A stretch of DNA of 64,000 nt from Savitreella phatthalungensis (GCA_051599415.1 AP039695.1:248001-312000), one strand, 5' to 3'; numbered from the stretch's first letter, positions 1-64,000 are shown. Numbers and translations are program-made. The notes: generated by a model from the sequence alone, not told the origin.

Positions 1-530
1 TGCTCTAGACACCCGTTGCTCATCGTATGGTCGATTGATGCGCAGCATTGGTGAGCCACATGGAAGCCAGGACATGTATGTGTCTATCTTTACATTACAT
101 TTATTGCTCGTTTTGTCTGGTCACAGCGAGAGAGTGTGTGCTCGTTGTGCATGTGGATGTAGGCGGGACGTGCGTCATCGGCATCTATCCAGAAGTAATA
201 ATTCTCTCTCTAATCAGTTCTTAATTCTGCATAAATCAATTTGAAAGTTCAACTTTCACCCCGTGCATCCATCCGGCTGTCGCTCTTTCACTTTCTCTCT
301 TTCTCTAACGATTCCCCGAATTCGATCATTCGACCTATCGATCGATCGGTCGGTCGGCGTGAATGCGTGGGTGAGCGACCGGCCCAGAGGGACGTGGACG
401 ATGTGTGTCGCGGTCGTCGGTGTAGGTAGGTCTGAATCCGCGTGAACGATCACAGTTGCCACTCATCATCAACTCAAATCCAAAATCGCATCCACACATC
501 TTCTTCTTTCCCCCACCCCCATCAGTTGTT

Positions 531-1143
531 ATGGTAAGCCCGAACCCCCACACCACAAACACACCATCGTCGCATACCCTTCTCGCGCAACACCTTGCAC
601 AAGGGAGGAAAGATTGGCGCGTGGTAGACACGGAAAGTAGAGTCAACTGACATCCCGTGCTTTAGTCTCGCTCAGGAGTGCCAGTCTCGCAGGAGGTGAA
701 CGATGTGTTCCAGCAGTTGAAGCTCGGTAAGGATGACACAATGGTTCTGGGAGGATGAGACTGACAGGCCGTCGTGGCGTACAGGAAAGTCGCTCAAGTA
801 CATTGTGTTTGGGATGAACGAGGCAAACACGGAGATTGTGGTGCTTCAGAAGAGCGAGAGTGACGACTACGAGGAGTTTGTAGGCCACCTGCCAGAGAAC
901 GAGTGCAGGTACGCCGTGTACGACTTCCACTGGAACAAGGGGGACGAGGGAAAGAGGTCAAAGATCTGCTTCATCCACTGGTCACCCGACTCGGCAAAGA
1001 TAAAGGCAAAGATGATCTCAGCTTCGTCAAAGGACACAATCAGGAAGACACTTACAGGCGTCTCAGCAGAGGTCCAGGCAACCGACTTTGCAGAAGTCGC
1101 CTACGACACCGTGCTCGAGAAGGTCTCCAGGGGAGGATACTAG
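531..1143 (+). CDS. COF1: Cofilin/ADF actin-depolymerising factor, 3 exons (531-533, 666-726, 785-1143)
   Basis: ATG|GTAAGC intron 534-665 (CTGAC branch, TAG) and intron 727-784 (GTAAGG..CTGAC..CAG). The spliced product reads MSRSGVPVSQEVNDVFQQLKLGKSLKYIVFG...ECRYAVYDF...WSPDSAKIKAKM, a typical fungal cofilin. Confidence 0.96.
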
Positions 1144-1817
1144 ACATCGGGAGAGCGAAACACTCGGTCAGGGTTCTTCCTTCTTTTTGAGATCAACACT
1201 CACGCAAGAGAAAGCCACTCTTATGACTCTCTTGGTTCGGCCGTGTCTGGTCACTCATAAAGAAATTCACTCCCGAAAGATCCTTCGATTAGACAGAAAT
1301 CAATGCTGTATACTGTGTGATCTTTGTCAATGGACTTAACGTTACTGGCGTTCCTCAAGCATACTATACGCAAGGATCCTGTATAGAGTATGCTGTATAT
1401 ACTAGACCCATCATGAAGATCATTCACATCTCCTCTCACTTGACCCATTCGTTATATGACGATTTGCAAATCCATGGGTTGAGTGCATCGGCAGTGGATT
1501 ACTGACACTCACGTGCAGGATGCCGTGCATCAACTCTAAATCATATGTCATAGGGTACGCTACATACATATCATCCGTATCAGAATGGACCAAGAAGACC
1601 ATGCAGTTCATACAGTGGGTACATCCATCCATCCAGTGTATACAGTGCATGTGAATCAATCATCATTTTGTAGCTATCATTTTTTCCTTCTGTTTCTTTC
1701 ATCTCTCTTTCTTTCATCACTCTCTCTCTCTCTCTTGGATTTCCATTCTAGGCAATTCTACCACCCCGTGGAAAATTTATTCTTCTTCTGATGGTGAATT
1801 GCAAACAAAGTGCGTAA

Positions 1818-1870
1818 GAATTCTCTGGAACGTTTTCGATCTTGCTGGAGAATACTCGAACTTCTCAGAT
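1818..1870. promoter_or_regulatory. Heat-shock element array upstream of Hsp70
   Basis: GAA-type units recur every 10 bp (GAA 1818, GAA 1828, GAT 1838, GAG 1848, GAA 1858, GAT 1868) with degenerate TTC-like units between them. TATA-like TATAAG at 2144. Confidence 0.7.
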
Positions 1871-2224
1871 CAATCTATCAAAAATTCTGATTTCACCTCC
1901 GTCAGATACAAGCATCCACCATTCCGCCACCTCACCAACACCTCTCTACCTACCTGTCTCCCACTTCACCCTCTCATCCTCTCACTCTCAGTCACCTTCC
2001 AACGTCCTCTGCTCACACGCACCCTCCTGGACGCACTCACACACGATCCACCTAAGCCTCTAGGATCTCTCTCGCACTCTCTCGACGGTCCTCCTAACCT
2101 TCCAGACACACACCCCAAACACCCACACACCACAGTGACTGGGTATAAGATACAGAGCAATCCTCCCACTCCACTCACAACCTAAAGAAAAAATCTACCT
2201 TCATACATACATCCTTTCAGCAGT

Positions 2225-4171
2225 ATGTCCGCAGGAAAGGCAGTCGGTATTGATTTGGGCACGACCTACTCGTGCGTCGGCGTCTGGCAGAGCGAGCGTG
2301 TCGAGATCATTGCAAACGATCAGGGTAACCGTACAACCCCTTCATATGTCGCCTTCACAGACACAGAGCGTCTCATCGGTGACGCCGCAAAGAACCAGGT
2401 CGCCATGAACCCTACAAACTCAGTTTTCGATGCAAAGCGTCTCATCGGACGCAAGTTTGCAGATGCAGAGGTTCAGGCAGACATGAAGCACTGGCCATTC
2501 AAGATTGTCGACAAGGCAACAAAGCCAATCATCCAGGTCGAGTTCAAGGGTGAGACGAAGCAGTTCACACCCGAGGAGGTCTCGGCTATGGTGCTCACAA
2601 AGATGCGTGAGACCGCAGAGGCATACCTTGGTACCAAGGTCTCCAACGCAGTCGTCACCGTTCCAGCTTACTTCAACGACTCCCAGCGTCAGGCTACAAA
2701 GGACGCCGGCACGATTGCTGGCATGAACGTCCTCCGTATCATCAACGAGCCCACAGCCGCTGCTATCGCATACGGTCTTGACAAGAAGGGCCAGAAGGAG
2801 CAGAACGTCCTCATCTTCGACCTCGGAGGTGGCACGTTCGATGTGTCTCTCCTCACGATCGAGGACGGTATCTTCGAGGTCAAGGCAACCGCCGGTGACA
2901 CGCACTTGGGCGGTGAGGACTTTGACAACCGTCTCGTCACCCACTTCGTTCAGGAGTTCAAGCGCAAGTTCAAGAAGGACATCACCACGAACGCACGTGC
3001 TCTCCGTCGTCTGCGTACCGCAGCTGAGCGCGCAAAGCGCACTCTTTCTTCCTCTGCTCAGGCATCGATCGAGATCGACTCGCTCTTCGAGGGAACCGAC
3101 TTCTACACCTCCATCACCCGTGCACGTTTCGAGGAGCTCTGCGCTGACCTTTTCCGTGGCACCATGGAGCCTGTCGAGAAGGTCCTCCGCGACTCCAAGA
3201 TCGACAAGTCTTCCGTCGACGAGATCGTCCTTGTCGGTGGATCGACCCGTATCCCACGTGTGCAGAAGCTCGTCTCCGACTTCTTCAACGGCAAGGAGCC
3301 GAACAAGTCGATCAACCCTGACGAGGCTGTCGCCTACGGCGCAGCTGTCCAGGCAGCCATTCTGTCCGGCGACACGTCCGAGAAGACCCAGGACCTGCTC
3401 CTGCTCGATGTCACTCCTCTGTCGACCGGTATCGAGACCGCTGGTGGTGTCATGACCCCGCTCATCAAGCGTAACTCGACTGTCCCGACAAAGAAGTCCG
3501 AGACCTTCTCCACCTACGCCGACAACCAGCCCGGTGTGCTGATCCAGGTGTTCGAGGGCGAGCGTGCTCGTACCAAGGACTGCAACCTGCTCGGCAAGTT
3601 CGAGCTCACTGGTATCCCACCTGCACCTCGTGGTGTCCCACAGATCGAGGTTACCTTCGACATTGACGCCAACGGTATTCTCAACGTCTCCGCCGTCGAG
3701 AAGGGTACCGGCAAGGCCAACAAGATCACCATCACGAACGACAAGGGTCGTCTGTCGAAGGAGGACATCGAGCGCATGGTGTCTGAGGCTGAGAAGTTCA
3801 AGGAGGAGGACGAGGCTGAGACCTCGCGTATCCAGGCCAAGAACGGATTGGAATCGTACGCATACTCGCTCAAGCAGTCACTCTCGGACGAGAAGTTCAA
3901 GGACAAGATCTCTGACGAGGACAAGAAGACTGTTGAGGCCAAGTGCACCGAGGTCATCTCATGGCTCGACGCCAACACCACCGCCACAAAGGAGGAGTAC
4001 GAGTCACAGCAGAAGGAGCTCGAGGCCGTCGCAAACCCTGTCATGATGAAGGCATACCAGGGTGCAGGCGGACCAGAGGGTGGTATGCCAGGAGGCATGC
4101 CCGGAGGCGCACCAGGTGCTGGACCAGCCGGCCCTGGTGCAGACGGACCTACCGTTGAGGAGGTCGACTAA
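2225..4171 (+). CDS. SSA1: Cytosolic Hsp70 (SSA family), intronless
   Basis: [21 protein letters not shown] and [11 protein letters not shown] signatures; GGMP repeats; C-terminal GPTVEEVD. Confidence 0.99.
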
Positions 4172-4410
4172 ACGCTCTCACCTCATCCTTAATTTTGACA
4201 ACCGCTTCATCCTTTACGCATTAGCAAAAGTCTCTCATAGAAAGAATTTCATGACAAACGAGCAACCTATCTACCGTTGTGCAAACAGCCCTTGAGTAAA
4301 GTAACAATTGAAGAGACATCCATTGAATTGGGTGTTGTGCGTAAGTGTGTATATGTATGTGCTAGTACTCTCCCTCTCGTCTTGTCTGCATGCCCAACGT
4401 GCTTGCAAGA

Positions 4411-4926
4411 CTATGCTCCAGACTTGTTTGGTACGGGTGCTGGGTAATCTTCTGTGAAGGGTTTGAAGATTCGGTTCTTCTTGAGCCATGGCTCTTGACC
4501 TTCCTTTGTGCCGGGTACCTGCTTCTTAAGTCCCATGGTGTCGAAGAGGCACTTGTTGAAGACTGCCTCTTTCGGTCTGCAGTTTGCGTACTCCTGGTTT
4601 TTGAGATCAAGGCAGGTCCAGTGTTGGAGGAACTCCTCTGCACAGTTTTTCTTGATGAGCGACAACGTCTCTGTCGCACACCGCGTCACTCGCCGACCTT
4701 CAAACAAGCATGCAGCGTCGCTAGCCTCACCACGAGCACCAGCCTCAGCCTTGCATGCCATGAAATCCTGACCATACGAGCCACAGCGTTCACCCAGCGC
4801 AAACGCAGCAGACTTCAGCGGCGCACTCGTAGCGCCAACCTCATCAACAGCAGGAATGCTAGACGGCAGCGGCGTGCTGTCTACCAGCGACGACTGGTTG
4901 AATCGAGGCTCCTTGTACGTCGTCAT
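4411..4926 (-). CDS. NDUFA8: NADH:ubiquinone oxidoreductase 20.8 kDa subunit (NDUFA8, twin CX9C)
   Basis: EVGATSAPLKSAAFALGERC...CLFEGRRVTRC...C..EFLQHWTCLD...CRPKEAVFNKC. The first ATG is at 4926 (MTTYKEPRFNQ); the ORF-track start is a non-ATG codon. Confidence 0.92.
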   Translation of the reverse strand: MTTYKEPRFNQSSLVDSTPLPSSIPAVDEVGATSAPLKSAAFALGERCGSYGQDFMACKAEAGARGEASDAACLFEGRRVTRCATETLSLIKKNCAEEFLQHWTCLDLKNQEYANCRPKEAVFNKCLFDTMGLKKQVPGTKEGQEPWLKKNRIFKPFTEDYPAPVPNKSGA

Positions 4927-5312
4927 CTCCTGTAGCTCCACTCGGACACTGACAAGCCTCCAATTGCTCTACCTGTAAGCCTTGATCACCAGCTAGCCGC
5001 AACGACGCTCTCTCGCAGATGAGTTTGTTTGGTCGTCGTCAACGATTTGTGCTGTCGCTTGCCTGGTTCTGTCAAGCCTTTGCTTACACGTGATCCTGTG
5101 TTCTGTAAATTCCCGTGGCGCACACACACAGTCTTGATGATTCGTGGCTTGAACGCGTAAGAATTAAATCACGAGCTCTTCCATCAAACGTACACTACAT
5201 CTTACACAACACGGTCTACCGTGCACCTCACACACGTCAACTCCAAGCTCTGCGAGATTGTTTCCAAAAGGCCTTCTAGACTGGTGACGCGCTTCTACAA
5301 CAGCTGTCGGCA

Positions 5313-7085
5313 ATGTCGTTCAGCTTTGGAGGTGGCGGATTTGGTACACCCGGAGCTGCTCCACAACAACAACAACCACAGCAGCAGGGGACCCCGTCAT
5401 TCAGTTTCGGGCAGCCAGCAGCGGCAACACCGAAGCCAGCGGGAGGACTCTTCGGGACACCTGCACAGCAGCAACCCGCAGGTCAGACCGGCACGCCAGC
5501 GTTCAGCTTCGGTGCCCAGCCACAACAACAACAACAGCAGCAGCAGCCGGCAAAGCCGGCATTCTCGTTCGGTACACCGGCATCATCACAACAGCAACAA
5601 CAACAGCCGACAGGGGGTTTATTCGGTCAGTCAACGCAGCAACAGGCAGGCACACCATCAGGGGGACTATTCGGCCAGCAGCCACAACAGCAACAGGCCA
5701 CTCCAGCCGGTGGATTGTTTGGCAATACGACTTCGACAAACACGGGGGGTGGTCTGTTCGGTAATCAGCCACAGCAGCAGCAACAGCAGCAGCAGCCAGG
5801 TCAATCGGGAGGGCTATTCGGTCAGCAAAGTACCGCCCAGCCGCAATCCGCGGGACTTTTCGGCAACTCTTCAGTCTTTGGTCAGCAGCAACAGCAACAG
5901 CCACAACAGCAGCAGCCCAACGGACTATCACAGCAGCAACAACAGCAACAGCAGCAGCCACAACCGCAGCCATCGCTATCGCAGTCCGTGTTCGGCCAGA
6001 CCATCAGTCAGCCGCAGTTCTCATGGTCACGCCAGCAGCAAGCGCCGCCACAGCAGATGCCGTTGTTTGGTCAGAGCACGAATCGGCCTTTTGCGCCATC
6101 GCAGTCAGTCTACGGGGCAGGCTCGGCAAGCACGCAGACTGCGACGTCCCAATCGACGTACGGTCCAGCGCAGCCAGCGTCGATCCAGGATCAGCTGTTG
6201 CGGCTCAAGAATGCATGGGATCCTACTCATCCAGACTGCATGTTCAGAGCGTACTTCTACAACCGGGTAGGTGTCGAGACGGCGGCCTTGTACACAAAGC
6301 CAGCGGACCACTCGCAGCGGGCGTGGGAAGAGGCTGTCGCCGCGAGGCCTGACGATGCCGTGATTCCTGTGCTCGCAGTCGGCTTCAACGATCTGCGAGC
6401 ACGGGTGCAGTCGCAGGAACAGCAGGTTTACGCCTACCGTGTGCGAATGAACGAGTGCGCGGCGAAACTAGACGAGCTAGCCAATCGACACGCCCTCCAC
6501 GCTTCACCGAAGCTATCAGCAGCTAGACAGCGTCAGCAGGAGCTAGCTCGTCGAGCACTTGCCCTTGCAGCGAAAACACAAGTCCTGAAATGCAGAGGGT
6601 ACGCGCTCAGGCCAGAGGAAGAACAACTCCGACAGCGTCTGCGAGATCTACAGGAGAGAGCAAATCGGCCAGACACCTTGGGTCGTCTGGATGACGTGTG
6701 GGCCAAGATGACGTTGCTCAAACAGCGCCAAAAGCAGATCTCCAAAGAGATCGAGGCGGATGGCTACGTGCGCGTCATCAATTTTGACGACCAGGAGGAA
6801 GACGAAGGCATCACCACAGACAAAGACGGACTACCTGTGAATTCGAAATCAAAGTCGAACTCTACAGCCGGTCAAAACGCAGTAGCACTCCAACACATCA
6901 CTCAAGTCCTAGCAGACCATGCAAAGGGTATTGCATATGTCTCGGATCTCCTCAAAGCCGATCTCCAAGCAGTCGATGGAGAACTCGATCGGACAACTCG
7001 TCATAGAAATCCACACCAACAATCCCAGTCACAGGCTCTAGGCCAGTCTCAAGGACAATCACAAGCACAAGTGTCATCTACATGA
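5313..7085 (+). CDS. NUP57: Central-channel GLFG nucleoporin Nup57/Nup54
   Basis: N-terminal FSFG/GGLFG repeats with poly-Q spacers, followed by the Nup54-type domain (LKNAWDP...CMFRAYFYN...WEEA...IPVLAVGFNDL) and coiled coils. Confidence 0.92.
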   Translation: MSFSFGGGGFGTPGAAPQQQQPQQQGTPSFSFGQPAAATPKPAGGLFGTPAQQQPAGQTGTPAFSFGAQPQQQQQQQQPAKPAFSFGTPASSQQQQQQPTGGLFGQSTQQQAGTPSGGLFGQQPQQQQATPAGGLFGNTTSTNTGGGLFGNQPQQQQQQQQPGQSGGLFGQQSTAQPQSAGLFGNSSVFGQQQQQQPQQQQPNGLSQQQQQQQQQPQPQPSLSQSVFGQTISQPQFSWSRQQQAPPQQMPLFGQSTNRPFAPSQSVYGAGSASTQTATSQSTYGPAQPASIQDQLLRLKNAWDPTHPDCMFRAYFYNRVGVETAALYTKPADHSQRAWEEAVAARPDDAVIPVLAVGFNDLRARVQSQEQQVYAYRVRMNECAAKLDELANRHALHASPKLSAARQRQQELARRALALAAKTQVLKCRGYALRPEEEQLRQRLRDLQERANRPDTLGRLDDVWAKMTLLKQRQKQISKEIEADGYVRVINFDDQEEDEGITTDKDGLPVNSKSKSNSTAGQNAVALQHITQVLADHAKGIAYVSDLLKADLQAVDGELDRTTRHRNPHQQSQSQALGQSQGQSQAQVSST

Positions 7086-7590
7086 GCTGTCAAGAAGCGA
7101 TCCCACCTGGGATAGTCATCCATACGGATTTATCGTTAGCTATAGTACAGCTCGACTCGAATCTGAATGATTGACCATGCCCCAGTGATTGAGGTATGAA
7201 TGATGGACTATTCCGAGTATGCAGAAGCGCACGGGGATGACGGGGTGACGGGTGATGGCCGCGGTTTGCGGGTGGATTGAAACTTGCACAGCCTCAATCG
7301 AATCATTAGCATACTCTTTTTCATCACAGGATATAATCAATCTATCAGAGGTCATATCACTCAGATCTATCTTTCTAATGGAACCACCCCTCCATCGAGT
7401 GCCAAGCAAGCAAGCAAGCAGACGCAACGTCCAGTACCAGTGCACGCTCGCATTCCAACATCTGACTCACCTCTTCGAGAAAGCAAGTATCTGACTTCCA
7501 AAGACAGACCTCAGGAAGGAAGAAGCACGAGTAGGAGGTTGCGCGCGCGCATCTAGAAAGAGAGAGAAAGAGAGAGTTTCATTATCAAGG

Positions 7591-7909
7591 ATGTCTAATC
7601 ATCAGCAACAATACTATCCACCGCCTCAGCAGCCTCAGCAGGTGAGTTTTCCCAGACGCGTGGTTGTGAGTGTTTCGAACGACTGACAAGCGTTAATTGC
7701 AGGCGTACAACCAGGGATACCCACCACAGCAGGGATACCCACCACAAGGGTACCCACAGCAGCAACCAGGATACTATCCACCACAGCAACCAATGTACAT
7801 CCAGCAGCAACCAATGCAGCAGGCAGGTAGGGCAAACGGTAGTCAAAACTGCTGTCTCGCATGCTGTGCTGCATTACTCTGCTGCTGCGCACTCGATGCC
7901 ATCTTCTAG
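7591..7909 (+). CDS. CYSTM cysteine-rich tail-anchored protein, 2 exons (7591-7641, 7703-7909)
   Basis: Intron 7642-7702 (GTGAGT..CTGAC..CAG). Q/P/Y-rich GYPPQ repeats and C-terminal CCLACCAALLCCCALDAIF. Confidence 0.88.
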
Positions 7910-8420
7910 GGAAGCACGAAGGCAGCGTGTGTATATAGTTGGAGGCGAAGGAGGGAGAGAGAGAGAAGAAGAGATATGTATGTCGAGTGCCAATTCATGC
8001 AGTATATCATCATCAACAGTTTTCCAAGCTGCACGTGTGAATACAGAGAGCTGAGCAATTCACGTGATTTATAATTGGTCGAAAAACATCTCGTGTATGT
8101 GCACGTGAAGGGCGACGCGAATCCTGAATTCGATCTCTCCAAAATTATTGACGCGATCTATACCTCTATATGATCATAAGAATAAGGGCAGATGGTCAGC
8201 GTCAATCAGAAAAATAATAAACAAGAAATTAATAGCTCTTTCTACTCAATTGAGAAAAAGTCTAAGTTGACTTTCAGATTTCAACTAATTTAATCCTTAT
8301 AATCTATTCCACTTTAGCTCTCTTTCTATTCTCTGCTCTCTCTCTCTAATTTACTTCCCCCCCTTCTCAACCAACAACAACACATACACACTCTCTCCCT
8401 CTCTCTCAATACACACGCAC

Positions 8421-8480
8421 CTGCACACACACACACACACACACACACCTACACACGCAGCAACACATACACACACACAC
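8421..8480. repeat. (CA)n microsatellite and CA-rich tract in the alpha-tubulin 5' region
   Basis: Direct reading: cacacacacacacacacacacac followed by further CA runs, preceded by CT-rich tracts. Confidence 0.85.
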
Positions 8481-8605
8481 AACCCAGGATCTGCTTCCCC
8501 CTCAATCCCTTCCTACGCTCAATCATCCTCTAAGTCATCAGCATTCATACTCATCTTCAACCTCGCTCGACTCACAACACCTATCTATATACTAACCTAA
8601 CCACC

Positions 8606-10104
8606 ATGGTCGTAAGTCATCATTCCCCATTTCCCAAACAAAGAGCATGAACGACGACGACAACAACAACAACAACATCACCATCATCATCGCCAACCCT
8701 TCTCTCTTGTTTGTCTCTCCATAATACACATCCACTAACAATCTCCAGCGAGAAGTCATTTCTCTACACGTCGGACAGGCAGGCGTCCAGATCGGTAACT
8801 CCTGCTGGGAACTCTACTGTCTCGAACACGGTATCCAGCCTGACGGTCACCTTTCACCCGAGAAGCAGGCAGCACCAAAGGATGATGGCTTCTCAACCTT
8901 CTTTTCCGAGACCGGTAGCGGCAAGTACGTACCACGCTCAATCTACGTCGACCTCGAGCCCAACGTGATCGACGAGGTCAAGAACGGCGCCTACCGCAAC
9001 CTCTTCCACCCTGAGCAGATGATCTCCGGCAAGGAGGACGCAGCCAACAACTACGCACGTGGACATTACACTGTCGGCAAGGAGCTCGTCGACACCGTTC
9101 TCGACCGGATTCGTCGCGTCGCAGATAACTGCACAGGTCTTCAGGGATTCCTCGTCTTCCACTCCTTTGGCGGTGGAACGGGTTCTGGATTCGGTGCACT
9201 CCTGCTCGAGCGTCTGTCTGTCGACTACGGCAAGAAGAGCAAGCTCGAGTTCTCAGTCTATCCTGCACCCCAGCTATCGGCCTCTGTCGTCGAGCCCTAC
9301 AACTCCATCCTCACCACCCACACCACCCTCGAGCACTCAGACTGCTCGTTCATGGTCGACAACGAGGCCATCTACGACATCTGCCGTCGCAACCTCGACA
9401 TCCAGCGCCCCTCTGTCGAGAACCTCAACAGACTGATTGCCCAGGTCGTCTCATCCATCACCGCCTCCCTCCGGTTCGACGGATCTCTCAACGTCGACCT
9501 GAACGAGTTCCAGACAAACCTGGTGCCATACCCACGTATCCACTTCCCGCTCGTCACATACGCGCCAGTCGTCTCTGCCGCCAAGGCACACCACGAGTCC
9601 AACTCCGTGGCCGAGATTACAAACGCCTGCTTCGACCCTGCCAACCAGATGGTCAAGTGCGACCCGCGCAACGGCAAGTACATGGCATGTGTGATGCTGT
9701 ACCGGGGAGACGTTGTGCCCAAGGACGTCCAGGCCGCCGTCGCAACCACCAAGACCAAGCGGACGATTCAGTTTGTGGACTGGTGCCCGACCGGTTTCAA
9801 GATCGGCATCTGCTACCAGCCGCCTGCGCAGGTCAAGGACGGCGACCTCGCCAAGGTCAACCGCGCTGTCACCATGCTCTCCAACACCACAGCCATCGCA
9901 GAAGCCTGGTCAAGACTCGACCGGAAGTTCGACCTGATGTACGCAAAGCGTGCCTTTGTCCACTGGTACGTTGGCGAAGGTATGGAGGAAGGCGAGTTCT
10001 CAGAGGCACGTGAAGACCTCGCAGCTCTCGAGAAGGACTACGAAGAGGTCGGTCAAGACTCTCTAGAAGGTGACGACGAAGGACTTGAAGAGGCAGAATA
10101 CTAA
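8606..10104 (+). CDS. TUB1: Alpha-tubulin, 2 exons (8606-8611, 8749-10104)
   Basis: ATGGTC|GTAAGT...CTAAC..CAG|CGAGAAGTCATT gives M(V)[12 protein letters not shown]. Contains GGGTGSG and [17 protein letters not shown], with an acidic tail ending EEAEY. Confidence 0.98.
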
Positions 10105-10270
10105 ACACAGAAATCCCTTTTCCCCCCTTTTACAATCCTCCCCAAACTCAACAAACCCAAACTCGTTCCCATACAAACCCATAGCTATCCCTCGCGTACG
10201 TTTTCTCCGTCTCTTTTCTTCTCTTATTATCCATCCGATCATCGTAAACTTCCCCCCCGCTCTCCTTTTT

Positions 10271-11953
10271 CTACGTGACAGAGAATACACCTTCCCGAGC
10301 CACTACAAACTTTGACGTTCTCCCAATCGCTGCAAAAGGTGAGTACACCACAGACATCTGACGAACGACCAATCTCTGAACGCCATTCCTAGAGAGCGTC
10401 TCATCTCGCTTGACCCTCTTTCTCCTCTGTGAACCTCCTTCGTCATCCTCGTCCTCGTCCTCTTCGTGTTGGTGCTGTATTGTGGTGTTGATTTGGGAAG
10501 AGGTGACGAAATCGACGGTCATCGGAGGTGGATGTTTGAACTTGCCGGTGGTGGTATCGGTATCTCGAGGTGCTAACCTCCTGAGTGAGATCCGAGTGTG
10601 CACCTGGTTGCTCCACACAAGACCGAGCGCAGGCACTTTGAACTTACCAACCTCCTTCACACCCTCACCCTCACGGACCCCGCAACTCAGGTACACCAAT
10701 GCGTCATCGTAACGCATCACCCGATTCAAGTCGATGTTGCTGCCATCGACTGGAGTCGGCGGCGCTGATGAGGTAGGTGGTGAACCACCCTGGGTGAAAT
10801 CAATGTCGCCATCACCTGATTCCTCAGGGTGTGACCCAGGCCGGCGTGAGAAAGGGCGTTCAGGACCCATCGTGGTCGGGTAAAGGCGTTGTGATGGGTG
10901 GGTGGAGCGTACAGGGGGGGCGGAAATCCGGTCAGACACTTGGTTCGTGCACACGATCGCGATATCGTACCTGCGAGCGAGCAGGCGCAGGTGAGCGCCT
11001 AGCCGGGTCAGGTCGTCAGACCGAGTCGCGAGGTCATTCGGTCGACCGGAAGTGGTTGCACCAGCGGGAGCATACCTATTGCGACGACCGCCAGGCTCGT
11101 CTGTGACGGGAGTTTCGCGACGTGGCTTGTACTCAGCTCGGTAGTTAGCGGCGACAGAGTCCAAGATCACGATGCCAATAGGCCGGCGTGAAAGGCCGCC
11201 AGCCAGCCGTATCCGATCCCGTCGTCCAACAGTGTCGCTAGCACGGTCAGCAGGACCATTGTGCAGCTCTAGCAGCGCAGGAAGCTGGTAGTAGATCATG
11301 TGGTCCTGTAACTCCAAATCAGCACACGTCACCTGGTGGATGTGGTCTAGTGGGCGATCGGGAAGGACGGATTTTGTTTGGGTGGCGCGCGTGCATGTCT
11401 CTGGTTTGACGTCGTCCGAGGTGTCCTCGAGCTTCGGCACGTCTGGCGTGTAGTAGTCACGGTATCGATGCTTGGTCGCAAGGGCCATGTCGGCAACACG
11501 CTTCGTAGGCAGGCCGTGCTCGGTCGAGATGTACACAGCATCGCTGTCGAACCCACCGAGCGAGCGAGGCAGCTGCACCGCAACACACAGCTGCGCCATC
11601 AGCTGCGTCTTCCCGGACCCGGACTCTCCGCACAACTCCGTAATGTGCCGCGTCGGAATCCCACCAGATAGCATCTCGTCGATCCCAGCGTCGCCGGTCG
11701 TCATGAATCGTACGACAGATTCAGGGTCTGCGGCCATCTCCGCAAGCGTCTTATCGAAGAAGATGTCCTTCTCTGCAGCTTCGAGCACCTGATTTGTCAC
11801 CCGCTCGATCGACAGCACCGATAGATTCGTCGTTTTAGCAATCACTTCCGCAGGCGTCGTCACAAGGTCGATTGCGAGGATATCGTGTCGCTCGTATGCG
11901 GCCAACTCGGCAGTCGACAGCTTGATCCCAGGGTAGGATCGAGGCACGTCCAT
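10271..11953 (-). CDS. RAD57: Rad51 paralogue Rad57/XRCC3
   Basis: TTGDAGIDEMLSGGIPTRHITELCGESGSGKTQ (Walker A), VYISTEHGLP, IVILDSVAANYR (Walker B), NQVSD and PALGLVWSN. Likely start ATG at 11953 (MDVPRSYP). Confidence 0.9.
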   Translation of the reverse strand: MDVPRSYPGIKLSTAELAAYERHDILAIDLVTTPAEVIAKTTNLSVLSIERVTNQVLEAAEKDIFFDKTLAEMAADPESVVRFMTTGDAGIDEMLSGGIPTRHITELCGESGSGKTQLMAQLCVAVQLPRSLGGFDSDAVYISTEHGLPTKRVADMALATKHRYRDYYTPDVPKLEDTSDDVKPETCTRATQTKSVLPDRPLDHIHQVTCADLELQDHMIYYQLPALLELHNGPADRASDTVGRRDRIRLAGGLSRRPIGIVILDSVAANYRAEYKPRRETPVTDEPGGRRNRYAPAGATTSGRPNDLATRSDDLTRLGAHLRLLARRYDIAIVCTNQVSDRISAPPVRSTHPSQRLYPTTMGPERPFSRRPGSHPEESGDGDIDFTQGGSPPTSSAPPTPVDGSNIDLNRVMRYDDALVYLSCGVREGEGVKEVGKFKVPALGLVWSNQVHTRISLRRLAPRDTDTTTGKFKHPPPMTVDFVTSSQINTTIQHQHEEDEDEDDEGGSQRRKRVKRDETLSRNGVQRLVVRQMSVVYSPFAAIGRTSKFVVAREGVFSVT

Positions 11954-12336
11954 ACGCGTGTGACCACTCCACTGTAGCCGAGCTCGCTCACAAAAGAAAC
12001 ATAGCTCTCCGAGAAACGATGGTATTGCAGTCAAACCGCGTCCCGCAACCGATCAAGTCGGATAGAACGCGTGCATTGTATGTAGGCGCGCGTCTCAGTC
12101 ACTCGTAGTCGTGGTTGTGGTTACGTTACGGTATGCTTGCCCGTATGCGTGTGCGTGACTCGATCAATCTTTGTTCATTCACTACAAGCGTCTCAAAAAC
12201 GAGGCGGATCGAAAAGGAATGTCAAATGCACAACAGTCGAACCCACGCACACCTTCACGCACACACACCAACACGATCAATCATCCTTGTGTGCTCATCA
12301 ATGTGCTGATGATTGTCTATCTTATGAAGCTATAGT

Positions 12337-13593
12337 CTAGACAATGCCACTAGACCCAGTGTCGCTGTCTGCTGGCATCTGCAAAGTCTCGTTCGATAGC
12401 TCGAACCCGGGTCTAATGCGCAAGAGGATGTTAGGAGTGTTATGAGCCATGTGAGTCAGGGCGCCATGCTCACCGCTCGCTCGAAGCCAAGCATAGAAAT
12501 GCTCCTGAGACCATTGCTGAGAAGGTGGCTGGCTGAGCCATGAAGCTGCAATTCCAACCGCAAGCGCATTTGACAGCGATGTCCCAGAGTCTATCGTCCA
12601 TCTGGGTCCGCGCTCGTCAAACAAGGGCACCACAATGCTGTGACCGGGCGCAATTGCATCCACAGTAGGACCCCAATTACTCCAGCTCATCATCTGATCA
12701 GTCGGTGTAGAGCCAGCGACGGTGAACACCGACTGGCTGTGCTGGGGTGAGAGCATCTCTGCAGGTTCATTCAGGTTGCCTGCAGCGACGAGAAATGGCA
12801 CGCGCGCTGCCGTTGTCTGATCAGCTGCGTGATCAAGTATGACAGCTCTTGAGAGTCCCCAGCATCCACACATAATCGCTGGCTCTCTTCTGCGCGATAT
12901 ATCCTCCAGCGCAGCCTCGATCCCACGAACACCGTCGAGTGGACCCATGGCGGTGTACCCGTCCATGACAGCAATACTCACGATCCTCGCATGCTTCGCT
13001 ACACCCCATATCCTACCTGCCGCAAGCGCAGCCATCGTTGCCCCATGTCTGGCATAAGGTCCAAAATGTCCACGCCCCCCGACTGCGTCGTCCTCGACCT
13101 GCACTTGACGAACTCGTCCCTGTAGATCTTCTATCTGAGGATCGACTTTTGTGTCGAGCACATATATCGTCACGCCGAGCCCCGAGGCGTCCTCGTTGTA
13201 TGTCCAGCTGTAAGTCAGAGGCTCTAGCACCGCTCGAGGTCGATCGAATCGTACGGGACCGCCGCGAGCAATTCTCGACATTGCCCAGGAGACTCCTCTT
13301 TGCGTTCGTCTGACCATGCCCGCCTGCTCGACACGATCGACCTCGACCGTCAGTCCACGCGTGTTCTGCAAGGACGCAGTGTACCGCTGCGCATCTGGGC
13401 CTTTCAATACGAAGCCGTTGACAAATTTGAAAGTTTCGCCCAGATGGCTGCCAGCTTGCAGCTGTTCGAGAATAACCGGATGGACCAAAGCGGAAGCATG
13501 GGTCGATTGAGCCGTGCTCGATATCAACCAGACCTGCTCTATTGCCAATGTTGCGCCTCCACAGAGCGCTACTGCTCCGCTGAACCACCACAT
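12337..13593 (-). CDS. Secreted S8A (proteinase K-like) subtilase, divergent copy 1
   Basis: Hydrophobic N-terminus. Catalytic motifs IYVLD, HGATMAALAAG and SGTSLS, plus oxyanion AAGN and SNWGPTVDAIAPG. Confidence 0.88.
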   Translation of the reverse strand: MWWFSGAVALCGGATLAIEQVWLISSTAQSTHASALVHPVILEQLQAGSHLGETFKFVNGFVLKGPDAQRYTASLQNTRGLTVEVDRVEQAGMVRRTQRGVSWAMSRIARGGPVRFDRPRAVLEPLTYSWTYNEDASGLGVTIYVLDTKVDPQIEDLQGRVRQVQVEDDAVGGRGHFGPYARHGATMAALAAGRIWGVAKHARIVSIAVMDGYTAMGPLDGVRGIEAALEDISRRREPAIMCGCWGLSRAVILDHAADQTTAARVPFLVAAGNLNEPAEMLSPQHSQSVFTVAGSTPTDQMMSWSNWGPTVDAIAPGHSIVVPLFDERGPRWTIDSGTSLSNALAVGIAASWLSQPPSQQWSQEHFYAWLRASGEHGALTHMAHNTPNILLRIRPGFELSNETLQMPADSDTGSSGIV

Positions 13594-13750
13594 TGGCGCA
13601 TCAATTGCTCACTTACGCACGACAGTATGTTTTTGCGCATCTCTTCAGACACGTCTTAGACGACAACCATGAGCATTCCGGAACCAAGATCAGGTGACGT
13701 TCCTGGACTTCACGCGCGATGCAATCCGTGGACTCAGATCAGTCAATCCG

Positions 13751-14935
13751 TCATTTGGGAGACTGCAACAGGATATTCGTCGTCCCACCTGGCACGTCGC
13801 TGATCACATTGTACTCCCCTGTGACCTGTAGCCACGAATACAGCTCATGCTGTTGCCATCGGGATCTGGATAACCTGCTAAGCCAGCAAGCTGCCACACC
13901 GGCCGTCATCGCTGCCGACATTGACGTCCCGTGCCTAGAAATATATCGTCGGCCGGTCTCAAAGTCCGGGACAGCGATGTCTTGTGCAGGAGCGAGCAGC
14001 TTCACGCATGGTCCGTGACCGCTCCAGCTGACAAACTGGTCATTCACATTTGTACCTCCGACAACGAGGACGGATGCAGCAGACTGTGGCGATTTGGTGC
14101 ACGAATCCTCGGCACGATTGCCTGCAGATGATAAGAAAGGGACATCCAGAGCCGTTGCCCTGTCTGCTGCATCATTCAAGGAATCGTATACGGCGAGACC
14201 CCAGCTGGCGCTGATGACTGCAGGCCGGCGTCGCTTGCCGATGTCTGCCAATGCCGCTTCGATGCCACTTATCGCAGACCGCAATGTCACCCAGCCGTTA
14301 TCGTGCATGACGCGCACAGACACCACCGAAGCCCGTTTAGCGACTCCAAAGGACGCACTTGCAGCAATAGCCGTCATCGCTCCTCCATGATATGCCTTGA
14401 TCTGGCCCTCATTCTCATTCCCAATGTGCTTCAGCTGCGGAACTTCCAAGCATCGAACTCGAGAGCCGTATTCGGACGACGGCCCGCACTCAAAGCTCGA
14501 GTCGAGCACGTAAATCGATACTCCCGCGCCCGAACTCGAATCGTCATACGTATACTGGTATATCGTCGGCAGCTCGTCCAATGGTGGCACGTTGTCGATC
14601 GGCGTCTCTTGTGAGATCCGTTGGAGAGCCCAGGAAGTACGCGATTGGATCCTCCTCTCATGAGTTGCCCCAATATTCACAAAATCTTCCTCGACGATCA
14701 GACCTTTCGTCTGTTGCAGGGCTGACACAAGGCTTGCTTCAGACATAGCATCCAGCACGACGCCATTCAGCCGATGAAACGGCCTAGAGAGCCAGCCTCG
14801 AACCTCCAGTCCTTCGAGCACGACGGGATGAATGAGAGCGTCGACGTGAGAAGACAAGCTTCGACTGGAGACAACATAGCCGGCCGAATGGCGCTCAGCG
14901 CCTGAGAGTGCCGCGAACAAGGCGACGACGAACAT
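13751..14935 (-). CDS. Secreted S8A subtilase, divergent copy 2
   Basis: Probable start MFVVALFAALSGA (signal-like) at 14935. Motifs IYVLDS, HGGAMTAIAAS, SAGN, GPCVKLLAP and HGTSMSAAMTAG. Confidence 0.86.
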   Translation of the reverse strand: MFVVALFAALSGAERHSAGYVVSSRSLSSHVDALIHPVVLEGLEVRGWLSRPFHRLNGVVLDAMSEASLVSALQQTKGLIVEEDFVNIGATHERRIQSRTSWALQRISQETPIDNVPPLDELPTIYQYTYDDSSSGAGVSIYVLDSSFECGPSSEYGSRVRCLEVPQLKHIGNENEGQIKAYHGGAMTAIAASASFGVAKRASVVSVRVMHDNGWVTLRSAISGIEAALADIGKRRRPAVISASWGLAVYDSLNDAADRATALDVPFLSSAGNRAEDSCTKSPQSAASVLVVGGTNVNDQFVSWSGHGPCVKLLAPAQDIAVPDFETGRRYISRHGTSMSAAMTAGVAACWLSRLSRSRWQQHELYSWLQVTGEYNVISDVPGGTTNILLQSPK

Positions 14936-15386
14936 CAAATCGAAGCACCGAGACTGCCTTGGGACGCTTGAAATGGCCCCAGCCATATCATGTTCTTGCA
15001 AGCGCGGTCGAGTGAAACGCGACCGCGTGATCGACCACGGTCTGAAGCGCGTGCGACATGGATACAATCTCAACCTTACATCGCAGAGGATCTACAAGAG
15101 ACAATAGCCTGCCACGTCTGACTGGCATTGCCATTCTGCCTCATACGCGGGCACACGCGTGACTTTAGATCCGTCATCAGACACTCTTTCGCGGCTGAAG
15201 CTTCTGTCCCACGGATCGGTGATCATGCCTGTGCTGCCAAAGTCATTGCCCGTGTCGCAGATCGGTGGGATCTCTACTCAGCTACACACATCTAGCTCGA
15301 CAACAACACCAACAGACAATCTCCCTGTCAGCGATATCACATCGTCCCTACCTTCCCTGTGACAGCTACAAGAGCCTGTCACGTCA

Positions 15387-17270
15387 ATGTCCAGGCCTCG
15401 AGGTCCTATGAAGAGGATGTCTCCAGCCGCTCATTCCACAGGCTCAACCAATGGTACCGAGAAGCGTTTCTTCGATACCGACTATGAGCTCGATCGTGCT
15501 GCGCTCGACACGGACGAAGACCTGTTCAAGCCAGGCAGAAGGCGATCTCTTTTCAGGAGGCTCTTGCCACGATTTCTCCTGATCGCTGCAGCCATACAAT
15601 GCCTACTTCTTATGGGCTACCAGTACAACAAGCTGTCCTCACGTCCTGTGGCGGTCACTCCCGCAGGAGCTGTTACGGATCACCCCAAACCATCGAGCCA
15701 GCCAGCTCGTCAGAAGGGCACTGCAGACCTGCGCGCGCAAAATGATCTGTTCAACGGCCTCAAGTATCTCAAACGTGGAGACGTTGTGCTCATCATGAAG
15801 ACTGGCGCCCTTACAGGGAATCGCGCGCTTCAACAGCTCAGCACCTTCGCCCGGATCGGCAGCTGGTTCACGCCAGACAACGTGATCGTCCTGTCGGACT
15901 ATAACTTCACCCTGATCAGTGGCCACCACGCCAGAGACGTGGTGCATGTGCTTGAGGACGACCCAAAAGTGACCGAGTCTGAAAAGTGGCATCTTTACAA
16001 GGAGCAGATCCAGGTGATGGCCGATACGAAGCGCGATCCGCTGAGCTTCAACGACAAGGCAAAGCCAGGTGGCTTCAGCGGCGGTTGGCAAGTTGACGGT
16101 CTCAAATTCATCCCAGGCTTCCAGCAAGCCTACCAGGTCTTCCCAAACGCCAAGTGGTTCCTCGGTATCGACGACGACACGTATGTCAACACCCGCAACG
16201 TCGTCCGTGTACTAGACCTACTCGACCCGCAAAAGCCCCTATACACAGGAGCGGTGCATTACATGACCGCGAATGGCCGAAACTTTGCCCACGGCAGCTT
16301 CTCCATCTACAGCGTAGGCGCAATGCGACGTCGATTCGGTTCAAACGCCGAAGGCGGTCTCGGCAGCCGTGCCGAACTTGCCACGTACAACCACGCGATT
16401 CTTGAGCTGTGCTGTGGCGACGGTGTGATGGGAATGGCGATGGAAGACGCCGGCGTTCCACCGAACAACGACTTTGCCACATTCTTCAATGGCGAGCCGC
16501 CGGAGAACGTCCAGCTGACGAGCGACCGCGTCTGCATTCCACTCTTCGGATTCCATCACATCGATGCTGACCGACTCCAAATCCTACACGGCCAGCTCGC
16601 ACCCATCCACGAAGGTCTCACTGAGACCTGGCTCGACATGTACGTCAAGCTTCTCGCGGCCGATCTACGACAAAACTTCGAAGGCGTTTCTGAGATTGAA
16701 GGCAACCTGCACGGCAGCGGCAACAACCCCCGACGAGGATCCATACTCGGCGAGACGGATACGCGTGGGCCATGGGCTGTGATTCGGGATCACCTGGATG
16801 ACAAGCCTGTGGTGAACTCGTGGTTCTCGGACTGGGAGTCTGAGAGTGGTAGTGACGGTGCTGCTGACCTTGAATGGGGCGAACACACGCCATCGGCAGA
16901 CCTGTGTCTCCGCACCTGCAACTACCAGACCATCAACGCTGGCAACCCGTCCAAGGCACAGATCTCCGGTGGCTGCGCAGCATGGACATACCTCGAGGTC
17001 AACCCATCCACAGGCGACCCTCTCCCCAAACCACGATGCAGGCTATCCCCCTTCGCATACCTTCGCCGTACAATGTCGCCGGAGGAAGCCAAGCAGCGTT
17101 CGCCAACGAATAATGGCGTCGTCGTCAGAGCGGGTTTAAACACGCAGCAACTAGAGAAGTGGCAAGCGATGTGTGATACCGAAAATCCCACCACACACCG
17201 ACGCAAGTGGCAAGACCTCGTCCTCGAACGTCGACAGTGGCTTCGGAAAGAAGTCGCAGACAACGCGTAG
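15387..17270 (+). CDS. Type II membrane glycosyltransferase family 31 (Fringe/C1GalT-like) with Cys-containing C-terminal domain
   Basis: Single N-terminal TM after a basic cluster. Motifs VLIMKTG, KWFLGIDDDTYV (DxD), LDPQKPLYTG, CCGDGVMG and FHH. Confidence 0.85.
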   Translation: MSRPRGPMKRMSPAAHSTGSTNGTEKRFFDTDYELDRAALDTDEDLFKPGRRRSLFRRLLPRFLLIAAAIQCLLLMGYQYNKLSSRPVAVTPAGAVTDHPKPSSQPARQKGTADLRAQNDLFNGLKYLKRGDVVLIMKTGALTGNRALQQLSTFARIGSWFTPDNVIVLSDYNFTLISGHHARDVVHVLEDDPKVTESEKWHLYKEQIQVMADTKRDPLSFNDKAKPGGFSGGWQVDGLKFIPGFQQAYQVFPNAKWFLGIDDDTYVNTRNVVRVLDLLDPQKPLYTGAVHYMTANGRNFAHGSFSIYSVGAMRRRFGSNAEGGLGSRAELATYNHAILELCCGDGVMGMAMEDAGVPPNNDFATFFNGEPPENVQLTSDRVCIPLFGFHHIDADRLQILHGQLAPIHEGLTETWLDMYVKLLAADLRQNFEGVSEIEGNLHGSGNNPRRGSILGETDTRGPWAVIRDHLDDKPVVNSWFSDWESESGSDGAADLEWGEHTPSADLCLRTCNYQTINAGNPSKAQISGGCAAWTYLEVNPSTGDPLPKPRCRLSPFAYLRRTMSPEEAKQRSPTNNGVVVRAGLNTQQLEKWQAMCDTENPTTHRRKWQDLVLERRQWLRKEVADNA

Positions 17271-17406
17271 AAGACCAAAAAAAAGAAACACATTCACTCA
17301 CTGCAACGGCTAAAAAATATCTTGTGTTTGTGCGTGCGTCATTATGTTCGTGTCATTGAAAGAGAGAGAAAAAGAGAAAGTGGAAAGTATCGAGCGAGTG
17401 AGAGTG

Positions 17407-18348
17407 TTACACGCTCATGGCCATCTTGACAGCTGGCCAAGGGTCATATCCTTCGACGACAAAGTCTTCGTACTTGAAGTCGTCGATATTGCGCTTTTCG
17501 CCTCCTTTTCTCGGGGTGATGCGGAGCTTCGGGAACGGTCTGGGTTGTCTGTCGATTTGGATTTTAAGGGCTTCGAGGTGATCGAGGTAGATATGGGCAT
17601 CGCCCATCACATGGACAAGCTCTCCAGCCTCCATCCCACACACCTCAGCCACCATCCGCGTCAGCATCGCATAACTCGCAATATTGAATGGTACCCCCAA
17701 ACCCATATCGCAAGACCGCTGGTACAGCTGGCAGCTCAATCTCCCCTTGCCGCGATTTTCAGCTGTTGGAGGCTCGTCTGTGGGAGCGTTCGGGAAGGAC
17801 ACGTAGAACTGGCAGAACATGTGGCAGGGTGGGAGTGCCATGGCTTTAAGATCTGCTGGGTTCCAGGCGGACATGATGATACGGCGATCGTAGGGTGTGT
17901 TGGTGATCTTGTGGATGCACTCTTGGAGCTGGTCGACTCCCTGGCCCGTGTAGTCTGCGTCGCAGTCTGTGTAGCGCGCGCCAAAGTGACGCCACTGAAA
18001 CCCGTACACGGGACCGAGGTCGCCCTCACGCCGGTGGGAGAGACCGACGCTGTCCAGGTACGCACGAGATCCATTACCTTCCCAGATCTTCACACCCAGC
18101 TCACCAAGCTTCGTACCGTCCGTGCACCCGCGCACAAACCATAGCAGCTCGTGGAAGATCGCCTTCGTGAACACCTTCTTCGTCGTCAGCAGAGGGAACG
18201 TCTCGTTCGACAGGTCGAATCGGAGTTGTGGAGGTGCAAAGAGTGAGAGCGTTCCAGTGCCAGTCCGATCAGGACGGCGTTCCCCACGAGCCATGATCTC
18301 CCGGATCAGGTCGAGGTACTGGTACTCCTGATGCTGATCGACCGTCAT
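17407..18348 (-). CDS. CDC21: Thymidylate synthase
   Basis: [34 protein letters not shown] (catalytic Cys) and [18 protein letters not shown]. Confidence 0.99.
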
Positions 18349-18462
18349 GCGTTGCTTCGAGCGAAGATGTCAGATGAAGGAGAGGATTGATGATGTTGAT
18401 GAAGCAAGGGTCGTGTACTTGTAGAGTTGACCAGCAGGGTGAAAGTGAGAGAAGAGGTTGCG

Positions 18463-18549
18463 TCGCGTCTTATATCCACACGCGTCTGAACGCGAATTTG
18501 ATTAAAGTCAAAGTCTTGATAATTGTTGAAGTAAGATTATTATTCGCGA
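18463..18549. promoter_or_regulatory. MCB (MluI cell-cycle box) cluster upstream of thymidylate synthase
   Basis: TCGCGT 18463, ACGCGT 18480, ACGCGA 18490 and TCGCGA 18544. Thymidylate synthase is a classical MBF target in yeasts. Confidence 0.7.
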
Positions 18550-18649
18550 ATAAGGGATGATCATTGAAGATTTTGTTTGATTTCTTAGATTGAATTTGAT
18601 TGCCCGATAGCTTAACGTAATAATTGCTAACGATGCTTGTGATTGAAGC

Positions 18650-20395
18650 TTAATTTGTGATTCTATGATCGCCGCATGTGCAAATGCCTGCCTGGCCTCC
18701 TGCGGTTTTTTGAATTTTCAATCGTATAAGACCAACCAACTTCCAGAAACCATCCTGACTGCTGGGTGCTTCGAACAAGTCGAGGTTCATCTCTTGCGGA
18801 TGAGCAAGCTGGGGATTGGCACAGAGGATCTGGTCGTCGTGATTAGGATGCTTCCATTGACGGATCAACTGCTGGTGGTCGAATGCAGAGGAGAGTGCAG
18901 AAGAGAGGACGGCCGAGACATCTTCGCTCGTCCGGAGTCTCTCGTCGCGGCCGGATGTATGCGTATAGAGTGAAGAAGAGATTCCATCAGACGTCGACAT
19001 GCAGGCTCGCGTGGCGCCTGCAGTGGCTTGAGCCGAGACGCCGTCGAGCACGTCAGATACTGAGATACGTCTCAGATTCTCGTCATTGCGGGACTCAATT
19101 TGGCTGCCTGTACTGTTGTAGACGATGGACGACTGCTTCAATGGTGGCTGAATACTTGCCATGACTCCGCTGAAACCATCGAATGGAAGCTCGTGGGAGG
19201 TGCAGGTCATTAGTGGTTCGCCCAGCAGAGGCGTTGATGGACAATCTGAGAGAAGGCTCAAGTCGGAAACGATGCTGCAGACGGAGCAGGGAGAGAGGAG
19301 CCCTGGTGGTGCTCGTAGATCCGTTTCGCTGCCTGCGTCAGGATCGAGATCAGGTTGCCCTTGCACAAGACGGCGGGCTCTTTCTCTCATGTGCTTGCAT
19401 GTCCGACGTTCCTGAGGACGCTGATTTGCGCTTCCTGGAATAGCGATCGGCTGAGACTTTGCGCTGCTGGTGGAGGAGTATTCCGTGATATCAGAGTCCG
19501 AAGAAGGCATCTCACTTTCAGTGTGCGAATCTTCAGGGCGAGGGAGTAAAAGAACGACCACTTTTCTGAGCTTCTGACGCTTTGTGATTTGCTGCTCTGA
19601 AATTCCTGCAGATGCTTGATCAGACTCAGCAAGTGAGGTACTTCGCTTGCGCTTGTTGACTGCCGGTCGTGATGAGGTACGAGCTGGTGTCTTGCCGGGC
19701 CCCTCCTGCTGCTGCTGCTGCTGCTGCTTCTTCTTCTCACCTTTAGTAGCGGCTGCAGTGTCTTTGGGTGTACTCTTTGGCTTGCTGTGTGACTTGGCCT
19801 TAGTCTGTGACTGAGATCGAGCTGGTGTTGCTACTGCTGCTACCTTGGAGGTGGCGGTGATTGAGTCAGACTTTTCGAGTTTTTGGTCCGAAGCGGTACC
19901 ACGGTCACGTGTTTTTGACTTATCCTTGACTAATCGAGCATGAGGCGTAGCAGGAAGCAGCTGAGCATCTATTGAATTTCGAGTTGCTCGTCCACGCGAG
20001 GATGGATGAGACGCCTCTTTGTCCAAGCTGTCCAACGATTCCCTTTGCGCATTGGTCGTATGACCGCGAGGCTGATGGTTCGGTTCTGCCTCTTTCACTC
20101 GCGATTGGCGTGCAGTCTTTGGCGGCGAGGGTGGATTTCCGAATTGCACAGCGAGGAGGTCGTGACAACCATACCTGCGGAAGATCTCGAGATATCTGTA
20201 GCGTAGAGAGCCGCGACCCCACTTGCGCCGTTTCGTTCCAGCCTGCAGTCCAGGCAAAGTGTTCAGCGGATGACCTTCGAGTGCTGACCACGTGATTGGA
20301 CATTTTTGTAAGTGATTCGTCAACAGCACGAGGACGTCCAATTCTTCTTCCAGTCGCTCACGAGAGATAGCAGCATTGGTCTCGGGCAGAAGCAT
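18650..20395 (-). CDS. Hypothetical low-complexity basic nuclear protein, possible divergent Myb/SANT-like N-terminus
   Basis: 581-aa ATG-initiated ORF with NLS-like KRKR and KRQKLRK, poly-Q and S-rich regions. N-terminal LVLLTNHLQKCPITWSAL...LRYRYLEI. Confidence 0.65.
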   Translation of the reverse strand: MLLPETNAAISRERLEEELDVLVLLTNHLQKCPITWSALEGHPLNTLPGLQAGTKRRKWGRGSLRYRYLEIFRRYGCHDLLAVQFGNPPSPPKTARQSRVKEAEPNHQPRGHTTNAQRESLDSLDKEASHPSSRGRATRNSIDAQLLPATPHARLVKDKSKTRDRGTASDQKLEKSDSITATSKVAAVATPARSQSQTKAKSHSKPKSTPKDTAAATKGEKKKQQQQQQQEGPGKTPARTSSRPAVNKRKRSTSLAESDQASAGISEQQITKRQKLRKVVVLLLPRPEDSHTESEMPSSDSDITEYSSTSSAKSQPIAIPGSANQRPQERRTCKHMRERARRLVQGQPDLDPDAGSETDLRAPPGLLSPCSVCSIVSDLSLLSDCPSTPLLGEPLMTCTSHELPFDGFSGVMASIQPPLKQSSIVYNSTGSQIESRNDENLRRISVSDVLDGVSAQATAGATRACMSTSDGISSSLYTHTSGRDERLRTSEDVSAVLSSALSSAFDHQQLIRQWKHPNHDDQILCANPQLAHPQEMNLDLFEAPSSQDGFWKLVGLIRLKIQKTAGGQAGICTCGDHRITN

Positions 20396-21710
20396 GACTC
20401 GAGGTCTGATGAAAGTTGTGAAAAACTGTGCGTGAAGCTCGAGCCTTGTTGAAAAAGATGCGTTGCTCGGCCAAAGCTTTTTGACTAGGTCGGTAGGATG
20501 ATCTCTTTGTGGATACCTGTGTTGATCTCGTCTCTGTGATCTGACAGACTGGTCAAGGTACTTGTACAGGCAGGAGTGTGATTGATTGCATGATCAGGGT
20601 ACTATGGGAAGGTGAGTCTAGAAGTAGATCTACCGAGATGAATCGAATGAGCTATGTGCTGGTTGATCGACGTCTCGTCTGACAGGGCTCTGATGGTCGT
20701 CTGAGTGTGTCAATGGTCTGAAGGCATCTCCCAGTGGCTAGATTGGCCGATGAAAGAACGGCGGATGTTCTCAGGGTGTATATGCAGGTGATTATACGTG
20801 GACTTTGTGCACCAGTGATCCAATGGTAGAGAGCCACGGTATCAATCACAGGCTCAGACATGGTGTGGAGCAGCAGCGTCTCCTTCTTGAATCCGCTCAT
20901 ATCTGACTCTGAGCCGCGCCAGGGAAGCTATCACATCTTCAGCCTGGTGAGCTTCTTATGCTTCCACCCTGCAGGCTAGCGCCATCAACTGCAACCTTGC
21001 AACTTGCAGTCAACCAGGCAATCAATCAATGTATTTGGGATTATCAGCCATTGTTATGTGGCGCCTCGGACTTGGGACGATCAATGAGATCTCGCAATGG
21101 GTCCACTAAATATGCTCAATGATGCACTTTGCGCGTCAGCTCTCATGGATTCAGCTCAGCAGATCCATCGCAGACCAAGGCCGTCAATCAGGACATTCTG
21201 ATTAAGCGAGTTGAGTCAGATACTAAAGTCATTCAACTAAGCTGCAGTCTACCTTGCCATATGAGAGCCATCTACTCACGACCAGACTGTGCTAAGACTA
21301 TACGCTGGTATTGATGCTTGGAGTCTGGAATGTTCATCAATTACGAAAATCATGCATGCAGGTGATTCCATCAACCGCTCTGGGTGGGACATGTCCATCT
21401 ACAGCTAAGCAACCTGTTACGAGAACACGTCGTGGTAGGTCAGTCGACGATAGCCACCTTACATCCATCTATTCATCTATACTGAACAACTACCGATCGA
21501 GTCAGTCAAAAAATTACAGAGCCAAACAGCGTGTTTCAGCTGAACAGCGTGTTTCAGAGTGTCGGGCGATAAAGGTCACATGAGAGATGTGCTTGCGACG
21601 AGAACTCTGCACCCTGCATATGTCAACGGGTCAGCACAAGAATTTTAGTCGACATCTTACCTAGCCTGTTGTCAAGAAGTCCCTCTCTCTCTCACGCACA
21701 CCTGCAAGAC

Positions 21711-22274
21711 ATGAGATTCCAGCTTTCGTATCTCACTCAAGACGAGTTGTCTTTCCTCGGGTACTGCCTCCTCTGTCTCAAGGACGGGATAAAAATAAAT
21801 CAAGTAAACTGGTTTCTTGTCGCCCAGCACCACCCCCGTGTCACGCATCCGAGAGCTGCAGCAAACAAGTTTCGAACAGCGCTCATGAGGTGTCATTATG
21901 CACCTGACGTGGAAGTCTCAGACGCTGGGGAGAGTGGCGATAGATCGGTTGTTAGCACGCCGGTGACGCCGCCAAGCAAGGCTCGCACTCAGCCTGACAA
22001 ACAATTGCCGAAGAAGCGTAAGGTTGTGAGCGAGACTAAAAGCGAGACCAAAAGCGAGCTATCCGAGCCCACATCCACCTCGTGTGATAGAGAAGAGGAA
22101 ACGGCGGAAAGTTCACACAAGGAGCACAACAGCAGCCCGCGCAAGAAGCCCAGAGTCGGTAGGAGACCCTTACATCCTCATGCACTACGCGAGCTGACCC
22201 AAACAGATGCAATCCTAAACAACGACGGATTTGTCAAGACCGACGCAGTCAACGGTCAAAGCAGCGCCATCTAA
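21711..22274 (+). CDS. Hypothetical protein with fungal Myb-like N-terminal domain
   Basis: ATG at 21711. FLGYCLLCLKDG...VNWFLVAQHH...AAANKFRTAL resembles the small fungal Myb-like domain pattern (FL..C...VDW..VA...AA..R). NLS-like PKKRK and PRKKPR. Confidence 0.6.
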   Translation: MRFQLSYLTQDELSFLGYCLLCLKDGIKINQVNWFLVAQHHPRVTHPRAAANKFRTALMRCHYAPDVEVSDAGESGDRSVVSTPVTPPSKARTQPDKQLPKKRKVVSETKSETKSELSEPTSTSCDREEETAESSHKEHNSSPRKKPRVGRRPLHPHALRELTQTDAILNNDGFVKTDAVNGQSSAI

Positions 22275-22491
22275 AATCATGCCCCATCGTCAGTCACACT
22301 ACCATGCTAATCTGATCTGCCTAAAGGACATTAAATTTGATTTTCGTGTCGTATGAGCGTGAATGTGCAGGCTGATTTCACGTAACAAGCGTACAACGAC
22401 GTCATTTGAAGTCATCGGAGTTTCTCTGTGCCATGTACAGCACCAGTGCCTCGACGCGTTGAAGCATGAATAGAACAATTTTCTTACTGCG

Positions 22492-24123
22492 ATGAGACTG
22501 GTCAGTTGGAACATCAATGGGATACGACGGATCGCGAAGGATCAAGAGCGGCGGGGACTACGACGATTTGCAGACGTATTGAGCCACTTGGACGGTGACA
22601 TCGTGTGCCTGCAGGAACTCAAATCTGAACGCGCAACATTTGACCCGGCATTCGTAGATGTCGATGGCTGGCGGAGTTACTTCACATTCCCGGTCGACAA
22701 GAAGGCGTACTCCGGCGTCGCAATCTACGTCCGCGAGCCGTACAAGCCGCTTCTCATCGAGACTGCTATCTGCGCACCCAGCTACGACAGAATAGCACAA
22801 GACCTGATAGGGGGGTCTATCATTGGCGATTACCCCACAACTATCCACGTGAACGATCAGAGAGCAATCGACCGCGAAGGCAGGAGTATCGTTCTAGATT
22901 TTGGCGGATTTGTGCTCTTCGGACTATACTGTCCTGCAGGCGCAGAGTCGGAAGAGCGCGTTGCATACAGGCAGCTGTTCTGGCGCGCGCTGGATGAGCG
23001 ACTGCGTAATCTCGTCCGCTCAGGTCGCGAGGTCGTGGTCATGGGCGACCTGAATGTAATCAGCTCAGCAATCGACTCCGTCGAGGCTGACCCGAAAGAG
23101 TATCATTACGACCACCTCGGCCCGGTGTCTCGGTTGTTCCGGAACCTGACGACGGAAGGAGTGACAGCGCTCGACGTCACTGGCAACCTCATGTCTACCC
23201 TTGTCCCACTATCGTCCTCAGGTCCGGGCGAGCGCGGAGCCATCTTCAAGGACACAGGCAGGTACTTCCACCCGGACCGGGAAGGTATGTATACTTGCTG
23301 GTCAGTCAAGCTATCCGCTCGAGCCGGAAACTACGGCAGCCGGATAGATTACGTGCTCGCAACCAACAAACTCATGCGGTACTTTGTCAGCGCGGATATT
23401 CGCCCGGATGTCGAAGGATCCGATCACTGCCCCGTGTACGCAGAGCTCGACGAAAGTGCAGTCGAGCCTTCGCTCCTCGTCAACGTTGCCGACGCAGACG
23501 ACGTGCGCGAGAGCAATTTCGTCGGCAACCAGCGCAAGCTGACATCGCTCTTCGGTAGGACATCCAGTCAGTCAGGATCACAGCCTGCGGCGATATCAAG
23601 TACCCAGCAGACGAGTACCCAATTGTCGAGTCCGTCATCACAGCCGTCAAAGCGTAAGGACGTGGAGACAGACACAACACTGAGTGAACCGGCACAGAAG
23701 AAGCAAGTGCGATCAATTGCCTCGTTCTTCGGGCAATCCAGTCCAGGGAAACCGGATGTCGCAATAGAGCCCGTAAATAAGAAAGCGCCATTGAAACGGC
23801 AAGGCTCTTCGGCATTGGACGCCAACAGGGTGACTGCTGATGAGGCTCTTACAGTACAAGAGATGAGTCCCACTGCAGCGGTCACATCGGCGGGTCCGCG
23901 GATACGAGAGCGCACAGACACGGTCGAAGATCGTCTTGCGACTGCACAAAAATTCAACTCTCTCTTCACGAAGCCAGAAGTGCCCGTCTGCTCAGGACAC
24001 AACCTCCCTGCAAAACTGCAGAAGACAAAGAAGAAAGGACCGAACGAAGGCAGGGAGTTCTGGATGTGTCCTGTTGATCTGGGCAAAGGGCAATGTACAT
24101 TCTGGCGGTGGCGGAAGCGGTAG
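22492..24123 (+). CDS. APN2: AP endonuclease 2 (ExoIII family) with GRF zinc finger
   Basis: MRLVSWNINGIR, LQELK, YSGVA, GDLN, GSRIDY and GSDHCPV. PIP-like QRKLTSLF and QVRSIASFF. C-terminal C..H...GPNEGREFWMC...CTFWRW. Confidence 0.96.
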   Translation: MRLVSWNINGIRRIAKDQERRGLRRFADVLSHLDGDIVCLQELKSERATFDPAFVDVDGWRSYFTFPVDKKAYSGVAIYVREPYKPLLIETAICAPSYDRIAQDLIGGSIIGDYPTTIHVNDQRAIDREGRSIVLDFGGFVLFGLYCPAGAESEERVAYRQLFWRALDERLRNLVRSGREVVVMGDLNVISSAIDSVEADPKEYHYDHLGPVSRLFRNLTTEGVTALDVTGNLMSTLVPLSSSGPGERGAIFKDTGRYFHPDREGMYTCWSVKLSARAGNYGSRIDYVLATNKLMRYFVSADIRPDVEGSDHCPVYAELDESAVEPSLLVNVADADDVRESNFVGNQRKLTSLFGRTSSQSGSQPAAISSTQQTSTQLSSPSSQPSKRKDVETDTTLSEPAQKKQVRSIASFFGQSSPGKPDVAIEPVNKKAPLKRQGSSALDANRVTADEALTVQEMSPTAAVTSAGPRIRERTDTVEDRLATAQKFNSLFTKPEVPVCSGHNLPAKLQKTKKKGPNEGREFWMCPVDLGKGQCTFWRWRKR

Positions 24124-24495
24124 TCACGCCAGCTTGAGCAGGAGAGTGTGAAAATTCCACAGGATATATTGTCACGAGTAATGAGATCGGAATGACCCGG
24201 TATCGGTGGTTCCAGCTATATATAATCATGAGATGTCGATGGCCAAGATGTTCCCTTCCGCTCGGTAGCAAGGTGTTTGTCTGAATTCTGTCCTTCCAGA
24301 CGGTCATTGTGCATGCGGAGAAATCCGTGCACGTCTAAATCCAAGATCAAGCAAACGAGAGCGAGCAAGAGAAGCAAGCACTTCATCGGCAGAGCCTTTC
24401 AGTAGGACTGCTGATCGTTTCCCCGACATCAATCCCTCGACGTCTCTGCCAGATGCGGTGATCTTCTTCAACATCTCTTCTTGAAGCTTTCAGCG

Positions 24496-24873
24496 ATGGA
24501 TAGCACAGCGCGCGCTATCGATCACAGCCCATCGACGCCATTCGCGGACGGCGGGCGAGGCGGGAGCGGTCATGTCGGCAGCAGTTCGAGTGCAGGTGCG
24601 ACTGCGCTGCACGACCTCTTGACGCCGGAGGAAAAGAAGCAGAACCACATCCTGTCAGAGAAGAAGCGCCGTGAAGGGATCCGGAACGGGTTCGTGACGC
24701 TGACGGAACTCGTGCCGGGTTTGACGCCAGCAAAGTCAAAGTCAGAAGCACTCGTACTACGAGCCACCATCGACTACCTTGATGTTCTCCACGATGAGCG
24801 ACAGAAACTAGAGAGAGAGCTCGCTGAGCTCAAGCGCGGCAGCGGCAGCGGCGGCGGAAGCGTGGCCGGTTGA
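24496..24873 (+). CDS. Small bHLH(-ZIP) transcription factor, Ino4/Mlx-like
   Basis: LLTPEEKKQNHILSEKKRREGIRNGFVTLTELVPGL...SEALVLRATIDYL followed by a leucine-zipper-like helix. First ATG at 24496. Confidence 0.88.
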   Translation: MDSTARAIDHSPSTPFADGGRGGSGHVGSSSSAGATALHDLLTPEEKKQNHILSEKKRREGIRNGFVTLTELVPGLTPAKSKSEALVLRATIDYLDVLHDERQKLERELAELKRGSGSGGGSVAG

Positions 24874-25348
24874 CCAAAAAAGTTAAGCGAGGTACGTAAA
24901 ACGACATTACAACACGATGACACACAGATGGGCCAATGTGGCTGGTTCGTCCGCGGCATGGCTGACACGGCTTCACCTGGAGCTACACTCTCGACTTGGC
25001 CCGGAATCTGATAATGCACGCCACGGCAAGGCAGGTAAGTGCAACACTAATCGCGGACTGCGCCATGCGCGTATGAGCGATCTTGGTCTATGTGGCTATA
25101 ATTACTTTCGCCGACCGATTGGCACTTCCGGCGAATCGGGCGCATGCGATTGTCAGTCGCGGTACAAGCACATGTATGCACACGGTAGCACGCATCGGTC
25201 ATGCTCACCTCAATACTCAGGCAGCTCGATGGACTACAGACGGCGACACATCGAGCTCACAGAAGCGCGTCTCCTTGAAGACTGAGGCACTCACTCAGCA
25301 GCTTGCGTCCTAAGGATCTGTACACTGAGCTGTAGCTTTAGGTAATTG

Positions 25349-25387
25349 TGCACGTGCATTACCCAGGATTGTAATATGCACGTGCAT
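25349..25387. promoter_or_regulatory. Tandem palindromic E-boxes upstream of NOP2
   Basis: TGCACGTGCA at 25349-25358 and ATGCACGTGCAT at 25376-25387, each preceded by GTAAT. Confidence 0.6.
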
Positions 25388-25558
25388 TCTGAATCAGTGA
25401 ACGTCAATTAACTTCGTGCCTGGAGTATCTGGCTCACGATCACCATTGTAACCGTACACACCATCTGACTACCTTGTAGGCTCCCGGTATATACTACCTC
25501 CTCGTTTGTAGACAGATCAAGCGTACGTTCGACCGGTCAGACGGGCAAAGCTTCGAAC

Positions 25559-27739
25559 ATGGGTCGGAGACAGCGTAACAAGCAGGCAGATCCACCGTCG
25601 TTTGATGCTGTGGGGAAGAAGCCACAGAAGGGCAAGACATATAGTGCTGCTAATACAGCTGCTGCCGCCGCTAACAAGAAGCGCAAGCTCGATCATGGTC
25701 CTTCGTCTAATGCTGCAGCACCGACAAAGCGGCAGGCAAACGGCTCAAAGTCGACATCAGCAGCACCACAGCCGTCTCGAAAAGGCATCCCTGCACCCGC
25801 GCCAGCAGACAGCGGCGACTCGGATGATGCGGAGACTGATGACTTTGCAGGCTTCGATGACGAAGATGAAGGATCAGCGGACGATGACGATGCCGAGGAC
25901 GATGATGTGGTGGCTGTTGAGCGGAAAGCGTTGTTCGACTCTGACTCTGATCCCGAGAGTGAGATTGACGAAGAGGATGACGATTTCCTCGCAGATGGGA
26001 GCGATGTGAACGATGAAGAGGTGATGCAGTCTGACGAGGATGAGGAGACGGCTGAACGTGGACTGTTCTCCGATAGCGATGATGAGGAGGAACTGACGTT
26101 GGCAAATATGGAGGCAATGTCGCGCAAGATCGACGCGCGCGCTGCTGAAGATGCAGAGCTCGCGGAGCAGGAAATGCAGGAGGTTGGCATGCGCGGACCG
26201 AAGGTGCTGCCTGATGCAGAGGAGGAGGCTGAGGCTGCGGAGGCGCGTGCGGAAGGCGATGACGACCTGTCGGTGGTGTCTGGGCGGTTGCAGGACGTCG
26301 TGCGCGTGCTCGGGGACTTCAAGCAGCTGGGTGAGCCAGGGAGGTCCCGGTCAGACTATCTGGAACAATTCGAGCGCGACGTTCGGACGTACTTCGGGTA
26401 CTCTGAATACCTCGCCTCCAGATTCTGCGAGTTCTTCCCGCCAGCAGAAGCACTTGCCTTCTTCGAGGCGAACGAGACCCCACGTCCGATCGTCATCCGC
26501 GTCAACACACTCAAGACGACCAAGCGGGAGCTCTCGAAGGCGCTGATCGATCGGGGCGTCAACCTGGGCGAGGTTGGAAAGTGGACGAAATGCGCGCTCC
26601 AGATCTACGAATCATCCGTTCCAATCGGCGCAACGCCGGAGTACATGGCAGGACACTACATCCTTCAGGCAGCTTCCTCACTCGTTCCCGTGCTCGCGCT
26701 TCAGCCGCAGGCAGGCGACAAGGTGCTCGACATGGCGTCTGCTCCCGGTGGCAAGACTTCCTTCCTTGCGCAAGAGATGGAGAATGCCGGTGTGGTCGTG
26801 GCGAACGAGGTGTCGAAGCGTCGGCAGAAGGCTCTTGTGGGCAACGTCGTCCGACTCGGGTGCAAGAACGTGGTGTGTGTTGGGTTCGACGGGCGCGAAT
26901 TTGGCTCGGCTGACGGCAAGACAGGACTTGGACTCTTCGACAAAGTCCTCCTCGACGCACCCTGCTCAGGTACAGGCGTCATCCACAAGGACCCATCAGT
27001 CAAGACAAACCGAACGGAGAAGGATTTCCGCGTCGTCTCCCAGCTCCAGCGACAACTCCTCCTTTCTGCAATCGACGCCACCAAGGTCGGCGGCGTGGTC
27101 GTGTACTCGACGTGTTCAGTGATGCCGGACGAGGACGAGATGGTTGTGGACTATGCGCTGCGGAATCGCGAGATCAAGCTTGAGCCAGTGTCTGAGTATG
27201 TGTCAATCGGCGAGCCTGGCCTAGTCAAGTTCCGCCAGAAGGCCTTCCACAGAGACCTCCACCTCACCAGGAGGTACTACCCACACGTCCACAATATGGA
27301 CGGTTTCTTCGTCGCCAGGATCAGGAAGATCGGTAAGGGCAAGGCGGCCACGCCTGCGGCGCTTCGCAAGGGTGCTCAAGTCGAGACTGCACTGGCGGAT
27401 GACGATGATGCAGCGTCTGCTTCAGACGTCGCTTCTGATGACGATGATGTCGCTGTAGCACCACGCAAGTCCGTCTTTGAGGAGAGTGGGGAGGATGCAG
27501 CGATGATTGCGACGTCACGCAGAGCGCAGTTGAAGAAGCGCGGGATGGATCCACGATCGCGAATGCGCGGATCCACTGGCAAGGTCGCAGTCGAGAGCAA
27601 TGCTGAAGACTTGGCAGATAGGCCGACCGCACCAAAGGGAGGACGCAAGGCTCCCAAAAAGTCAGTACTCGACCCTTCAGCCAACAAGAAACGTCCCGCT
27701 GTCGTGGACTGGTCGAAACAGAAGCCGACGACCAAGTGA
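25559..27739 (+). CDS. NOP2: 25S rRNA m5C methyltransferase Nop2
   Basis: Acidic N-terminus. Motifs IGATPEYMAGHYILQ, LDMASAPGGKT, LLDAPCSGTG, VYSTCS and HNMDGFFVA. Confidence 0.97.
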   Translation: MGRRQRNKQADPPSFDAVGKKPQKGKTYSAANTAAAAANKKRKLDHGPSSNAAAPTKRQANGSKSTSAAPQPSRKGIPAPAPADSGDSDDAETDDFAGFDDEDEGSADDDDAEDDDVVAVERKALFDSDSDPESEIDEEDDDFLADGSDVNDEEVMQSDEDEETAERGLFSDSDDEEELTLANMEAMSRKIDARAAEDAELAEQEMQEVGMRGPKVLPDAEEEAEAAEARAEGDDDLSVVSGRLQDVVRVLGDFKQLGEPGRSRSDYLEQFERDVRTYFGYSEYLASRFCEFFPPAEALAFFEANETPRPIVIRVNTLKTTKRELSKALIDRGVNLGEVGKWTKCALQIYESSVPIGATPEYMAGHYILQAASSLVPVLALQPQAGDKVLDMASAPGGKTSFLAQEMENAGVVVANEVSKRRQKALVGNVVRLGCKNVVCVGFDGREFGSADGKTGLGLFDKVLLDAPCSGTGVIHKDPSVKTNRTEKDFRVVSQLQRQLLLSAIDATKVGGVVVYSTCSVMPDEDEMVVDYALRNREIKLEPVSEYVSIGEPGLVKFRQKAFHRDLHLTRRYYPHVHNMDGFFVARIRKIGKGKAATPAALRKGAQVETALADDDDAASASDVASDDDDVAVAPRKSVFEESGEDAAMIATSRRAQLKKRGMDPRSRMRGSTGKVAVESNAEDLADRPTAPKGGRKAPKKSVLDPSANKKRPAVVDWSKQKPTTK

Positions 27740-27867
27740 TGTAGAAGAAGTGAGGTCAAAGGGTACAAGCATGTAGGTAATGAGAACACACACCCAGTCA
27801 CACGGTCATTCAATGCATGAGGTCAAAGATTAGGACTACAAATTGACGAAGGTGTGATTGGAAACGT

Positions 27868-30800
27868 TCAACGACCGCCGGACAGGAGGAAGTCGGTAGC
27901 TCGGCCTAGATCGTAATTGAATCGCTCGAGCGCATCGACGGATTGCTGTCGATCGAAACCCATATCCATGAGCTCTGTGAGCATTGGGTCGTCTGCCATC
28001 GAGCTCGGTGGTGCTCTTGAGATTGGTGGCTTGCTGGGTGGAGGACTTGTGAGTCCTTGGCCATGGCGGTGGGATGGTGCTGGGGGAGGTGGGGACCGGG
28101 TCGCGTCCGGATTTTGTGTGGAGGTGGAGGGGGCGGCAAAGTCAATCCCGCCAAATCCCATCGACGCAGGCGGTGCTTGGCTAGAGCCAGATCCAGCTCC
28201 CGCGGCTGCACCTCCCGAACTCAACATGCTCGAGTAGTGGGCGTACTCTGAAAAGTCACGAGCCGGAGAGTCTTGAGCGACGTTGCTTGCGAAGGGCTGC
28301 TGAGGAGTTTGTAGTATGGTGGATCCGCTGGTCGTCAGACCGTTACTGCCAGAAGAGCTCGGTGGGAAGGGGTTGTTGAGCTTGCGCGCGCTGTTGTGTT
28401 GTGGCGAGGGGGCGTCGAAGGGTTGATCAAAGTCAGAAGTCACATATGACTGGTTGAGTTCGTCATCTTCTTCGTCTCCTTCATCAGCCTCCTCGAGGTC
28501 ATCAAACTCATCGAACTCGTCTTTGTCTGCGGCAGAGGCCGAAGCTGCGATCGGTCCGCTGACTGCAGTGACGAAGGACGATGTGGTCGTCGGCGCTGTC
28601 ACGGCTTCCGGCACTTCGGCAACGGCCTTGGTGGCGACGGCAGTCGGCTCGACTGGCTGCGAGAGTGCCGCGTTGGGCGCTATGACTGGTGTGGGTACTG
28701 GTTCTACCGAGCCCCTGATCGAGGTGGTCTCGCCAATTGCTGAGCTGGAAGGTGCTGTGGTGGAAGCCGTACCGCCGCCGAAGAAGTTCATCCCACGCGG
28801 CTGCTCCGGACCGTCGTCTTCATCGTCACTCGAATCAAGCTCAATGGTTTCGGCTGGTCGGGCGCCGGTAGCTTCTTCGACTGTGTCGGAAACTGGCTCT
28901 TCGACAGTCTTTACTGAAGGCTGCTGAGGCTTTGGTGTCGCTGAGCCCTCGAGCTCGTCTGGAATCGTCTCGCGCGGCTGATCGCCCGAGATGCTCGCAG
29001 GCTCGACGACTTCTTTGCCCTTTGCGGAAGAAGTGTGCTGCGAAGCCGCAAGCCCTACGGCGCCAGCTCCTGCAGCGACAGCGGCTCCACCAACGGCGAC
29101 AGCCTTTGTCGGGATTGCGCCTGGTACTGGCAATCCTGGAGACGTAACGCGCTGCGGCGTGCTTGCATCGAACGGTGGCGGGATCGCTCTATCGCTGTCG
29201 TGCGGTGGCGATGAGAGGATCTGCTGGACGTCTTTAGCTGCGACAGGCTTCTCTAGCTCTTCTTCATTCGTCGCGGACTGGAACGGCGCGGAAGTGGTTG
29301 TAGTTCCCATGATCTGCCGGTCGGAGGATGACGGCGGAATCGAGTCTGCAGGTGTTGAAATCGACATCGACGCAGGCGTAAGTGGACGCGAGTCGTAGAC
29401 GGTTGTGTTCCGACCCGACTCGGAAGGCTCAACCTGGACAGACGTGTTGACCGAGCCATTATCACTCATGCCAGAGCTAATCACGAGATTGTTCACCGCC
29501 GCAGGCATTGGCTTCGCGACTCCAGGCGAAGCGATGCGTGCGTCCTTCTCGCTAGGGTCTGCATTGCTCCAGACCTGAGGTGGGATCGGCTTCGGGCTGA
29601 CGATCTTGGTTGGCGCGGAGGTTGAAGCAGCGTCGATCGGTGCAGCGACAGCCTGATCGTTTGTTTGGTCGGCAAGCACTGGCGGGAGAGCCTCCTCAGC
29701 GGAACGAGCAGCTGGTACTTCGGACGGATTAGATATAGAGGCTGTCGCAAACGGACCTGTCGGCGCGCGAGTTTGCGTCAGCTCGTGAACGCCTAATGCA
29801 GCGGCTGCTGCAACGCCTACGCCTGCAGCGGCGCCGCCTGCGGCTGCGGCGCGCGAGAAGGGAAAGGCTGGGCCGCTGCTCGGTGCGGCGGACGGGCTGA
29901 ATGGTGATGAGACCTTGCGGTCGACGTTACCTCCTCGGTGGAATGGGTTGGTGGATGTCGATGCTGTGGACAGAGCAGGAGATATGATGGCAGATCGCTT
30001 TTGCTCTTCGTTGGCGCGAGCACGTTCCTCCTCGATAGCTCTGTTGCGCTCCTGTTCGGCAGCCAGCAGTCGCTCATCCTCGATCGACTTGTTGACCTTT
30101 GTGCGGTCCGCCTCGATCGTATTGAGCTGCTTCGTGTTGATGGCAACAAGGCCACGCTGCTGCTTTGCCTCTTTCTGCAGCTTCTCAAGCGTGGCTTTGA
30201 GAGCAGTTGTCTCATCGTTGGCAGCCTTAATCTTTTGCTTGATGGCGACATTCTCAGCCCGATCTTTTTGGAGTTGCGCATCGAGTTGTTCATGTTGCTG
30301 CTTGACCGCTCCAAGGGAGGCTTCCAACAACGAGGCCTCGTTTGACAGCTCTTTGTTCTCGGCGCGCAGCTTGACCTGCTCCTGCTGCAGTGTACGCACA
30401 GTCTTGACCTCCTCGTCGTATAGCTGGCGAATTTGTGCCAATCGGTTGGAGACTTCAGTCTTTTGGGTGCGAAGACGTTCTAGGTCGGCCTGAGTGTCGA
30501 CACGCTCCTTCTTCACGGTATTGCTCTGCGCGCTTAAAGATGAGATCTGATTGGAGAGGTTGGCAAGCTCGGTGGTGTCGTTGCTCAGCGACCTTGACTC
30601 GGTTGGCTCGGCATCGTCGAGAAGGTCGCGCTCAATATGTGGTGCACGAGTAGTAGGGGCGGGTGCAGGCACAGGGACGGCCAAGGGGACCGGCGGTGCT
30701 GGCCTGTGCTGTTGCTGCAGCACTTGACCGAAGCTCGATGTGGGCACAAAAGCGCGTGGCGCCGAGTTTCCGAAATTGTCTGTGAAAGCGGCTGCCGGAG

Positions 30801-32139
30801 GAGATTTGGAGGGCACTGGTGCAGCAAAGTCGTCATTTAGTCCAAAGAGATCAGCTGCGGCCGAAGATGGCTGCTGCTGTGGCTGTTGCTGAGCCTCGGC
30901 AACCGCAGCTGCCGTTGGCACTTGCACTTTGGCACGCATTGAAGGCGGGATCAGCGAGGCAGGTAGCATCCTCGGAAGCTCACTTCCGCCAAGACGACCC
31001 TTGATGAGATGCATTGCGACTGCAAAGGTATCGCGGTTCAAGGTACCGGTGTTTTCGACGTCAGAGAGATCCCACACGAGGGCAAGCTCATCCTCTGGCA
31101 GCTTGGACTGCAAGAAGAAGGTGACGGCTTGGTCTCCACTGATAGTGCCGGCGTCGCCCTTGTCGATGTCAGAGAAAAGGTTGTCATAGTTGGCCTTTTC
31201 ATGTGGCTTGACATCCCACTCGCCGAGGACAACGGAAGCAGTTGGAGCATGTCTTGCAGCCTGCTGAGCTGTCGGCGAAAGCAACTGTGATTGCTGCTGC
31301 TGCTGCTGCTGTTGCTGTAGCTGTGGAGAGCCACGCCCCGGTGGGCCTGTCAGTTGCGAGCGGACTGGAACTGCTGCTCGCGGGGAAGCATACTGTGAAT
31401 TGACCGAGTCCTGAGATGCAAAGCTGGAGGTCGATGGTTGCTGACGAGCTTGTCGCGCAGACGTAGGACCTTTTGCGGCCGCCTCGAACAATCCCGATGG
31501 CAGAGCCTGCGGGATAGCCTTCATCGAGCCGTTCATCGTGGATTGTATCAGGTGCATAGCGATGATGAATTCTGTGGAATCGAGTGCGCCACGTCTGCGA
31601 GTGTCTGCCAGGTTCCAAATCCCGCCGAGCTGCTCGTTGCTCAGGTTCGCCTTTCCAAAGACGTCTCGCGCTCTTTCTCCCTCCAGAAGCTCGTCATTTG
31701 GACTGATAGCTTGCCACGTGCCAAAGTAGCGAGCACGCTCTTCAGGCGTCAGGGTAGGCACGACGCTGCGCGACTTGGGTGGTGGCGGACCGGCAGATGT
31801 TCTCGGCAGTTCTACACCGTCGAATCGTGGTAGAGGTCCTGGCTGCCTGGCAAGCGATGCTTCTGGTGATCTGCCATTCTGGCACTGACCTATTAGACGA
31901 AGTGCGACGGAGAACGACTGAGGTGTCAAGAAGCCAGTGTTTTCTGTGTCACTCAACTCCCAGATCTGTCCAAGGACGGAGGGCGGGAGACCGGATTTCT
32001 CAAAGAACTTGACTGCATGTTCTCCAGTGAGTACGCCAAGTTGTTCTGTATCTGCCTGCTTGAATAGACCCCCAAAATACTTCTTCTCCTCGGCCGTCAG
32101 GGAAGAGGACGAGGAGGAGGAGGGATTTGCAGAAGACAT
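27868..32139 (-). CDS. EDE1: Eps15-like endocytic scaffold Ede1
   Basis: Three EH domains (LGQIWELSD, LGGIWNLAD, LALVWDLSD), central coiled coil, NPF motifs and C-terminal UBA (LMDMGFDRQQSVDALE). Confidence 0.95.
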   Translation of the reverse strand: MSSANPSSSSSSSLTAEEKKYFGGLFKQADTEQLGVLTGEHAVKFFEKSGLPPSVLGQIWELSDTENTGFLTPQSFSVALRLIGQCQNGRSPEASLARQPGPLPRFDGVELPRTSAGPPPPKSRSVVPTLTPEERARYFGTWQAISPNDELLEGERARDVFGKANLSNEQLGGIWNLADTRRRGALDSTEFIIAMHLIQSTMNGSMKAIPQALPSGLFEAAAKGPTSARQARQQPSTSSFASQDSVNSQYASPRAAVPVRSQLTGPPGRGSPQLQQQQQQQQQSQLLSPTAQQAARHAPTASVVLGEWDVKPHEKANYDNLFSDIDKGDAGTISGDQAVTFFLQSKLPEDELALVWDLSDVENTGTLNRDTFAVAMHLIKGRLGGSELPRMLPASLIPPSMRAKVQVPTAAAVAEAQQQPQQQPSSAAADLFGLNDDFAAPVPSKSPPAAAFTDNFGNSAPRAFVPTSSFGQVLQQQHRPAPPVPLAVPVPAPAPTTRAPHIERDLLDDAEPTESRSLSNDTTELANLSNQISSLSAQSNTVKKERVDTQADLERLRTQKTEVSNRLAQIRQLYDEEVKTVRTLQQEQVKLRAENKELSNEASLLEASLGAVKQQHEQLDAQLQKDRAENVAIKQKIKAANDETTALKATLEKLQKEAKQQRGLVAINTKQLNTIEADRTKVNKSIEDERLLAAEQERNRAIEEERARANEEQKRSAIISPALSTASTSTNPFHRGGNVDRKVSSPFSPSAAPSSGPAFPFSRAAAAGGAAAGVGVAAAAALGVHELTQTRAPTGPFATASISNPSEVPAARSAEEALPPVLADQTNDQAVAAPIDAASTSAPTKIVSPKPIPPQVWSNADPSEKDARIASPGVAKPMPAAVNNLVISSGMSDNGSVNTSVQVEPSESGRNTTVYDSRPLTPASMSISTPADSIPPSSSDRQIMGTTTTSAPFQSATNEEELEKPVAAKDVQQILSSPPHDSDRAIPPPFDASTPQRVTSPGLPVPGAIPTKAVAVGGAAVAAGAGAVGLAASQHTSSAKGKEVVEPASISGDQPRETIPDELEGSATPKPQQPSVKTVEEPVSDTVEEATGARPAETIELDSSDDEDDGPEQPRGMNFFGGGTASTTAPSSSAIGETTSIRGSVEPVPTPVIAPNAALSQPVEPTAVATKAVAEVPEAVTAPTTTSSFVTAVSGPIAASASAADKDEFDEFDDLEEADEGDEEDDELNQSYVTSDFDQPFDAPSPQHNSARKLNNPFPPSSSGSNGLTTSGSTILQTPQQPFASNVAQDSPARDFSEYAHYSSMLSSGGAAAGAGSGSSQAPPASMGFGGIDFAAPSTSTQNPDATRSPPPPAPSHRHGQGLTSPPPSKPPISRAPPSSMADDPMLTELMDMGFDRQQSVDALERFNYDLGRATDFLLSGGR

Positions 32140-32721
32140 CTTTAAGCACGCTCCTGTCAGGCGATCGTGATCGCAGCTGTAAAAAGGAAGCAGTCTATCT
32201 TGGCTACAACTCCGGTCACGTTTGTCACTTGTCTTTGTGACTTCTGACTTGTACTTGAGAGAGCAGATGTGCTTCTAGAGCTAGTGCGACTGTTTGGAAG
32301 ATGAGTGAGTGGATATGTTGATGGTTGACAGAGGAGGTTGTCTGTTGAAAGCCTTCGTCGTCATCGTCCGCGGGAATCTGTGTGCACGTGTATTGAGTTG
32401 ATTTGACCTGGCTCAGATTGAAATTGATTAAAAAGAGAGAGGAATTCGAGAGCAAAATAGTGATCAGCAGCAGGAGTGAAGGGGATCTCAGTTCATCCAC
32501 AGACAGATGCACAGAACCAACAACTAATCGATCGACTCATCATCATGATTATCATCAGCAAGCGAGAGAAGTACAATGAAGGAGCAGTCAAGCCATGGCA
32601 GATTGGGTTTCTTCCGCCAGTAGGATGGTCAGTGAGTCATATGTATGTATACTATATCGTAAAAGGTCGTCGAAGAATGATGTCGAAAAAAGTGAAGACG
32701 TGAGTGGAGAAGGCTTTACGA

Positions 32722-33489
32722 TCAGGATGCAGGCTTGTAATAGCTGCGGCAACAGAGTCCCGCTCCTGCGACTGAAGGTGTATGATCCCTGCGTCTTCCA
32801 AGCAGTGAGTTTAGAACTTCACCAGGCGTCCATCGTTCGTCGGTGATCTCGAAGATGTGACGACTGATGAGACCTTGTGAGTCAAAGTAGAAATGGAATA
32901 GCCCCGTGTATGCATCTCCATGTCCATGGCGAGCAGTTCTCGAGCGTGGTTGGACGACCCTGAATCGCACAATCAGACGCTCGAGCTTCCGACCGCTCCC
33001 GTGGAGTCGATGTGAGTCGACCATCAGGCGCGACTCCGGCCACACCTGTCGGACAGACCAGGTCGATAGACGGGTGAATGCCGAGTAGGCTGTCTTGCCT
33101 CGGATGTCAGGCAGACCGAGTGTCGATGGGAGCAGCTCGAGTGTGATGTTCTCGCTCAGGATGCTAGATGGGAGCGTCCCGTCTTGGAGAAGAGATGGCA
33201 GCTTGTTACTCAGAATGCGCAGCGTCCGACCGATATCATTCGGGTCTTTGCTGTTCGAATTGTCTCCTCGCGGCGCATCAGGTCGTCGGCCAAAGAATGG
33301 CTCATCGGACATCATTGACGGCGGCAGGTCTAGCGAGGAGCGAGTGTAGCGCTGCGTCGAGAGGTGTCGCGCAGAAGGCATCGTTGCCAATGGAGAGGTG
33401 GCTGCCAAGACCACTCTCGTTTTCAAGGGTCTGGTTGCGCGTGCCAGAGGAGAAGATGATGATCGAACGCATCTTGAGCAAAGACTCAT
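32722..33489 (-). CDS. Conserved probably mitochondrial protein, DUF2358/C6orf136-like (NTF2/SnoaL-like)
   Basis: R/S-rich presequence-like N-terminus, IGRTLRILSNKLPSLL, and YTGLFHFYFDSQGLISRH. Family assignment is from recollection of motifs. Confidence 0.6.
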   Translation of the reverse strand: MSLCSRCVRSSSSPLARATRPLKTRVVLAATSPLATMPSARHLSTQRYTRSSLDLPPSMMSDEPFFGRRPDAPRGDNSNSKDPNDIGRTLRILSNKLPSLLQDGTLPSSILSENITLELLPSTLGLPDIRGKTAYSAFTRLSTWSVRQVWPESRLMVDSHRLHGSGRKLERLIVRFRVVQPRSRTARHGHGDAYTGLFHFYFDSQGLISRHIFEITDERWTPGEVLNSLLGRRRDHTPSVAGAGLCCRSYYKPAS

Positions 33490-33873
33490 GACGAATCGAG
33501 TCTAGATCTGGGAGAGCCAAGGCGACCACGTAAGCGATTCCAGAGAAGCTATGCTCCTAGAGATGAGAGTCTTGAGTGTTTGTCTGGGTGTAAGAGGCTG
33601 GCGATCAATATGGTTGTGTCTCCGGGGTGACTTTTTTATTCTCAGATTTTTCCTTGCCTTCAACGTCATTGGTGGAAGGTTATTGTAGGGAAAGGATGTC
33701 AACAACCACGTGACCTTGGTTCAGGATGCACAAAGGCTGATCACTCACGCTTCATCAGGACAAGACATCCTAAGCTGCTTGAGAGGTCAGACGGGGCTAA
33801 TGAAGTCCTTTGAGCGGCGTAGTGGTGTCTCAGAAGCATCATACTGATGTGATCAAGGAGAACAGCGGCTCTG

Positions 33874-35397
33874 ATGACGACGCTGCATACGCAGGAACCA
33901 AACACGAATGGCAAGGTCATTTTGACGACCAATCGAGGTGACATCGAGATTGAGCTTTGGTCGAAAGAGGCTCCGAAGGCATGTCGCAATTTCGTACAGC
34001 TGTGCATGGAAGGCTACTATGTCGATACGCTCTGCCACAGGGTCGTGCCCGGTTTTCTCCTCCAGTTTGGTGACCCGACGGCCACTGGACAGGGCGGCCA
34101 GTCGATTTGGGACGAGCCGTTCGAGGACGAGTTGCACAATCGGTTGCGATGGAATCGACGTGGACTAGTCGGCATGGTCAGTGTCAGTGGACGTCGGAAT
34201 GACAATGGTTCTCAATTCTTCGTCACCCTGGCAGAGACACCCGAGCTACAAGGGATGAACACGTTGTTCGGACGCGTTGTCGGCCAAACGATCTACAATG
34301 TTGACAAGATCGGTCGGAGCGAGTGTATGGATGAGCGACCGCTCTACGCTACGGTGATTCAGAAGACTGAGGTCATTGTGAACCCGTTTGACGACATCGC
34401 TCCGCGGACAACCTTGGAGGAGTTGCGGGATCGACGGAGAGCCCAGGAGTTGCAAGCCAGGGCTAGCAAGAAGCCCCGTCCCAAGCCGAGCAAGGCTATT
34501 GCACTCAGCTTTGGAGACGATGATGATGAGGGAGACGCGGCAGGTTTGGCTGCCAGATTCGCGAAGAAGAAGGTCAAGACGACGCATTTGGCTGCGCAAG
34601 ATGAAGAACCAGCTATCTCCTCAAATAAACAACCTACTGTGGCCAACAAAGCCCATCAAAGTATCAAACAAACCAAGTCGGTGTCGCAGGCCCAAGACTC
34701 TATTCGTCCCGAGCGACCTGCGCTGAAGGTTCCCCCACCCACATCTAACGTCGAGTCTGTACCGAGGCAATTGGTGAAAGAACAGATTGCCGCCCTACGG
34801 GATCAACTCCGCGGCAAACAAGCTACGGCATCAGCAGATGAGCCTGACGGACAAGCGACTGTGGACCCACCGTTTGAAAAGCCGAGATCGTCGCTGGCCG
34901 CCTTACAGGCGCAGTACAAGGCGAAGTCCCGTGGCGGGAAACGATTGCGGGAGGGTCGTCTCCATTCAGGTTCAGGCGCGGGTGCCGGTGCTGCAACTGA
35001 TGAAGATGCAACGATGGCGAAACTACGATTGTTCCAAGCGAAACTAGGTGCTCACACAGTCACAGACGAAGAAGAGTCATCGAGAAAGCCTGCAGACGGG
35101 CAGCATCGTGCTGACACGGAGTGCCTGCTACACGGTGTGCCTGGGTGCATGTCGTGTTTCGATCGCCTGGGCGAAATTGACGAAGGTGAAGGAGAGGACG
35201 AGGCTGGTGGCAGTAGCAGGTCTGCACGCTGGCTGTCTCACAAGCTCGAGTTTGCTGAAGACCGGTTGGGCAAAGACCTGTCGTTCAAGCAGCGCGCCGA
35301 AGACGATCTCATCGTCATCGACCCGCGCACTAAAGCAGGCCAGCTCGCTCTTGCGGAAAGAGAAGGTAAGAATCGATCTCGCACGAGAGCCACATAG
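33874..35397 (+). CDS. CWC27: Spliceosomal cyclophilin Cwc27
   Basis: EPNTNGKVILTT..GDIEIELWSKEAPKACRNFVQLCMEGYY, NGSQFF, NPFDDI, the fungal CLLHGVPGCMSC motif, WLSHKL and VIDPR. Confidence 0.95.
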   Translation: MTTLHTQEPNTNGKVILTTNRGDIEIELWSKEAPKACRNFVQLCMEGYYVDTLCHRVVPGFLLQFGDPTATGQGGQSIWDEPFEDELHNRLRWNRRGLVGMVSVSGRRNDNGSQFFVTLAETPELQGMNTLFGRVVGQTIYNVDKIGRSECMDERPLYATVIQKTEVIVNPFDDIAPRTTLEELRDRRRAQELQARASKKPRPKPSKAIALSFGDDDDEGDAAGLAARFAKKKVKTTHLAAQDEEPAISSNKQPTVANKAHQSIKQTKSVSQAQDSIRPERPALKVPPPTSNVESVPRQLVKEQIAALRDQLRGKQATASADEPDGQATVDPPFEKPRSSLAALQAQYKAKSRGGKRLREGRLHSGSGAGAGAATDEDATMAKLRLFQAKLGAHTVTDEEESSRKPADGQHRADTECLLHGVPGCMSCFDRLGEIDEGEGEDEAGGSSRSARWLSHKLEFAEDRLGKDLSFKQRAEDDLIVIDPRTKAGQLALAEREGKNRSRTRAT

Positions 35398-37301
35398 TCA
35401 ACGTCATCAAACGACCCCTACACCTGATCTCCCATACAGGGAAGTGTAAGTACAGAAGCTCGCGTAAATTTTAAGTGTTGCCTAATAAGCTGGAGATGCA
35501 TGTCTCACAAGGACATCCGTCGATCCTATTGATCTGGATTAATGATTGGCTGCACCGTAATTCATTTTTGGCTCCTCGTAAAATCATGCAGCTGTGCCAA
35601 GCTAGCGGTGAGACAATTATTGGACATCGATCACTCATGATCAGCTGATGACGAGTCGCCATGCACCATCTCGAAGACTCTAGGTGTCAGCTGCCATGCA
35701 ATACAATCGCAATCATGAAGAGTCTCGTCAGGCTGCATTGAGTGCGAGGTGGCGAGTATATTGATTCGTGAGTTGGAGGTGCTTGACTTGACACGTTCGG
35801 CGGCATCGGAAGGGGATGCACTGCTGCCCTCCACGTATCGTTTGCAATTCCTTGGGAAGCTACTCAACTGGCATGAGGTTGTCATACACGTTGATGGGTT
35901 CCAACAGACCTTGCCAAATATGTAGCACACTGGATCACGGATACTGGGACGTGTGTGAGCACATGTTTGTAGAGCATTAGATGCTACATGATCGGCGAGA
36001 GGGAAGGTTAAGATAACACTGAAGGTGTTGGTCAGAAAATAACCATTCATGGACATGTGGAATGAATGCGTGTCTAGGCACGCCACTGTGGACGCAATGA
36101 TAAACACTTTCCTAAGCAGAACGCTAGTACGCTCTGCATGGCACCCGTTTCACTCGAACGTCTGGTGGTGATCGGGTCATCTGCGGAAGAATGGATTAAT
36201 CGTGAACACGAGAGCTGAACGAGGAGATTCTCAGGTCGTAGGCGATGACTTTGAAAGGAGAATTTTGTGCGTGCATACGTGGACTCATGCATGGTGGGCG
36301 AGTGGGGTCATATGGTCTCTCCAAAAATTATCATTTCGTCTTTGAGGAGCATGCACATTGTTTCGAAGCCGACCATGCAGGAGCTGCCCTCCCGTGCATG
36401 GCTGTATACGGGGGTGAGACACGACACACATGCCGCACGTGGTTTGAGAATGAAGGTCGGATGTTACATGCAAGAGTTCTCGACCTTAAGGATCCTGTCC
36501 ATGTGTCGACCATCGTTGGTGGTTCCTTTAGCCTGATTGACCGACGGGTCCGGTCAATCACATGTATCAGATTGCTCGGCTTTGCGGTCTCTCGATCTGA
36601 AGGACATCATCAAACAAATATCATTTCTACTTGCCCCCATGCGATACATGTGAAGGGGAACGTGCGAGTCTTGTGGACGTGGCAAATCGATGTCGGTCAT
36701 GCAAAACACGCAAATGAAAGTCTGGGCCCTTAGCAGGCCCTACGATCATTGGTTCCCGATGAAGAGGTCGCGGTGTTCATTCCCAAGTGGTGAATGACCA
36801 GCCAATTGAGGCGTCAGGGGCGTTTCCATCTTGCTGACCCTGCTCACCTGGACAGATTGGAAGATTTTGCACAATTCGGGCACAAAGAGGTTCGGACGCG
36901 AGCGTGGATGCAGGATATTCAACCATATGGCCGAGGTCACATTATGAGCATTTTGGAAAAACGTGGATTGGCGAGCCCGCATTCCATGCACGATCGATCT
37001 GAAGAATAAATGAGACTGATTGTCGGTCATCGGACCGTGAATATTATTCAGTGCAATGACTTCGTAGCCCCACTGTCTGACAAGAGGCCCGCAGAGTAGT
37101 GTTCGGCGACTGCTAAATCGATGCTCCGGAGAGTAATGATCTTCTGATCAAGTCTTCCTTGAGCGAGCGGAACGTAGCTACGAGATTCCCAACTGATGGT
37201 GAGATCTTCCATTGAAGATTCAATCATTCATTCACTGTAAGGTGTCCTGATTGAGCGGAATGGTGACGTAGAACTAGCGGGCGATTGGAGCCACCACTCT
37301 G

Positions 37302-37345
37302 ATTGAGATAGTCTTCATCCACGAATTGAGATAGTCTTCATCCAC
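37302..37345. repeat. 21-bp perfect direct repeat, period 23 (ATTGAGATAGTCTTCATCCAC x2)
   Basis: Copies read directly at 37302-37322 and 37325-37345. Confidence 0.9.
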
Positions 37346-39525
37346 ATAATCTCTGGTCGGAGCTGAATACTCGTCCTGCCCCAACCGACCGCTATCACCA
37401 ATCTATATAGCACAGGCTGTAATCTACAGACTGAAGGTGGTAGGGAAGCCAGGTAGGGTCTATATTGGCGGTTATGTATGTCCATGGCTGGTACGGGCGC
37501 ATGACCATTAACATGGTCGACCCTGCTAAGCTTCATCTTCGATGTCGGGTTTGACCAATTCTCTCCCTCATTTACTTGGATAGTAATCTATCGCTCGAGA
37601 TAGTTGGCTTGAAGAAGAACAGCTAGGAGTTATGACAATGCTGAGTGAGCTCCAGGATGAATACAATTTTTGATTTGAATTGAATCGAGTTGAATCCGAT
37701 GGAGGTGTACATTACAATATATTGCTTGTGATGGTGAACGGAGGTAATTTCCGTCGGAAGTTGATGATAGTGGTGCTACAATTGAAATGTAATTCAACTG
37801 AAACATAATTCATCATACAGATTGTGGAGTTTAGAATTAATGCTGATATGAATGAGGTGAAAATATTTAAGCTCTGAGACCTTGTCTTAGATCCTTGTAA
37901 TCTTTGACTCAGACGATCAATCAAAAGTGAAAGAAAAGTGAAAACTCCCGGGTGAAACTCAAGTTCAATCCTCCAGATTAATACAGCTTTATAGAACGCC
38001 AATGATCATCATCCTACGACAACAAGAACAGACAAGAGGCCAAACACCTGCGAGCCAGGGAATATGAAGCTCAGTATGAAATTGAAGCAGATCTGGTTGG
38101 TACAGATTCAGGTTGGCTGGAATACCTATTCTGAGGATTAATTTACACTTCCATTTCATAGCAGATTGATATTCACCGAAGCCTCTGGTCGTTCTCATCC
38201 TTACCAGTTCATCTACATCATCCCTCTCTGACCATCACCAACCTCTTCGCTCTGCCATTGATTGCCTCATCTTCGCTTCCACTTTCCCTTCCGAGTCATC
38301 TTCTTAGCCACTGCCTTTTCATAGCCCCTACCACTGACCCGCGTTCCAGGGAATGACCTGATGACCCTTCGGCCGTCGAGTCCGTCGCGCATCCCATCTT
38401 CCCCTGGAAGCTAACTTCACCCAGAGTCATTGGCGAATATTTAGTCTTGCTGAATGTCGCACCCCTCGTGCTGCTGCGGCTGCGGCGTCATCGTGGCATG
38501 TGCATGACTATCATTTTATCCTTGCCAGCCCAAGTCGATTCTTCGGTCATCCACAAGGGAATTAGAGATAGTGAGTACGTCGCTCGAAGTGGGCTGCACC
38601 CATTGGGAAGTGACCCATCTGATGATCTGCTCAAACCTTGTCCAGCTCCTCCGACAACGACGATCGAGCACTTACATGTGAGCTGGACAGAGAGTACGAA
38701 CCCGAGAGACATCCGGGTAAGAAGAGATCAGGTTTACATCAGATCCATTTCCAGGTCACTGCCTCGGTGTCTTTTCCCCCCTTCCTCTGCTAACCCCAGG
38801 CTTTTGCGTCTCTGGCGCATCAAACCCTCCGATGGCGTCGTCCACTTCAGTAAGGATCTTCTGCCCGACTCCGATCTAGCCATGTCTATGCGCTCTCAGA
38901 CCTTAGTCTTTCCGGCAAACCATCCTCCATCCGCAGCAAGCGCTCTTCCTGTACTTTTGTGTCTCTCACTTGCGTCAAGGTGGGGCACCGTATCCGCCGC
39001 CAAGTTCTTTCAAGATCACGCTTGCTCAATCTCGATCAATCATCCCCTACCAGCTTGAGACATACCAACGGCCAGAGGCTAGGCCTGCGCAAGCTCCAAC
39101 TCGGACATCTACCATCTACTCTCTACAATATATCTTGACGCCTTCGCAACCTCACCGAGCAAAACATTCGTTCCTCTAACCAGGACCACGCGCGCGCCCG
39201 ATCTCGCGCTTTGCTTCCGACACATTGTCCTGGAGCACGTTGTTGGATTCTCGACATTCTTGGACCACCTTAATATCCCATCTCGGGGAGAGATCATGTC
39301 AGCGCATCGTAACGTCTACTGCTCGTGAGATTGGTCACGTATCAGCATCGATACCTGCGACATCTTGGTCACAGTACAGCACTCCGATCGAGGCCAAACC
39401 CCGATCGTATATAAGCACAGCATCCTTTGGGACTAGCGGTCTAACCCGGTCAGCTTTAGCCCATCGAGACCTCCTTCAGCCTCTCCTTGCTTCTCCTTTC
39501 TCTTTCTCTTTAGAGCCAGGGAGAC

Positions 39526-42480
39526 ATGCTTTCTATAGTGCTCGGCCTTGCAGGGTCGACCACCTCATTCTTCATCCTCATCTGGGCATACTTCTTCAGC
39601 AATGCCAAGACTAGCTCGGGCAGACGTCCGTCGAGCTCAGAACTCAAGGCCCACCGAGGCGATATCCAGTTACCGAGCACATACTCGTATGGAACAGTTC
39701 GCAAATATCCAAAGGCACGCGTCAGAGACTGGGTCGTCGAAATTGTCTGCTTCATTGGTTACTTCTTCAAATCACGCTCGCTGAATGGTTGGCGTGCATA
39801 CAAGACATGGCTTTATGGAGAAAACTATATTTTCAACTTCATGGTGCCAGGCATTCACCTAAAACCCCGAGTTGTCGTTTCGCCACTGCGAGCACATGGA
39901 CGAGCTCTCGACCTTAATTACCTCGCAGACTGGAAGTCTACAAGCGAGACAATCGATGTGATCAACTGCGCATCCTTCGACTACAGTGGATTCGGTGAGC
40001 TTGAGGAGGGAGCAGCACCCGGTCTGCTCGAATGTCTCCAGACTGTTCCACACATGGAAGAGCGCGGCACAGAGATCATTACTCGTGAGGCAGCAATTGC
40101 CGGTGCATCCTTCCTCGGATCAAAGTACTGCCACTTCACTTCCTCTGGTTACACTCTCAACCTAGTCGGTCTACCGGCGATGACTAATGTCGCACTCGCT
40201 GCTCACCCAGGCAAGCGGGTCATCATCTTGCAGGACGCATCAAACCACAACTCCATGTACGTCGGAGGATTCGTTAGCAAGGGTGCAAAGTCGATCCGGT
40301 TCAAGCACAACAGCGTCTCCCAGCTCGAAGACAAGCTGCGCGAGTACAGTGATGGTAATACGCACATCATCGTCGCTATCGAGGGTAACTACTCGATGGA
40401 GGGCGGCCTTCCGCCACTGCCGGCCATGCTGGAGCTCAAGCGACAGTTTGGTTTCCAGCTCTACGTGGACGAGGCTCACTCTTTCTTCTCGATCGGACAC
40501 TCTGGCCGCGGCGTCATTGAGCATTACAATGATCTCGGGTACAATCTCTCGTGGCAGGACGTCGACTGCTATGCAATCACGCTTTCCAAGAGCGCGGGCA
40601 ACATCGGTGGCATGCTCGTGTGCAACGACCGCGCCATCTACGACGCTATCAAAGCACGTGACGTGGAGATGCAGGCGACCGGCGGTGACGGATGCCTGCC
40701 GACCGTCGTCAAGCTCCGCATGATGCAGATCTGGGGAAAAAATTTGCTCTTGAGTCGACGGATGGCTATCCTCCGACAGCACACGGTCTTCATCCTCGAG
40801 AATCTTCATCGCGCAGGACTTGTCGTCCATTCGGACTATCTCTCCCCGATCATCGTCGTCATCACCATCTCAGCCACCAACTGCGCCCTGTTCGGCACAG
40901 AGTGCACGCGACTCGGTCTTGCGTGCACCTGGGCGGGACCGCCGGCCACAGAGGCATGGCGATCAGTTGGTCGTCTCTGCATCAATGCTTTGCTGTCACG
41001 CGAAGACGTTGAGAATGTCGTGCGTATCGTTGTCAAGGCAGCCGTCAACATCGGCGTAGCCTCTCAGGACTGCTTGAAGCGCATCGAGAACCTGCGATAC
41101 GACTTTGAAGTGGACAAGTCCGACCAGGCTGCGCTAGAGGCAGAGAACGATGTCGTCAACCGAGAGGTCCACAAGGTGTTAAAGCTCCAGCAGGAGCAGA
41201 ATGCCCGTGACGGTCTTACAGGCGCCTCTCTCCTGCGTATCCCGCAACAGGTCCTAGCCGAAGGTGCTCAGGTCGTCGCCCAGCAAGGTATCGGCTCTTC
41301 GTCCGCTCGTCTCTTCTGGGGCACTCAGGTCGCTCACGTGAAACTAGAGGACCGACTTGGAAGCATGATCCCGGCACTAAAGCACATCTGCCAGGACCCG
41401 CACGGGATGATGCTCACTGACGCTCGCAACGCCACCGTCTCGACCCTGTCCGCAATCATGACACCACCGAAGAACAAGCGCGCTTGCAACATCGTCCTCC
41501 TGCCTCGCCCACGTGACAAGGCTTCCGGCCGCGCACTCGAGGAAGCCACGATGTCAAACAAGGCCTCTCCGCGTGTAGTGATCCTCCACTATGACGAATC
41601 CCTGGGAATCTCGTCCACCGACTTGGAGCTGATGACATCGGTTGCACGCAAGGCGCCGTCCGTCTTTGTGACGACGTACGTGCGCGCGTGTGACCCTGCC
41701 ACGGGCAAGCACGCTGACCTGGACGACCTGTTCAAGAGTCTGAAGGCATTTCCATCGCGCGCAGGCATCCCATCGAGCAAAGTGTCAGGGTTCCAGGTGA
41801 TGTTTGACGAGTCCCGCACATTCGGCACATACGGCAAGCGCAAGCTCGGTCTCCTCGACCACCTCGCCACCGCGTCAACCGAGGACTTCCTGGCACGTCA
41901 CGTCGCGTCGCTCGGTGGCAAGGACAAAGTCCGGTTCATCTACGTTGGCTCGCTCCACCACGCGTTCGGTCTCCAAGGCGGATTCGTCGTCACCGACAAA
42001 CTCTTCACAAAGATCCTCCAGTGGACCTGCAGAGCCTTCATCTTCACCACAGCGCCCATGCCCTTCAACGTCCACATGGCTCACCTGTGCATCGACAGGC
42101 TGTGTGGGGAGCGGACTGCCGAGGAAGGCTACACGGTGCTGGGTGACGGCGGTCGAGTGATTCGTGAGGTTGCAGAGTCTGAGAAGATGCTGAGTGCGAA
42201 GAGACGTGACTCTGCTGTTCTGGCGCGCGCTGGCGCTGACGACGTCAGGCAGATGATTGCTCGTGCGGAGCTGCGCAAAAAACAGCTAGAAGCCATCCCT
42301 GCATCCACAGCAAACTCCTCAGACACCGAAGACGGCGACACCACAGAGCGAGACTACCTATCCGAGAAGAACAACAACCTCCTCCTAAACCGCAAGCCCT
42401 CAACCGCAAACGCCAACCACAAACCAGGCAGACGTATGAGCGTGGCTGACATGGTCGACCTTCTAGGTCTCGAACCTTGA
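39526..42480 (+). CDS. Single-chain PLP-dependent alpha-oxoamine synthase: serine-palmitoyltransferase-like LCB2-LCB1 fusion
   Basis: N-terminal TM. The LCB2-like half has INCASFDYSG, DASNHNS, FKHN, EGNYSMEG, DEAHS (D315), TLSKS (PLP Lys355) and PPAT...GRLC. The LCB1-like half has GIGSSSARLFWGTQVAH (G588), FDESRTFG (D761), GSLHHAFGLQGGF (G808, no Lys) and FIFTTA. Confidence 0.85.
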   Translation: MLSIVLGLAGSTTSFFILIWAYFFSNAKTSSGRRPSSSELKAHRGDIQLPSTYSYGTVRKYPKARVRDWVVEIVCFIGYFFKSRSLNGWRAYKTWLYGENYIFNFMVPGIHLKPRVVVSPLRAHGRALDLNYLADWKSTSETIDVINCASFDYSGFGELEEGAAPGLLECLQTVPHMEERGTEIITREAAIAGASFLGSKYCHFTSSGYTLNLVGLPAMTNVALAAHPGKRVIILQDASNHNSMYVGGFVSKGAKSIRFKHNSVSQLEDKLREYSDGNTHIIVAIEGNYSMEGGLPPLPAMLELKRQFGFQLYVDEAHSFFSIGHSGRGVIEHYNDLGYNLSWQDVDCYAITLSKSAGNIGGMLVCNDRAIYDAIKARDVEMQATGGDGCLPTVVKLRMMQIWGKNLLLSRRMAILRQHTVFILENLHRAGLVVHSDYLSPIIVVITISATNCALFGTECTRLGLACTWAGPPATEAWRSVGRLCINALLSREDVENVVRIVVKAAVNIGVASQDCLKRIENLRYDFEVDKSDQAALEAENDVVNREVHKVLKLQQEQNARDGLTGASLLRIPQQVLAEGAQVVAQQGIGSSSARLFWGTQVAHVKLEDRLGSMIPALKHICQDPHGMMLTDARNATVSTLSAIMTPPKNKRACNIVLLPRPRDKASGRALEEATMSNKASPRVVILHYDESLGISSTDLELMTSVARKAPSVFVTTYVRACDPATGKHADLDDLFKSLKAFPSRAGIPSSKVSGFQVMFDESRTFGTYGKRKLGLLDHLATASTEDFLARHVASLGGKDKVRFIYVGSLHHAFGLQGGFVVTDKLFTKILQWTCRAFIFTTAPMPFNVHMAHLCIDRLCGERTAEEGYTVLGDGGRVIREVAESEKMLSAKRRDSAVLARAGADDVRQMIARAELRKKQLEAIPASTANSSDTEDGDTTERDYLSEKNNNLLLNRKPSTANANHKPGRRMSVADMVDLLGLEP

Positions 42481-42630
42481 TTCTCCCAAAACACTTCTTC
42501 CCAATTCCTGTAGCGTGTAGACAAAAAAACAACAACCAATTCGAGCACGCTTGCAAAATCGTTGGGACATCATCTCATTTCCGTGTAGTGTAAGTGTACT
42601 GCTATCTATCGTACTGCGGTGGTGGTTGTT

Positions 42631-44655
42631 TTACGCGTGCTTCGAGATCGGCCGCTGAGTGAAGATGGAGACCGGTCTGACTTTGGTGGTCTGCTGCTGT
42701 TGTTGTTGTGAGGAGGGCCCATCCTGTGGGGGATCGAGGTCGATGGGATCGACGTCAATTCGTCGTCGTTGGTCCCGAGGATCCAACCCATCAGCAGCCA
42801 AGAAATCAACCACATCCAGCGGGCTCTCAGCACCGACACCCTCGTCCTCCACCACACCATCACCCCGGGCGATCCTGGTGATCGGTGGCGGTGGCGGATG
42901 CTTGCGCTTTGGTTTAGGTGGGTCGGTTGGGTGGTGGGTGACGGAGAGGTGGACTGAATGATCTGTGGAGTTGTCGGCGTGGTGCTGTGTGGTCGGGAGA
43001 GGGTGAGGAGGGAGAGGGAGATCGGCTGGGTGGTACTCGGTCAACTCAACCAGGCTCTCACCACCCTCTAGACCAAAATCAACCGGTCGCGCGCCTGTCG
43101 TACCCCGCGGACCAGACGAAGGCTTGGGACCGAACAAGGCGAGATTCTTTGGATACAGCCATGACCACCAGTGCTTGGCGGGATGGTGATCGTCGTCGGG
43201 ATCGCGGGCTGTTTTTGTGGTCGTCGGCGGAGGGTGATGGAGGTCGAGGGCGTTCGGGGTGGTGGGTCCGCTTGGCGCTGTGTCTGTGGTCGTGGCGGAG
43301 TTTGCTTTGAGGTGAGCGTTGCGACCGAGGGCGCGCTCGAGGTCAGCATCGTCGTCCAGATGACGCAGGTACCACCACTCCTGGAGACCGAGCCAGATTG
43401 CATTGTCTGCAAACACGGCGCACGACACGTACGCTAGCGGAATCCACGACGAACCGAAAAACTGCGCAATGAAGAGATTGTACTGGTACTGTCGCGAGTG
43501 CGTCGTTGACCCGGACAGCAGCAGGGACGAGCACAGGCCGACCATGACGACGAGGAAGTGAACGATCGGGTAGACTGCGATCCGGACGATCGTATGCCGG
43601 ACTTCCTTCGAAGTCTCTCGTGTCGGGTCGATGCCGAGATTTGGCGCCATCGGCAGTCGGGCCACCTTCAATGTCCGTCGGACTGGCTCCTCGGAGATGT
43701 TCTCTAGCGTCAAGCGCGCTCGATTCTTGGTGCCGGAAAGTGAAGAGCTTGTGCTCAAGAATGACGGAGTGCCGCGCCTCGGGGACGATGGGCCGAGCTT
43801 CGAGGAGCTGCCGGCAGATACAGATGAAAGACGCTTGTCGCGCGTGTGGTGCGGTGTGACATATGCAGAGCCGCTCAATTTGTGTGGATCGATGACGAAA
43901 GTCTGCTCTGTAACTTCGAATCGCCCTGCAAGCCCATCGGCGTTGTTGCTGAGACCGGCAAGGTCAAAGTCCTGTGCAGGTTCGTACAATTGGTTGAGCA
44001 TGAGCTCTTTTACCGCTTCGCTCTTTTGCTGCTTGAACTTGATGATGATGGCAGTGATGGCTGCAATCATCAGAAGTGTGATGATGAAGATCGGCACCTC
44101 GATGATCGCCGTTTGCCAAGGATCGCCAAGAGAAGAGGTCGTATTGGAGTAGAGCCAGCATGAGTACTTCGAGGGCGAGAAGCGGTAAACGTTGAAAAAT
44201 AGTGGGATGGTAGCCATGATGACGGCGAGACCAATTGAGATGGAGTAGTACCAGCGCTGTAGCCTGTAACGGAAGATATCCGGCTTGTAGAGGGCGAGAA
44301 CGAGGTTGATGCAGATGCAAGATTGTAAGAAATTGTTGGCATTGTAGGCAGCCAGGAGCCACCACATGCTGACTGCGCAGACGGATTGCTTCCGCCGTGC
44401 CACCTCTAGACAGGTGATGGCGTAGCCGACGGTGAATGGTATTGTCAGAAGGACGCACGTCATGAGCATACGCGTTGACGATCTGTTGAAGTGGTGGCGA
44501 GTGCGCGGGTCGGCAAAGACGATCAGCGCGGCCAGAAGCACGAGCACCGTCGCTCCGAGGGAGATCATCGTGACGATGAAGGCGACGAGATTGGCCGTCT
44601 CGCCCTCTGCCACCGTCGGCACAAAGCCGTTCAGCGGATCAGTTGAGCCGGTCAT
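42631..44655 (-). CDS. 7-TM G-protein-coupled receptor-like protein (cAMP-receptor/family-2-like fungal type)
   Basis: Five hydrophobic helices, a long S/R-rich intracellular loop, two further helices (RIAVYPIV, SSWIPLAYV) and a long disordered tail. Cys at the top of TM3 (SVCAV) and in ECL2 (YSCW). Confidence 0.8.
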   Translation of the reverse strand: MTGSTDPLNGFVPTVAEGETANLVAFIVTMISLGATVLVLLAALIVFADPRTRHHFNRSSTRMLMTCVLLTIPFTVGYAITCLEVARRKQSVCAVSMWWLLAAYNANNFLQSCICINLVLALYKPDIFRYRLQRWYYSISIGLAVIMATIPLFFNVYRFSPSKYSCWLYSNTTSSLGDPWQTAIIEVPIFIITLLMIAAITAIIIKFKQQKSEAVKELMLNQLYEPAQDFDLAGLSNNADGLAGRFEVTEQTFVIDPHKLSGSAYVTPHHTRDKRLSSVSAGSSSKLGPSSPRRGTPSFLSTSSSLSGTKNRARLTLENISEEPVRRTLKVARLPMAPNLGIDPTRETSKEVRHTIVRIAVYPIVHFLVVMVGLCSSLLLSGSTTHSRQYQYNLFIAQFFGSSWIPLAYVSCAVFADNAIWLGLQEWWYLRHLDDDADLERALGRNAHLKANSATTTDTAPSGPTTPNALDLHHPPPTTTKTARDPDDDHHPAKHWWSWLYPKNLALFGPKPSSGPRGTTGARPVDFGLEGGESLVELTEYHPADLPLPPHPLPTTQHHADNSTDHSVHLSVTHHPTDPPKPKRKHPPPPPITRIARGDGVVEDEGVGAESPLDVVDFLAADGLDPRDQRRRIDVDPIDLDPPQDGPSSQQQQQQTTKVRPVSIFTQRPISKHA

Positions 44656-47604
44656 GCTTGCCCGTTGAACTGACGTCAGGAGGGTCTCTCAGAAGTCTGT
44701 CGCGCTGAAGTATCAAACGGTGCACATTGTATGGCTGTTGGCGAACAGATGGTCGCGCAAGAAAACTGAAGTGCGCGTCGCCGTGGGGTACGCGGCTCCG
44801 ATCAAGAAAAGAAGATTGAGAAGTAAGCTGCGCGAAGGTGAGGCGAGATAGGAGTCGCGCGATGTGTTCTGCGTCCAAGAGACTTTTCTTGCCGAAGAGA
44901 AGAGGGACAGGCGATGATTGTAGGAGGAGAAGAGCCTTGATACACAGGCTTCCGTTGAACAGTCGCGTGGCAGGACCGAACCTGGGTAACCCTAGCGAGC
45001 TCAGTCACAGCAAAGTCAAGGAGGGAGAAAGAGGTGAGCGGACGCGAACGACTGTGTCTGACGTCTGTGTGCAAGAGGGGGAGCGATCGAGTGCTTGAGT
45101 AAAGTTCGGGAGTACCACGTTCGTTCCGAAGGTTCTGCTCTAGTCTCTGTCTGTATCAAGACTTCAGCACCATTTACCCGATCGGTGTTTTGTGAGAGAG
45201 GGAGAGGTTGAACCGGTAAAGGACAAGGAACGGTCGAGATGCCGGTCAACGGTCGGTAAGCACCGGTCGAATTGAGTAAGGCGAAGTGATGTGAGTGGAT
45301 GATGGTCGTAAGGCCGAACAACGTGGCCCACGCACTCGGTCAGCTCTCATTTTGGGAGAAGATCTGGAGAACCGAGTGAATGGATCAGAGGACACTTGAG
45401 TGAAATGATTGAGAGGGCGCAGCTAGGATGATGACAAGCTCGCTCGGCGATCCACCACTTGGCAAGCATGGTGATCAAACCTGAATGGATGAGTTCGAGC
45501 AGTGGAAACGGTCAAAATGAATGCTCGATTGGGTCTCGGTTCATGTACTTATCACCAAAAGAGATGAATACCGAGTAGGCTTCATCAGTGAGTAATGGGA
45601 AACGGGGGGGTTTGGCAGGGGGTGAGAGTGTTACATGGTAGTGAGAAGGAATTGAAGATGTCTCATGTCATTCCAAGTGGCTGGCCCACTGGCTAGCCTA
45701 AATACATACATACGTACATTTGTACGTGTTAGGTTGTACTCGCAACAGTCTGCATCCATCGAGATCAGATCTGTGTGTTCTGACTCTGTTTGTGCATGTA
45801 TGTATGTATGTACACACATATTTTCTTGTTGATTGTACATGTATCCGAGTGTTGATACATAGGCCGTTTGATGAATGATTGATTGATCAGTTCTTTGTTT
45901 GCATTTTCTATTTCTTGTGTGATATTGAATCCAGCTAGTGCGATTTACAGTGGTCACTTTGACTTTGTGCTTCTGAGCTTGATTGATTCTAAATCGACAG
46001 GGAAAGTTAATCAGGATGGAGTCTGATTGTTGTCAGATTGCCAGGATGCTAGGGGTACGCCACGAAAATAAACCTGTGGCACAGTCATTTGGCCGGATTA
46101 GGAGATTGACATGGATTAGATTTACGCCACTCTCATTCGTCGCTAGTATATCTAAATCAGGACTCACTTTTGGCAAGTACTGATTCATACGCAGAAGGAG
46201 TTCTGATAGAGAAATTTCAAGGCGATTTGGGAAGATCGATCCAGTCAGCACTTGATTACTCTGGATCACCCAAACATAAGCATTACCTAAGTCTACCTAA
46301 ATTCAATCTTCTATGCATTCGCGTTTGTCAGTCTAGGATTCAAACTGTGTAGTGCGCCTCACTACTTACTATACTCTTCAAAGTCAGGCTGACGACGTTG
46401 GTAGAGGCCAATATGAAGACTTTTGAGACATTTTGCATTTGCTGCGCCTACGCACATGTCAAGAATAGCATCCTTCAAAACCTTCGTTCTATTAACTCCA
46501 TCATTGAAGTCCAAATTCCGTTGTCGTGTTGTTGGGTTGTCGTGTTGTTGGCAATTCCATGTGGGTCTCTCTCGGTGGTACTGAAGGCATTCCACCAAAG
46601 GTTGAGCAAAATATGCATGCAAACATAGCTCACATTATCATGGTTTACAGTCTCTGTTATCGAGACGCGCACGACCGCAGTGTCCATCGCGAGATTACCT
46701 CTCATCAGCTAACTTTCGACGCGGTTGGCGGAAGGGCCGTGATACGTCTCGGAGGATCTGTCGGGTCCAGCCGATCAGGTAACTAACTCATCTTATGACG
46801 ACGATAGTCCGAGTTATCGTCGCGAGCGCATTTCATCCACTTAATCTTCCTGTATCCGAAATGAAACCCTGCATAATTGAATGATTCTTCCCCGTGAATT
46901 AATTTTCCTTCCGAGATGCACTTTGCGTCACAGTCACCGGGATCAGTCTGTCTGTCTACTTGTCCCACTTACTGGAATTCGGCAAGTCGGTACGGCACGG
47001 TCTGCCGCTGGATTAATCAATGAGAAGGATACGGGAGTTGAAGCAACGAGAGATGATTCACTTGACTTGTGTCTTGACATGTCGCATAGGACTACACAGA
47101 AAAAATCCAAGGTCTCGCTTAATCGTGCACAAGATCGTATATACCATGAGTTGACTGGCAGAGAATTTGCTTTGGCAACGGCATTCTTCTTCGATATCCT
47201 GATTTGCTAGCGACCGTTAAATTTCTTCCTGTGACGCGCTGCTCGCCTAGACAGCCGCCTGCGGAAGTAAGCGAGCGGTTTTCATTTTTTGAGGATAAGC
47301 GCGCTCGCCTATGTACGGAGGACACCGTACCATACGATTATGTGAGACACGGCATCAGAAGAAACAGTACAGACTCGCAGACTCGATCTGAAAAGTGGGT
47401 CATCATCATAAAGTAAGCTTGAGCTCGCCAGGAGCGTCGTGTCTAAAAAAAAAGAAGATATGAGGCCGGTGACTAGAGTGGTCCTCTGTGGGAAAGGTCA
47501 GATAGAAGATGTGACCGGCAGTAAATGTCTGTGTATGGCTTGACTGGCGAACGAGAGACTTGCGCATAGGAAAATTGCAAAAGTTCCATGATAAGATCTG
47601 CATT

Positions 47605-48987
47605 TCAGAGTTCCAGCAGCTCGACCACATTCACCTCGACGCCGGCGTCCTTGAGGATCGTCATGGCGTTTTCGGGAGTGCGAGCGCTGGACGCATCTGA
47701 AGCTGCATCATCAGACTGAGAGTCATCCTCGGAATTGCTCAGGGCAACCGTTGTGGAGTGAGGTTCGAAAGCAGAAGTCTTAGCAATGGAGCACACAGAC
47801 TCGTCCTTGATCTTAGCCACACGAAGCATCTGGAGCGCGTTGTTGCCGGCGTTCGAGTGCTTGTACACCTTGCCGTGGAAGTCCTCGGTGATGTCGCGAC
47901 CGAGACGAGTTGAGATAAGCGCACGACCTCCAGGGTGGTCAGCCATGAAATCCGTCACGTCGTGGACAAAGCCGTCGCAGATAATCAGCTTGGCAGAGTC
48001 TGCGCGCACGCGTTCGGCCACATCCGAAGCAGTCAGCTCTGGCAATTCTTCTCCCGCCTTTGGCCACGGGATGCGCGCCTTGCGCTCGTCCAGACGCTTC
48101 TGCTGCATCTGGAGACGCGACCTCTCAATGTGGTCGTCCTCGCAGCGACGCAAGCGTGTTGCCAGTTTGAAGAGAGAGCAGACCCAGATGAACGCCTTGG
48201 TCGGGTCGTACTGGTACCAGCGGATAGCGTTACGGTAGTCGTACGGAAACTCGTGGTGGAAATTGTGGTATCCCTCACCATTGGTGATGATGGCAGTCAG
48301 CAGATTGTCGCGTGGGCTGCGGAGGTCATCGTAAGTCGCTTCCCCGAGATAATGGGCAACTGAGTTGATGCTGAAAGTGGCGTGGTGAGAACACGTGAGA
48401 CGGAGCATGCACGCGTAGTAGAATCCACCGCGCCAGTCACCCCAACCAAGTCCGCAGACTAGCAAAGGCGCCGCGACACCAAAGAAGAGCATCAGAGAGA
48501 CAAAGTTCTTGTGCTGCCACTGGATAAGCTTGTCCTTGTCGATGTCTGACATGTCAACGTAGCCAGGTTTGAAGCGGGGTGTGAAGAACATCCATCCCAG
48601 ATGAGCATGCCAGAAGCCTTCGTGGACACCATAGGGATCTTGTGGTGTGTCGCTGTACCTGTGGTGAGCACGGTGACCACGAATCCACCACTTGCCCGAT
48701 CCCTGCATCGCGCCAGCGCCGAACATGAGCAAGACGAACTTGAGTGCGCTGGATGCTTCATAAGCCTTGTGGGCAAACGCTCGGTGATAGCCAGCAGTGA
48801 TAGCCATCGTTGTGAAGAGGTAGTAAATTGCTGTGACCCAGAGCGTGCGTGAGTCAGTCTTTGTCGTGCACACACCATACAACGCCAAAAGTGGAATCAG
48901 CGTGAGTGGCAGGGCGCCGACCTGGAGATGCTTGTAAAAATTTGTGAGCGAGACATGCTCACGCAGAGGGCGAGCGTCGACTGCCAT
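47605..48987 (-). CDS. OLE1-type acyl-CoA (delta-9-like) desaturase with fused cytochrome b5, divergent
   Basis: His boxes HRAFAH, HRAHH and HNFHH, plus GEGYHN and YDPTK. b5 haem motif HPGG. ATG at 48987 (MAVDARP), with TATAAAA on the minus strand near 49197-49203. Confidence 0.93.
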   Translation of the reverse strand: MAVDARPLREHVSLTNFYKHLQVGALPLTLIPLLALYGVCTTKTDSRTLWVTAIYYLFTTMAITAGYHRAFAHKAYEASSALKFVLLMFGAGAMQGSGKWWIRGHRAHHRYSDTPQDPYGVHEGFWHAHLGWMFFTPRFKPGYVDMSDIDKDKLIQWQHKNFVSLMLFFGVAAPLLVCGLGWGDWRGGFYYACMLRLTCSHHATFSINSVAHYLGEATYDDLRSPRDNLLTAIITNGEGYHNFHHEFPYDYRNAIRWYQYDPTKAFIWVCSLFKLATRLRRCEDDHIERSRLQMQQKRLDERKARIPWPKAGEELPELTASDVAERVRADSAKLIICDGFVHDVTDFMADHPGGRALISTRLGRDITEDFHGKVYKHSNAGNNALQMLRVAKIKDESVCSIAKTSAFEPHSTTVALSNSEDDSQSDDAASDASSARTPENAMTILKDAGVEVNVVELLEL

Positions 48988-51900
48988 AATCGATCTTCTC
49001 AGCGCAGAAGTTCTTCTGCTCTTGATTGTCGCTTGGTTCTGCTTGGTGAAATTCCAGGCGTCAATGAAGCTTGACAAAGATTGATAAGTTGTGATGTTCG
49101 GATGGACTCTCCTACGAAGAGTGTCTCGCGTACACTGGAGATTGAGGTTTAGCAGAGACAAGTCGCTGAGCTCAAACGGAGTAGGAGACGACTGTGTTTT
49201 ATAAGGTCAAGACAACTTGTGATCAAATGTCCGTGTCAGAACTCGTGGCAAGTCGGCAGTCGGCAGTCGGCACTATGTCGTGGCACGCACGGGTGTGAGT
49301 GAAGTGGAGCTGGACGGCACATGCTCAGCCCAATATCCTTATTGATACCATACGAAGGTCAAAGAAGATTCCGAAGAGGCGTATGCACTATGAATTTGAC
49401 CGAGGACAATGCCATTGACAGTGCGCTGCAAGCTGATCCCTCATGACTACGTGGTTGTATTAACAGCGCCTTGCAGCCGCGTGGATCCTGCAGATGAGTT
49501 GAACTAGATAAATTCAAAGCTTTTAGACCATTGCAAGTTCGTCTAGATCAAAAGGTCATTGGGAAGAAGGGATGTTATGGACGATTGATCGATTGATACT
49601 TCCAGGAGGTCAAAATCTTGTCAACCACGAAGGATATAGCAGTGAAAGGTCTATGGTCTGTGCGCGTGAAAATGGATTGTCATCTGACTGGCTCAGGAGA
49701 TGTGGTCTGACTCGGCTAGAATTGGCGATAGATCATTTTGCCCAATATTTGTCCCGACCGAGATACATGTGCTCAATCTGGACGGGGTCTTGCAAGAGAT
49801 CCTTACACTCTTTTCCTGTTATTCTGATGTCTCGGTGCCGCTGAGAAAGCTGGGCTCCTGAGAATTTGGGAGGTTTGGAAAAAGCAGAAAGTATCCCCAC
49901 GTAAAGTTTAATAGCTGGACAGGGAAGAGTTCCATCCACTTCGGAACTGATTTGAGAGGCCTGCGTCAGATGCAAGTTTTAAAGTCAGCTTTTCCACGAT
50001 CTAGCTTGATTAACATTGAGCGCGCGCATCGGCCGCGAGCCTCTTTTGGCTGAGACTGCCAACATTATCATACTCACTTCCAGCGATCAATGAAATTGTG
50101 ATTGATCGCAATCTTTTGTACGGGCGTTGGTACTGCAGGGACAATTCTCAAGTCCCACCTAGATCTAAGTCTCTTTGATTTTGGACTGCATCGTGATCAA
50201 CTATATAGAACTCATGGGCGCAACGTGGCATGCCTAGAATCTTCCCAGCGTCACTCCAATCCTAGCATTCTGAGTGGCCAGACTTTTCAGATCCGCTTTA
50301 CAGCATCGGACAAAGATCGGGCTCGGGATCCGCCACTGCCGATGTATACCTAATGAATCTTTCAAGTACAGATTTTCCCGTTCTCCGCAATGACAAGGCG
50401 ATGATTCATAGTCTGATATAAGCTGACAGTAGCCAGATAGAGCATATGCGTGTCAGAGCGGTGCTTCAACCATTGACATGTGACCAGCTGCGGCACCGAT
50501 CTGATATATCCTTGTGATCTCGTGGTCGCTTGGTATGTTTTCCATCGAAGCTTTTGCAAGTGCTTAATCAATCTTGTGGCAGAGTGCAACTCTATCACAT
50601 GCGCCGCTCGACCGTACCCGTCCGTCCGCGCGTCCAGGCAATTCTGTCGACTGATCCTAGATTTTCCGCTTTCGAGATAATCCCACGCAAGTCGCCTCGA
50701 ACATGTGATAATGTCCTCTTTGTCGCTACAAACCGTCGTTGACAGGGGCAATGACCCGAGTCCAGATGATGTGACATGGCGGCACGATGCAAATGCAGTG
50801 GTTACCCCTCCTGCCCAACCGAAAGGACTGCCCTTTAGCAAGCCAGCCAGCCTGGTGCATACAAGCTAAGTCGCATTATTTCAGATCAATCATTCTCTGC
50901 ACGGATCTTGTGCTTCACGCATTTGAATCTAAAATCTGCTGCATCTTTCTACAAGCAATCGAAGCTAGGGATACAATGCATGAGAGATGTTGCGTGCATT
51001 CATTTGAATAGGGCTCTAGGATCCGCAAATGACCAAAATTGGGGTATACAGACACGTGCTCGTCTTGAGCGCGATGCGGCTTTTCACAGTCTTGTGACCG
51101 ATCCTGTTCTTTTGATACTGCTTGTCAGCTTCTACCTGGTCAGTTCTGTCTAAAGCACGCTGCCTAGTTTTCGGATAATTCTGCATGCATTCTGCAGGGC
51201 GGACACTCGCCTGGCGAAGATCATCTGCGAAGCCTACTCATTCCAAATCTACGAGATCTGTCATACTTCAGTTTCTAGCATGGGACAAGCGATTAAGCCT
51301 ACTTTCGCACGACTTGACAACGGACAGATTAGCACACATCTTATTTGACTTATTGACAACTTGATCCGCTTCCCAGCGGAGCGGAAGCGTGCTTCGTCTT
51401 GTACCCATAAACCTATCAAACAAGGAGGATGAGAGAACTCGATTAGTTAGTCTACATTGTGCTCCTCAAAAATCTATGTACCAATCACCGCAGCGGATCT
51501 CGTAGAAGGTATATTCAACGGCTCTCCTACGGAGGATTCGTAAAATGGGAAAGCGGTCAGGTGGGGGTGTCTGATTTGGCTGGAGATTGAAATGCCAAAT
51601 TCGTCCATCCGCAATTGTTCTCGTGCAGAGATTCTTTCTCGATCGAGTGAAATGCTAAATTCGAATTAATCCACCCTTTTTCGATCGTGATCAGCAGATA
51701 GAAAAGGTCCGCGCTTGATTGGAAGTCGTCATCGTTTCCTAACAATATCTCAGAAAGGAAGACATATACTTTGCAGGTGAGAATCACTAATTGTGTCACG
51801 TCAAATTGTAAGAAAAGTACTGTGATCCGAGTTTGTCGAATCCATCTGCATCTGTGAGCATATCTGGCCGAGCCCAAGCACGAGCACGGAAAACGGGCGG

Positions 51901-52342
51901 GTGAATTGGAAGTGCAGGTAATTGAAGCGAGCTTGATGACCATTCTGAGATGAAGAGGAGAACTACATCCCGGTGTCCCAGGACGCTTACGATCGCTTAA
52001 ACAGTGGCATTTGCCAACACAAATTGATATTCTTCTCCCTGTCGAGCCTCAGACGCGTCACGAAGACTTTGCTTTTTGACGTCGAGCCCAAAAGCTGGCC
52101 GAGCTTTGTCCTCGATTTCCGATACAAGCTCCCAGACGTTTGCAGGTTATCCAGTTCGACAGTTTCGCGTGCCGGGCCCACTTCGCACGGTTCTCCATCG
52201 TCCCGATCCTCACGATCTTTACTCAAGTTATGATCTGAGCGGCCGCATTGCTGGCAGATACTTCTCGACCTGATGTTTAGCATTGCTTCATCGGAGCTGG
52301 CGTACGACCTTTAGTGAAGATCGACTCTTTCGACGGCGAGCA

Positions 52343-53920
52343 ATGATGAATCGCTACGCAGCCTGGCTCGCCGTCGGCACTGTTCTCTGGTGCGCTTCTA
52401 CCTCTTTCGTCTTCCTACGGCTCAACGAACGTAGGCGTAAGGCTCGACTGAAGCAGGCGGATTACGTCACCATTTGCGCTTGGTCGTTATCCATCTTCTT
52501 CCTGGTTGCATACCTCTTCTACGGAACTGTAATTTACGATCTTGCCGAATCAGCGCCACGCCCTTCGGTAGCCATCGCCTACTTGCTCTTCAACCTCTCA
52601 CATGTGGCCGTCGTTCCAATAATCAAGATCAGCATTATTCTTTTGTACCTCTCGCTCCGACCATCACGGTGGCAGCAGAGGCTACTCTATGCGCTTCTTG
52701 TGTTCAGCGTCGCACGCCTCGTGGCCTTCTTTTTCATCACACTATTTGGTTGCTACTATGCACAGGATGGTCTGGTCTGGAATGTGGTCGACCAATCTCG
52801 CCGCGAACGGCAGTGCATTCCTCAACGACCCGTAATTCTGATCAACGGAATCACTAGCACAATGGTCGAGATTGCTCTATTCCTGCTCGCTCTCCCGTTT
52901 CTGCACACGGTCCGGTCGAGCTTTTCAGCCAAATTTGGGCTTTTCATTGGCTTTGCAATGGGGCTTGTCACAATCGCAGGCACACTCACCACAACCGTCT
53001 TCACCTTGCTCGCCTGGACAAGTTTAGAAGACCGCGATTTTGTGGCGGCCGGAGGCAAGTTCTTCGGCGCTGGTATGGCTGCTACCGTTGAAGTCAATGT
53101 CGGTCTAGCCATTGCGTCCATTCTGCCGCTCCGTCGAGCGATCGTCAAGTTCCTCGCCACGCAATTCGCGCGAATGGGTCTGACGCAACGTCTCGGGGAT
53201 GCTCAAAGCACTGCAAGCAGGTTCAAGCAATCTATCAAGAGTTCTCCTGTCTGGCCAGGACAAAATGCTGGACCGACACGTCAATCGACCCGATCGGCAG
53301 AATTGTTCGATAGTGGAGGTGTGCTGGAGAGCGGTGCGCGGCAAGAGCATCGCGAGAGCGGCGCGTCCGCTTCTTCTGGATCTGAGCTCGACACTTGCGA
53401 GTACGCAGATACGCTGCGCTGGCCAATGCGAGATCTACAATTCCCGGACCTCAACACGCTGCGACGTGGCAGCGTCTCCGCCTTGCAGATCGTCAAGACC
53501 AGGACTGGTAACGCACTGGGGCTCACGAGCACAGAGAAAGTTGTGGACAAACGGAAAGAGCGCGGGTCCGTAGCTTCCCTATGGAGTCACAAATCTGCTG
53601 TGCTCAATCGGATCGACGAGTCGGAAGTACGTCAGAGTTCATCTAGCAGTGAACGATCTCGGCAAGATGGGCAGCTTCAGCATGCGATGAATTCGAAACA
53701 GACGCAGGTCGTCGATCTTCTTGCCCAGCCTATGCCAACGGCGCACGTTACATCTGATCAACAACGGCTCCATCCGGCTCAGCAACTTCTGCCTCTGCCT
53801 GCGACGACTGACCTGGTCAACCTGCGACGCGAACGACGCCTCCAGTATGGCAATCAACACGACGACCAAGATGAGATTCCTATGGCTCCGACGAGTCCAA
53901 CTGCTTTCACTTTCGGTTGA
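52343..53920 (+). CDS. Pth11-like (fungal rhodopsin-domain) integral membrane receptor, no CFEM
   Basis: About 7 TM segments with family motifs LRL...ADY, IKISIILLYLSL, F.C...W...C and EVNVGLAIASILPLR. Long hydrophilic tail. First ATG at 52343. Confidence 0.85.
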   Translation: MMNRYAAWLAVGTVLWCASTSFVFLRLNERRRKARLKQADYVTICAWSLSIFFLVAYLFYGTVIYDLAESAPRPSVAIAYLLFNLSHVAVVPIIKISIILLYLSLRPSRWQQRLLYALLVFSVARLVAFFFITLFGCYYAQDGLVWNVVDQSRRERQCIPQRPVILINGITSTMVEIALFLLALPFLHTVRSSFSAKFGLFIGFAMGLVTIAGTLTTTVFTLLAWTSLEDRDFVAAGGKFFGAGMAATVEVNVGLAIASILPLRRAIVKFLATQFARMGLTQRLGDAQSTASRFKQSIKSSPVWPGQNAGPTRQSTRSAELFDSGGVLESGARQEHRESGASASSGSELDTCEYADTLRWPMRDLQFPDLNTLRRGSVSALQIVKTRTGNALGLTSTEKVVDKRKERGSVASLWSHKSAVLNRIDESEVRQSSSSSERSRQDGQLQHAMNSKQTQVVDLLAQPMPTAHVTSDQQRLHPAQQLLPLPATTDLVNLRRERRLQYGNQHDDQDEIPMAPTSPTAFTFG

Positions 53921-54568
53921 CCTGATCCCATGACAGGTCATTTTCCCTTCTGCTCCTCCCTGAATTATGAACTTGCTCTGCGAATAGGCGACACGCATCT
54001 CCGTAGTAGATACCAGACAATACACACAGGCAGTCCTTTTACAAGCGAGTCACCAGAGTTTCCACTCCGACGACATTTACCGAGATCATGATCACGCTGT
54101 GCTATATGATGTCCCGTAGACCTGGTCCGAACAACGATCGAGATCCTGGCTGCAATCTGATATACCATTGACTGGGACGTGAAGTGCTGCTATGCTATGG
54201 CTCTGCTTCAGGCTAGATCTGAGCAATCTCAATCACCAGCAGAAACGGAATTCATTCTCTAGAATGAGAAGACGGAAATCGAAAATGATTGGCTGAGTTT
54301 GTTTGCAAGGTGATGTCACGCGAGCTTCCCCGTATAACACAATTGACAGGGATTCTGCGAGTGTAGTTGACCAGATCCTCGTCCTACAGAGTTCGACACT
54401 CTCACACGCTTTCAGGCAGACATCCTCATCTCGGACGAGTCTTGTGTGGAGGCATCGATGCTACGGATCTTGAATCACAGAGCATTACAAGTCAAACTAC
54501 CAACTTCGACCTTCAGGCTCATCACACCGACAGCTAAGATCTACAGGGTTCAGTCGTCAATTCGCTCA

Positions 54569-55357
54569 ATGGCTAATCATGGGACAGTCTCACATGTGAT
54601 TAAGTGAGTCAGAATTGTATTCTCTGAGCCATAGCTGATATCTCTCCAGGGATGATAAGTCTCGACTAGACCGTCCGCCATATAAGAAGCAGGAAAACTT
54701 CAAGGCCTCATATTCCGGACATTGCTTCTGCGGTGCTGTTCAGTTCGAGATTTCCGGAGAGCCAAAAGCAAACTGCTTCTGCCATTGCAGATCATGTCAA
54801 CGCCTGCACGGAGCTCCTGCCACACTCACCTCCATCTTTGAGAAGTCTCAAGTCCATTTCACTAAGGGTGCGGAGGAAGACCTCGTGTTTTACTCGCCTC
54901 AGGAGAAGGTCACAGAGTACAAGCTCCCACTGAAGATCTCTTGCAAGCAGTGTCATTCACCAATTGGCAACGAAGGCAACAACATGATTCTCGTAAGCGA
55001 TCTCCAAGAAGCTAGTTGAACCCTACTAACATACAGATTGCCCCTGCACTCATCGAGTTTGAAAACGAAACAGGCGACAGCAAGGACGGTGGACGTCTCC
55101 CGGAAGCATTCAAGCCGGACTTTCACCAGTACTATGGTACGCGTATTCGTGACATTGAGGATGATTTACCAAAGTTTGGTGCAGAGCAAGGGAAAGACCC
55201 TCTCAACAAAGCTGCGGAAGAGATGTGTCGAAAGCAAGAACGCGAAAAAGAGCACAAGGAAGCTCAGTCAAAGACTCGCGAGGACCTTAAAGAGCGCAAG
55301 CCCGATGAAGGTGAAGAGACGAACACAAGCGACAAGCAAGGCAAGCAAAAGGTATGA
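54569..55357 (+). CDS. GFA/CENP-V (Mss4-like) Zn protein, 3 exons (54569-54603, 54650-54992, 55037-55357)
   Basis: Introns 54604-54649 (GTGAGT..CTGAT..CAG) and 54993-55036 (GTAAGC..TACTAAC..CAG). The spliced frame gives YSGHCFCGAVQF...CFCHCRSCQRLHGAP...ISCKQCHSPI...FKPDFHQYYGTR...DDLPK. Confidence 0.9.
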
Positions 55358-55725
55358 ACAGCACAGATTGCCAAAGTTTTGCCACGACTCATGCACTCTT
55401 TTACGTATGACCCGAAGGGGACAAGAACTGACCATCGCTCGTAGAAGCAACGAACCCAATAAGCATCCATAATGAAGCGGCACGCCAGACCATAGCGCTC
55501 GATGCGAGCGCTGCACGGCAACGGACAGATGAAGAAGGAAGTATGAGCCAGACAGTATCTTGAGACACTTATTGAGTATGCACGTGATTTCATAAACTGT
55601 CAGTTGCATACACGGATCAAATTCAGATACCGCATGCGTGCCTGTATGAGGATACTGTTTGGAGCAACCCGTCGAGGTAAAGTGCTTCAGCAGTTTACGT
55701 AGAGTCAGATCGCACGGTCCTCAGC

Positions 55726-57264
55726 ATGGCTGTGGCCACGATCCAGAGTTCAACGACGCGTCGAACGATCGGCACGTCTACAGATGATCTGCCAACGATA
55801 GCGGCCGGACACACCGTCCTCATTCGGCTCCCATCGAATCAGATCAAGCCAGTCATCTTGAAAGCAGGCTCACACAGCTGCTCACTCGGCAAGTTTGGCG
55901 TATTTGACCCTCAAAAATTCGTCGGACATCCGTACGGGCTGACATACGAGATTCTGGAAGACAAAGCAGTGCGCGTGCTCGAAGGTCAGACGATAAAATC
56001 GATCGAGCAGGACGAAGCGGAGGACGATGATGAGGAGATTGTAGTTGCGGAGGAAGTCGAGCTCGGTCGTACCACGCCGAACAACGAGTTTATCAATGAT
56101 GAGAACTCACGCAATCAGTCACTATCTCACGAGCAGATCGCAGCACTCAAAGACAGCGGCGACCGCGAAGCCCTGATCGAACTACTCAAACGCAACAGCC
56201 GCACGTTCGGCCTCAAGACCGACTTCTCAAAGGACAAGTACATGGCTCGCAAACGCGCAAAGTACTCGAGGCGATTTGCGACTATAGTTCCATCGCTATT
56301 CGAGGTGCTGGAGTTCCTGAGTGAGAAGGAAGGCGGGCTGAAATTTCCCGTAAGTGCTGAGAGCTTTGGGTATCTGCTCAACATGGCTGACGTGCGGCCA
56401 GGTGGGACGTACCTGGTGGTTGAGGATCTCGGTGGTCTAGTGACTGCTGGTGTACTTGAACGAGGCGGGAAAGTGTTGCTGGTGCACGAGTCGGAGCACT
56501 ACAACGCGGACAACCTAAAGTACTTTGCCCAGTATGACGTCGATGAGCTTGTGCGGACGGGACGCATCCAGTCGCTCAACTGGGCGCAAGCTGTAGACGC
56601 CGAGCTCGAGCTACAAGAGATCGTCCACTACATCGACACACATGGACCGATCGCCACGAAGCGACGGCAGCGCGAGAAGCTCGGCAAACGTCGAGGACTG
56701 CACAAGACGCTCGAGAAGTTCGTTGCCGGCGGGTTTGACGGGTTGATCTGTGCTTGCGAGTTGCCAGCCACAGCAGTCGTCGAGGCACTCTTGCCACGAG
56801 TCGGGCTTTCGCGTAAGCTGGCAGTCTATCACGCGTATCGCGAGCCTCTTCTTGAGCTACGCCACGCACAAGGCCTCCTGGCCGATTCGCTCATTGCACA
56901 GTCAATCGTCGAGCTTCGCGCACGTGAGATCCAGGTCATTCCTGGCCGTACCCGACCTGTCATGACAAAGTCTGCAGAGTGGGGCCACGTCTTCCATGCT
57001 ATCAAGGTGCTCAAAGACGACTCGGTCGAGGCGAGCGCAGCTGTACAATCGGGCAAGCGCAAGCGCAAAGGTCCTCGAGATCCTCAGATCGATTTAGTCG
57101 ACGACAACGATGAAGGAGACAAAATGACGGGCACAGATCCAGGCACGGAAACTGCTATCAAGCGCGTGCGCACCGAGTCGGATGATCTGACGCACGACAA
57201 GGAAGAGCGAGAGCAAGAGCACAAGAATATTCCCATGGCAACGGCTGGAGAATCAATGGTTTAG
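55726..57264 (+). CDS. TRM6: tRNA m1A58 methyltransferase non-catalytic subunit Trm6/Gcd10
   Basis: SLGKFG, GHPYGLTYEI, NQSLSHEQIAALK, TFGLKTDFSKDKYM.RK.KY, and QVIPGRTRPVM. Confidence 0.93.
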   Translation: MAVATIQSSTTRRTIGTSTDDLPTIAAGHTVLIRLPSNQIKPVILKAGSHSCSLGKFGVFDPQKFVGHPYGLTYEILEDKAVRVLEGQTIKSIEQDEAEDDDEEIVVAEEVELGRTTPNNEFINDENSRNQSLSHEQIAALKDSGDREALIELLKRNSRTFGLKTDFSKDKYMARKRAKYSRRFATIVPSLFEVLEFLSEKEGGLKFPVSAESFGYLLNMADVRPGGTYLVVEDLGGLVTAGVLERGGKVLLVHESEHYNADNLKYFAQYDVDELVRTGRIQSLNWAQAVDAELELQEIVHYIDTHGPIATKRRQREKLGKRRGLHKTLEKFVAGGFDGLICACELPATAVVEALLPRVGLSRKLAVYHAYREPLLELRHAQGLLADSLIAQSIVELRAREIQVIPGRTRPVMTKSAEWGHVFHAIKVLKDDSVEASAAVQSGKRKRKGPRDPQIDLVDDNDEGDKMTGTDPGTETAIKRVRTESDDLTHDKEEREQEHKNIPMATAGESMV

Positions 57265-57881
57265 CTGTACCGTCGTTGGAGGATTGCGTGCCCATCACGC
57301 CATTTTTGCACGCCTTCAAGTGGATGATCGACGCAACTCAGAATTATCAATCTGAACAAGGACAAAATTTTCAACTCCGATTTTTCCAACCATTTACCCA
57401 GTCAAATGGAACCTGGAATTGGACAGTCAGCATGTACAGGATCACAGAGTCTCAGGGATGAGGCAAACAAGCTCTCCATTCAGAGACAGGACAGGCCAAA
57501 GATACGCGGGTCAAATGGATCGTCTACGCTCACTTCATTGGCCGCCATTGATTGATTCCTATCAAGTGATTTGCCCAGGACAAACACTCCCTTCACTCGC
57601 ATGTCCTGCCCATCCCCGCGATTGCTCCCCGGGGTGCGGATACAGAGGTCAAAGCATCGGCTCGTATGTAACAGTCTCGTGGCCTTGCACCATCCCGTGG
57701 AGATGGCGCAATTCACCAGATCCTGGAACGTTGTGTGGTAGCCTTGTCACGGGCTCACTGAGAAGTGACTTGCAAGTCACCTGAACCGGATCATCTATGC
57801 ACCAGGCAGGCACTCAAAAACCTTCTCTTTTCCCGAAGTCATCAGACACACACGTCAGACCAACTGCGCATCACAGTCAAC

Positions 57882-59267
57882 ATGCCCGCTGCAGTGCTGC
57901 TTCATGATGACAAGCACTATCGTTTCACGACGGACGCTGCACTACACGAGCACCCACAGCGGACGCGAGAGGACCAAGTGGTGATCGGTGTCGAGAGCAT
58001 CGGCCTAAATCCGATCGATTGGAAGTGCAATGTGTACGGCTTTGGGGTGTACCACTTCCCCTGGATCTCTGGCAGAGAATGTTCTGGCGTAGTGCTCGAG
58101 GTAGGCTCGAACGTCGATCCTTCGAGGCTTCAGGTCGGTGACCGTGTCGCCGTCGCCTCCACAAACTACCGCGACAACAGAACATCCACCTACCAAGAAC
58201 GCTGCATCGCTCTCGCCGAAAACTGTATACGCATCCCAGACTCAGTGTCATTCGAGCAGGCAGCCGCGCTCGGTGTCGGCTTCGTCTCTGCATATGCTTC
58301 ACTCTACGACTCGATGAGAATTCCGATTGAACCTTCGGCATCTGTCGGAGACAAAGGTCAGCGCGACTGGATTCTGATTTGGGGCGGCGCGACTGTCACA
58401 GGTCTACTGGCAGGCCAATTGGCCAGACATTCAGGCCTGCGTGTCATCACTGCCTCGTCACCGCGCAACTTCCAGATCCTGTCGGAACTCGGTGTTGAGG
58501 AGACCCTGGATCGAGGTGCACCTGACACGGTCGTCCAGCGAGCTAGGGAGCTCGGCGTCAAGTACGTTCTCGACTGTGTGGGCGACAAGACAGGACTGTT
58601 TGGGATCGAGGCGCTGTCTCGATCAGGGTCGATTGCCGGCTCGTCAGGCCGGTCTTCCCCGCGACGTCGAACCTCGTCCACCGGCTCTTCCACACACGAC
58701 GACCCCGGCGCAGAATCTGACAACACCTCCTACTCAGACACAGAAGACCCCATCCGCGTCTTCGTACCCCTTGTCAAGGCACCTAAGCTCCGCAAGCTCT
58801 CGGAGGTCGATGGGGACCTGCTGTCTGGCGGGAAGTCGGATGACGCTTTGGTAAGATCGTTCAATCGGACTGACCTTGAGCGCGGGCCGGATGGGAAACC
58901 TCTGCCGCCCGTGTACGATGACCTCGCAATCCGACTTGGCGAAGTCGTCGTCAAGAGGTTCCACGAGCACCCAGACACTGTCGGTAGAAGGGTGACTTCC
59001 CTCGCAGAGCGACTTCTCGCTTCTGGATTCCTCCGACCACCACCCATCAGGAAATTCGGTGGCGGGTTGGGAGGGATCAATGCAGGATTGGATGCGTTGC
59101 AGCGTGGGGAGGCATCGTGTGAGAAGTTCGTTGTCAACGTACGCGATACTCCAGACTATCAAATTCCAGTGTACCCGACATCGTCGAGGGACAGGACACA
59201 GGCACCTGCACCTGCGCAAGGGCGCGATTTTGTGACAGAGGCACTCCAGGATCTTCAGGTCGTTTGA
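57882..59267 (+). CDS. MDR-superfamily zinc-independent enoyl-reductase-like oxidoreductase
   Basis: IGLNPIDWK, GRECSGVV, VGDRV, SFEQAAALGVG, ILIWGGATVTG (NADPH binding), ASSPRNF and EKFVV. Two low-complexity insertions. ATG at 57882. Confidence 0.9.
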   Translation: MPAAVLLHDDKHYRFTTDAALHEHPQRTREDQVVIGVESIGLNPIDWKCNVYGFGVYHFPWISGRECSGVVLEVGSNVDPSRLQVGDRVAVASTNYRDNRTSTYQERCIALAENCIRIPDSVSFEQAAALGVGFVSAYASLYDSMRIPIEPSASVGDKGQRDWILIWGGATVTGLLAGQLARHSGLRVITASSPRNFQILSELGVEETLDRGAPDTVVQRARELGVKYVLDCVGDKTGLFGIEALSRSGSIAGSSGRSSPRRRTSSTGSSTHDDPGAESDNTSYSDTEDPIRVFVPLVKAPKLRKLSEVDGDLLSGGKSDDALVRSFNRTDLERGPDGKPLPPVYDDLAIRLGEVVVKRFHEHPDTVGRRVTSLAERLLASGFLRPPPIRKFGGGLGGINAGLDALQRGEASCEKFVVNVRDTPDYQIPVYPTSSRDRTQAPAPAQGRDFVTEALQDLQVV

Positions 59268-59333
59268 GATGGATATACATAGGCATAGAATTTCGTCGTA
59301 GACTGGGGACTTTTTATCCGGAAAGAGACAAAT

Positions 59334-61418
59334 CTATACACTCTTCTGTTTCTTGCGCTCGTTCCAATTCAGCTTTGTCGAGATGGACTCGAACCAGTCT
59401 GCAGTCTGCTTGCTCTTCAGGCAGGTCGGGAACGGGTACCTGGACGCCGTCACTCGGACGTAGTCGCCTTGTCTGAGTTCGACGCGGTTGCGACCGTCAA
59501 ATGACGCCCAGGCGGTCGATCTAGAGTCGTACCCGACTGCCACACGCAGCGTCATGCTGTCAGGTACCAGCAGCGGCCGGAAAGACAGCGTGTGTGGACA
59601 GATTGGCGAGATCAGGATGGCTGGGATCTCCGGGTGACAGAGTGGTCCTCCGGCAGACAGCGAGTAAGCAGTCGACCCTGTCGGTGTCGAGATCACGACT
59701 CCATCTGCAGCAATTGATGTAAGGTGCTCGTCGTCGCCGTAAAGCTCTGTACTGGACATGAATGGGTTCGGTCCACGATCAACCACCAAGTCATTAAGGA
59801 CGGTGAATGAGACGTCAGGGTAATGCGTCGGTTGGTGGTGTTGACGGGTGACGGTCCCGGAGCCACTGGTGCTCGAGGTCGTGCTACTACTGCTGGAGTG
59901 GTGTTGATTATGGTCACGTGGATTCGAGGGCGGGGAGGTGCTTCCTTGAGCGCTGCCGTCAAGTTGGCGCTGAGAGCCTGTCTGCTCCCGAGCGGTGTCT
60001 TCTCCTTGGTGATCGAGCTTGATGATGTCCTCGTGGAGATCTTTTGCATCGAAGGCGTAGGAGTCATCTCTGTGACGCCTGGCCCGATAGACGACGCACT
60101 CGATTCTCATCCTCAAGGCAGCTGTCACGCCTTCGTTCAGCACACTGACGACATCTCGCTCAAAATCGGTAAAGTCGAACATGGTGAGAAAGCCGAGTGA
60201 GCCAAGAGCGAACGAGAGTACTGGCGGCACGATCCGCTGGAAGAGCCAACTACTGTAAAGCACGGTACCATCGCCGCCGAGCGTGATGACAAAGTCGAAG
60301 AGCTGCGGCGACTTTAGACAGAGCTCTTGCGTCCAAAACTTGAGTTTGCCAGGGTAGTTCTTGGAGCGGAGGTCCTTGACGAATGATTCCTTTTCAAGCT
60401 TATCCTCCAGGTAGATTGTGTATCCTCGACCGGACTCGCGGGCAGGCGCAGATTGTGGGCCATTCGTTGTTGTCGAGTTCTGTGGTGGCGTCGACGACGC
60501 TGGTGCAGGCTGACCTCCATTACCATGCTTGTCTTTACGTTGTTGTAGCAGCCACTCGGTGATTTTGTGAGACATGTCAACAAGCTGGTTGTCCCCTGGT
60601 TTGGTGACGATCAGCACGTGATGAATGTTGAGCTTCAAACGTGCAGAGCCGAGGTGTTTTGACAGTTCTCGCACACCGAGAGCCATGTCACTGATCTCCT
60701 TTTTCGACAATTGGGTGAAGAGATCCTTCTTCGTTGTCTCTGCATCTCGGAAGCGCGAGGGCGAGTCTGATCGTGAAGATGGTTCGCTCTGCGCGGCGCT
60801 GATACTCGATTTCTCAAATCCTCGTTGAACTTCGAGTAAGGAATGAACGAAGCAGGCTGTGCGCTTGTACCTGCGGCTTACACTAGAACGTCGCCGATTG
60901 TTGTTGGAATTGGTGTTGGCGGGCCCGAAGTTCTTGTCATCAATGCTCGATCGACGTGAATGGTCCGCACTGCGGTTCTCTACTGCTCCATTTCCAAGAA
61001 GTGATGGCGTGCCTAGCGAACTACGACGATCAGGAGTTGGCATGCCTGATCGCTTGTCAGGTAGATCGCCCGCTTGATCCCGAAGCTCATCTGTTTCCTC
61101 TGGATCCTCTCCGCTCCTTTCATACTCTTCGTCTCTGCTCTTGCTCTGTCGGAGCTGACGATGCCGAGAATGATCACGAGCGCGATGATTGCTGTGAGAT
61201 CGGCCTCTAGGTTGTTGGTGAGCCGAAGCAGCTTCAGCTTCAGCTACGTCACGATCTTGACCTTCCGAGTCGGACTGTGGCGGATGGTCGATATGCGAAA
61301 CTGTTTCTGCTGCAGAGTCACACAGTTGGTGATGCAATTGACTGGGGAGATTGACGCGCTCATCGTTCTTGTCCTGCAAGATGTTCGCGCGGTGTGGAAC
61401 ACGAGCGTTGTCGTCCAT
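59334..61418 (-). CDS. UTR1: ATP-NAD(H) kinase, cytosolic Utr1/Yef1 type
   Basis: TACFVHSLL, ITLGGDGTVL, GSLGFLT, VLNDLVVDRG, ADGVVISTPTGSTAYSLSAGG and PICPHTLSFRP. Confidence 0.95.
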   Translation of the reverse strand: MDDNARVPHRANILQDKNDERVNLPSQLHHQLCDSAAETVSHIDHPPQSDSEGQDRDVAEAEAASAHQQPRGRSHSNHRARDHSRHRQLRQSKSRDEEYERSGEDPEETDELRDQAGDLPDKRSGMPTPDRRSSLGTPSLLGNGAVENRSADHSRRSSIDDKNFGPANTNSNNNRRRSSVSRRYKRTACFVHSLLEVQRGFEKSSISAAQSEPSSRSDSPSRFRDAETTKKDLFTQLSKKEISDMALGVRELSKHLGSARLKLNIHHVLIVTKPGDNQLVDMSHKITEWLLQQRKDKHGNGGQPAPASSTPPQNSTTTNGPQSAPARESGRGYTIYLEDKLEKESFVKDLRSKNYPGKLKFWTQELCLKSPQLFDFVITLGGDGTVLYSSWLFQRIVPPVLSFALGSLGFLTMFDFTDFERDVVSVLNEGVTAALRMRIECVVYRARRHRDDSYAFDAKDLHEDIIKLDHQGEDTAREQTGSQRQLDGSAQGSTSPPSNPRDHNQHHSSSSSTTSSTSGSGTVTRQHHQPTHYPDVSFTVLNDLVVDRGPNPFMSSTELYGDDEHLTSIAADGVVISTPTGSTAYSLSAGGPLCHPEIPAILISPICPHTLSFRPLLVPDSMTLRVAVGYDSRSTAWASFDGRNRVELRQGDYVRVTASRYPFPTCLKSKQTADWFESISTKLNWNERKKQKSV

Positions 61419-61954
61419 GGTTGTTGGAAAGTTCCGAGACTCTGGTCGCTGCAGAGATGTTTCTGCCTCTTATGGAAAAAGCGATAGATGTGGATGCTTG
61501 CAGTAGGCTGAAGGGCTCACGAGGGACATGTCATGCGGAGAGACAACATGCTGATTCGATGCTTGAAACAGAGCGGAAGAAGCCTGGAAAGGAATGCTTG
61601 CTAGTGAAGATGATAAATTGATCGCGATCACTTGACGCTTGAGAAAGTGTCTCTTGCTTGATTGTATCGTCTGAAGCTTCACTTGAGGGAACAAGCCAGC
61701 AAGTAGGTAAGGCAAGAGAGTGGGAAAGCTGATGGTGATGTGGAATTTGTATCCTGGTTGTTTAAGTCCGCCTGAGGAGGATCTACAAGTCAGTTCTGTA
61801 CTGATGACTGCATGTAGACTACGATGACTCGTGCATAGATGCCAATTGATTGAATACGTAACTGCATGTGTGTGTGTTCATTAAACAATAAAGCACAAGC
61901 ACAGAAAGGATCGATGTCTACTGTAGCCAGCTATAGGTGGGTGAGTAGGTGAGT

Positions 61955-61969
61955 GGGTGGGTGGGTGGG
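61955..61969 (+). other. Canonical G-quadruplex motif (GGGT)3GGG within a GGGT/GAGT microsatellite
   Basis: GGGTGGGTGGGTGGG read directly, about 540 bp upstream of the NAD kinase ATG. Confidence 0.7.
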
Positions 61970-63080
61970 TGAGTGGCTGATGGGAGGTCAGAAGTACAAT
62001 AACATCTGAAATATCTGAAATAAATTGATCAAATGCTTACATGGATATATTTGATACAAATGAATTTCAAGCAGAACATACTCTCTAATTAAGCCGTTTG
62101 ACCCATCCACGCTTTTTGTTTAGTTCTTTTCGAATCCATCTGCTGGGAGATCGGCTGAAGCTAGGTGAATCATTTCTACATATGTGTTGGAGTATAGTTC
62201 ATAACTCAACGTGCAGATCGTCTCCATCCCCACTCTCCCAGATTGGAATACTTGCATGGACTGTGCTCCGGAACAGCTTAATACTGGTAGATCGCTTCAG
62301 ACCGTTGATGGAGGAGACTCTTGAAGGTTTGTGAGTGGAAACTCCATGCATACTAGGCGTGTAAGCGAGTGATTTGTAGTATTTTGAGAGAGAGAGACCG
62401 GCAAACCTGTCAGATCGTCATTCTTGCCAGATCTCATGCCGCGGCTGGGAACGAGTCAGGCAGAATGCCAGACAGACAGTTTTACCCTGTCAGCACGAAC
62501 GACACGGCAACAGATGGACCGTGATACATGACCGAGGGGATGAATTACGGGCTCATGTGAGTCACGGCACGGTAGGACACAACATGACACAAACGAGTAT
62601 TTTGCGCAGTGGAGCCAGACTGCTTGTGCTTGTGCTTGTCTTGACCAAGCTGATTGCAAGCTCTGTCCGACTGACTTCGATCAACGGATCCGGTACAGGT
62701 GTGTCTGTTCCCGGCTCTCGTTGTGGTTTTTTGATTGTGGTGTGGACAGGAAAATCAAAGTCACGGGCATAAAACGGTCAAGCGGATCAAAGGGCGCGCG
62801 GAAGGATCTCGAAAGATGCAGATGGTCTGCAGTAATTTGTATTGGTGGGGTGCGTGTGAGTGCGTTGACAAAGGAGACTGATGAGAATCTTGCCTCCGTG
62901 AAGGATGCATATGTCAATTCTCCAAAATCCCCAAAGTCGTCGCAGCGTCTCCACAAAACCTTGTTCCACGCTCAGCGGCAGGATAGATCCTACTGTCGCT
63001 GTAGATGGCATAGCTTTCAGCTTGTGAAGTTTATACCTTCAGAAATGCGCACGAACCCTCAACTAGAAGGACAAAAGTGC

Positions 63081-63671
63081 TTATGCATCAACCTGCTGCA
63101 CGTCGGCAACCTGCTGGTCGATCTTGGCCTGAATACGGGCCTGACGCCTCTCACGGGCGGCCTTTGCGCGTGTGCGGCGAGCCTCCTGTGTGTCGGCAAT
63201 GTGCTTGGCACGGGTCTCCTCCGACTTGGCCTGGTGGATGTGCTCGATCAGGGCACGCTTGTGCTTGAAGGCGTTACCCTTTGCAGCAGCGTACAGAGTG
63301 TGGTAAAGGTGCTTGGTGATCTTGCCGGCGTCACGGTACTTGCGCAGCAAACGACGGAGAATGCGCTGGCGACGCATCCACTGCACGGATGTGCGGAGAC
63401 GTGCCTCCGATGTACCCTGACGCTTACCAGTACCAGAGTGACGGCCAAGACGCTTGGCAGCGTGCATCTCCCTCACGCGAGCGCGGCTGTGGACGACAGC
63501 AGGCTTCTTGATGATCAGGCCATCCTTGATCAGCTTGCGAATGTTCTGGCGAGAGTTGGCGTTGGCAATTTCGGTCTGTTCATTTGGGTCGAGCCAGACT
63601 TTTCTCTTGCCAACCTTGAGGCAGGCAGCTGCGAGACGCTTCTGCGACTTGAGGTTTGTCGAGCCAGCCAT
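63081..63671 (-). CDS. RPL19: 60S ribosomal protein L19 (eL19), apparently intronless
   Basis: [52 protein letters not shown] and [11 protein letters not shown]. Confidence 0.98.
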
Positions 63672-64000
63672 TATGTATATGTGTGTCGAGTGGTTAGTTC
63701 TCTATGCGACGACAAGAAGTCAATCTTCTGGTGCTAGATTGGCACGATGGTGTGCAAGAGGCGGTTCCTTGGTAGAGGTAGGACACTGCCTGCCCAGCAG
63801 GACGCAATCCAGACTCACGTTCGGGCTGAGACGTGATGGTCCGTGTAGTGGATTGTAGGTCGATAGGATAGTGGACAAGCCGAGCAAGTGACTCTCGGGA
63901 GAGCAGCGCAGTGATCGAGTGACTGCCTGGGCAGCTTCCCAACCGACGAATTCGATTGAGCGTGTGAAAAGATCAAGCGCCTTGAATTTATTCCTTCGAA

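Follow-up and report, generated by a model that had tools for sequence, protein, structure and literature searches.

The window analysed here is a stretch of 64,000 nucleotides from Savitreella phatthalungensis. The locus of interest within it is bounded by a gene for a CWC27-type cyclophilin on one side and by genes for GFA and Gcd10p/TRM6 on the other, flanks that were correctly named in an earlier note on this DNA. The same note had placed four open reading frames (ORFs) between these flanks, and all four are present at the coordinates listed below.

33853-35397: flanking gene for a cyclophilin (CWC27-type)
39526..42480, plus strand: gene 1, 984 amino acids, single-chain two-domain alpha-oxoamine synthase (SPT-like)
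39901..41070, plus strand: catalytic N-half of gene 1, about residues 126-515, LCB2/SPT2-like
41209..42165, plus strand: Lys-less C-half of gene 1, about residues 562-880, truncated alpha-oxoamine-synthase pseudo-subunit
42631..44655, minus strand: gene 2, 674 amino acids from the first ATG, GPCR-like seven-helix (7-TM) membrane protein
44656..47604: spacer 5' of the 7-TM gene, 2.9 kb, with no recognisable gene
47605..48987, minus strand: gene 3, 460 amino acids, OLE1-type delta-9 acyl-CoA desaturase with a C-terminal cytochrome b5
48988..52342: divergent spacer between the desaturase gene and the Pth11-like gene, 3.3 kb, with no recognisable gene
52343..53920, plus strand: gene 4, 525 amino acids from the first ATG, Pth11-type (Fung_rhodopsin) membrane protein
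54639-55019: flanking gene for GFA
55681-57264: flanking gene for Gcd10p/TRM6

Genes 1 and 2 are arranged tail-to-tail, and the gap between their stop codons measures 150 bp (42481-42630), exactly as claimed in the note. Genes 3 and 4 are divergent, with a start-to-start distance of 3.3 kb. The rest of the window is occupied by ordinary housekeeping genes, including those for Hsp70, tubulin, thymidylate synthase, NAD kinase and others. The window has 39 ORFs that reach 200 amino acids or more, of which 24 were scanned against Pfam along with three shorter ORFs; each of the other 15 overlaps a longer ORF in another frame. The ORFs scanned include no member of a PKS, NRPS or transporter family, in agreement with the description of the window in the note.

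The three long spacers contain no Rfam family, no tRNA and no ORF with a Pfam family above threshold. For the spacer at 44656..47604, ORFs of at least 80 amino acids were scanned, and one of these (46353-46628) has a weak, sub-threshold match to ADD_DNMT3 (E 0.0076). A search for promoter repeats shared among the genes returned only chance-sized matches. The motif GATCAATCAT is enriched, and it was picked post hoc.

A single-chain synthase of the SPT type

Gene 1 encodes one membrane-anchored chain with two alpha-oxoamine-synthase domains, and this chain is of the SPT type. The 984-amino-acid fusion enzyme is database protein P0005 (100% identity over 100% of the length), and residues 199-504 match the Pfam family Aminotran_1_2 (PF00155; E 1.1e-16, 61.5 bits against a cutoff of 19.7). 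A hydrophobic segment at residues 1-25 constitutes an N-terminal membrane helix, which is conserved among members of the family. The SPT-like fusion proposed in the earlier note thus resolves into two alpha-oxoamine-synthase domains, wherein the N-half is LCB2-like and the C-half is Lys-less as judged by phmmer and profile searches.

A phmmer search of the PDB with the N-half yields Arabidopsis LCB2a (E 1.7e-33) and human SPTLC2 (E 4.7e-29). Structural matches include 7yjm_B by Foldseek (E 2.5e-19) and 7k0i_B by VIA (Z 23.2, rmsd 3.8, 380 aligned), the latter comparison spanning the N-half only (model residues 126-515). His241, Asp315, His318 and the PLP lysine Lys355 are invariant in all nine family members, and they align with the same residues of LCB2a, which are the ring-stacking His, the Asp and His of DEAHS, and the lysine.

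Profile searches of the PDB with the C-half return bacterial SPT 2x8u (E 2.5e-8) and Arabidopsis LCB1 (E 5.6e-7). LCB1 is no nearer to this half than bacterial SPT is, and AONS is matched as well. There is no PLP lysine in the C-half, where the position is His812 in the window's own protein and E, E, Q, S and H in five homologues, and the C-terminal small domain is missing. The fold of the C-half is called from sequence profiles together with the complex model described below. A recent internal duplication of the N-half into the C-half was considered and rejected, given that hhalign produces only a 34-column local match with a probability of 7%.

The two halves are predicted to form a complex, with an ipSAE of 0.80 compared to 0.00 for the best control, contacts that agree by at least 81% among runs, and a partner pLDDT of at least 78. 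Of 78 solved complexes, 51 attain the mark for such predictions, as do 2 of 108 mismatched pairs; because SPT and AONS dimers have been solved, the pass obtained here may reflect what the model has memorised. The predicted interface takes in K355 and T842, such that Thr842 of the C-half contacts Ser354 beside the catalytic Lys355. When the whole fusion model is used for a Foldseek search, 795 columns are aligned with the single-chain pseudo-dimeric glycine decarboxylase P-protein. Confidence in the AF2 models is middling (pLDDT 61.9 and 56.2). The models suggest that the C-half packs on the N-half like the second subunit of an SPT dimer, which would create one composite active site. The fusion enzyme might then form a sphingoid-type aminoketone by condensing a long-chain acyl-CoA with a small amino acid, for which serine is the likeliest candidate.

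Several known systems resemble this enzyme. LCB1/LCB2 SPT is a membrane-anchored PLP fold-type I dimer composed of one catalytic and one Lys-less subunit. This eukaryotic enzyme (SPTLC1/SPTLC2) is the best PDB match of the fusion, which is likewise membrane-anchored and has one catalytic and one Lys-less part. However, the fungal protein is a single chain, its N-half shares just 24-31% identity with LCB2 proteins, and its distribution is restricted. Given this low identity and narrow distribution, the test for orthology with the housekeeping LCB2 came out negative. The fusion gene is probably not the essential SPT but an additional copy.

In the CqsA/CqsS and LqsA/LqsS systems, an alpha-oxoamine synthase makes an aminoketone or hydroxyketone signal and is encoded beside the sensor. 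CqsA structures match the N-half of the fusion (E 1.2e-6 by phmmer against the PDB, Z 21.6 by VIA), but these systems are bacterial, their synthases are homodimeric, their sensors are histidine kinases, and no desaturase is involved. The fungal sphinganine-analogue clusters, which include those with Fum8 (fumonisin) and SphA (sphingofungin) as well as the myriocin cluster, are polyketide-synthase-based and occur in Pezizomycotina. These clusters also carry a fungal alpha-oxoamine synthase, and the SphA structure 9pep_A matches the fusion with an E value of 1.6e-8. In contrast, the locus described here has no PKS, its synthase is a two-domain fusion, and the acyl donor is presumably a fatty acyl-CoA.

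The same domain order as in the fungal fusion is found in the single-chain SPT of coccolithoviruses (PMC6148460). In the available portions of two papers, this EhV enzyme is described as one polypeptide in which a Lys-bearing SPT2/LCB2-like domain is followed by a Lys-less domain (PMC6148460; PMC5371807). Unlike the viral protein, the fungal fusion has a truncated C-half, and its gene resides in a conserved trio with 7-TM and desaturase genes. A pattern scan of viral contigs, which reaches only fairly close relatives, revealed no viral relative of the fusion family. The fusion adds a fungal example of a single-chain SPT-type layout that, as far as the accessible part of the source extends, has hitherto been described for coccolithoviruses (PMC6148460).

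The 7-TM protein, the desaturase and the Pth11-like protein

The product of gene 2 appears to be a receptor-like seven-helix protein with the arrangement of a GPCR. Its AF2 model has seven long helices with a core pLDDT of 80-93; the third loop is long and disordered (about residues 226-344), and the tail is long as well. Every one of the 50 Foldseek matches listed for this model is a GPCR chain. The TM score by target is 0.33-0.66, and 13 of the matches have an E-value of 1e-3 or better, the best E-value being a modest 2.5e-4. In the Atlas, the closest clusters (score 0.96) are those of fungal Dicty_CAR/Git3 GPCRs. The claim of the earlier note that this protein is a GPCR therefore holds for the seven-helix fold, for which every listed Foldseek match is a GPCR, but not for Pfam, whose GPCR thresholds are missed. 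No Pfam family is above cutoff in the 7-TM protein or in any of 14 relatives, and the best score among these relatives is 20 bits for 7TM_GPCR_Srsx (cutoff 24.1) in P0214. Similarly, the protein resembles fungal cAMP-receptor-like and Git3/Gpr1-type GPCRs in its seven helices and in the length of its third loop and tail, but reaches no Pfam model of those families.

A word-index search found one relative of the 7-TM protein, whereas a full HMMER search found more. The close family consists of seven full-length members (P0089 and P0210-P0215) that are 35-61% identical, plus fragments. HMMER also recovers distant relatives in basidiomycetes, which have been labelled automatically as 'GPCR family 2 profile'. 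Conservation within the family is highest in cytosolic motifs located in the third loop and after helix 7.

The gene 3 product is identical to database protein P0090 and carries the Pfam domains FA_desaturase (E 1.7e-18) and Cyt-b5 (E 7.4e-14). It matches human SCD1 with an E value of 6.1e-45 and is about 50% identical to many fungal OLE1 proteins. The domain order is that of OLE1/stearoyl-CoA desaturase with cytochrome b5, including the three His boxes, which read HRAFAH, HRAHHR and HNFHHEF, and the HPGG of the haem motif DHPGG. It differs from OLE1 in belonging to a separate long-stem clade, in being linked to a synthase gene, and in being a second copy. All synthase-linked desaturases form one monophyletic clade with an SH-like support of 100 and a stem of 0.63, and the root-to-tip distance is 1.70 for this clade compared to 1.19 for the other 112 sequences in the tree.

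A second contig (13925 bp) of the probable source assembly matches only in the conserved desaturase core, at 48178-48246 and 48356-48388. Its depth is 53 versus 44, and read depths in run X2 are very uneven across the region. Because of this second desaturase-like locus in the same assembly, we regard the linked desaturase as an extra copy. It is probably a divergent, fast-evolving OLE1 paralogue that represents a second copy in the genome. A sole housekeeping desaturase would have spoken against the proposal in the note, and both the long-stem clade and the second locus point instead to a divergent extra copy. Among individual runs, X3 contains short pieces only, with a likeness of 90-99%, and X4 contains the conserved desaturase core only; neither run is informative about synteny.

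Gene 4 encodes a protein with a match to Fung_rhodopsin (PF20684; E 1.1e-23, 84.4 bits against a cutoff of 27) and about seven hydrophobic segments. Pfam reports no CFEM domain in this Pth11-like protein. The gene may be a mere neighbour of the trio formed by genes 1 to 3.

Linkage of the three genes in other genomes

The fusion family has eight full-length homologues besides the protein from the window, and the next matches stand at E 1e-29. These full-length relatives are found only in Taphrina, Protomyces and six Logan assemblies, and pairwise identity in the family is 45-71%. In Taphrina deformans, the fusion (CCG80548.1) and a desaturase (CCG80550.1) are both located on a 244112-bp contig. 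In Protomyces lactucae-debilis, the corresponding pair (ORY73924.1 and ORY73926.1) is located on a 95924-bp contig. Judging by accession number, exactly one gene separates the fusion from the desaturase in both species, as is also the case in the window.

The remaining examples are from contigs on which at least two of the three families are present. A fusion and a 7-TM homologue are found together on contigs of 7406 bp (P0008 and P0210), 8545 bp (P0011 and P0275) and 18905 bp (P0276 and P0213). All three families are represented on a 16618-bp contig (fusion P0012, 7-TM P0217/P0218 and desaturase P0095), and a 5261-bp contig carries a 7-TM homologue (P0212) with a desaturase (P0091). Overall, a 7-TM homologue is co-located with 5 of the 9 members of the fusion family and a desaturase with 4 of the 9, where P0009 and P0013 are uninformative and where co-location is inferred from identical contig size in bp or, for T. 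deformans and Protomyces, from neighbouring accession numbers. The pair P0010 and P0214 was dropped from the count, given that the contigs differ in size (5953 versus 5954 bp). A 90% relative of P0010 sits beside another 7-TM protein.

As a control, 80 generic fungal delta-9 desaturase loci from metagenomes were searched, and none has a fusion, 7-TM or Pth11 homologue at E 1e-5; 28 of these 80 loci are at least 8 kb and 38 are shorter than 3 kb. The control loci were taken from a metagenome scan seeded with P0097, whose own contig is absent from the result. Linkage of the trio is kept across divergent genomes. Since the family members are only 45-71% identical, this linkage spans deep lineages. 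The expectation derived from the note, that the synthase would keep both partners nearby in other genomes, is therefore realized for the 7-TM gene and the desaturase gene alike.

A candidate lipid module and its alternatives

The three genes probably work together on a lipid, because they are found side by side here and in distant Taphrina-like fungi. On balance, we lean towards a model where genes 1 to 3 constitute a conserved, lineage-restricted functional lipid module of Taphrina/Protomyces-like fungi. The linked desaturase might supply a monounsaturated acyl-CoA to the synthase, or else might desaturate the synthase product, and placing the desaturase first is a guess. The product of the module would be an atypical unsaturated long-chain base. 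Perhaps the GPCR-fold protein senses this lipid or its precursor as a feedback or autocrine signal, which is the weakest-supported step of the scheme.

A more ambitious proposal, which we consider tentative and rather unlikely, is that the trio is a self-contained lipid signalling unit in which the enzyme and its dedicated desaturase make an unusual lipid, either an unsaturated long-chain base or an aminoketone, that is released and then sensed by the GPCR encoded between them. Lipid signals sensed by a fungal GPCR have already been described, at least in the available part of one report, for Aspergillus HODE oxylipins and GprC (PMC11133280). Thus, the novelty claimed in the earlier note needs to be narrowed: a conserved enzyme-receptor cluster would be new, whereas lipid-GPCR signalling itself is known (PMC11133280). 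Full-text literature searches found no description of the fusion family or the gene cluster, and a search by terms of selected Taphrina genome papers found no mention of either.

It is also doubtful that the trio is metabolic only, such that it makes a special membrane lipid and the 7-TM protein serves as a partner, for example by regulating the enzyme as ORM proteins do, by acting as a scaffold, or by exporting or flipping the long-chain base. The evidence for linkage fits this explanation equally well, and small regulatory subunits are known to accompany SPT in its membrane complexes (titles of PDB 7k0n and 8c80). The 7-TM protein falls below every Pfam GPCR threshold, and the motifs conserved on its cytosolic side could dock enzymes or G proteins alike. 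However, the 50 Foldseek matches listed are all GPCRs, with no transporters or ORM proteins among them, and both the nearest Atlas clusters (fungal Dicty_CAR/Git3 receptors) and the automatic label of the distant basidiomycete relatives point to a receptor.

Distinctly unlikely is the possibility that the three genes are inherited neighbours without a common function, preserved as ancestral gene order in slowly rearranging genomes. Taphrina genomes are indeed highly collinear with each other, with 89% colinearity reported for T. wiesneri and T. deformans in the accessible part of the source (PMC4007546), and the search for shared promoter repeats gave chance-sized matches only. Yet, according to the same part of that source, gene order has been lost relative to S. 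pombe (PMC4007546), whereas the trio has been kept in lineages that share no more than 45-55% identity in the fusion protein. Moreover, all three families are confined to the same few lineages, the desaturase belongs to a dedicated fast-evolving paralogue clade, and none of the 80 generic desaturase loci has such neighbours.

Finally, it is very unlikely that the fusion is the housekeeping SPT of the lineage (LCB2 and LCB1 fused) accompanied by an ordinary OLE1. The N-half does find its best structure and sequence matches in LCB2/SPTLC2, and the N-terminal membrane helix is conserved. However, identity between the N-half and LCB2 proteins is no more than 24-31%, and the C-half, which is missing the small domain, matches not just LCB1 but also bacterial SPT and AONS. 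In addition, the fusion family is absent from the other fungi that the search found, and the linked desaturase is on a long branch, with a second desaturase-like locus in the same assembly.

The lipid module of genes 1 to 3 that we favour matters in part for its arrangement. To our knowledge, hardly any fungal enzyme is encoded together with its receptor. The presence of the trio in deeply diverged lineages is a rare genomic pointer to a possible ligand of an orphan fungal GPCR-like protein. If the signalling proposal is true, the trio would parallel in a eukaryote the logic of bacterial CqsA/CqsS, and Taphrina-like plant pathogens might employ it to respond to cell density or to switch from yeast to hypha. 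The peach leaf curl fungus and other crop pathogens belong to this lineage, and a private lipid pathway in these organisms would be worth knowing.

Gene layout of the locus

The window is an ordinary gene-dense piece of fungal chromosome (~47-61% G+C), and its other genes code for Hsp70, a nucleoporin, tubulin, thymidylate synthase, NAD kinase and similar proteins. An earlier note placed four genes between a CWC27-type cyclophilin and GFA/TRM6, and all four are indeed found there, each forming one long open reading frame.

Genes of the locus and their flanks
33853-35397, flank: CWC27-type cyclophilin
39526-42480, +, gene 1: two-domain aminotransferase-fold protein (the fusion enzyme), 984 aa
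42631-44655, -, gene 2: seven-helix membrane protein (7-TM), 674 aa
47605-48987, -, gene 3: desaturase-cytochrome b5, 460 aa
52343-53920, +, gene 4: Fung_rhodopsin/Pth11-type protein, 525 aa
54639-57264, flank: GFA/TRM6

Gene 1 and gene 2 have their stop codons 150 bp from each other, as the note had read them. It also stated that the window carries no PKS, NRPS or transporter family, which agrees with our scan: 39 ORFs reach 200 aa, and we examined 24 of these along with three shorter ones, the other 15 being ORFs that overlap longer ones in other frames. Elsewhere in the window there are tandem subtilase (Peptidase_S8) genes (12337-13608 and 13751-15091, - strand) and three long ORFs with no Pfam family: 18650-20593 (-, 647 aa), 21573-22274 (+, 233 aa) and 62544-63737 (+, 397 aa).

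Ahead of each of genes 1-3, called the trio here, lies a 3-4 kb spacer (35398-39525, 44656-47604 and 48988-52342) that is unusually long and lower in G+C (0.47-0.51); intergenic gaps elsewhere in the window span a few hundred bases. The spacers hold no Pfam-family ORF, Rfam family or tRNA, with the sole exception of a weak, sub-threshold ADD_DNMT3 match (E 0.0076, 46353-46628). At one mismatch or fewer, GATCAATCAT occurs 15 times in the window versus 6.6 +/- 2.3 expected, a count reached by 0 of 100 shuffles. Its sites include 39034, 45875-45888, 49581, 50098 and 50884, and nine of the 15 fall within 35.6-50.9 kb, chiefly in spacers upstream of the trio. Because the motif was chosen after repeats had been noticed there, and because the spacers are AT-richer, this enrichment serves as a lead only.

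Linkage in other genomes

The trio represents three gene families that are restricted in distribution and linked in other genomes. The fusion enzyme has just eight full-length relatives, one each in T. deformans and Protomyces lactucae-debilis and the others in six further assemblies, with the next hits at E 1e-29.

Linkage outside the window, read from protein tables rather than contig DNA (the last five rows pair proteins reported from contigs of identical length)
T. deformans, 244112-bp contig: fusion CCG80548.1, one gene between, desaturase CCG80550.1
Protomyces, 95924-bp contig: fusion ORY73924.1, one gene between, desaturase ORY73926.1
7406-bp contig: fusion P0008, 7-TM P0210, no desaturase seen
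8545-bp contig: fusion P0011, 7-TM P0275, no desaturase seen
18905-bp contig: fusion P0276, 7-TM P0213, no desaturase seen
16618-bp contig: fusion P0012, 7-TM P0217 and P0218, desaturase P0095
5261-bp contig: no fusion seen, 7-TM P0212, desaturase P0091

For the trio, the linkage on which the earlier note's reading depends is conserved: with the window counted, the fusion is co-located with a 7-TM homologue in five of nine family members and with a desaturase in four of nine, where the nine include two (P0009 and P0013) that carry no information on neighbours of either kind. In T. deformans and Protomyces, the spacing mirrors the fusion, 7-TM, desaturase order of the window, the middle gene being known there by position only. 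Family members are 45-71% identical to one another, and thus the linkage spans several deep lineages. Homologues of the fusion, the 7-TM protein and the Pth11-type protein are all absent from 80 control loci for generic fungal delta-9 desaturases from metagenomes (28 of at least 8 kb, 38 under 3 kb). A 5953/5954-bp contig pair was left out as a near-match only. The 16618-bp contig has its 7-TM homologue annotated in two parts, which cover query residues 6-158 and 207-455; an intron, a frameshift or a divided gene may lie behind this.

The fusion enzyme and the desaturase

Pfam recognizes one Aminotran_1_2 domain (residues 199-504) in the gene 1 product. The N-half is closest to Arabidopsis LCB2a (E 1.7e-33) and human SPTLC2 (4.7e-29) among PDB entries, with bacterial SPT, AONS, KBL, ALAS, CqsA and SphA ranking below them, and its PLP-site residues H241, D315, H318 and K355 (984-aa numbering) are invariant across the nine-member alignment. 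A single C-half query matches alpha-oxoamine synthases weakly; with a profile built from six C-halves, the matches become clear (bacterial SPT 2.5e-8, Arabidopsis LCB1 5.6e-7, also AONS). His812 of the window protein aligns with the catalytic lysine of SPT, a position occupied by E, E, Q, S and H in five homologues. In short homologues, the C-half stops ~30-40 residues past the F-x-T-A-P motif and therefore lacks the small C-terminal domain. A recent duplication does not account for the two halves, between which hhalign yields just a 34-column local match. Full-length homologues also share the hydrophobic helix at the start, and most family members end with a short hydrophobic motif (for example VASLAL, VEALAL, VALLAV, VDLLGLEP) past a variable low-complexity tail, at ~42440-42477 in the window.

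The AF2 model of the fusion (pLDDT 61.9, pTM 0.63) has LCB2/SPTLC2 chains as its top structural matches (Foldseek 2.5e-19; VIA Z 23.2, rmsd 3.8, 380 aligned). The cyanobacterial glycine decarboxylase P-protein, a single-chain pseudo-dimer of the same fold, aligns with the whole chain over 795 columns. When folded as separate chains, the halves dock with an ipSAE of 0.80, and the best of three controls scores 0.00; at least 81% of contacts recur between runs, at a partner pLDDT of at least 78. Among solved complexes 51 of 78 attain the docking mark, against two of 108 mismatched pairs, and because similar dimers have already been solved, passing it indicates likeness and is no proof. At the predicted interface, Thr842 of the C-half contacts Ser354, adjacent to Lys355. 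The fusion is thus predicted to be an intramolecular pseudo-dimer with one active site. A single-chain SPT is already known from coccolithoviruses and, according to passages of PMC6148460 (section 2.3) and PMC5371807, has a Lys-bearing SPT2-like half first and a Lys-less half second, the same order as in the fungal fusion.

Gene 3 has OLE1 architecture with three His boxes and HPGG, and human SCD1 matches its product at E 6.1e-45. The protein is 57-63% identical to six homologues (P0091-P0096, those of T. deformans and Protomyces among them), 54% to P0097 and ~50% to a wide range of fungal OLE1 proteins. In a FastTree analysis of the 120 best hits, these seven and the window desaturase form one clade (SH-like support 100, stem 0.63) with a root-to-tip distance of 1.70 versus 1.19 for other sequences; long branches were flagged, so placement beyond the clade is unsafe. 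A sole housekeeping copy would have told against the earlier note's reading. However, the probable source assembly has another contig (13925 bp, depth 53 versus 44) that matches only the most conserved desaturase core (48178-48246 and 48356-48388, 81-88%), as does one contig of sequencing run X4. These matches suggest that the genome contains another, paralogous delta-9 desaturase, and hence the linked gene is probably not the sole delta-9-type copy. Across 35000-54999, contigs of run X2, which shares its sample with the probable source, are interrupted close to gene borders. Word depths there range from ~155 to 16000, highest over the desaturase; we presume a DNA run, and the depths were unused as evidence.

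A GPCR-like protein and a candidate lipid module

No Pfam family reaches threshold in the gene 2 product or 14 relatives. A full HMMER search returned 60 proteins at E 1e-3 or better, including a close family that spans the helix core (P0089 at 61%, P0210-P0215 at 35-40%), fragments of this family, and distant basidiomycete relatives (20-32%), two of which are auto-labelled 'GPCR family 2 profile'. In the AF2 model, seven helices form a confident core (pLDDT 80-93), and the third loop (226-344) and tail are disordered. GPCR chains make up all 50 Foldseek matches listed (13 at E 1e-3 or better; TM by target 0.33-0.66), and in Atlas, clusters of fungal Dicty_CAR/Git3 receptors lie closest (score 0.96). 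On these grounds, the modelled fold is GPCR-like. Conservation is strongest in cytosolic motifs rather than helices (42634-44655, -; residues ~220-232, 245-252, 328-340 and 437-449), roughly MLNQLYEP, RFEI-E and KVARLPM in the third loop and DLE-ALGRN-H past helix 7. These may be docking sites for a partner.

We lean slightly towards a functional three-gene lipid module. The fusion would condense a small amino acid with a long-chain acyl-CoA; serine is probable given the SPT-like loop and arginine seen in its alignment. The private desaturase would set the unsaturation of substrate or product, and the GPCR-like protein might sense the lipid. Alpha-oxoamine synthases adjoin their sensors in Vibrio and Legionella. 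We consider the full signal-and-receptor reading unlikely here, and equally so that the 7-TM protein is a non-signalling membrane partner. Somewhat less probable still is plain synteny, with the trio as inherited neighbours: passages of PMC4007546 describe Taphrina species as highly collinear with each other, which favours it, but gene order as lost relative to S. pombe, which speaks against it. We give least credence to the fusion being a housekeeping SPT.

Fungal alpha-oxoamine synthases within PKS clusters are already known, as are lipid-sensing fungal GPCRs (PMC11133280). Our literature search found no description of a fungal two-domain enzyme of this kind, nor of its conserved pairing with the other two proteins, and a term search of the main text of two Taphrina genome papers found neither mentioned. 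As far as the literature searched extends, the novelty would lie in the fungal two-domain enzyme and in the way it stays paired with a dedicated desaturase and a GPCR-like protein.
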